Shown here: positions 1-20,900 of the stretch, piece after piece
Layout of the letters: the number at the start of each line of letters is the position of its first letter
Position numbering within the stretch: the first letter of the stretch is position 1
Notes under the pieces: generated by a model
Database searches by the model: none
What the model was told of the DNA's origin: nothing
What the model saw: only the letters and a program-made list of their open reading frames with translations
Translations under genes and position numbers: made by a program
Assembly: GCA_035762745.1 (NCBI GenBank)
Contig: DASTNM010000133.1
Coordinates: 1-20,900, forward strand
Direction of reading: 5' to 3'
DNA: 20,900 bases
Origin: Candidatus Polarisedimenticolia bacterium
GTDB taxonomy: Bacteria > Acidobacteriota > Polarisedimenticolia > Gp22-AA2

Positions 1-581
1 CGATCGGCACCGCCATCCACGTGGTGCGCACGCGCGGCGGGGTGCAGCTCGACGAGACGGTGCTGATCACCGGCGCCTCGGGGGGGGTCGGCCTGCACGC
101 CATCCAGGTCTGCCGTTTGATCGGGGCGCGCGTCTACGCCGTGACCTCCTCGCCGGGCAAGGCGAAAAGCCTCAAGGAAGCGGGGGCCGACGAGGTGATC
201 GTCTCGCAGGACCTGAGGTTCGCGCCCCATGTCCGTCGGGCGACCGGCGGCCGCGGCGTCGACGTCGTCCTGGAGATCACCGGCGCCCTCACCTTCGACC
301 AGGCGATGCGCTCCCTGGCGCCGGCCGGTCGCCTGATCGTCGTCGGCAATCTCGAGACGCGGCCGGTCTCCTTCATGCCGGGGCTGGTGATCCTGAAGGA
401 GCTCGAGATCCGAGGCTCGTTCGCGACCACGACCGCGGAGCTGTCGGAGAGCTTCCGGCTGGTGAGCGAGAAGAAGGTGCGGCCCGTGGTCTCGAAGGTG
501 ATGCCGCTCGCCGAGGTGGCGAAGGCGCACCAGATCCTCTACGACCGCGGCGTCACCGGGCGGATCGTCCTGAGCGTCTAG
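1..581 (+). CDS. Partial CDS, upstream end of the gene lies outside the window. It encodes the C-terminal nucleotide-binding half of an MDR (zinc-type alcohol dehydrogenase / quinone oxidoreductase) family protein.
   Basis: ORF 21..581 contains a Rossmann motif ('VLITGASGGVGLHAIQ'), a C-terminal 'GRIVL' and the general layout of Qor/Adh-Zn proteins. The frame is open to the window edge, and the stop is TAG at 579-581. Confidence 0.7.
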   Translation, partial: IGTAIHVVRTRGGVQLDETVLITGASGGVGLHAIQVCRLIGARVYAVTSSPGKAKSLKEAGADEVIVSQDLRFAPHVRRATGGRGVDVVLEITGALTFDQAMRSLAPAGRLIVVGNLETRPVSFMPGLVILKELEIRGSFATTTAELSESFRLVSEKKVRPVVSKVMPLAEVAKAHQILYDRGVTGRIVLSV

Positions 582-647
582 AAGCCCGACCGAAGGGCCG
601 CTGCCAGCCCCGCGCCGCCCCCGGCCGATTGGCGGCGGAATCGCCCC

Positions 648-1208
648 CTACTTGCCGGCTCCCAGCCTCCAGGTAAAGCCCCAGTCGAGGCTCGTGTGGC
701 TGGAGGTCTCGTCGAACGTCTTCTCCGTCAGGCTCGACAGCTCGATACGGAACGCGGCTCTCTTGTGCCGGCCGAAAAAGAAGCGGCTGCCGGCCGCCAG
801 CACCGAGGCCGAGCCGGTGTCGCTGGAAGTGCCGAGAATGCCGGCGTCGGACTCGAGCTTGGCCGAGCCGACTCCCACGAGGACATAGGGCACCACGTTG
901 CCGCTCTGTGAGTGGAAGTTGAAGACGCCGTCGACCAGGGTGGCGCACAGAGTGATATCGACATCGAAGCCGAGCGAGGTGTCGGTTGCGACGGAGCAGT
1001 TCTCCTGCCCTTCAATCTGGAAGAGGTCGGTGACATGGTAGCCGCCGCGGAAGACGCCGTGGCCGCCGGTCTGGTCGGTGACCGAGGAGTCGAACCAGGT
1101 CCAGCCGCCGTCGAATCCGATCTCGCCATTCCCCTTGCCGATCCCCGCCAGGGCGGGGGAGGCGGCGAGGAGCACCAGGAACAGGCCGAGGAACACCGTT
1201 CGTTTCAT
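648..1208 (-). CDS. Small outer-membrane beta-barrel protein (OmpW/OMP_b-brl-like), 186 aa with an N-terminal signal peptide.
   Basis: Only the C-terminal 186 aa of the 632-aa minus-strand ORF are plausible: 'MKRTVFLGLFLVLLAASPALA' is a signal peptide and is followed by alternating hydrophobic/aromatic beta-strand patterning. The ATG at 1208 is preceded by AAGGAGG (revcomp of 1211-1217), and the stop is TAG (revcomp 648-650). The upstream part of the long ORF lies antisense to purM and is spurious. Confidence 0.6.
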   Translation of the reverse strand: MKRTVFLGLFLVLLAASPALAGIGKGNGEIGFDGGWTWFDSSVTDQTGGHGVFRGGYHVTDLFQIEGQENCSVATDTSLGFDVDITLCATLVDGVFNFHSQSGNVVPYVLVGVGSAKLESDAGILGTSSDTGSASVLAAGSRFFFGRHKRAAFRIELSSLTEKTFDETSSHTSLDWGFTWRLGAGK

Positions 1209-1347
1209 CGGGACCTCCTTGATTGTGGTCAGGTACCGCACTGTGAAAACGACACGCCGCGACCCGGGCGCACGGTGAATCGCATCATACCGGTCCCCAC
1301 ACGGCACCGCAAGAGCGGCGAGGGGTCGGCCACGGTGCCGGTCCGGT

Positions 1348-1378
1348 TTGACAGGGACGCGGCGGGCTGAGATATAAT
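1348..1378 (+). promoter_or_regulatory. Near-consensus sigma70-type promoter: TTGACA (1348-1353), 19-nt spacer, TATAAT (1373-1378). It would drive purM.
   Basis: Perfect -35 and -10 hexamers sit in ~70% GC DNA about 55 nt upstream of the purM start. The spacer is 2 nt longer than optimal. Confidence 0.4.
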
Positions 1379-1430
1379 CCGCGGCCCAAAACCGTCGCTT
1401 GGACAACGACTTGGCCAGACCCTGGGACAG

Positions 1431-2693
1431 GTGTCGATGAGCGAGACCACGAAAGGCCCGAGCCGCCGCCAGCTTCCCCCCGCGCGCCCGGCGCCGAAGA
1501 AGGGGCTGCCGCTGCCCGGGCCCGCCGGAGCGAAGCCGTCCGCCGCGCCGAAGCCGCCTGCCACGGGCGGCCTGACCTACAGGGACGCCGGCGTCGACAT
1601 CGATGCCAAGATGCGGGCGCTCCAGAGGGTCCGCCTGATCGCGCGCGGCACCTTCCGCAAGGGGGTGCTGACCGACATCGGCTCGTTCGGCGGTCTCTTC
1701 GAGCTGGCGGCGGCCGGGCCGCACCGCAACCCGGTCCTGGTCAGCAGCACCGACGGCGTCGGCACCAAGCTGAAGATCGCCATGCAGACCCGCAACCATC
1801 GGACCATCGGCACGGACCTGGTGAACCACTGCATCAACGACATCCTGGTGCAGGGGGCGGTGCCGCTCTTCTTCCTCGATTACATCGCCATGGGAAAGCT
1901 GGCGCCGGAGCTGATGCTCGATGTGGTCACGGGGCTGGCGCGCGGCTGCCGCGACGCCGGCTGCGCGCTCATCGGCGGCGAGACCGCCGAGATGCCCGAT
2001 CTCTACCGGGCGGGGGATTACGATCTGGCGGGATTCATCGTCGGCGTGGTCGAGAAGGAGCACGTCATCGACGGCTCGCGCATCGCGGCGGGCGACATCC
2101 TCATAGGACTGCCGTCCTCGGGGCTGCACACCAACGGCTACTCGCTGGCACGGAAGATCTTCTTCGAGAGGCGGTCCTTGAAAACCGACAGCGTGCTGCC
2201 GGAGCTCGGCCGCAGCGTCGGCGAGGAGCTGCTCCAGGTCCATCGGTCGTACCTGCCGGTCCTGCGCGGACTGATCCCGACCGGGGCCATCTACGGGATG
2301 GCGCACATCACGGGCGGGGGGTTCACCGACAACATCCCGCGCATCCTTCCGCGCGGCGTCTCGGCGCGCCTCGATCTGGGGAGCTGGCCCGTCCCGCCGG
2401 TCTTCCAATACCTGCAGCGCGAGGGACGGGTCGCCGAGGACGAGATGCTGCGCACCTTCAACATGGGGATCGGCATGGTGCTGGTCGTCCCGCTGCACCG
2501 CGAGACCGAGGTGCTGCGACATCTCGACGCGGTGCGCGAGAAACACTTCCGCATCGGCGAGATCGTGCGCGGCAGCCGCAAGGTGATCTACAACCGCGAG
2601 TCGGCGGTCGCCGGAGCACCAGCGCCCGCGCCGACGGACGGCCGTCCGGCGCCCGCGAGCGGCGTCGGCCGGCGGGACGAGCCGCGGGGATGA
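1431..2693 (+). CDS. purM: Phosphoribosylformylglycinamidine cyclo-ligase (AIR synthetase, PurM). It carries a ~45-aa Pro/Ala/Lys-rich N-terminal extension and a ~30-aa Pro/Ala-rich C-terminal tail.
   Basis: The core is colinear with the E. coli PurM sequence as I recall it, including 'LTYRDAGVDID', 'VSSTDGVGTKL', 'DLVNHCINDILVQGAVPLFFLDY', 'GGETAEMP' and 'AHITGGGF'. The start is GTG 1431 or ATG 1437; there is no in-frame ATG between these and the conserved core. The stop is TGA 2691-2693. Confidence 0.9.
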   Translation: MSMSETTKGPSRRQLPPARPAPKKGLPLPGPAGAKPSAAPKPPATGGLTYRDAGVDIDAKMRALQRVRLIARGTFRKGVLTDIGSFGGLFELAAAGPHRNPVLVSSTDGVGTKLKIAMQTRNHRTIGTDLVNHCINDILVQGAVPLFFLDYIAMGKLAPELMLDVVTGLARGCRDAGCALIGGETAEMPDLYRAGDYDLAGFIVGVVEKEHVIDGSRIAAGDILIGLPSSGLHTNGYSLARKIFFERRSLKTDSVLPELGRSVGEELLQVHRSYLPVLRGLIPTGAIYGMAHITGGGFTDNIPRILPRGVSARLDLGSWPVPPVFQYLQREGRVAEDEMLRTFNMGIGMVLVVPLHRETEVLRHLDAVREKHFRIGEIVRGSRKVIYNRESAVAGAPAPAPTDGRPAPASGVGRRDEPRG

Positions 2694-2893
2694 AGGCCTA
2701 CGCCCTCTACCTGGGTGCGCTGTGCGGCCTCTTCGGGGTCAACTCGGCCGTGCTCCTGGCCGTGACCGTGGCGCAGGCCGCGCGCCGGCGAGGGAAGCGG
2801 GCCGCGATTTATCTGGGGTTGAGCCTGCTCGCCGGCGCCGTGGCGGCCGGCTTCTACTTTTTCCGCACGCTGGTCGTGACCGCCGTCGACTGA
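2690..2893 (+). CDS. Hypothetical 67-aa small membrane protein with two predicted transmembrane helices, translationally coupled to purM.
   Basis: ATG 2690 overlaps the purM stop (ATGA). The sequence has two hydrophobic segments ('YLGALCGLFGVNSAVLLAVTVAQAA', 'IYLGLSLLAGAVAAGFYFF') separated by 'RRRGKR', giving positive-inside topology. It fills the purM-purN gap exactly. I recognised no homology. Confidence 0.4.
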   Translation: MKAYALYLGALCGLFGVNSAVLLAVTVAQAARRRGKRAAIYLGLSLLAGAVAAGFYFFRTLVVTAVD

Positions 2894-2920
2894 AGGGACC
2901 CTCCCGGCCCGGAGGCCGCC

Positions 2921-3565
2921 GTGACAAGCCGCAGGGGATCGTCTCCCAACCGCCTCGGTGTCCTGATCTCCGGGCGCGGCTCGAATCTCGTGGCGATCCT
3001 CGACCGGATTCGGACGGGGGACCTCGACGCCGAAGTCGTGCTCGTGGTCAGCAACGAGCCGGAGGCGCCGGGGCTCCGGGCGGCGCGCTCCCGCGGGGTG
3101 GAGACCCTGGTCGTCGATCACCGCGCCTCCGCCTCGCGCGCGGCCCACGACCGCAAGATGGCGGAGGCCCTGGAGGCGCGCGAGGTCTCGCTCGTCTGCC
3201 TGGCCGGGTACATGCGGCTCCTCTCGGCGGCGTTCGTGCGGCGCTTCAAGGGAAGGATTCTGAACATCCACCCCGCCCTCCTGCCGGCCTTTCCCGGATT
3301 GGGATCTCAGGAGGCGGCCCTGGCCTACGGAGTCAAGGTGACCGGCTGCACCGTCCATTTCGTCGACGAGGGGGTCGACACCGGGCCGATCATCCTGCAG
3401 GAGCCGGTGGCGGTCCTCGACGGCGACACGCCCGAGAGCCTCGCCGCGCGCATCCTCGAGACGGAGCACCGGGCCTACAGCCGAGCCATCGCGCTGTTCT
3501 TCTCAGGGAGGCTGCGTATCGTGGGGCGGCGCGTCCTCGGCGCGGCGGGGCCGGAGGCCGGGTAA
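2921..3565 (+). CDS. purN: Phosphoribosylglycinamide formyltransferase (GAR transformylase, PurN).
   Basis: Motifs present: 'GVLISGRGSNL', 'NIHPALLPAFPG' and 'GCTVHFVDEGVDTGPII'. GTG start at 2921 with GGAGG at 2911-2915; stop TAA 3563-3565. Confidence 0.9.
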   Translation: MTSRRGSSPNRLGVLISGRGSNLVAILDRIRTGDLDAEVVLVVSNEPEAPGLRAARSRGVETLVVDHRASASRAAHDRKMAEALEAREVSLVCLAGYMRLLSAAFVRRFKGRILNIHPALLPAFPGLGSQEAALAYGVKVTGCTVHFVDEGVDTGPIILQEPVAVLDGDTPESLAARILETEHRAYSRAIALFFSGRLRIVGRRVLGAAGPEAG

Positions 3566-3659
3566 GACGGTCGCGGACAACGTCCGCGAGCGGACACCGG
3601 GCCCGCGGCTCAGGCGCCGATCCTCCGCGAGCGGCGGCTTTCGAGGGGCGGCACGCCCC

Positions 3660-4406
3660 TTGCTCCTGTCGCCGGGCGTGGACGAGCCGACCTATCCCTC
3701 CGAGCCTCCCGCCGCCGTCGAGCCGGCCCGCCGGCTGCGCCGCCTGCGCGAGCTGCCGGCCGCCGTCCTGCGCCCGCGCGAGAAGCTGCTCCGTTTCGGC
3801 GTCCAGGGGATGAGCCACGCCGAGCTTCTGGCGGTGCTGCTCGGCACCGGCACCCGCGGGTGCAACGTCCTGGCTCTCGCCGAGGACCTGGTGGCGAAAT
3901 ACGGCGCTCCGGGGCTGCCCCGTCTTTCCCTCCTGGAGGGGACCGGCAACCGCGGCGTCGGGCGCGTCAAGGGGGGGCAGATGCTGGCCGCTTTCGAGCT
4001 GGCGCGCCGGGTCCTCGCGCCGCCCGCCGATGAGCCGCGCGTCGCCTCTCCCGCCGAAGCCTACGCCCTGGTGCGCGACCTGCGCCGGGCGCGCAAGGAG
4101 CACCTGATCGCGCTCTACCTCGACGCCCAGAACCGCCTGATCCTGCGCGAGACGGTGTCGATCGGCAGCCTGAACACCACGCGCACCCACCCGCGCGAGG
4201 TCCTGCAGCCGGCCATCGTCCACTCAGCGCTGGCCTTCATCCTGGTGCACAACCACCCGAGCGGCAGCCTCGACCCCAGCCGCGACGACGTCGAGTTCAC
4301 GCGCACCATCTCCCGGGCCGGCGAGCTGATGGGGATCAGCCTGTACGATCATCTGATCGTCAGCCACCGCGGCTACGTCAGCCTGAAGGAGAAGGGGCTT
4401 CTCTAG
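3660..4406 (+). CDS. radC: RadC-like JAB/JAMM-domain protein (UPF0758 family).
   Basis: The RadC N-terminal HhH-like region ('[26 protein letters not shown]') is followed by an intact JAMM motif ('[14 protein letters not shown]'). The track gives TTG 3660 as start; the true start may be a few codons downstream, so this is uncertain. Stop TAG 4404-4406. Confidence 0.8.
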
Positions 4407-4426
4407 ATCCGCCACGGTCGGCCGTC

Positions 4427-4455
4427 TGGACATCGCGGCGGCCGGCGGGTACGAT
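4427..4455 (+). promoter_or_regulatory. Candidate sigma70-like promoter: TGGACA (4427-4432), 17-nt spacer, TACGAT (4450-4455). It would drive tyrS.
   Basis: The hexamers match 5/6 and 4/6 with ideal spacing, about 20 nt upstream of the tyrS RBS/ATG. The call rests on the sequence alone. Confidence 0.25.
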
Positions 4456-4476
4456 GAACCCCTTTCCGGAGGTGCG

Positions 4477-5748
4477 ATGCCCGAGGGGCGCAAGACGAGC
4501 GGGCGGCGGCGCGCGGCGAAGATCTCCTTCCTGCCGGCGCGGGAGCAGATCGACTACCTGCGCAAGGGGGCGGTCGACATCGTCCGTGAGGAGGAGCTGC
4601 TCGCCAAGCTGGAGCGCTCCCGCTCGAGCGGCCATCCGCTGACCGTCAAGGTCGGGTTCGACCCCTCGGCCCCCGACCTGCACCTCGGGCACACGGTCGT
4701 GATCCGGAAGATGAAGCATTTCCAGGACATGGGCCACAGGGTGGTCTTCCTGATCGGCGACTTCACCGGGATGATCGGTGACCCGACGGGGCAGTCGAAG
4801 ACGCGGCCGGTGCTGACGCGCGAGCAGTTGAGGAGGAACGCCGAGACCTACAAGCGGCAGGTCTTCAAGATCCTCCACCCGAAGAAGACCGTCGTCGACT
4901 TCAACAGCCGCTGGCTCGGCCGGCTCGGCGCCGCCGGCTTCATCACCCTCGCCTCGAAGTACACCGTGGCGCGCCTCCTGGAGCGCGACGACTTCGCGCG
5001 CCGCTACAAGGGAAACCAGCCGATCGGCCTGCACGAGTTCCTCTACCCGCTGGCCCAGGCCTACGACTCGGTGGCGCTCGGATGCGACGTCGAGATGGGC
5101 GGCACGGACCAGACCTTCAACCTCCTCGTCGGCCGCGACGTGATGCGCGAGTACGGCCTCGAGCCCCAGGTGGTCCTGACGATGCCGCTCCTCGAGGGGC
5201 TCGACGGCGTCGAGAAGATGAGCAAGTCGCTCGGCAACTACGTCGGCATCAACGAGCCGCCGCGCGAGATCTTCGGCAAGCTGATGTCGATCACCGACGC
5301 CCTCATGTGGCGCTACTGGGAGCTCTGCACCGACCTGTCGCTGGCCGAGATCGGCGCGCTGCGCCAAAGGGTCGAAGCGGGCGAGCGGCACCCGAAGCAG
5401 GTGAAGTCCGACCTGGCGCGCCGCGTCGTGGCCGACTACCACGGCGAGGCGGCCGCCGCCGAAGCCGCCGCCGAGTTCGAGAAGGTGTTCGCCCGCAAGG
5501 AGGCGCCGGAGGAGGTGCGGGAGGTGCGCCTGCCCGGGAGCGCCCGGCCGCTCTGGGTGCCGAAGCTTCTCGTGAGCCTCGGCCTGGCGAAGTCGAACGG
5601 CGAGGCGCGGCGGTTGATCGAGCAGGGGGGCGTCTCGCTCGACGGCGACCGGGTCAGCGACCCGGCTCGGGAGGTTCCCGCCTCCTCCGCCGTCTCCTAC
5701 CTGATCAAGGTCGGCAAGAGGCACTTCGTCCGGGTCCACTTCGACTGA
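4477..5748 (+). CDS. tyrS: Tyrosine--tRNA ligase (bacterial TyrS, type 2) with a C-terminal S4 RNA-binding domain.
   Basis: Class I aaRS signatures: '[11 protein letters not shown]' (HIGH) and 'KMSKSLGN' (KMSKS). '[27 protein letters not shown]' is TyrS-specific, and the C-terminus is S4-like ('[14 protein letters not shown]'). ATG 4477 is preceded by GGAGG at about 4466. Confidence 0.95.
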
Positions 5749-5765
5749 CGATGACGCCCACCGTG

Positions 5766-5783
5766 CGGCGGCCGGCGCCGCCG
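5766..5783. terminator. GC-rich hairpin between convergent tyrS (+) and the phosphatase gene (-): cggcggc / cggc / gccgccg.
   Basis: A 7-bp perfect GC stem with a 4-nt loop sits in the 69-nt convergent intergenic space. There is no U-tract, so assigning it as a terminator is tentative. Confidence 0.2.
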
Positions 5784-5817
5784 TGAGCGCGCCGTCCCGA
5801 TCCTCTTGGAGACGACC

Positions 5818-6810
5818 CTACTCCCGCCGCGCGCGCCTGATCGCCATCAGGGTCAGGTCGTCCCCCTTCGGCGACCCGGCCCGGAAAGCGGCCAGGTCGT
5901 CCAGGCAGGCGTGGAGCAGCGCCTTCGGAGCCAGTGCGTGCCGCTCCGCGGCCAGACGCGCCAGGCGCTCGGCGCCGTACTCGGCCTGGGCGCGGTTGCG
6001 CGCCTCGCTCAGGCCGTCGGTGTAGAGCAGGAGCGCGTCGTCCGGCTCGAGGTGGTGCGTCGCGACCGGGTACCCGCCGCTGCAGAAGAGGCCGAGCGGC
6101 AGCCCGGTTGCCTCGATGGCCAAGACGCGTCCGCGGCGCACCAGGAGCGGCGGCGGGTGGCCGGCATTGCAGATCTCCACCCGCCCCGAGCGGTCGGCAC
6201 GCCCGCACACCAGGGTGGCGAAGTGCGCCGACGGGAGGCTCTCGCAGAAGAGACGGTTGGCGCGCTCCATCAGGCCGCTGACCGGCAGACCCGTGCCGAC
6301 CAGGGTGCGCACGATGGCGCGCAGGCCGGTCATGAGCATCGAGGCGGCCACCCCCTTGCCCGAGACGTCTCCGATCAGGAAGAAGAGATCCCCGCCGTCG
6401 CCGTCCGAGGCGACCAGGTCGCAGTAGTCCCCGCTCACTTGCGACGCCGGCTCGTAGTGGTAGGCGGCCTCCCAGCCGCCGAGACGCAGATCCTGCTTCG
6501 GCAGGAGACCGTTCTGGACCCGGGCCGCGAGGTCGAGGTCGCGCTCGAGGGCCCGGCGCTCCGCCGTGTTGAGGTGGTCGAGGCAGGTGCGGATCAGCGG
6601 GTCGACCATCAGGCGGTCCTCCTCGATCGCATCGTGGCAGCTCTCGCACTTCCCATACGAGCCGCCGTCGATCCTCACCAGGGCCGCGTCGACCTCCTCC
6701 AGCAGTTGCCTGAGGTGCGCGGCCTCCGGGGCGCTCTCGAGGGCGGTCTCGATGCGCGCCCGGCGGTCGCGCAGCTCCGCCTGGAAATCGGGTTGTCCTG
6801 AGATCGCCAT
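5818..6810 (-). CDS. PP2C/SpoIIE-family serine phosphatase (RsbU/RsbP-like) carrying an N-terminal DksA/TraR-type C4 (here C3H) zinc finger.
   Basis: The C-terminal ~240 aa show SpoIIE/PP2C hallmarks: 'SGDYCDL', 'FFLIGDVSGKGVAASMLMTGL', 'YTDGLSEARN' and 'GDDLTLMAIRR'. N-terminal residues ~45-85 ('ALVRIDGGSYGKCESCHDAIEEDRLMVDPLIRTCLDH') align residue for residue with the DksA/TraR zinc-finger consensus (YGxCExCGxxIxxxRLxAxPxAxxCxxC) as I recall it. The best start is ATG 6810 ('MAISGQ…') with GAGGAGGA at 6815-6822; the track's ATG 6834 is 8 codons further upstream. Stop TAG (revcomp 5818-5820). Confidence 0.8.
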   Translation of the reverse strand: MAISGQPDFQAELRDRRARIETALESAPEAAHLRQLLEEVDAALVRIDGGSYGKCESCHDAIEEDRLMVDPLIRTCLDHLNTAERRALERDLDLAARVQNGLLPKQDLRLGGWEAAYHYEPASQVSGDYCDLVASDGDGGDLFFLIGDVSGKGVAASMLMTGLRAIVRTLVGTGLPVSGLMERANRLFCESLPSAHFATLVCGRADRSGRVEICNAGHPPPLLVRRGRVLAIEATGLPLGLFCSGGYPVATHHLEPDDALLLYTDGLSEARNRAQAEYGAERLARLAAERHALAPKALLHACLDDLAAFRAGSPKGDDLTLMAIRRARRE

Positions 6811-6988
6811 CGGGTCCTCCTCGCTTCGGCGCATCCTACTCGTGGACTTCGAAGTATAAGCCTCTTGCCTCCTCTGCCGTTATACGTCCCCGGAGACCCG
6901 GGCGGGTGGCGGTCGCCGGCGGCCACGGCGTGCGGTCATCACGAATGAGGGAATCACCCGGTCTCGGGGCCCGAGATCCCGGGGGCGG

Positions 6989-7018
6989 TTGACCGGCGGG
7001 GCGCCGAAGTGAGAGAAT
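6989..7018 (+). promoter_or_regulatory. Candidate extended -10 sigma70-like promoter upstream of the STAS gene: TTGACC (6989-6994), 18-nt spacer, TGaGAGAAT (7010-7018).
   Basis: The -35 hexamer matches 5/6, and the -10 hexamer GAGAAT is preceded by TGn. It lies in the 320-nt divergent intergenic region. This is a weak, sequence-only call. Confidence 0.25.
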
Positions 7019-7130
7019 GCCCGCACGTGGCCGGTGCCGTCTCCGCATTGTCGCTTTCGAGGGCTCCGTCCGTCATCCCTCGCCATCCGTTGCGGCAGCC
7101 GGGCCGTCCCACCCAGGGGGAGGATGCGCC

Positions 7131-7472
7131 ATGAGGATCAAGGTGCGCGACACGGGCAGGGTCCAGATCCTCGACCTGGATGGCGAGCTCAAGCTGGGCG
7201 TGGGCGACACCGCCCTGCGCGACACCGTCAAGGGGCTCATCAACACCGGACACAACAACCTCGTCCTCAATCTCAGGCATGTCCGCTGGATCGACTCCAG
7301 CGGCATGGGCGAGATGGTGGCCTGCCGGAAGCGGGTCGCCGAGAGGGGCGGCGAGCTCAAGCTCCTGATGCCCTCGGAGAAGATCTACAGCCTCCTGGTC
7401 CTGGTGCGATTCCACGAGTACTTCCAGATCCACCACGACGAGTCCCAGGCGGTCGTCTCCTTCATCGTCTGA
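7131..7472 (+). CDS. STAS-domain protein (anti-sigma-factor antagonist, SpoIIAA/RsbV-like), 113 aa.
   Basis: 'MRIKVRDTGRVQILDLDGEL…' shows the STAS fold pattern, with the conserved phosphorylatable 'DSSG' motif ('RWIDSSGMGEMV'). ATG 7131 is preceded by GGGGGAGG at 7116-7123. The track's upstream extension to 7017 lacks an RBS and is likely spurious. Stop TGA 7470-7472. Confidence 0.8.
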   Translation: MRIKVRDTGRVQILDLDGELKLGVGDTALRDTVKGLINTGHNNLVLNLRHVRWIDSSGMGEMVACRKRVAERGGELKLLMPSEKIYSLLVLVRFHEYFQIHHDESQAVVSFIV

Positions 7473-7533
7473 CGTCGTCCGGGCGTGCGGGCGGCGGCGG
7501 GCCGCGCTGGCGATCCCCACCACACTCTCCGGG

Positions 7534-7562
7534 TTGCGCCAGAGCCTCCGGCGGCGGATAAT
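7534..7562 (+). promoter_or_regulatory. Candidate sigma70-like promoter for the Hyf/Ehr-like operon: TTGCGC (7534-7539), 17-nt spacer, GATAAT (7557-7562).
   Basis: The -10 hexamer matches 5/6 and the -35 matches 4/6 with ideal spacing, about 40 nt upstream of ATG 7602 (RBS AAGGAG at 7585-7590). Confidence 0.3.
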
Positions 7563-7601
7563 GCGCCCCGTTTGTCTCGGGCGAAGGAGCGCGGCGGCGG
7601 G

Positions 7602-8123
7602 ATGGCGAGCCTGCTCTCGAAAATCTGGCGCACGGGAATCGTGACCGAGCCTCTGGCGGGCGGCTCGGACGAAGCGTGCGTCCTGGCGCGCGCCATCGCG
7701 GAGAAGACGCGCCGGTTGATCGGGCGGGCCCTCGCCATCCGCGAGGTGGACGCCGGGTCGTGCAACGGCTGCGAGATCGAGATCACCGGCCTCCCGACAC
7801 CTCTTTACGATTGCGAGCGCTTCGGCATCCATTTCGTCGCCTCGCCGCGCCACGCCGACATGCTGCTGGTCACGGGACCGGTGACCCGCAACATGGAGGT
7901 GCCGCTGCGCAAGACCTGGGAGGCGACCCCCGACCCGAAGCTGGTGGTCGCGGTCGGTGACTGTGCCCGCACCTGCGGCGTCTTCCGGGGCGGTTACGCC
8001 ATCGCCGGCAGCGTCGACGCGGTGATCCCGGTCGACCTCTTCATCCCCGGCTGCCCCCCCGAGCCGGCCGACATCCTGCGCGGCATCCTCGAGGCGCTCG
8101 ATCGACTTCCTGGGAGAGACTGA
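7602..8123 (+). CDS. NuoB-like small subunit of a group-4-hydrogenase/complex-I-like membrane module (HycG/HyfI/EchC-like; 'EhrS'), retaining the [4Fe-4S] ligands.
   Basis: 'SCNGCEIE', 'ERFGIHFVASPRHADMLLVTGPVT', 'PDPKLVVAVGDCARTCG' and 'IPVDLFIPGCPP' are colinear with E. coli HycG as I recall it. The start is ATG 7602 ('MASLLSKIW…'); the track's 7485 start adds an unconserved 39-aa Ala/Arg-rich leader. Stop TGA 8121-8123. Confidence 0.85.
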   Translation: MASLLSKIWRTGIVTEPLAGGSDEACVLARAIAEKTRRLIGRALAIREVDAGSCNGCEIEITGLPTPLYDCERFGIHFVASPRHADMLLVTGPVTRNMEVPLRKTWEATPDPKLVVAVGDCARTCGVFRGGYAIAGSVDAVIPVDLFIPGCPPEPADILRGILEALDRLPGRD

Positions 8124-8138
8124 GCCGCCGGGCGCGCG

Positions 8139-10184
8139 ATGATCGGCCTCCTCCCGATGATCACCACGTATCTCGCCGGCAGCGCGGCGGCGATCGCCCT
8201 GCCGGGTGACCGGGGCCGCCGTGTCGCCCAGGCGCTGGCGGGGGCCGGCGCGCTCCTCGGCCTCGCGACCGCTCTCTCCGTGATCGGCTCCGGGAAGGCG
8301 GCGGTCTTCGACCTCCCCTCGTCCGTTCCGGCGCTCGGGCTCGCCTTCCGTCTCGACGCGCTCGGCGCTTTCTTTCTCGCCCTGATCGGTCTCGTGGCGG
8401 TGCCGGCGGCGATTTACGCCGACGCCTACACGAAGGAGGAGGCGCCGCCCTCCGGCACACCCGGGAAGGCGGCGCCGCGCTCCGGACGGCTGGCGGGGGC
8501 GACGCTGAACCTCTTCCTTCTGGCGATGAGTCTGGTGGTGAGCGCCGCCAACGTCCTGGCCTTCCTGTTCGCGTGGGAGGCGATGTCGCTGGCCTCCTAC
8601 CTCCTGGTCGTGGGTGACGGGGAGAAGGCCGAGAGCGTTTCCGCCGGTCGCTGGTACGCCGGCATGGCGCACGCCGGCTTCGGGCTGATCGCGGCGGCCT
8701 TCTTCCTGCTCGCCGCCCGCGCCGGCGGGGATGGTTTCGAGACGATCCGCTCGCTGTCGTCGTCTCCGGGGCCCGCCCTCCGCAACGTCGTCTTCCTCCT
8801 GGCGCTGCTGGGGTTCGGATCGAAGGCCGGGATCGTGCCGCTGCACGTCTGGCTGCCGCGGGCCCACCCGGCGGCGCCGAGCCACGTCTCCGCCCTGATG
8901 TCGGGGGCGATGCTCCCGATCGGCGTCTATGGCCTGCTCCGCGTCGGTCTCGACCTGCTCGGCGGCGGCCCGCCGTGGTGGGGCGGTGTCGTCCTGGCGC
9001 TCGGGGCGGTCTCGGCGCTCAAGGGGGTCCTCTACGCCCTGACCGAGCAGGACCTCAAGCGCCTCCTCGCGTACAGCAGCATCGAGAACCTCGGCATCGT
9101 CTTCATGGGGATCGGGATCGGCTTCGTGTTCCACGGCCACGGCCGGGCCGACCTGGCCGCCGTGGCGCTGGCCGCCGGCCTCTACCATGCCCTGAACCAC
9201 GCCGCCTTCAAGGGATTGCTCTTCCTCGGGTCCGGGGCCGTGCTCAAGGCGACCGGCACGCGCAACCTGGAGGAGATGGGTGGCCTCATCAAGAGGATGC
9301 CGCAGACCGCCGCCTGCTTCCTCGTCGGCGCCGCGGCGATCGCGGCTCTGCCGCCGCTCAACGGCTTTGCCAGCGAGTGGCTGCTCCTGCAGGTGTTCAT
9401 GGCGGGGGCCTCGCTTCCGGAAGGGCTCACGGCCGCCCTGATGGCGCTGGCGGTCGGCACGCTGGCGCTCGCCGGCGGTCTGGCGGCCGCCTGCTTCGTC
9501 AAGGCGTTCGGCATTCCGTTCCTGGCGCTGCCCCGCTCGCGAGCCGCCGAAGAGGCGCGCGAGGTGGCCGGCTCGATGCGCTTCGCCATGATCGCCCTCG
9601 CCGCCGCCTGCGCCCTGCTCGGCCTGGCGCCGTCGGTCGTGATGTCGTTCCTGGCACGCGTCCTGGGCGGGATGCCCGGGGTGGACGCCGGCGGGGCGCT
9701 CTTCCGCCCGGGGTCCGTCCTCGAGGCGCCGCAGGGATCGTCGCGCATCGCGCCGCCGCTCCTGGCTCTCTGCCTGATCGTCGTCATCGCGGCGCTCGTG
9801 GTGGGCCTCCGGCTTCTCGGCGTGCGGGGTAGAACGCGGCTGGTGGAGACCTGGGGCTGCGGGCGGACGGTGCAGACGTCGCGCATGGAGATCACCAGCA
9901 TGGCGTTCGCCGAGCCGCTGCGGCGCGTCTTCGCCGGTCTCTACCGGCCGACCAAGGACCTGACGATCGGCTTCCACCCCGAGTCGAAGTATTTCGTCCG
10001 CTCGATCACCTACAGGAGCCGCATCCGCTCCTGGTTCGAGGAGGACCTGTACCGCTCGTTCTACGATCTCCTCCGGCCGCTGGCCGCCTCCGGCCGGCTG
10101 ATCCAGTCGGGCTCGGTGCACCTCTACCTGGCCTACATCGTCGCGGCGCTTCTGATCTTCCTGCTTCTCGGGCGGTGGCTCTGA
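8139..10184 (+). CDS. HyfB/HycC-like (NuoL/MrpA-type) antiporter-like membrane subunit, 681 aa ('EhrA').
   Basis: Polytopic protein with the proton-pumping-subunit signature 'WLPRAHPAAPSHVSALMSGAML' (cf. WLPDAH.EAP.PVSALIHAATMV). Its length matches HyfB (~670 aa). Confidence 0.85.
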   Translation: MIGLLPMITTYLAGSAAAIALPGDRGRRVAQALAGAGALLGLATALSVIGSGKAAVFDLPSSVPALGLAFRLDALGAFFLALIGLVAVPAAIYADAYTKEEAPPSGTPGKAAPRSGRLAGATLNLFLLAMSLVVSAANVLAFLFAWEAMSLASYLLVVGDGEKAESVSAGRWYAGMAHAGFGLIAAAFFLLAARAGGDGFETIRSLSSSPGPALRNVVFLLALLGFGSKAGIVPLHVWLPRAHPAAPSHVSALMSGAMLPIGVYGLLRVGLDLLGGGPPWWGGVVLALGAVSALKGVLYALTEQDLKRLLAYSSIENLGIVFMGIGIGFVFHGHGRADLAAVALAAGLYHALNHAAFKGLLFLGSGAVLKATGTRNLEEMGGLIKRMPQTAACFLVGAAAIAALPPLNGFASEWLLLQVFMAGASLPEGLTAALMALAVGTLALAGGLAAACFVKAFGIPFLALPRSRAAEEAREVAGSMRFAMIALAAACALLGLAPSVVMSFLARVLGGMPGVDAGGALFRPGSVLEAPQGSSRIAPPLLALCLIVVIAALVVGLRLLGVRGRTRLVETWGCGRTVQTSRMEITSMAFAEPLRRVFAGLYRPTKDLTIGFHPESKYFVRSITYRSRIRSWFEEDLYRSFYDLLRPLAASGRLIQSGSVHLYLAYIVAALLIFLLLGRWL

Positions 10185-11125
10185 TGGTCTCGTTCCTGGT
10201 GGAGCCGTTGCAGGTCGCGCTGACGCTCCTTCTGGCCCCGGGTCTCGTGGGGCTCGTGCGCCTGCTCAAGGCACGGCTGCAAGGCCGGCGCGGTGCCCCC
10301 GTCCGGCAGCCCTACCGTGAGCTGGTCAAGCTCTTCGGCAAAGAGCGGGTTGTCTCCAGGAACGCTTCCTGGATCTTCCACGCGACGCCATTCGTGGTGC
10401 TCGGCACCACCCTCGTCGTGGCCCTCCTGGTGCCGCTCCTGGCGGCCCCCCTGCCGCTCGACGGAGTCGGCGACCTCGTGGTGGTGGCCTACCTGCTGCT
10501 CCTCGGGACGTTCTTCCTGGCGCTGGCGGGGCTCGACCCCGGCTCGGCGTTCGGCGGCATGGGAGCGAGCCGTGAGATGACGATCGCGGCGCTGGCGGAG
10601 CCGACCCTGGCCCTGGCGATCTTCGCGCTGGCGGTCGGGGCCGGCTCGACCAACCTCGGTCGGATCGTGGCCCGCACCCTCTCCGACCCGGTCGAGACGC
10701 TCGGCCCGGGCCACGTGATGGCCTTCGCCGCCCTGGCGATCGTCATGATCGCGGAGTGCGGGCGGCTGCCGGTCGACAACCCGGCCACGCATCTCGAGCT
10801 GACGATGATTCACGAGGCGATGCTGCTCGAGTATTCCGGCCCCCACCTGGCGCTCCTGGAGTGGGCGGGGCACATGAAGTTCTTTCTCTTCCTGGCGCTG
10901 ATCTCGAACCTGGCGTTCCCGTGGGGCGTCGCCGTCCGGCCGGGTCCCGTCGCCCTGGCGATCGCCGTCCTGGCCCTGGCGGTGAAGGTCGTCCTGCTGG
11001 CGGTGGGGCTCGCGTTCCTGGAGACCCAGGTCGCCAAGCTGCGGCTGTTCCGGGTGCCGGAGCTTCTGGCGGTGTCGTTCCTCCTGGCGCTCCTGGCGGT
11101 GACCACCTCCTTCCTGGTGAGGTAG
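10184..11125 (+). CDS. HyfC/HycD-like (NuoH-type) membrane subunit ('EhrB').
   Basis: 'RQPYRELVKLFGKE' and 'GASREMTIAALAEP' are NuoH/HycD signatures. There are about 8 TM segments and the protein is ~314 aa. ATG 10184 overlaps the upstream stop (TGATG); GTG 10175 is an alternative start. Confidence 0.85.
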   Translation: MVSFLVEPLQVALTLLLAPGLVGLVRLLKARLQGRRGAPVRQPYRELVKLFGKERVVSRNASWIFHATPFVVLGTTLVVALLVPLLAAPLPLDGVGDLVVVAYLLLLGTFFLALAGLDPGSAFGGMGASREMTIAALAEPTLALAIFALAVGAGSTNLGRIVARTLSDPVETLGPGHVMAFAALAIVMIAECGRLPVDNPATHLELTMIHEAMLLEYSGPHLALLEWAGHMKFFLFLALISNLAFPWGVAVRPGPVALAIAVLALAVKVVLLAVGLAFLETQVAKLRLFRVPELLAVSFLLALLAVTTSFLVR

Positions 11126-11128
11126 CGC

Positions 11129-11788
11129 ATGAGCGCCGATCTCTACACACGCCTCGCCACCCTGGCCTCGAGCCTGGTGCTCCTGAGCGGGATCGCCATC
11201 CTCTGGCGGCACAGCCTGCAGGCTTACATCGCCTCGTTCGCGCGCCAGTCGCTCCTCTTCGTCATGGCGATCCTGATCGTCGCCGTGGGCGAGAAGGATC
11301 CGAGGCTTTACGGGATGGCGCTGATGGTCTTCGCGCTCAAGGTAGTCTTCATCCCGAGGGTCCTGCGCCGGGTGCAGCGGCACGTCGGCGCCGAGATGGA
11401 GATCCATCCCTACGTCAACACGCCGGTCAGCCTGGCGCTCGCCGGCGTCCTGACGCTCCTTGCCTACGCCGTCGCCCAGCCGGTGGTCGCCCTGAGCGAG
11501 GCTCCGACACGCGGCGGGATCCCGCTGGCGCTCGCCGTCGTCTTCGTCGGGCTGCTCATCCTGGTCAGCCGCCGCAGCGCCTTGACTCAGATCGTCGGCT
11601 TCCTGGTGCTGGAGAACGGCATCGCGCTCCTGGCGGTCCTGGTCACCTCCGGCGTCCCGCTCATCGTCGAGCTGGGGGTCTTCCTCGACGTGCTCCTGGG
11701 ATTTCTGGTGATGCAGGTCTTCGTCTCGCGCATCCGCGAGACCTTCGACACGATCGACGTCGACCGGCTGCGGGGGCTGAGGCATTGA
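11129..11788 (+). CDS. HyfE-like small membrane subunit (hydrogenase-4 component E family; 'EhrC').
   Basis: It is 219 aa versus 216 aa for E. coli HyfE. 'SRRSALTQIVGFLVLENGIALLAVLV' matches HyfE 'SQRNILRQIFGYCLMENGSHLVLALL', and the C-terminal 'TIDVDRLRGL' matches 'TLDVNNLTALKG' (HyfE recalled from memory). The start lies 3 nt after the upstream stop. Confidence 0.8.
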   Translation: MSADLYTRLATLASSLVLLSGIAILWRHSLQAYIASFARQSLLFVMAILIVAVGEKDPRLYGMALMVFALKVVFIPRVLRRVQRHVGAEMEIHPYVNTPVSLALAGVLTLLAYAVAQPVVALSEAPTRGGIPLALAVVFVGLLILVSRRSALTQIVGFLVLENGIALLAVLVTSGVPLIVELGVFLDVLLGFLVMQVFVSRIRETFDTIDVDRLRGLRH

Positions 11789-11792
11789 GACG

Positions 11793-13262
11793 ATGATTCT
11801 TCCGATCCTGCTGGTCCTGCCGCTTCTGGCCGCCGCTATGGCATTGCTTCGGAAGCCCGACCACCCGCTCGTGGCGCGGGCCGGCGCCGCCCTGTCGGGA
11901 GTGACGTTCGCGCTGGCGCTGGTCCTGGCACGACGGTGCCTGACGCGCGGGGCCGTGGCCTTCGGACCCGGGGCGTTCCTGCGGGCCGACAGCCTGTCGG
12001 CGATCCTGACGCTGATCGTGTCGGGGGTGGCCTGTGTGTCGATCGGGTCCGGCGTCAACGCCCTGCGCCACGGCACGGGGGAGAACGGGCCGATCGACGA
12101 CGCGCTGCGGCGCCGTTATCATGTCCTCACCCACCTCTTCGTCTTCACCATGCTCCTGGCGGTCCTGGCGAACAACGTCGGCGTCATGTGGGTCGCCGTC
12201 GAGGCGACGACGATCACGACCGCGTTCCTGGTCGGTGTGCGACGGTCGAAGGCGGCGCTCGAGGCGTCCTGGAAGTACATCCTGATCGGCTCGGTCGGCA
12301 TCGCCCTGGCCTTTCTCGGCACCGTGCTCGGCTACTTCAATTTCGTGCAGCGGGTGGGGCAGACCCCCTACGCCCTGCACTGGACGGTTCTGAAAGGGGT
12401 CGCCGCCGGCCTGGACGGCGATGTGCTGCGGCTCGCCTTCGTCTTCATCCTGATCGGCTACGGCACCAAGGCGGGGCTGGCGCCGATGCACACCTGGCTT
12501 CCCGACGCCCACTCGGAGGCGCCGGCGCCGATCTCGGCGATGATGTCCGGGTCGCTCCTGGCCGTCGCCCTGTACGCCATCCTGCGCTGGAAGACGGTGG
12601 TCGACGCCTGCGTGGGGCACGCCTTCACCGACAGGATGCTCCTTCTGATCGGGACGCTCACCGTCACGGTGGCGGCCACGCTCCTGATCCGGCAGGCGAG
12701 CTACAAAAGGATGCTGGCCTACTCCAGCGTCGAGCAGATGGGGCTCGTCTGCGTCGGCCTGGCGTTCGGGCCGGCCGGGACCCTGGCGGCGCTCATGTTG
12801 ATGATCGGGCACGCGGCCGGCAAATCGATGGCCTTCCTGCTCTCGGGGAACCTGCTGGCCGCCTACGGCTCGACCCGCATCGCCTCGGTTCGCGGGGTGC
12901 TGCGCGTCATGCCGTGGAGCGGCGGTCTCTTCATGATCGCCATCCTGGCGCTCATGGGCCTGCCGCCGTTCGGGATCTTCCTGTCGGAGATGCTTCTCGT
13001 GCGCGCCGGGTTCCTGTCCGGACACCCGTGGGCCACCGGCCTGGTCCTGGCGATGGTCGTGGTGATCTTCGTGTCGCTCCTGGCACATCTGCAGCGGCTC
13101 CCGTACGGGGAGCCGCCCCACGAGGTGCCGCGCGGCGAGCCCGACCGGTCTTCGCTTCCGCCCCTGGCCCTGAACCTGGTGGTCCTCCTGGCCCTCGGGC
13201 TGGTGGTGCCCGCTCCGCTGCTCCGGCTCCTGGGACGGGCGGTGGAGGTCGTCAGCCGATGA
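11793..13262 (+). CDS. HyfF/HyfD-like (NuoM/NuoN-type) antiporter-like membrane subunit, 489 aa ('EhrD').
   Basis: 'HTWLPDAHSEAPAPISAMMSGSLL' is the canonical NuoM/N/L motif. The protein has multiple TM helices, and its start lies 4 nt after the hyfE-like stop. Confidence 0.85.
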   Translation: MILPILLVLPLLAAAMALLRKPDHPLVARAGAALSGVTFALALVLARRCLTRGAVAFGPGAFLRADSLSAILTLIVSGVACVSIGSGVNALRHGTGENGPIDDALRRRYHVLTHLFVFTMLLAVLANNVGVMWVAVEATTITTAFLVGVRRSKAALEASWKYILIGSVGIALAFLGTVLGYFNFVQRVGQTPYALHWTVLKGVAAGLDGDVLRLAFVFILIGYGTKAGLAPMHTWLPDAHSEAPAPISAMMSGSLLAVALYAILRWKTVVDACVGHAFTDRMLLLIGTLTVTVAATLLIRQASYKRMLAYSSVEQMGLVCVGLAFGPAGTLAALMLMIGHAAGKSMAFLLSGNLLAAYGSTRIASVRGVLRVMPWSGGLFMIAILALMGLPPFGIFLSEMLLVRAGFLSGHPWATGLVLAMVVVIFVSLLAHLQRLPYGEPPHEVPRGEPDRSSLPPLALNLVVLLALGLVVPAPLLRLLGRAVEVVSR

Positions 13263-14839
13263 CTCTGCGGGAGACCCTGGCGGACCTGGGCGCGACGTCG
13301 TTCACGGAGCGGGGGCGCACCGTGCTCTGTCGTCTGCCGCGTGCCTCGGTGCGCGGCGCCGCGCGCGCGCTTCTCGGGAACTTCCCGCTCGAGCTGTCCC
13401 TGATGCTGGCCGCCGATCGGCGCTCCGACCGGGGCGCCTTCGAGGTGATCTACCTCTACGCCGATCGGCGCGACAACCGGTTTCTCGAGATCACCGTCGA
13501 GGTGCCGCCCGCGGACCCGGTCGTCCCCTCGATCGCCACCATCTGCTACCTCGCCTCGCGTCACGAGAGGGAGATCCACGACCAGTTCGGGATCACGCCC
13601 CGGGAGCATCCCGACCTGCGGCCCCTGGTGCGGCACGGCTTCTGGCCCGAGGATTACCACCCGTTGCGCAAAGACGCGATCCCGCCCGTCGACCTGCGTG
13701 ACGACGACCGCCCATTCCCGTTTCAACGGGTGGAAGGAGAGGGGATCTACGAGATCCCGGTCGGCCCCGTGCACGCCGGGATCATCGAGCCGGGTCACTT
13801 CCGCTTCAGCGTCGACGGCGAGACGATCATCGACATGAAGGCGCGCCTCTACTACACCCACAAGGGGACCGAGAAGCTGTTCGAGGGGCGCGGTCCCGAC
13901 GAGGCGATCGAGCTGGCCGAGCGGATCTCAGGCGATACGTCGATCGGCCACGCGCTGGCATTCTGCCAGGCGATCGAGGCGCTGGCCGGCGTCGAGGCGC
14001 CGCCGCGGGCGCGGCACATCCGTGTCGTTCTCCTGGAGATGGAGCGGCTCTACAACCACGTCGCCGACTTCGGCTCCATCGCCAACGACACCGGCTTCGC
14101 CGTCGCCCACGCGCACGCCTTCCGGATCCGCGAGGCGCTCTTGCGCCTGAACAAGCGGCTGACCGGCCACCGGCTGCTGCGCGGTCTTCTGGTCCCCGGG
14201 GGGGTGGTGCGCGATCTGCCGGCCGATCTCGCGGGCGATCCCGGAGACGACCTCTCGCTGCCCCGGGAGCTCGGCCGGGTGGGGGCCGATTTCGAGGCGG
14301 TCGTGGCGATCGCGCTCGACAACAGCATGCTGCGCGACCGGCTGCGGGGCGCCGGGATCCTGACCACGCGCACGGCGCTGGACCACGGTGTTCTCGGCTA
14401 TGTCGCCCGCGCCTCCGGTATCGACCGCGACGTCCGCCGGGACCACCCGTTCGCCGCCTACGACCGGCTCGCCTTCAAGGTCGCGGTCCTCGACTCGGGC
14501 GACGTCGAGGCGCGCACCCTCGTCCGCGTGGAGGAGGTGCGCCAGTCGATCGGTCTCATCCGCCAGGCGCTCGAGACGAGGCCGGCCGGCGATTTGCGCC
14601 TGCCGCTGCCGCCGCTGCCGCGCCGGGAGAGCGCCTTCGCCCTGGTGGAGGGGTGGCGCGGCGCGATCCTGCACTGGGTGCTGTCCGACGACAGGGGACG
14701 GCTCGACCGCGTCAAGGTGCAGGACCCGTCCTTCGTCAACTGGCGGCCACTCACCTTCGCCCTGCTCAAGAACATCGTCCCGGACTTTCCGCTGTGCAAC
14801 AAGAGCTTCAATCTCTCCTACTCGGGGAACGATCTGTGA
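13259..14839 (+). CDS. Fused NuoC–NuoD-like 'large subunit' (HycE/HyfG-like; 'EhrL'), 526 aa, lacking the [NiFe]-ligating cysteines.
   Basis: This is the C-terminal part of track ORF 11936..14839; its upstream part is an alternate-frame artefact over hyfF. ATG 13259 overlaps the hyfF-like stop (ATGA). The NuoC-like N-terminus has 'EREIHDQFGITPREHPDLRPLVRHGFWPEDYHPLRKD'. The NuoD/large-subunit core has 'IPVGPVHAGIIEPGHFRF'. At the L1 motif position the sequence is 'ERISGDTSIGH' (nt 13919-13951) instead of ER.CG.C…H. The C-terminus is '…DFPLCNKSFNLSYSGNDL' instead of DPCxSCxxR. Confidence 0.85.
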   Translation: MTLRETLADLGATSFTERGRTVLCRLPRASVRGAARALLGNFPLELSLMLAADRRSDRGAFEVIYLYADRRDNRFLEITVEVPPADPVVPSIATICYLASRHEREIHDQFGITPREHPDLRPLVRHGFWPEDYHPLRKDAIPPVDLRDDDRPFPFQRVEGEGIYEIPVGPVHAGIIEPGHFRFSVDGETIIDMKARLYYTHKGTEKLFEGRGPDEAIELAERISGDTSIGHALAFCQAIEALAGVEAPPRARHIRVVLLEMERLYNHVADFGSIANDTGFAVAHAHAFRIREALLRLNKRLTGHRLLRGLLVPGGVVRDLPADLAGDPGDDLSLPRELGRVGADFEAVVAIALDNSMLRDRLRGAGILTTRTALDHGVLGYVARASGIDRDVRRDHPFAAYDRLAFKVAVLDSGDVEARTLVRVEEVRQSIGLIRQALETRPAGDLRLPLPPLPRRESAFALVEGWRGAILHWVLSDDRGRLDRVKVQDPSFVNWRPLTFALLKNIVPDFPLCNKSFNLSYSGNDL

Positions 14840-14869
14840 GCCGCCGGGGAGGATGCTAGAATCCCCGCC

Positions 14870-17800
14870 GTGACCTCATCCAGAAAAGCCCTGGCACTGG
14901 GCGCGCTGTGCGCCCTGACCTACCTGGCCGTCTCCGTGCGCCGCCTGGGAGCGCCCGACACTCTGTTCGTCCTCGACGCCCCGCTGTTCCGCATCGCGCC
15001 GCGCGTCGTCGCGCCGGGCTGGCATCTGGTTCCGCGCCTCATCGGCCGCCTGTCGCGCTACCCGGCGTCGTCCAGGACGCTGCGCGTCGATCTCTCGGGT
15101 GAGCGGGCGGCGGCGAGCCGCGAGGGGGCGCGGGTCGAGGTGGAGGTCGATCTGTCCTACGCCGTCCAGGCCGAGCGGGTCCTCGACCTGCACGCCGCCC
15201 TCGGTCCGAGCTACGAGATCCGCCTCGCCGGCCTGGTGCGCCGGGAGGCGGCGGAGAGGATCCGCGAGGTCTCCTATGACGTCGTGCGTAACCGCGATCC
15301 GGAGCTGGCGCGCGTGGTGCAGAGCGGCCTCGAGCATCGACTCGCCGGGGGGGGGCTCGAGCTGACGCGGCTGCGCATCGTGCAGGTCGCCGCCGCGGGC
15401 GAGACCTCGGGGACGATCCTGCGCGCCGGCAGCCCGCCGGTCGATCGCCAGGTCGTGCTGATCGGTGTCGACTCCTTCGACTGGAGGATCATCGACCCGC
15501 TGCTCAAGGCGGGGCGGATGCCGAACCTGGCGCGTCTGGTGGCGCGCGGGGCCCGCGCCCACCTGCGCACCATCCGTCCGATCCTGTCACCGGTCATCTG
15601 GACCAGCATCGCCACCGGCGTCAAGCCTTCGCGGCACGGCATCGTCGACTTCGTGGTGGCGGCGCCCGACAGCGGCGCCCTCCTGCCGGTCACCAGCGCC
15701 ATGCGGCAGGTCCCGGCGCTCTGGACCCTCCTGAGCCGGCAGGGGGTCGGCGTCGACGTGGTCGCCTGGTGGGCCACCTGGCCGGCCGAGACCGTGCGCG
15801 GCCGGATCGTCACCGACCGGGTCGCCTTCCAGCTCTTCGCGGAGTCGGTCAAGGACGACTGGAAGAGCGCCGATCGGGAGAAGAGCCGCGGCAAGACCTA
15901 TCCGCCCGACCTGTTCGAGACGATCCGGCCGCTCATCAAGGTGCCCGCGGAGGTGACCGACCAGGAGGTGGCGGAGTTCCTGCCGGGCGGGCGCTTCCCG
16001 CGCGCGCCGGGCGTTGCGGAGCGGGATCAGCTGAACGACTTCCGCACCGTCCTGGCCGCCGGGCAGACCTATCACGCCATCGCCCGGCGGCTTCTCGCGC
16101 CCGAGGGGACGGACGACGCGGCCGGGGGGACGGGAGGCCCGCGGCTGCGGATGATCTACTACGAGGGACCCGACACCACGTCGCATCTCTTCATGCGCTA
16201 CCGCCCGCCGCTGCTGCCCGGCGTGCGGCGTGACCAGATGGCGCTGTTCGGAGGGATCGTCGATCGCTACTACGAAAGGCAGGATCGCTACATCGGGGAA
16301 ATCGTCGCGGCGGCCGGCGCCGGCGCCACGGTGATCGTCGTCTCCGACCACGGCTTCAAGTCGGACAGCAACCGGCCGCCGCACAGCGACCCGCGCATCG
16401 ACAAAGGGAACGCCGCCGACTGGCACACGCCGATCGGTGTGCTCGTGATGGCCGGCCCCGACATCCGTTCCGGGTTCGACGTCGAGGCGGCCTCGGTCCT
16501 CGACATCGCGCCGACGATTCTGGCGCTCTACGGCTTGCCGGTGGCGCGCGACATGGACGGCCAGCCGCTCGCCCAGGCGCTCGATCCCGCCTTCCTGGCG
16601 CGGCGGCCGATCACCTGGGTCGACACCTACGGCGGCTTCCGGCCGCCCGCGCAGGAGGTCGCCTCGGCCGCCTCCCCCGGGGACGCCGAGATCGTCGAGA
16701 AGCTCCGAAACCTGGGCTATATCGGCGAGGAGAGGATGACGGCGCACAACAACCGCGGCGTGATCGCCATGGACGAGGGGGATCTCGACGGCGCCATCGC
16801 CAGCTTCGAGCGCGCCCTCAAGACCGACGGCAGCGCCAATCCGATGGTGCGCACCAACCTGGCCGATGCCTGGCTCCGGAAAGGAGATCTCGACAAGGCG
16901 CGCCGGTACGCCGAAGAGGCGCTTCTGGCGGAGCCGCGCGACAAGCAGGCCGAGCTGACCCTCGCGGGGGTGGCGCTGAAACAGGGGGACCTGGGCGGCG
17001 CCGAGCGGCACCTTGGAGCCGCCATCGCCATCGATCCCACCTTCGTGCCGGCCCACTCGCAGCTCGGCAGGCTCCAGGCGCAGCGGGGGAACGACGACGC
17101 GGCGCTGGCCGAGTACCGTCGCGTCGTCGAGATCGCCCCCTTGAGCCCGATCGAGTACAACAACATCGGCAACATCTACAGAAAGCGCGGCCAGATCGAC
17201 AAGGCGATGCGGGCCTACCAGGAGGCGCTGCGCTGCGATGCGCAGTACATCGGCGCCTGCAACAACCTCGGCCTCTGCCTCCAGGAGAAGGGGCGCCTCG
17301 ACGAGGCGCGCGCGCTCTACGAGCGGGCCCTCGAGATCCGCCCCGAGAACCCGATCCTGCGCAACAGCCTGGGGACGCTTCTGTCGCTGAAGGGGGACAA
17401 GAAAGGCGCGCTCGAGCAGTTCGAGCGCGCCGTGCGGGCCGATCCCGACTGGCCGGTGGCGCAGGGGAACATGGCGACGCTCCTGTACGAGCAGGGGCGG
17501 CTCCCCGAGGCGCGCGCCGCCTTCGAGCGCTGGGTGAAGCTCGAGCCGGAGTCGGTCGAGGGACGCCTCGAATACGCCCTGGCGCTTCTGATGACGCAGC
17601 AGTGGGACGAGGCCATCCGGCAGTTCGGCGAGGTCCTCAAGCGCAATCCGAGCGAGCTTCGGGCCAACATCGCCCTCGGTGAGACGCTCTTGCGCAAGGG
17701 AGATCTGGAAGGGGCCCAGGCCCACCTCGAGAAGGCCGCGGGGATCAGCGGCAAGCTGCCGCGCGTCTACAACAGCCTGGCCGAGGTGTACGAGAAGCGC

Positions 17801-17911
17801 GGACTGACGGAGCAGGCCCAGCAGGCCTACCGGAGGTCACTGGCCATCGAGCCCCGGCAGGAGGAGGTCCGCCGGCGCCTCGCCGCCCTCGTCCTGCGCC
17901 TCCGTCCCTGA
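14870..17911 (+). CDS. 1013-aa multidomain protein: N-terminal TM/signal anchor, then an SPFH/band-7-like domain, then an alkaline-phosphatase-superfamily (type I phosphodiesterase/nucleotide-pyrophosphatase-like) domain, then about nine C-terminal TPR repeats.
   Basis: Residues ~1-23 are hydrophobic ('ALALGALCALTYLAVSV'). Residues ~25-190 show SPFH patterning ('VAPGWHLVPRLIGRLSRYPASSRTLRVDL…VEVEVDLSYAV…GLELTRLRIVQV'). Residues ~200-600 have 'VVLIGVDSFDW', 'SPVIWTSIATGVKPSRHGI', 'VVSDHGF' and 'DIAPTILALYGLP', typical of the PF01663/AlkP core. Residues ~620-1000 are repeated 34-aa TPR units (e.g. 'NNIGNIYRKRGQIDKAMRAYQEALRCDAQ'). The GTG start at 14870 lies 30 nt after the large-subunit stop and has only a distant GGAGG (14849-14853). 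Confidence 0.8.
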   Translation: MTSSRKALALGALCALTYLAVSVRRLGAPDTLFVLDAPLFRIAPRVVAPGWHLVPRLIGRLSRYPASSRTLRVDLSGERAAASREGARVEVEVDLSYAVQAERVLDLHAALGPSYEIRLAGLVRREAAERIREVSYDVVRNRDPELARVVQSGLEHRLAGGGLELTRLRIVQVAAAGETSGTILRAGSPPVDRQVVLIGVDSFDWRIIDPLLKAGRMPNLARLVARGARAHLRTIRPILSPVIWTSIATGVKPSRHGIVDFVVAAPDSGALLPVTSAMRQVPALWTLLSRQGVGVDVVAWWATWPAETVRGRIVTDRVAFQLFAESVKDDWKSADREKSRGKTYPPDLFETIRPLIKVPAEVTDQEVAEFLPGGRFPRAPGVAERDQLNDFRTVLAAGQTYHAIARRLLAPEGTDDAAGGTGGPRLRMIYYEGPDTTSHLFMRYRPPLLPGVRRDQMALFGGIVDRYYERQDRYIGEIVAAAGAGATVIVVSDHGFKSDSNRPPHSDPRIDKGNAADWHTPIGVLVMAGPDIRSGFDVEAASVLDIAPTILALYGLPVARDMDGQPLAQALDPAFLARRPITWVDTYGGFRPPAQEVASAASPGDAEIVEKLRNLGYIGEERMTAHNNRGVIAMDEGDLDGAIASFERALKTDGSANPMVRTNLADAWLRKGDLDKARRYAEEALLAEPRDKQAELTLAGVALKQGDLGGAERHLGAAIAIDPTFVPAHSQLGRLQAQRGNDDAALAEYRRVVEIAPLSPIEYNNIGNIYRKRGQIDKAMRAYQEALRCDAQYIGACNNLGLCLQEKGRLDEARALYERALEIRPENPILRNSLGTLLSLKGDKKGALEQFERAVRADPDWPVAQGNMATLLYEQGRLPEARAAFERWVKLEPESVEGRLEYALALLMTQQWDEAIRQFGEVLKRNPSELRANIALGETLLRKGDLEGAQAHLEKAAGISGKLPRVYNSLAEVYEKRGLTEQAQQAYRRSLAIEPRQEEVRRRLAALVLRLRP

Positions 17912-17929
17912 ATCGGCGCGCGCCGCGGC

Positions 17930-17970
17930 GCAAAAAAAAGAGGCGGCCCCGCGCCAGGGCCGCCTCTCGT
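17930..17970. terminator. Bidirectional intrinsic terminator between the convergent TPR gene (+) and porin gene (-): A8, stem GAGGCGGCC (17940-17948), 9-nt loop, stem GGCCGCCTC (17958-17966).
   Basis: A perfect 9-bp GC stem is flanked by aaaaaaaa (17932-17939), which reads as a U8 tract immediately after the hairpin for the minus-strand gene, and by tcgtcgtctctc on the plus side. Confidence 0.6.
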
Positions 17971-17989
17971 CGTCTCTCCGGCTACGGGA

Positions 17990-18997
17990 TCACTTCTTGC
18001 CGAACCTGAAGATCACCCCGCCGTGCAGGCTGTTGAAGGCGATGGTGTCGCGCCCACGGCTCTGGACCGAGCCGATCCCGGTCATCGACGCGGGCAGAGG
18101 ATCGGCCACCAGCCCGTTCCATTCCGAGGCCGAATACCCCAGGTAGTAATCGAGGTGCCCGTACCCCGCCCAGACCGCCTTCAGGTCGTAGTCGCGGATC
18201 TCCCCCCGGATGTAATCGTCGTTCACCGAGAGGTTGTCGACATTACCGCCGCTGTCGACCGCGCGCGCCGTCCCCTTCGTGTCGGCCTGCAGGAACGACA
18301 CCGACATCCCGCCCACCATCTGGAAGTGCTTGGTGAACTCGAAGACCGCCGCCACGCCGACCTTGGGACCCTTGGCGGTCGATTTGAAATTCTTGTTCTG
18401 GGTATAGGTATAGGAGCCGAGACCGTAGGTGATTGTCCCCGAGAACCCCTGGTCCTCCTCGTAGGTGGCCACGCGCAGCCCCGCGATCCAGCGGACGCTC
18501 AGCTTTTCCCCGGCGATCATCGGCCGGACGTAGTCGATATCGACGGTCTTGGCCTTGATGCTGGAGGTCGCCGTGACGTCGATCGGGTAGGTGGCGTTGG
18601 ACGCATATCCGAGGTAGGGAGAAGCGCTGAAGCCGTAGCCGACGATCGTCGGGTAGACGCCGCCCAGGAGTCCGTTCTTGGTGTTCTCGTCGTCGTTGTC
18701 GAAGTTCCAGTAGGAGACGCGGAGGCTTCCGAGGCTCTTGCCGAAGGAGTAGCCGACCGAGCCGCGCCAGGTCGTGTGCGAGTCGTTCTCCATCACCAGA
18801 CGCTCGGTTGTCGAGACCGGGGCATTCGTGACCACGTGGTTGGCGTAATGCTGGTCGAGACTGTTCGGCTGCGTCATGGCGACGTCGAGGGCGGCGAACC
18901 ATCCCTTGTAGTCGCCGTCGGCAGCCCGGCTCGGAGTGGCGATCGCCAGCATCGCGCAGGCCGCAACGCCGGCCACCGCCAGGCGTGTCATCTGCAT
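17990..18997 (-). CDS. Outer-membrane beta-barrel (porin-like) protein with a signal peptide, ~335 aa.
   Basis: 'MQMTRLAVAGVAACAMLAIATPSRAADG' is a Sec signal peptide with an AxA site. The mature protein is rich in Tyr/Gly/Asn/Thr/Ser with alternating amphipathic strands, ends in 'GGVIFRFGKK', and has noticeably lower local GC. ATG 18997 is preceded by GGGGGAA. The track's extension to 19207 has no support. Stop TGA (revcomp 17990-17992). Confidence 0.65.
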   Translation of the reverse strand: MQMTRLAVAGVAACAMLAIATPSRAADGDYKGWFAALDVAMTQPNSLDQHYANHVVTNAPVSTTERLVMENDSHTTWRGSVGYSFGKSLGSLRVSYWNFDNDDENTKNGLLGGVYPTIVGYGFSASPYLGYASNATYPIDVTATSSIKAKTVDIDYVRPMIAGEKLSVRWIAGLRVATYEEDQGFSGTITYGLGSYTYTQNKNFKSTAKGPKVGVAAVFEFTKHFQMVGGMSVSFLQADTKGTARAVDSGGNVDNLSVNDDYIRGEIRDYDLKAVWAGYGHLDYYLGYSASEWNGLVADPLPASMTGIGSVQSRGRDTIAFNSLHGGVIFRFGKK

Positions 18998-19230
18998 CTG
19001 TCGTTCCCCCTGATGAGTCGAGTCGAGATGCGAAAGGATCGGTTGACAGCGGGTCGAAGCGATCCACCTCCTTCCTCCGGGCACGGACCCGGAAGCTCTG
19101 CGACGGCGGCGATCGGAAAACGCTCGAGCGACAAGCGGCAAGACGCCGGGGCCATACCGGCCCCTGCGACACCGCTCCTTATATCCAGGTGGCGAAGCGG
19201 AAGTCAAGCCGGGGAGGGAGACGGCGCCTG

Positions 19231-20091
19231 TCAGTAGTGCAGGAGGATCTCGCCGCCGCCGCGGTGATCGAGCGCCATCCTGGCGCGCGTGTAGAGGACG
19301 CGGAACCCGAGGCGCTCCGCGTTGCGCTGCGCCACGCCGCCGGGGGACGCCGACAGGGTCGCCAGGTCGCAGCCTCGCTCGACGGCGAGAGCGAGGCGGG
19401 CCAGGATGAGGGCCGAATGGGCCCCTCGACCACGGCAGGGGGCGAGCGTGCTGCCGCCCAGGAGGATCGCCACCCGCTCCTGAATCGCCAGGGCGCCGCC
19501 GCCGGCCACCCGGTCGTCGACGAGCGCCAAAAAGCAGGTGGCCCCGGGAAGTTCACAGAACGGGGCGAAGGTCCCCATCAGCGCCGGCGAGACCGGCTCC
19601 GGGTCGAAGAAGCCCTGCGCCACGGTCCGGGCCCAGGTCTCGGCACCCTCCGGCGTCACGCGGCGCGTCGAGACGCCCGAGGAGGGGGCGGGGAGCGGCG
19701 CGTCGCCGCGGACCAGGGGTCGGGCCAGGAGATTGCTGAACCCGGTGAGGCGATAGCCGCGGCGGCCGAGGAGATCGAAGAGCGACGGATCGGCGAGAGG
19801 GGAGACCTCCAGGCGCGCCTCGATGCCGCGGCTGCGATAGAACTGTTCCAGCCGCTCGATCTCGACCACCGTGACCGGCCCCTCCAACCCCAGGCCGCCG
19901 GCCCGGGTCAGAGGGGAACCGATCCCGGCATAGACCGCCGCGCCACCCGCGATCCGCTCCGCCACCGCCGCGGTTCCCGGGCGCAACCGCTTCAGGGTCT
20001 CGGCGTAGAGCATGGCGGTCGTCGCCTCGGCCGCCTCGATTCGGCGCGCCAGGTCGCGATCGACGGAGGCCGGGGTGGGGGCGTCGGGCAT
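19231..20091 (-). CDS. GNAT-family N-acetyltransferase (two-lobed).
   Basis: The C-terminal half carries an acetyl-CoA motif-A-like segment ('CRGRGAHSALILARLALAVERGCDLATLSASPGGVAQRNAERLGFRV'). The ATG (revcomp 20089-20091) overlaps the stop of the upstream gene (TGATG). Confidence 0.7.
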   Translation of the reverse strand: MPDAPTPASVDRDLARRIEAAEATTAMLYAETLKRLRPGTAAVAERIAGGAAVYAGIGSPLTRAGGLGLEGPVTVVEIERLEQFYRSRGIEARLEVSPLADPSLFDLLGRRGYRLTGFSNLLARPLVRGDAPLPAPSSGVSTRRVTPEGAETWARTVAQGFFDPEPVSPALMGTFAPFCELPGATCFLALVDDRVAGGGALAIQERVAILLGGSTLAPCRGRGAHSALILARLALAVERGCDLATLSASPGGVAQRNAERLGFRVLYTRARMALDHRGGGEILLHY

Positions 20092-20783
20092 CAGGGTGTC
20101 GTCGCCGGAGCCGGGGGCGGGCGCAGGAGGGCGCGGATCGTCTCGCTGTCGAGACCGGTGATCGCGTGCAGCTCCTGGATCGAGAGGCCGCGGTGCTGTC
20201 GGACGAACTCCTCGAGATCATCCTGGGTCGGCTCCGACTTGAGGTAGAAGAGCCGATCGAGCAGCGTCTCGACCTCCTCCGCCTGCCGCTCGGGCTCCTT
20301 GCGACTCGCCTTCAGCTCGAGGAGGACGGTGGTGCTCCCCTGGCGCGCGAAGGCGGCGATGGTGCGGCCGTAGTTGGGGTTCGCCCCCATCGCCGGGGGC
20401 GGTATGGCGCTGGCCCGCAGGCGCCGCGCCTCCTCCTGGCTGCGGTAGAGAGTCAGACCGACGCGCGTCCCGCCCTCACCCGTAATCCTTTCGAGGTAGA
20501 CGATCTCCAGCCGCCCGAAGAGCGCGGGCGCTCCCTCGCGCGCGTACCCGACCCCGTCAAGGCTGACGACGTTCGGCGCCTTCGCCCCGACGTCGGGCTT
20601 CAGGTCGACGCGCAGCCGCAGGCTCATCCCCTCATACCGGCCACGCAGGTCCTTGAGCGCCTCGCGTGTGAGAGCGCGCGCCGGGCTGCCGACCAGCAGC
20701 ATCATGACCGCAGACGCCAGACCTCGAGAGAGAAGCGTCCACCGCCCGCGCGATCCGCCAGCCGTCCGAATTGAGGTCGCCAT
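20091..20783 (-). CDS. Hypothetical secreted/periplasmic protein, 230 aa, translationally coupled to the GNAT gene.
   Basis: The N-terminus has an Arg-rich n-region plus a hydrophobic core and ARA↓LT ('RGRWTLLSRGLASAVMMLLVGSPARALT'). The C-terminus has a helix-hairpin-helix-like 'LSIQELHAITGLDSETIRALL'. I recognised no family. The start is uncertain: ATG 20783 has GGAGG only 1 nt upstream. Confidence 0.45.
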   Translation of the reverse strand: MATSIRTAGGSRGRWTLLSRGLASAVMMLLVGSPARALTREALKDLRGRYEGMSLRLRVDLKPDVGAKAPNVVSLDGVGYAREGAPALFGRLEIVYLERITGEGGTRVGLTLYRSQEEARRLRASAIPPPAMGANPNYGRTIAAFARQGSTTVLLELKASRKEPERQAEEVETLLDRLFYLKSEPTQDDLEEFVRQHRGLSIQELHAITGLDSETIRALLRPPPAPATTP

Positions 20784-20900
20784 GCCTCCATTCTATGACA
20801 ACCAGGAGCGATCGGCGGAAGCACCGTCAGCCGGCCGCCACCCAGGCAGCCCGATCTCTCCGCTCCCGGCTCCGAGTCAGCCGCGGTGACGGGGTGGCAA

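Follow-up and report, generated by a model that had tools for sequence, protein, structure and literature searches.

Does a gene cluster that resembles both [NiFe]-hydrogenases and respiratory complex I encode either of them, or a third kind of complex? The window analysed here, a stretch of DNA of 20.9 kb, carries six closely packed genes (7602-14839, forward strand), and the names given by databases disagree: JGI and some NCBI names refer to a hydrogenase ('Ni,Fe-hydrogenase III large subunit', 'formate hydrogenase') and another NCBI name is 'NADH-quinone oxidoreductase subunit C', while a first-pass annotation had proposed an Ehr complex. In this study, sequence, phylogeny, gene neighbourhood and predicted structure were considered together. 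The best explanation, to which as a whole we assign a probability of about 0.8, is an Ehr complex, neither hydrogenase nor complex I; its most likely function is that of a redox-linked ion translocator, a more tentative point taken up below.

Gene organization of the locus

The following genes were identified:
7131..7472, forward strand: STAS-domain protein, anti-sigma-antagonist type (PF01740, E 7.6e-12)
7602..8123, forward strand: EhrS, NuoB/HycG-like small subunit, 173 aa (PF01058, E 2.8e-31)
8139..10184, forward strand: EhrA, HyfB/NuoL-like antiporter-type subunit, 681 aa (NF005086, 669.9 bits; cut-off 667)
10184..11125, forward strand: EhrB, HycD/NuoH-like subunit, 313 aa (PF00146, E 7e-40)
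11129..11788, forward strand: EhrC, HyfE-like membrane subunit, 219 aa (NF008556, E 1e-28)
11793..13262, forward strand: EhrD, HyfF/NuoM-N-like antiporter-type subunit, 489 aa (NF005044, 438 bits)
13259..14839, forward strand: EhrL, fused NuoC and NuoD/HycE-like large subunit, 526 aa (PF00329, PF00346 and weak PF00374)

Coordinates and domains agree with the six-gene composition, including a fused NuoC-NuoD-like large subunit, that had been read from the sequence. The tight coupling described earlier holds for TGATG at 10184, ATGA at 13259 and the gaps of 3 nt (11125/11129) and 4 nt (11788/11793), but the first junction (8123/8139) measures 15 nt and not 3-4. The six genes have uninterrupted, translationally coupled reading frames, and the codon-position GC bias is typical of coding sequence in five of six genes checked (GC3 0.81-0.93).

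The STAS gene adjoins the cluster on its upstream side; a promoter-like site lies ahead of it at 6989-7018, no terminator-like site was found between it and the operon, and the STAS gene and the ehr cluster may form one transcript. A SpoIIE phosphatase gene in the window is transcribed divergently. Across loci the six-gene cassette is kept and the flanks differ: the STAS gene was not found upstream of the cassette in loci L088, L004 and L006, and the place of the STAS protein and SpoIIE phosphatase is taken by an ArsR-type regulator in mycobacteria and in about 18 further loci. Clustering of the flanking ORFs of 81 loci recovered these ArsR-type regulators (about 18 loci) as the only recurring class, and no recurrent redox partner gene.

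Loss of the NiFe site in the large subunit

Three stretches of EhrL proved informative:
13760..13807, forward strand: loop VGPVHAGIIEPGHFRF, near-invariant in the family
13919..13951, forward strand: former L1 motif ERISGDTSIGH, residues 221-231, aligned to HycE DRVCGICGFAH
14810..14836, forward strand: former L2 motif and C-terminus NLSYSGNDL, residues 518-526, aligned to HycE DPCYSCTDR

Alignment to E. coli HycE confirmed the L1 motif as first read, with Ser224 and Thr227. The L2 motif had been placed at DFPLCNKSF (509-517), whereas its true equivalent is NLSYSGNDL; mis-registration, which the first-pass annotation had named as a risk, had thus occurred at L2, but the ligand cysteines are still absent after the alignment. 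Because of this shift the earlier count of three lost NiFe ligands out of four was too low: all four are replaced (C241, C244, C531 and C534 of HycE by S224, T227, S520 and G523), in agreement with the earlier conclusion that the protein binds no NiFe centre. The same ligands are lost in 114-119 of 119 close homologues, depending on the position, and cysteine loss was also seen in most 50% representatives. The lone Cys513 aligns with an isoleucine of HycE and varies within the family. Since the last residue of EhrL aligns with the final residue of mature HycE, the protein has no protease-cleaved extension.

Among 44 sequences with a mean identity of 36%, 31 columns are invariant, and these cluster in the former active-site region, namely D226 in the L1 region (invariant in the family), the loop, DFPxxNKS and SYxGxD. 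By homology with NuoD we take the loop VGPVHAGIIEPGHFRF to be the beta1-beta2 loop; its I176 presumably occupies the position of the quinone-ligand His of NuoCD, and G225 what we take to be that of the canonical quinone-ligand Tyr, so that both positions are changed in EhrL. The best solved relative is HycE both by sequence (7z0s_E, E 6e-72) and by fold (TM 0.80). In the AlphaFold monomer, pLDDT falls below 50 precisely at residues 150-202 and 493-526, and the active-site pocket therefore has no usable model.

Small subunit and cofactor content

The cysteines C54, C57, C121 and C151 of EhrS (SCNGC...GDC...GCPP) occupy the positions of the cluster ligands in HycG and NuoB, and 68-71 of 73 homologues retain them, in line with the complete set for one [4Fe-4S] cluster noted at first reading. 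EhrS is 49% identical to HycG versus 32% to NuoB, and among solved structures 7z0s_G and 6cfw_J are its best relatives. The sequence MASLLSKIWRTGIVT at its N-terminus corresponds to a leader found ahead of the ferredoxin domain in the small subunits of other Ehr complexes, an argument for the ATG at 7602 as the start. EhrS itself has no ferredoxin domain; a CxxCxxCxxxC motif was found in no frame of the window, and a ferredoxin motif in none of 26 small-subunit-first loci. In small-subunit-last relatives a Fer4 domain is fused or separate, with 8 or 4 cysteines. With both the NiFe site and the 2x[4Fe-4S] ferredoxin domain lost, the single EhrS cluster is the sole predicted redox cofactor.

Membrane subunits

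EhrA and EhrD are each 41% identical to their E. coli counterparts (HyfB and HyfF, respectively). Residues E147, K229, H354 and K358 of EhrA align with E144, K229, H338 and K342 of NuoL, its E413 aligns with NuoM E407, and its C-terminal extension closes with a hydrophobic helix; in EhrD the conserved channel positions are occupied by E137, K226, H340, K344 and E399. Both subunits accordingly have the TM5 Glu, TM7 Lys, TM11 His/Lys and TM12 Glu, and both lack the central TM8 lysine known from NuoM/N (P260, A257). Judged from these alignments, the residues expected for ion translocation are mostly intact.

The top BLAST match of EhrB is HycD (35% identity). The loop between TM5 and TM6, PVDNPATHLELTMIHEAMLLEYSG (nt 10769-10840), is specific to the family; it has a 3-residue insertion relative to the 'PFDxxEAEQEL' of HycD/NuoH, and reads PxDNxxTHLELTM[IV]HE in nearly all readable loci, those with NiFe cysteines included. 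No solved relative of EhrC was found by sequence. EhrC is 27% identical to HyfE, which hhalign recovered with E 1.8e-33 versus 0.026 for NuoK; its C-terminal half bears a weak resemblance to NuoK and contains conserved glutamates within LENG (161-164) and VELG (180-183), and the EhrC homologue of locus L087 gives a weak PF00420 match.

Classification and comparison with known systems

The cluster encodes a six-subunit Ehr complex of the small-subunit-first subtype, EhrS-A-B-C-D-L. Every Ehr feature that can be examined in sequence is present, as the first-pass annotation had argued: NuoH-like, HyfE-like and two NuoL/M/N-like subunits lie in one operon with a Cys-less large subunit and a one-[4Fe-4S] small subunit, the same six subunit types as in Geobacter GSU0739-0745 (EhrA-D, L, S) and M. 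tuberculosis Rv0082-Rv0087. The motifs ERISGDTS and NKSFNxSYxGNDL are shared with Ehr, and EhrL and the HycE protein of M. tuberculosis (Rv0087-type) have identical motifs and an identity of 47%, a value that refers to the mycobacterial protein. The hyc-family genes Rv0081-Rv0087 have been described as homologous to EHR complexes (PMC6728331), and Rv0081, regulator of rv0082-rv0087, is also ArsR-type. Gene order and architecture of the mycobacterial cluster are those of the window (S-A-B-C-D-L in Mycobacterium locus L068, with an ArsR-type regulator upstream). The small-subunit-first order, given earlier as that of Ehr operons, does occur in Ehr loci, but A-B-C-D-L-S is at least as frequent; many loci have the small subunit last and provide it, by fusion or through a gene of its own, with a ferredoxin domain that the window lacks.

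The tree placement came out as predicted, the query falling among cysteine-less sequences, with four-cysteine sequences as a neighbouring group, HycE/HyfG outside and NuoCD far outside. We take these neighbours (e.g. loci L034, Thermincola, and L060, Desulfotomaculum) to be group 4f (Ehf) hydrogenases, '4f' being our own assignment; D. ruminis EhrL has been reported with four Cys (PMC3569383). They share with the window the membrane module, the EhrB loop PVDNPxTHLELTMIHE, DFPLxNKSF and an extension-free C-terminus, but keep CGxC...CxxC and have a ferredoxin domain on or beside the small subunit (8 Cys in L034).

The best-scoring characterised homologues of all six subunits (27-49% identity) are those of E. 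coli Hyf/Hyc (hydrogenase 4/3, formate hydrogenlyase, 7Z0S), which outscore the Nuo counterparts throughout. Unlike the window, Hyf/Hyc have the NiFe cysteines and a cleaved C-terminal peptide, the iron-sulfur subunits HycF/HyfH and HycB/HyfA, a formate dehydrogenase as partner, and hyp/hycI genes next to them. Respiratory complex I (NuoB, CD, H, L, M, N) shares common ancestry of the module and, like the window, has no NiFe and keeps an N2-type cluster and the antiporter residues; the window differs in that an NADH-input module is missing, as are NuoI, A and J. The MBX/MBS complexes of Pyrococcus (6U8Y) embody the same concept, a complex derived from group-4 hydrogenases that has stopped making H2 and been adapted to a different substrate, and are more distant from EhrL (6u8y_L, E 2.7e-34, vs 6e-72 for HycE). 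MBS comprises 13 subunits, including Mrp-type and NuoI-like ones; a NuoI-like gene is missing from the window.

Alternative explanations

A genuine [NiFe]-hydrogenase, whether Hyc/Hyf group 4a or group 4f, would account for HycE being the closest solved relative, for the best match of every subunit to Hyc/Hyf and for the membrane module and EhrB loop shared with four-cysteine relatives, yet the four ligand cysteines are replaced here and clade-wide, and no HycF/NuoI-type subunit, hyp, hycI or formate dehydrogenase gene lies within the 20.9 kb window. We rejected this highly improbable reading on the replacement of all four cysteines and the missing maturation peptide. Membership in an NADH:quinone oxidoreductase, suggested by the Complex1_30kDa and Complex1_49kDa Pfam domains and a NuoD equivalog match, is barely credible: that match scores 229.9 bits, below the curated cut-off of 360, EhrL is 28% identical to NuoCD vs 35% to HycE, and NuoCD is a distant outgroup. 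Moreover, EhrS has CxxC where E. coli NuoB has a tandem CC, and NuoK is represented solely by the EhrC C-terminal half; the absence of the other Nuo subunits (A, E, F, G, I, J) and of what we take to be the quinone-ligand His and Tyr led to its rejection.

One 2026 Geobacter paper regards ehr genes as non-functional and drifting, which would make the cluster the remains of a hydrogenase operon in decay. The intact, coupled frames with coding-typical GC bias, a cassette conserved in bacteria and archaea and the invariant family-specific motifs make this scarcely plausible, and we consider the complex functional because invariant columns, [4Fe-4S] ligands and antiporter-subunit TM residues are conserved. 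Unlikely, though of more weight, is a Mrp-like cation/proton antiporter that is redox-independent or merely redox-gated, with the EhrS/EhrL cap as a structural lid or sensor; stepwise loss of NiFe, ferredoxin clusters and quinone ligands would then mark an exit from oxidoreductase chemistry. Cofactors do dwindle along the tree, from basal four-cysteine members, some with an 8-Cys ferredoxin domain, through cysteine-less members with a 4-Cys domain to the small-subunit-first members with none; the lack of a conserved redox partner gene, the largely preserved antiporter residues of EhrA/EhrD and the acid-stress induction of relatives, which fits pH homeostasis, point the same way. However, the [4Fe-4S] ligands persist in nearly all homologues, and no part of EhrL is better conserved than the former active-site region, which a passive lid can hardly explain.

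Proposed function and significance

We tentatively propose, at somewhat below even odds, that EhrSABCDL couples redox chemistry to the translocation of ions (protons). Single electrons, delivered by a low-potential donor that is either soluble or peripheral, would enter at the exposed EhrS cluster and pass to an acceptor in a remodelled polar pocket at the EhrL/EhrS/EhrB junction, with a predicted lining of S224, D226, T227, S520, Y521 and the invariant HAGIIEPGH loop; charge and conformational change might then reach EhrA and EhrD by way of the TM5-6 loop of EhrB and the glutamates of EhrC. Literature found up to 2026 agrees with the earlier statement that no Ehr complex has been biochemically characterised. 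Expression data of relatives suggest that such complexes act when cells are stressed or short of energy: Rv0081 is a key early-hypoxia-response transcription factor in M. tuberculosis, every Ehr subunit is abundant in formate-grown Geobacter, and the Methylocystis ehfA-F cluster shows a 16- to 20-fold induction at pH 5, with no H2 detected. The latter was labelled a group 4f hydrogenase by its authors, but its published motif fragment 'AARVS' indicates that it probably lacks NiFe cysteines.

The Ehr family is widespread and already catalogued; the cassette occurs in at least 596 species genomes from many phyla of bacteria and archaea, and several papers have remarked on its presence in genomes and metagenomes. 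The new detail added here is that in the small-subunit-first subtype, to which the window belongs, the ferredoxin domain retained by most other members is missing as well.

The ehr operon and its surroundings

ORF and domain searches recovered the six plus-strand genes of the first-pass annotation (ehrS-A-B-C-D-L), each with the domains assigned to it there. The tight coupling described for them was found at TGATG (10184), at ATGA (13259) and in gaps of 3 and 4 nt, but the first junction measures 15 nt and the 3-4 nt spacing does not extend to all remaining junctions. A NuoH-like EhrB, a HyfE-like EhrC and the NuoL/M/N-like EhrA and EhrD are combined in one operon, as is expected of Ehr complexes. 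BLAST identities of each subunit to E. coli K-12 proteins, and the genes flanking the operon in the window (G+C about 70%), are given in the following two lists.

Identity of ehr subunits to E. coli K-12 proteins (BLAST)
EhrS, NuoB/HycG-like small subunit: HycG 49%, against NuoB 32%
EhrA, antiporter-type subunit: HyfB 41%, against NuoL 32%
EhrB, HycD/NuoH-like subunit: HycD 35%, against NuoH 26%
EhrC, HyfE-like subunit: HyfE 27%; no Nuo match
EhrD, antiporter-type subunit: HyfF 41%, against NuoM 28%
EhrL, fused NuoC and NuoD/HycE-like large subunit (526 aa): HycE 35%, against NuoCD 28%

Genes of the window around the ehr operon
21-581: zinc-type dehydrogenase fragment, upstream of ehr
1431-2693: purM, upstream of ehr
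Upstream of ehr: purN, radC and tyrS
5818-6834, minus strand: SpoIIE/PP2C phosphatase with a DksA/TraR-type zinc finger, upstream of ehr and divergent from the STAS gene
7131-7472, plus strand: STAS-domain gene, directly upstream of the ehr operon
7602-14839, plus strand: ehr operon
14870-17911, plus strand: 1013-aa protein with an N-terminal-side type I phosphodiesterase/nucleotide pyrophosphatase domain and, after it, many TPR repeats
17990-19207, minus strand: Legionella-type outer-membrane protein (OMP) gene, downstream of ehr
Downstream of ehr: GNAT acetyltransferase gene

A sigma-70-like candidate promoter lies at 6989-7018, 5' of the STAS gene. The phosphodiesterase-TPR gene begins 31 nt past ehrL with no terminator between them, and the first terminator-like site is a hairpin at 17938-17968, scored on the minus strand. 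Since no such site precedes this hairpin, a single transcript may run from the STAS gene through all six ehr genes to the 1013-aa gene downstream. Both the phosphodiesterase-TPR gene after ehrL and the Legionella-type OMP gene also occur in L087, the nearest relative among the numbered loci compared with the window, where the phosphodiesterase-TPR protein has a weak Band_7 match as well. The SpoIIE phosphatase and the STAS protein look like a partner-switching pair; their pairing beside ehr is not conserved in the other loci compared.

In the two nearest relatives, L087 and L088, a membrane H+-pyrophosphatase gene was located on the opposite strand 2.5-6 kb downstream of ehr (L087 11028-13193; L088 12248-14413). 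It is absent from the window, and its position near ehr could reflect either chance or a common bioenergetic neighbourhood. An over-long minus-strand ORF at 648-2546 matches the outer-membrane beta-barrel family PF13505 over its C-terminal 170 residues; a small OMP gene is probably present at 648 to about 1200 on that strand, between the dehydrogenase fragment and purM, the remainder of the ORF being a shadow of purM. The G+C content falls to 0.64 at 18001-19000, against about 0.70 elsewhere, and the dip overlaps the Legionella-type OMP gene. An Rfam scan of the whole window returned no RNA family, and hyp, hycI, formate dehydrogenase and ferredoxin genes were not found among the window ORFs scanned.

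Loss of the NiFe site in EhrL

EhrL was aligned by phmmer against PDB and by MAFFT with 119 homologues. The former NiFe-binding motif L1, read in the first-pass annotation as ERISGDTSIGH, aligns with HycE DRVCGICGFAH as proposed. The second motif, L2, had been placed at DFPLCNKSF, nine residues too early: the true L2 is formed by the last nine residues, NLSYSGNDL, which align with HycE DPCYSCTDR, and C513 of DFPLCNKSF pairs with a HycE isoleucine at a position occupied in the family by C, I, V, T or A. With L2 re-registered, all four NiFe ligands are gone, not three of four as had been counted, HycE C241, C244, C531 and C534 being replaced by S224, T227, S520 and G523, respectively. These replacements are near-fixed in close homologues (S in 118, T in 114, S in 119 and G in 119 of the 119). 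EhrL therefore does not carry the pair that marks group 4 [NiFe]-hydrogenases, RxCGxCxxxH at L1 and DPCxxCxxR/H at L2. Its last residue aligns with R537, the final residue of mature HycE, and the further C-terminal peptide of about 32 residues found in HycE and HyfG (Hyc/Hyf, group 4a), which a HycI-type protease cleaves off, is missing from EhrL.

Relationship to Ehr complexes and to complex I

Papers that cite the original descriptions define Ehr complexes as membrane complexes related to group-4 hydrogenases but without the NiFe cysteines in the large subunit; they are described there as first noted in Geobacter (EhrA-D, L and S), widespread and of no known function. EhrL is homologous to the group-4 [NiFe]-hydrogenase large subunit and NuoD. 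The hyc-family genes Rv0081-Rv0087 of M. tuberculosis have been described as homologous to EHR complexes (PMC6728331). M. tuberculosis HycE and EhrL are 47% identical over 484 residues and contain the identical motifs ERISGDTS and NKSFNxSYxGNDL. The Mycobacterium locus L068 has the S-A-B-C-D-L order of the window, with an ArsR-type regulator upstream, and a search with its large subunit brings up the 'formate hydrogenase HycE' family of mycobacteria, M. tuberculosis entries included. Because motifs, gene order and 47% identity are shared with the mycobacterial EHR system, the operon belongs to Ehr by every feature that sequence can test, which supports the earlier assignment to an Ehr-type complex and not to a hydrogenase. 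The grouping with Ehr complexes named in the literature was established by comparison with M. tuberculosis HycE.

An ArsR/HTH_5 regulator stands immediately upstream in about 18 of 81 loci, of both gene orders (e.g. L009 2946-3317, L068 3006-3353 and L004 3562-3912). Rv0081 is placed in the same way upstream of the M. tuberculosis cassette, whereas the window has no such regulator. Literature searches found no functional work on Rv0083/85/86 since 2020.

As for complex I, the scores of the curated NuoD/NuoB families were not reached: NF004739 gave 229.9 (cut-off 360) and TIGR01957 gave 110 (cut-off 142.7), and the sole model passed was the broad subfamily NF005012 (123.8 against 116). We take the quinone head-group ligands of NuoD to be the His of the beta1-beta2 loop and the Tyr beside the former L1. 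E. coli NuoCD 'PSAH' aligns with EhrL I176 and 'DRIEY' with EhrL G225, and both ligands are thus missing from EhrL. No nuoA, E, F, G, I, J or K was found in the window or in the related cassettes examined. The ehr complex is neither a NiFe hydrogenase nor complex I.

Iron-sulfur sites and the two gene orders

Four EhrS cysteines, C54, C57, C121 and C151, line up with the cluster ligands of HycG and NuoB; 68-71 of 73 homologues share them, in agreement with the original statement that the small subunit keeps all cysteines of its cluster. EhrS contains no Fer4 domain, and a CxxCxxCxxxC motif was absent from all six frames of the window; the 2x[4Fe-4S] electron-transfer component of group 4 [NiFe]-hydrogenases, either a HycF/HyfH/NuoI-like subunit or a Fer4 domain fused to the small subunit, is thus missing.

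The same six-gene cassette, which is conserved and under selection, is present in most of 80 related loci, in two orders: S-A-B-C-D-L, as in the window, and A-B-C-D-L-S. Many small-subunit-last loci have an N-terminal ferredoxin domain on the small subunit or a small ferredoxin gene before it. The domain has eight cysteines in L034, a four-cysteine member (one that keeps the NiFe ligands), and in some cysteine-less members (L056), and four in many other cysteine-less members, e.g. L033, L038, L041, L049 and L026; by their number, eight would suffice for two clusters and four for one. All 26 small-subunit-first loci are devoid of it, and their EhrS keeps the short leader 'MxxxLxKxxxTGxVT' that elsewhere precedes the ferredoxin domain. 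The pattern is one of stepwise loss of FeS sites across the ehr small subunits, from eight cysteines to four to none. Because the domain is lacking in 26/26 small-subunit-first loci, the window-type complex is predicted to hold a single [4Fe-4S] cluster, with no further cofactor site that can be recognised. Besides this one FeS site, the window complex retains most of the ion-channel residues. Across the 80 loci, the family can be framed as losing its redox cofactors by degrees (NiFe, ferredoxin clusters) until a single cluster is left; the residues for ion translocation persist throughout, as does a distinctive coupling loop in EhrB.

Two tandem ehr cassettes were observed in L047 and L063 (Nitrospirota), a duplicated EhrA gene in L008, L028 and L035, and a duplicated EhrD gene in L021 and L041.

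Conserved residues and predicted structure

EhrL has 31 invariant columns at 36% mean identity, including D226, flanked by the positions of both lost L1 cysteines, the loop VGPxHAGxIEPGHFRF, DFPxxNKS, S520, Y521, G523 and D525. In EhrB, the TM5-6 loop PVDNPxTHLELTMIHEAM is family-specific, near-invariant and common to the four-cysteine relatives, with a three-residue insertion where HycD/NuoH read 'PFDxxEAEQEL'. Mapped on what we take to be the E. coli Nuo reference positions, EhrA and EhrD retain the TM5 Glu, TM7 Lys, TM11 His/Lys and TM12 Glu of antiporter-like subunits, and the central TM8 Lys is missing from both. EhrC retains a pair of membrane glutamates in the half that has an apparent, weak likeness to NuoK, and its comparison with solved structures gave no match even at E = 1.

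The AlphaFold monomer of EhrL (pLDDT 80, pTM 0.85) has HycE (7z0s_E, TM 0.80) as its best structural match, with NuoCD behind. The pocket-forming segments 150-202 and 493-526, where conservation is highest, have pLDDT below 50, and we read them as elements that would fold only against partner subunits. The PDB copy searched contained no Ehr or Hyf complex.

Distribution, phylogeny and annotation

EhrL matches more than 7,950 clusters at 90% identity (E <= 1e-20) and 1,290 representatives at 50% identity (E <= 1e-30), and a pattern scan with one genome per species identified carriers in at least 596 species. These include Chloroflexota, Methylomirabilota, Nitrospirota, Actinomycetota, Acidobacteriota, Verrucomicrobiota, Omnitrophota, Patescibacteria, Bacillota, methanotrophs and several archaea. 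Cysteine-less copies also occur in cultured Burkholderia and Falsiroseomonas, which came up among clusters with representatives of the 'AR[IV]SGD' type; Methylocystis did not. Among the 50% representatives the dominant signature is 'SGD[S/T/N/E]' plus 'SY[S/A]G'; 23 keep all four cysteines and share the end 'PLINKSFELCYSCxDR', without extension. We take these 23 to correspond to the hydrogenases called group 4f and to the D. ruminis 'EhrL with four Cys'.

Neighbour-joining trees place the query among the cysteine-less sequences, with the four-cysteine group neighbouring or basal, HycE/HyfG outside the group and NuoCD as a distant outgroup. In the locus tree the window groups with sequences from Chloroflexota and Methylomirabilota, adjoining an actinomycete (mycobacterial) group. 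The tree of 50% representatives is star-like and poorly resolved, and as both trees are without support values they provide coarse placement only.

The exact EhrL protein occurs in one database record, named 'NADH-quinone oxidoreductase subunit C' by NCBI. This name is found on the cysteine-less family together with 'Ni,Fe-hydrogenase III large subunit', 'formate hydrogenase HycE', 'Hydrogenase-3 subunit E', 'hydrogenase expression protein HypE' and 'formate hydrogenase'. None of these names fits, and the public annotations of the family are unreliable.

Proposed function

We infer, with a probability of about 0.4, that the ehr complex translocates protons or ions in a redox-linked manner. The cluster of EhrS, exposed through loss of the ferredoxin domain, would accept electrons from a soluble donor and reduce an acceptor in the remodelled polar pocket, and the EhrB loop would couple this reduction to EhrA and EhrD. 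An Mrp-like antiporter, either independent of redox chemistry or gated by it, is the main rival and in our estimation an unlikely one. When ORFs of at least 80 aa from 81 loci were clustered, no conserved electron-input partner emerged, the only recurrent genes being the six of the cassette, their antisense shadow ORFs and ArsR-type regulators. Clusters of ABC ATPases, glycosyltransferases and sigma-54 activators look incidental.

Expression of related systems has been recorded under several conditions. The genes rv0082-rv0087 are under the control of rv0081, which encodes a transcription factor with a key part in the early response to hypoxia, and Geobacter Ehr subunits are abundant on formate. 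In Methylocystis, the 'group 4f' genes ehfA-F were induced 16- to 20-fold at pH 5 with H2 undetectable (10.1101/2025.08.29.672306). The motif '...AARVS' quoted for this 'group 4f hydrogenase' resembles the cysteine-less 'ARVSGD' variants of L1, and we suspect that it may be a cysteine-less Ehr mis-classed as a hydrogenase.

A further reading, which we hold to be unlikely, is that the small-subunit-first Ehr would be the most reduced complex-I-type machine known, with six subunits and a single [4Fe-4S] cluster. Its former NiFe pocket would be rebuilt around the invariant D226 with Ser/Thr/Tyr into a new site for catalysis or for binding a metal or protons, and the cluster would gate proton pumping. 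Such a complex would help to keep pH or redox balance when cells meet stress such as acid or hypoxia, and would not act as a conventional donor:quinone oxidoreductase.

The operon proposed in the first-pass annotation is real and was rightly interpreted, apart from the L2 register, the cysteine count and the first junction. As the Ehr family is already catalogued and very common, its presence in the window will not surprise a specialist, and the question of its function is no more testable with a Polarisedimenticolia MAG than with cultured carriers. Ehr complexes stand between the energy-converting hydrogenases and complex I and occur in hundreds of species, among them M. tuberculosis, nitrifiers, Burkholderia, candidate-phyla bacteria and archaea, to which the window adds a member from the Acidobacteriota (Candidatus Polarisedimenticolia). 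Mycobacteria share the small-subunit-first type with the window, and this type is the simplest system in which to study what minimal chemistry could drive a complex-I-like pump.

What the first reader, a model, noticed from the sequence alone, without database searches (positions are those of the whole stretch)
7602..14870. The module has no NuoI/HycF-type 2[4Fe-4S] subunit, no electron-input partner and no maturation genes within the window
- Every characterised group-4 hydrogenase and complex I inserts a NuoI-like two-cluster ferredoxin subunit between the NuoB-like subunit and the soluble electron donor/acceptor module.
- I found no CxxCxxCxxxCP-type ORF in any frame in or beside the operon.
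- The gene after the large subunit is the SPFH–phosphodiesterase–TPR protein, and the gene before it is a STAS protein.
- I also found no formate dehydrogenase, CO dehydrogenase, NuoEFG-like, ferredoxin or Hyp/HycI genes in the window.
- The small-subunit cluster would therefore have to be reduced or oxidised directly by a soluble partner encoded elsewhere, or the complex may function without redox input (for example as a cation translocator or sensor).
- Either way this is an unusual minimal six-subunit version.
Basis: seen in the sequence. Interest (0 to 1): 0.55.

Follow-up and report, generated by a model that had tools for sequence, protein, structure and literature searches.

The report
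Ferredoxin-less six-subunit hydrogenase-like membrane complex
This is an ordinary member of a very widespread, already described family of six-subunit complex-I/hydrogenase relatives (Ehr/Hyq type) that lack both the nickel-iron site and the two-cluster ferredoxin subunit, and whose function is still unknown.

Summary
Window 7602-14839 encodes six tightly packed genes: NuoB-like small subunit, HyfB/NuoL-like, HycD/NuoH-like, HyfE-like, HyfF/NuoN-like, and a fused NuoC-NuoD large subunit. No ferredoxin-type ORF exists in any frame. No redox partner or Hyp/HycI gene lies anywhere on this 20.9-kb contig.

It is not unusual, though. All four Ni-Fe cysteines are replaced, which is the Ehr type, so no maturation genes are needed. 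In 84 non-redundant loci analysed (83 related loci plus the window), all 45 with the same small-subunit-first order lack the ferredoxin subunit. Flanking genes vary. The only recurrent neighbour is an ArsR-type regulator.

A six-subunit, NuoI-less, Cys-less version was published as Hyq in Azorhizobium (2009, 2012). The M. tuberculosis Rv0081-87 hyc-family operon has been called EHR-like.

One addition: the small subunit begins with about 17 residues homologous to the N-terminal amphipathic helix of HycF. Relatives carry HycF-HycG fusions, so the ferredoxin core was probably deleted from such a fusion.

The four [4Fe-4S] cysteines are kept here but lost in six relatives, including three candidate-phyla (CPR) genomes.

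Most likely mechanism (inferred): an ion-translocating module whose single cluster exchanges electrons directly with a diffusible partner. A redox-independent role is not excluded.

The parts
7602..8123 (+). Small subunit (NuoB/HycG-like, 173 aa). The four [4Fe-4S] cysteine ligands are present: C54, C57, C121, C151 (nt 7761-7763, 7770-7772, 7962-7964, 8052-8054). A fifth conserved Cys is C125.
   Evidence: Pfam Oxidored_q6 at 2.8e-31. NCBIfam NuoB subfamily scores above its cut-off. Closest solved chains are HycG 7Z0S_G and MbhJ 6CFW_J, with CNGC, GxC and PGCPP aligned. Cys conservation was counted over 74 loci. The NCBI gene call has the same 173-aa length (P0121).
7602..7652 (+). Relic of HycF/NuoI: residues 1-17 (MASLLSKIWRTGIVTEP), homologous to the extreme N-terminal amphipathic helix of HycF-like ferredoxin subunits. 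The 2x[4Fe-4S] core that should follow it is absent.
   Evidence: A 24-position HMM built only from N-termini of Fer4-bearing HycF-like proteins hits this ORF alone in the six-frame window (E = 1.3e-4; next best 0.38). The same HMM hits NuoI-less small subunits elsewhere, down to 5e-8. The MAFFT alignment shows Fer4-NuoB fusions minus roughly 85-105 residues. Hydrophobic moment is 0.64, reached by 0.8% of shuffles. AF2 gives a helix at residues 2-11 but with low confidence. The role of the HycF N-terminus is described in PMC9474812.
8139..10184 (+). HyfB/NuoL-like antiporter-type subunit (681 aa) with a C-terminal extension that aligns to the C-terminal part of HycC.
   Evidence: Pfam Proton_antipo_M. 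NCBIfam 'hydrogenase 4 subunit B' equivalog scores 669.9 against a cut-off of 667. Best solved match is HycC 7Z0S_C at 4e-67. TM5 Glu, TM7 Lys (Leu208 in HycC), TM11 Lys and TM12 Glu are present. The HycC C-terminus is ND3-like according to PMC9474812.
10175..11125 (+). HycD/NuoH-like subunit (316 aa) linking the peripheral and membrane arms.
   Evidence: Pfam NADHdh at 7.4e-40. Best solved match is HycD 7Z0S_D at 1e-45, against E. coli NuoH at 9e-6. The motif PxD...EL...EYSG is kept.
11129..11788 (+). HyfE-like small membrane subunit (219 aa).
   Evidence: Weak Pfam Oxidored_q2. NCBIfam 'hydrogenase 4 membrane subunit' at 1e-28, below its cut-off. It is conserved at this position in related loci.
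11793..13262 (+). HyfF/NuoN-like antiporter-type subunit (489 aa).
   Evidence: Pfam Proton_antipo_M. NCBIfam 'hydrogenase 4 subunit F' at 4e-131, below its cut-off. TM5 Glu, TM7 Lys, TM11 Lys and TM12 Glu are present in the alignments to MbsH and MbhH.
13259..14839 (+). Large subunit, a NuoC-NuoD/HycE-like fusion (526 aa) without a Ni-Fe site. R222-I-S-G-D-T-S-I-G-H231 (nt 13922-13951) replaces RxCGxCxxxH. N514-KSFNLSYSGNDL526 (nt 14798-14836) replaces ...DPCxxCxxR. The protein ends there, with no C-terminal extension.
   Evidence: Pfam Complex1_30kDa, Complex1_49kDa and NiFeSe_Hases N-terminal part. The alignment to HycE 7Z0S_E (6e-72) puts S, T, S, G at the four Cys positions. The alignment to Nqo4 puts Ile176 and Gly225 at the positions I recall as His38 and Tyr87. 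The motifs are invariant across relatives.
7131..7472 (+). STAS-domain protein (113 aa) directly upstream, possibly co-transcribed. Lineage-specific; relatives usually have an ArsR-type regulator at this position.
   Evidence: Pfam STAS at 7.6e-12. NCBIfam anti-sigma-factor antagonist superfamily. A promoter-like site lies at 6989-7018 and no terminator-like site separates it from the operon. It is absent from other loci. ArsR HTH occurs in 32 loci.
14870..17911 (+). SPFH(Band 7)-type I phosphodiesterase-TPR protein (1013 aa), 30 nt downstream of the large subunit. Conserved only in the closest relative.
   Evidence: Pfam Phosphodiest and many TPR families. The ortholog in L085 is 68% identical over 560 aa and scores Band_7, at the same position. 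It is absent after the operon in L001, L003 and L004. The only strong hairpin lies at 17938-17968.
5818..6834 (-). DksA/TraR zinc-finger + SpoIIE-type PP2C phosphatase, transcribed divergently from the STAS gene. Context only, not part of the complex.
   Evidence: Pfam SpoIIE at 5e-51 and zf-dskA_traR at 2.6e-7. NCBIfam. Not found beside other loci.

Best explanation
The module is a standard member of the NuoI-less, small-subunit-first clade of Ehr complexes (energy-converting-hydrogenase-related). These are relatives of Azorhizobium Hyq and the mycobacterial Rv0082-87 type.

Shown:
- It has six subunits homologous to HycG, HyfB, HycD, HyfE, HyfF and HycE.
- All four Ni-Fe cysteines are replaced.
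- The four cysteines of the single [4Fe-4S] cluster are kept.
- Both antiporter-like subunits keep their Glu/Lys transport residues.
- The ferredoxin subunit is absent throughout the clade.
- The small subunit starts with a peptide homologous to the HycF N-terminal helix.

Inferred origin: the ancestor had a fused HycF-HycG small subunit, as several relatives still do, including true [NiFe] enzymes. An internal deletion removed the two-cluster ferredoxin core and kept the membrane-surface helix, probably because that helix is structural.

Inferred mechanism: the complex is still an ion-translocating coupling machine. With the electron wire gone, its one cluster, now close to the surface HycF used to cover, exchanges single electrons directly with a diffusible carrier encoded elsewhere (ferredoxin, flavodoxin or similar). 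Events at the invariant polar pocket that replaced the Ni-Fe site (R-I-S-G-D-T...H and N-K-S-F-N-x-S-Y-S-G-N-D-L) drive or are driven by proton or cation movement through the HycD-like and antiporter-like subunits.

The second substrate is unknown.
For: Identity:
- Pfam and NCBIfam assignments.
- The closest solved structures are E. coli FHL chains HycE, HycG, HycD and HycC.

No Ni-Fe site:
- S, T, S, G sit at the four Cys positions, and the protein ends while HycE continues.
- The same motifs occur in 78 of 83 related large subunits. The 5 relatives that keep the Cys all have a ferredoxin.

Clade-wide absence of the ferredoxin:
- 45 of 45 small-subunit-first loci lack it, by regex and by a HycF-like HMM.
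- Gene calls with Pfam in L001, L003 and L004 show the same six genes and unrelated flanks.
- RefSeq annotation of Rhizobium and Rhodococcus plasmid loci shows six genes and no ferredoxin.

Relic and fusion:
-.
- The HycF N-terminal amphipathic helix is reported in all solved complex I superfamily structures (PMC9474812).

Cluster retained:
- The four Cys are kept in 38 of 45 small-subunit-first loci, plus L015, which has a shifted tandem-Cys variant, and in 28 of 28 small-subunit-last loci. This argues for continued selection long after HycF was lost.

Transport residues.

No recurring redox neighbour: only an ArsR-type regulator recurs, in 32 loci.

Literature:
- Six-subunit Hyq (PMC3357923, PMC2650096).
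- The M. tuberculosis Rv0081-87 hyc-family operon is called EHR-like (PMC6728331).
- Function was still called unknown in 2023-2025 (PMC10284858, PMC12342949).
Against: - No donor or acceptor has been identified here or in any related locus.
- The positions I recall as the complex I quinone ligands (Nqo4 His38 and Tyr87) are Ile176 and Gly225 here. The NuoH-like subunit is far closer to HycD than to NuoH. Quinone coupling therefore has no sequence support.
- Six related loci, three of them from candidate-phyla (CPR) genomes, have lost 3-4 of the cluster cysteines yet keep the whole operon and the polar pocket motifs. At least those versions work without any redox cofactor.
- The relic match in this particular clade is modest: E = 1.3e-4 against the window and about 1e-2 against all loci.
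- The AF2 model of the small subunit has low confidence, mean pLDDT 51.6.
- How exposed the cluster is without HycF is reasoned from known structures, not computed.
Confidence: 0.55

Rival explanations
1. Redox-independent machine. After losing the electron wire, the complex became a proton/cation translocator or antiporter used for pH or proton-motive-force homeostasis. The peripheral arm acts as a cap or ligand-binding gate. The [4Fe-4S] cluster is only structural, or serves as a redox/O2 sensor.
For: - Six related loci keep all six genes and the invariant pocket motifs but have replaced 3-4 cluster cysteines with Thr/Ser/Asp/Glu/Gly.
- No redox partner recurs next to any locus. The recurrent neighbour is a regulator.
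- The antiporter residues are intact.
- A six-gene 'group 4f' complex in Methylocystis is induced about 16-fold or more at pH 5 with no detectable H2. Its quoted motif 'AARVS' resembles the Cys-less type (bioRxiv 10.1101/2025.08.29.672306).
- Ehr expression is not increased by H2 in Nitrospira moscoviensis (PMC12342949).
Against: - The four cluster cysteines are kept in the window and in 66 of 73 loci analysed across many phyla (67 counting L015's shifted tandem-Cys variant). That would be costly if the cluster were merely structural.
- The small subunit is the most conserved protein of the set, at 76-87% identity among close homologs.
- No transport data exist for any member.
Confidence: 0.25
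2. Non-canonical 'endo-hydrogenase'. As proposed for Hyq, the Cys-less large subunit plus the N2-type cluster interconvert H2 and membrane quinone, so no ferredoxin subunit is needed.
For: - Deleting hyq changes H2 recycling and H2 evolution in Azorhizobium (PMC2650096, PMC3357923).
- A Rhizobium Hyq-type large subunit shares the same motifs (RTSGD..., DFPLCNKSFNCSYSGHDL) and about 43% identity with the window protein.
Against: - There are no Ni-Fe ligands and no hyp genes. The Hyq authors themselves call a Ni-Fe site 'uncertain, if not unlikely'.
- No H2 was detected from the induced Methylocystis complex.
- H2 does not induce Ehr in Nitrospira.
- M. tuberculosis lacks the maturation genes (PMC6728331).
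- The pocket cannot be both the H2 site and the quinone site, and the quinone-ligand positions are not conserved.
Confidence: 0.1
3. The ferredoxin subunit is simply encoded elsewhere, for example shared with complex I or on another contig, or it was lost through an assembly or binning artefact.
For: The window is a single 20.9-kb MAG contig, so the rest of the genome cannot be inspected.
Against: - The operon sits mid-contig, with about 7 kb and 6 kb of unrelated genes on either side.
- The same six-gene unit without a ferredoxin recurs in 45 of 45 loci, including contigs several megabases long and finished plasmids.
- The small subunit carries the HycF N-terminal helix itself. A separate HycF/NuoI would compete for the same site.
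Confidence: 0.05
4. A decaying, non-functional remnant of a group 4 hydrogenase operon.
For: The catalytic metal site and one subunit have been lost.
Against: - The five genes listed at the GC3 > 0.85 filter score 0.86-0.93, and the frame-wise scan over 10201-11100 and 13201-14839 gives 0.82-0.96 for the other two. There are no frame disruptions.
- Identity to relatives in other phyla is 63-87%.
- Pocket motifs and transport residues are invariant.
Confidence: 0.02

Closest known systems
Hyq 'endo-hydrogenase' of Azorhizobium caulinodans (hyqRBCEFGI) and rhizobial or Azospirillum orthologs
   Same: - Six structural subunits with the same homologies: HyfB, HyfC, HyfE, HyfF, a fused NuoCD large subunit, and a NuoB-like small subunit.
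- No NuoI/HyfH, and no Cys-X-X-Cys pairs in the large subunit.
- A Rhizobium ortholog shares the RxSGD and DFPLCNKSFNxSYSGxDL motifs. Its small subunit also begins with the HycF-like peptide.
   Different: - Gene order: the small subunit is last in hyq and first here.
- Identity is about 43% for the large subunit.
- Two of the three HyqG-conserved cysteines are present (C236, C513); the third position is Leu519.
- There is no HyqR-type activator here.
- The H2-related phenotype has been shown only for Azorhizobium.
Mycobacterial Rv0081-Rv0087 'hyc'/EHR locus
   Same: - Small-subunit-first order with no ferredoxin in the five mycobacterial loci examined (L041, L051, L059, L067, L071).
- Same large-subunit motifs.
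- The literature regards it as an EHR-like complex that is not a hydrogenase (PMC6728331).
   Different: - Identity is 46-48% for the large subunit.
- Mycobacterial loci have an ArsR-type regulator directly upstream; the window has a STAS gene there.
- The relic peptide is more diverged in actinobacteria and is detected by eye but not by the HMM.
- M. tuberculosis itself was not among the loci.
Ehr cluster of Geobacter sulfurreducens (GSU0739-45), which gave the family its name
   Same: A membrane complex with a NuoL-like subunit, a HyfE-like subunit, and large and small subunits. It is related to Ech hydrogenases but is not a hydrogenase, and its role is unknown (PMC7894505).
   Different: It has seven genes. 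Whether it has a ferredoxin subunit, and what its gene order is, were not examined here.
E. coli formate hydrogenlyase (Hyc, PDB 7Z0S) and Hyf (FHL-2)
   Same: Closest solved structure for four of the subunits. Same overall architecture of peripheral arm, HycD-like linker and antiporter-like subunit.
   Different: - FHL has a Ni-Fe site and the two-cluster HycF, plus HycB and FdhF as the electron-input chain and Hyp/HycI maturation. All are absent here.
- The window complex has two antiporter-like subunits plus HyfE, and it keeps the TM7 Lys that HycC lacks.
Group 4f-type [NiFe] hydrogenases and Ehr variants with a HycF-HycG fused small subunit (for example loci L033, L061, L053, L058)
   Same: Same large-subunit clade, sharing the IEPGHFRF and NIVPDFPL motifs. 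Same membrane subunits. The fused subunit shows the HycF N-terminal peptide and the linker seen in the window protein.
   Different: They retain the 2x[4Fe-4S] core. L033, L049, L060, L061 and L082 also retain the Ni-Fe cysteines. Their small subunit is last in the operon.
Respiratory complex I (NuoA-N)
   Same: Homologs or fused equivalents of NuoB, C, D, H, L and N, an ND3-like C-terminal region, and the NuoI N-terminal helix. Conserved antiporter residues.
   Different: No NuoE, F or G. No NuoI clusters. The positions I recall as the quinone ligands His38 and Tyr87 are not conserved. NuoH similarity is weak (9e-6).

Membership tests
Ehr (energy-converting hydrogenase-related) complex | Large subunit homologous to group 4 [NiFe]-hydrogenase large subunit / NuoD | tested here: met
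   Complex1_49kDa and NiFeSe_Hases hits. HycE 7Z0S_E at 6e-72.
Ehr (energy-converting hydrogenase-related) complex | Both CxxC motifs that bind Ni-Fe are absent | tested here: met
   S224, T227, S520 and G523 align to the four HycE cysteines. Same in relatives.
Ehr (energy-converting hydrogenase-related) complex | NuoB-like small subunit, NuoH-like subunit and Mrp/Nuo antiporter-like subunits in one gene cluster | tested here: met
   Pfam. Contiguous or overlapping genes.
Ehr (energy-converting hydrogenase-related) complex | No Ni-Fe maturation machinery required or present | tested here: inconclusive
   No hyp or hycI gene on the contig, and the large subunit ends where HycE continues. The rest of the genome is not available.
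Group 4 [NiFe]-hydrogenase (Hyc/Hyf/Ech/Mbh, including 4f) | Four cysteine ligands of the Ni-Fe centre | tested here: not met
Group 4 [NiFe]-hydrogenase (Hyc/Hyf/Ech/Mbh, including 4f) | HycF/HyfH/EchF/MbhN-type 2x[4Fe-4S] subunit | tested here: not met
   Regex and HycF-like HMM find none. Only the N-terminal peptide remains.
Hyq six-subunit 'core' complex | Exactly six structural subunits homologous to HyfB, C, E, F, G, I, with no HyfA, D or H | tested here: met
   compared with PMC2650096 and PMC3357923 and the Rhizobium locus L086.
Hyq six-subunit 'core' complex | Operon order hyqBCEFGI with the small subunit last and a HyqR activator first | tested here: not met
   The small subunit is first here and STAS lies upstream.
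Hyq six-subunit 'core' complex | Three conserved HyqG cysteines (Cys-258, Cys-491, Cys-497 in A. caulinodans numbering) | tested here: inconclusive
   By position relative to the C-terminus and to the Rhizobium ortholog, C236 and C513 are present and the third position is Leu519. The A. caulinodans sequence itself was not available.
Hyq six-subunit 'core' complex | hyq-dependent H2 uptake or evolution | not testable with these tools
   Physiology only.
Respiratory complex I | NADH-input module NuoE, F, G and NuoI clusters N6a/N6b | tested here: not met
Respiratory complex I | Quinone-ligating His38 and Tyr87 (Thermus Nqo4 numbering, recalled from memory) | tested here: not met
   The alignment to 2FUG_4 gives Ile176 and Gly225 at those positions.
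Mrp-type cation/proton antiporter | MrpA/D-like subunits together with MrpB, C, E, F, G | tested here: not met
   Only two MrpA/D-like subunits. No MrpE, F or G family hit among the window ORFs.

The most novel reading that the evidence does not exclude
Deleting the ferredoxin core from a HycF-HycG fusion may mark the point where a whole lineage of complex-I-like machines was cut off from electron-transfer chains.

On this reading, the invariant polar pocket that replaced the Ni-Fe site (R-I-S-G-D-T...H and N-K-S-F-N-x-S-Y-S-G-N-D-L), together with the intact membrane arm, works as a redox-independent or merely redox-gated proton/cation translocator for pH or proton-motive-force homeostasis. 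The [4Fe-4S] cluster would act as a sensor. The cluster-free versions found in some relatives, including CPR genomes, would be the end-point of this trend.

That would make this a complex I relative that transduces energy with no redox chemistry at all.
Probability: 0.2. Interest if true: 0.75.

Novelty: new member of a known kind. Interest (0 to 1): 0.35.

Why it matters
The reported finding (six subunits, no NuoI, no partner, no Hyp) re-describes the known architecture of Ehr/Hyq-type complexes. On its own it is not news.

The family does matter:
- It matched at least 600 stretches in a one-genome-per-species collection. The 80 loci kept include Mycobacterium species, nitrifiers, rhizobia, soil Acidobacteriota and Methylomirabilota, CPR bacteria and archaea; M. 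tuberculosis itself was not among them, and its hyc operon is called EHR-like in the literature (PMC6728331).
- It sits between hydrogenases and complex I in evolutionary terms.
- Papers from 2023 and 2025 still describe its function as unknown.

Two by-products of this check may help make the question testable.

First, the small subunit carries a relic of the HycF N-terminal helix. That gives a concrete evolutionary route: fusion first, then deletion of the ferredoxin core. It also predicts where a direct electron donor would have to dock.

Second, natural variants exist with and without the last Fe-S cluster. These amount to a ready-made comparison between redox-dependent and redox-independent function.

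I found neither point in the papers I could search. Marreiros et al. 2013 and Coppi 2005 could not be read, so priority is uncertain.

Tried and rejected
- The off-frame Cys-rich match at 12982-13020 (CRRCFSCAPGSCP) was rejected. It lies in a 42-codon frame inside the NuoN-like gene, has the wrong spacing and has no GC3 support.
- STAS and PP2C as conserved partners: not found beside any other locus.
- SPFH-phosphodiesterase-TPR as a partner: conserved only in the nearest relative L085. It is absent in L001, L003 and L004. A slipin/NfeD pair next to the Rhizobium locus may be coincidence.
- SulP-STAS transporters lie upstream in four loci, but only one is adjacent (219 nt). This is too weak to use.
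- The other recurrent flank clusters were generic paralog families: ABC ATPases, glycosyltransferases, histidine kinases and PEPCK.
- The AlphaFold2 model of the small subunit, built on 22 close homologs, gave mean pLDDT 51.6. I used it only for the helix 2-11 call and ran no fold search.
- Marreiros et al. 2013 and Coppi 2005 are not in the library. What they say about NuoI in Ehr clusters could not be checked.
- Quinone coupling by analogy with complex I is not supported by the ligand positions.

Full report
**What is in the window**

The window has about 70% G+C, so I chose reading frames by third-position GC and then annotated them. Six + strand genes follow one another with gaps of -10 to +15 nt:
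- 7602-8123: NuoB/HycG-like small subunit
- 8139-10184: HyfB/NuoL-like
- 10175-11125: HycD/NuoH-like
- 11129-11788: HyfE-like
- 11793-13262: HyfF/NuoN-like
- 13259-14839: fused NuoC-NuoD/HycE-like large subunit

These assignments rest. The closest solved structures for four of them are the E. coli formate hydrogenlyase chains HycG, HycC, HycD and HycE (PDB 7Z0S). No Ehr-type complex appears among the solved structures matched.

The protein database shows that the window is the entire 20.9-kb contig of a 'Candidatus Polarisedimenticolia' (Acidobacteriota) MAG.

**Checking the absences**

- A six-frame regular-expression scan finds no CxxCxxCxxxCP motif. The nearest match, at 12982-13020, is an off-frame 42-codon stretch with the wrong spacing.
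- A profile built from the HycF-like proteins of related loci finds no ferredoxin core anywhere in the six-frame translation. The best score is E = 0.11, and that hit is the N-terminus of the small subunit.
- Every other GC3-supported ORF was scanned: a Zn-ADH fragment, two outer-membrane proteins, PurM, PurN, RadC, TyrS, a DksA-zinc-finger/PP2C phosphatase, STAS, the phosphodiesterase-TPR protein, a GNAT, and one ORF with no family.

So there is no formate or CO dehydrogenase, NuoEFG, ferredoxin, Hyp or HycI on the contig.

**Why no maturation genes are needed**

In the alignment to HycE, the four Ni-Fe cysteines are Ser224, Thr227, Ser520 and Gly523. The protein ends three residues after the position of the fourth cysteine, whereas the HycE chain continues past its aligned end (residue 548 of 581). 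This is the defining trait of Ehr complexes as the literature describes them (PMC6349859; PMC10284858). The complex I residues I recall as the quinone ligands are not there either: Ile176 and Gly225 align with Thermus Nqo4 His38 and Tyr87.

**Is the missing ferredoxin subunit unusual?**

It is not.
- The large subunit has at least 7,954 relatives at 90% clustering.
- I analysed 83 non-redundant related loci plus the window.

| Gene order and large-subunit type | Ferredoxin gene | Loci |
|---|---|---|
| Small subunit first, Ehr type (includes the window) | none | 45 |
| Small subunit last, Ehr type | present | 12 |
| Small subunit last, Ehr type (mostly Nitrospirota) | none | 11 |
| Small subunit last, true Ni-Fe cysteines | present | 5 |
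| Truncated loci, order not determined | - | 11 |

The small-subunit-first group spans Acidobacteriota, Methylomirabilota, Chloroflexota, many Actinomycetota including five Mycobacterium-group loci, and CPR bacteria.

Gene calls with Pfam annotation for three long contigs show the same six genes and unrelated flanks. RefSeq annotation of a Rhodococcus plasmid shows the small-subunit-first form, and a Rhizobium plasmid shows the hyq order. Both have six genes and no ferredoxin.

**Literature**

The six-subunit form has already been described. Azorhizobium Hyq was presented as 'a core (6 subunit) version of (14 subunit)' complex I. Its homology table has no NuoI counterpart, and its HyqG lacks both Cys-X-X-Cys motifs (PMC3357923; PMC2650096). 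[quoted passage not shown] Nitrospira papers from 2023 and 2025 still call the function unknown.

I could not access Marreiros et al. 2013 or Coppi 2005.

**Recurring neighbours**

I clustered all ORF fragments within 4 kb of the operons. One specific recurrent neighbour emerged: a 110-160-aa ArsR-type HTH regulator, present in 32 loci. It usually lies directly upstream on the same strand, which matches the position of the regulator Rv0081 at the head of the M. tuberculosis Rv0081-87 operon. The other clusters were generic paralog families.

The window's STAS gene sits in the position the regulator usually occupies. STAS and the divergent PP2C gene occur beside no other locus. The SPFH-phosphodiesterase-TPR gene is shared only with the nearest relative, L085: 73% identity for the large subunit and 68% for the neighbour.

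A promoter-like site precedes STAS. No terminator-like site appears before the hairpin at 17938-17968. In this lineage, therefore, STAS, the six genes and the TPR protein may form one transcript. No soluble redox gene recurs anywhere.

**A relic of HycF**

The HycF-like proteins of related loci begin with M-F-x-I-I-x-K-x-L-K-T-G-V-x-T-E-x-x-P. In many of these loci the protein is fused to the small subunit, including in true [NiFe] enzymes.

The NuoI-less small subunits begin with the same motif. The window has MASLLSKIWRTGIVTEPL and Nitrospirota have MLRILRQIFRTGIVTEPL. Small subunits in loci with a separate ferredoxin gene lack the motif.

Statistical support:
- A 24-position profile built only from ferredoxin-bearing proteins picks out the small-subunit ORF as the sole significant hit in the six-frame window (E = 1.3e-4; next best 0.38).
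- The same profile scores NuoI-less Nitrospira small subunits at 5e-8.
- The alignment shows the NuoI-less proteins as fusion proteins minus roughly 85-105 residues.

The FHL structure paper describes the extreme N-terminus of HycF as a short amphipathic helix at the membrane surface. [quoted passage not shown] The window peptide is amphipathic, with a hydrophobic moment of 0.64 reached by 0.8% of shuffles. It is predicted to be helical, though at low model confidence.

The simplest reading is that a HycF-HycG fusion lost its ferredoxin core and kept a structurally needed helix. This refines the claim of 'no NuoI/HycF': the electron-carrying part is gone, but the anchor is not.

**What remains functional**

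- The four [4Fe-4S] cysteines (C54, C57, C121, C151) are present here, in 38 of 45 small-subunit-first loci, and in all 28 small-subunit-last loci. L015 has a shifted tandem-Cys variant.
- Both antiporter-like subunits keep TM5 Glu, TM7 Lys, TM11 Lys and TM12 Glu. That includes the Lys that E. coli HycC has replaced with Leu208.
- The HycD-like subunit keeps most of the acidic loop signature.
- The residues replacing the Ni-Fe ligands, and the C-terminal N-K-S-F-N-x-S-Y-S-G-N-D-L, are nearly invariant across phyla.

Six loci have replaced three or four of the cluster cysteines with Thr/Ser/Asp/Glu/Gly while keeping the operon and the pocket motifs. They are Saccharibacteria, Daviesbacteria, a Patescibacteria-group genome, a Bdellovibrionales MAG, a 'Thermoleophilia' MAG and an unclassified MAG. 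Those versions have no recognisable redox cofactor at all.

**Mechanism**

The identity, the clade-wide loss of the ferredoxin core and the relic are shown. The rest is inferred.

Because the cluster ligands have been kept across most of the family long after HycF was lost, I favour a still redox-active coupling module. Its single cluster would exchange electrons directly with a diffusible carrier at the surface HycF used to cover. Events at the polar pocket would be coupled to ion movement through the intact membrane arm.

The main rival is a redox-independent or redox-gated ion translocator. It draws support from:
- the cluster-free relatives;
- the lack of any recurrent redox neighbour;
- a 2026 preprint in which a six-gene 'group 4f' complex of Methylocystis is induced about 16-fold or more at pH 5 with no detectable H2. 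Its quoted motif 'AARVS' resembles the Cys-less type.

The Hyq-style 'endo-hydrogenase' idea is weak given the missing metal site. A ferredoxin encoded elsewhere is unlikely, because the small subunit itself carries the helix such a protein would need. Pseudogenisation is excluded by the level of conservation.

**Verdict**

The finding is accurate but describes the normal, published architecture of a known and widespread family. It is a new member of a known kind. Interest is modest. It rests on the unresolved function of Ehr complexes and on two side observations that may not have been reported before: the HycF relic with its fusion-then-deletion route, and the naturally cluster-free variants.

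Noticed in passing
window 5818-6834 (-) and 7131-7472 (+): A PP2C (SpoIIE-type) phosphatase with an N-terminal DksA/TraR zinc finger is transcribed divergently from a single-domain STAS protein that sits directly upstream of the Ehr operon. This looks like a partner-switching pair. It was not found beside any other Ehr locus examined.
   Followed up: partly
window 14870-17911; L085 5287-8286; L086 904-3104: The SPFH(Band 7)-phosphodiesterase-TPR protein follows the large subunit here and in the nearest relative (68% identity). A slipin + NfeD pair lies divergently upstream of the Rhizobium hyq-type operon. This may be a loose SPFH association or a coincidence.
   Followed up: partly
L031, L036, L039, L045, L057, L078 (small-subunit genes upstream of position 10001): The small subunits of six related operons, three of them from CPR genomes, have lost 3-4 of the four [4Fe-4S] cysteines (patterns TCDD, SEGD, DCGD, TEGD; PGDPP instead of PGCPP). 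All six genes and the large-subunit pocket motifs are kept.
   Followed up: partly
L053 1983-2852, L026 11495-12367, L058 11422-12225, L061 11415-12146, L033 11482-12231: In many relatives the HycF-like 2x[4Fe-4S] protein is fused in frame to the NuoB-like small subunit. This includes enzymes that keep the Ni-Fe cysteines.
   Followed up: yes
32 loci, e.g. L007 3883-4314, L041 3947-4426, L059 4020-4367: An ArsR-family HTH regulator is the only specific recurrent neighbour of these operons. It usually lies immediately upstream on the same strand, matching the position of the regulator Rv0081 in M. tuberculosis. The window lacks it.
   Followed up: yes
L048 and L064 (Nitrospirota); L006, L026, L034: Two complete or partial Ehr operons lie in tandem in two Nitrospirota genomes. 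Three other loci have two consecutive HyfB/NuoL-like genes.
   Followed up: no
L015 small subunit (about 4478-4939): The first cluster motif reads SPNCCE, with tandem cysteines as in the complex I N2 motif, instead of SCNGCE.
   Followed up: no
window 7974-7976 (Cys125 of the small subunit): A fifth cysteine lies four residues after the third cluster ligand (GDCARTCG). It is invariant in close homologs and present in 31 of 74 loci. Its role is unknown.
   Followed up: no
window 17938-17968: A strong 14-bp GC-rich hairpin with a T-run sits between the convergent TPR-protein gene and the outer-membrane-protein gene. It is probably a bidirectional terminator.
   Followed up: no
L032 9515-14169: A second, different group-4-like cluster (L, H, B, CD and its own 2x[4Fe-4S] gene) lies directly downstream of the Ehr-type operon in a Methanomassiliicoccus MAG.
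   Followed up: no
window 20091-20783 (-): A 230-aa ORF with good GC3 has no Pfam or NCBIfam match.
   Followed up: no
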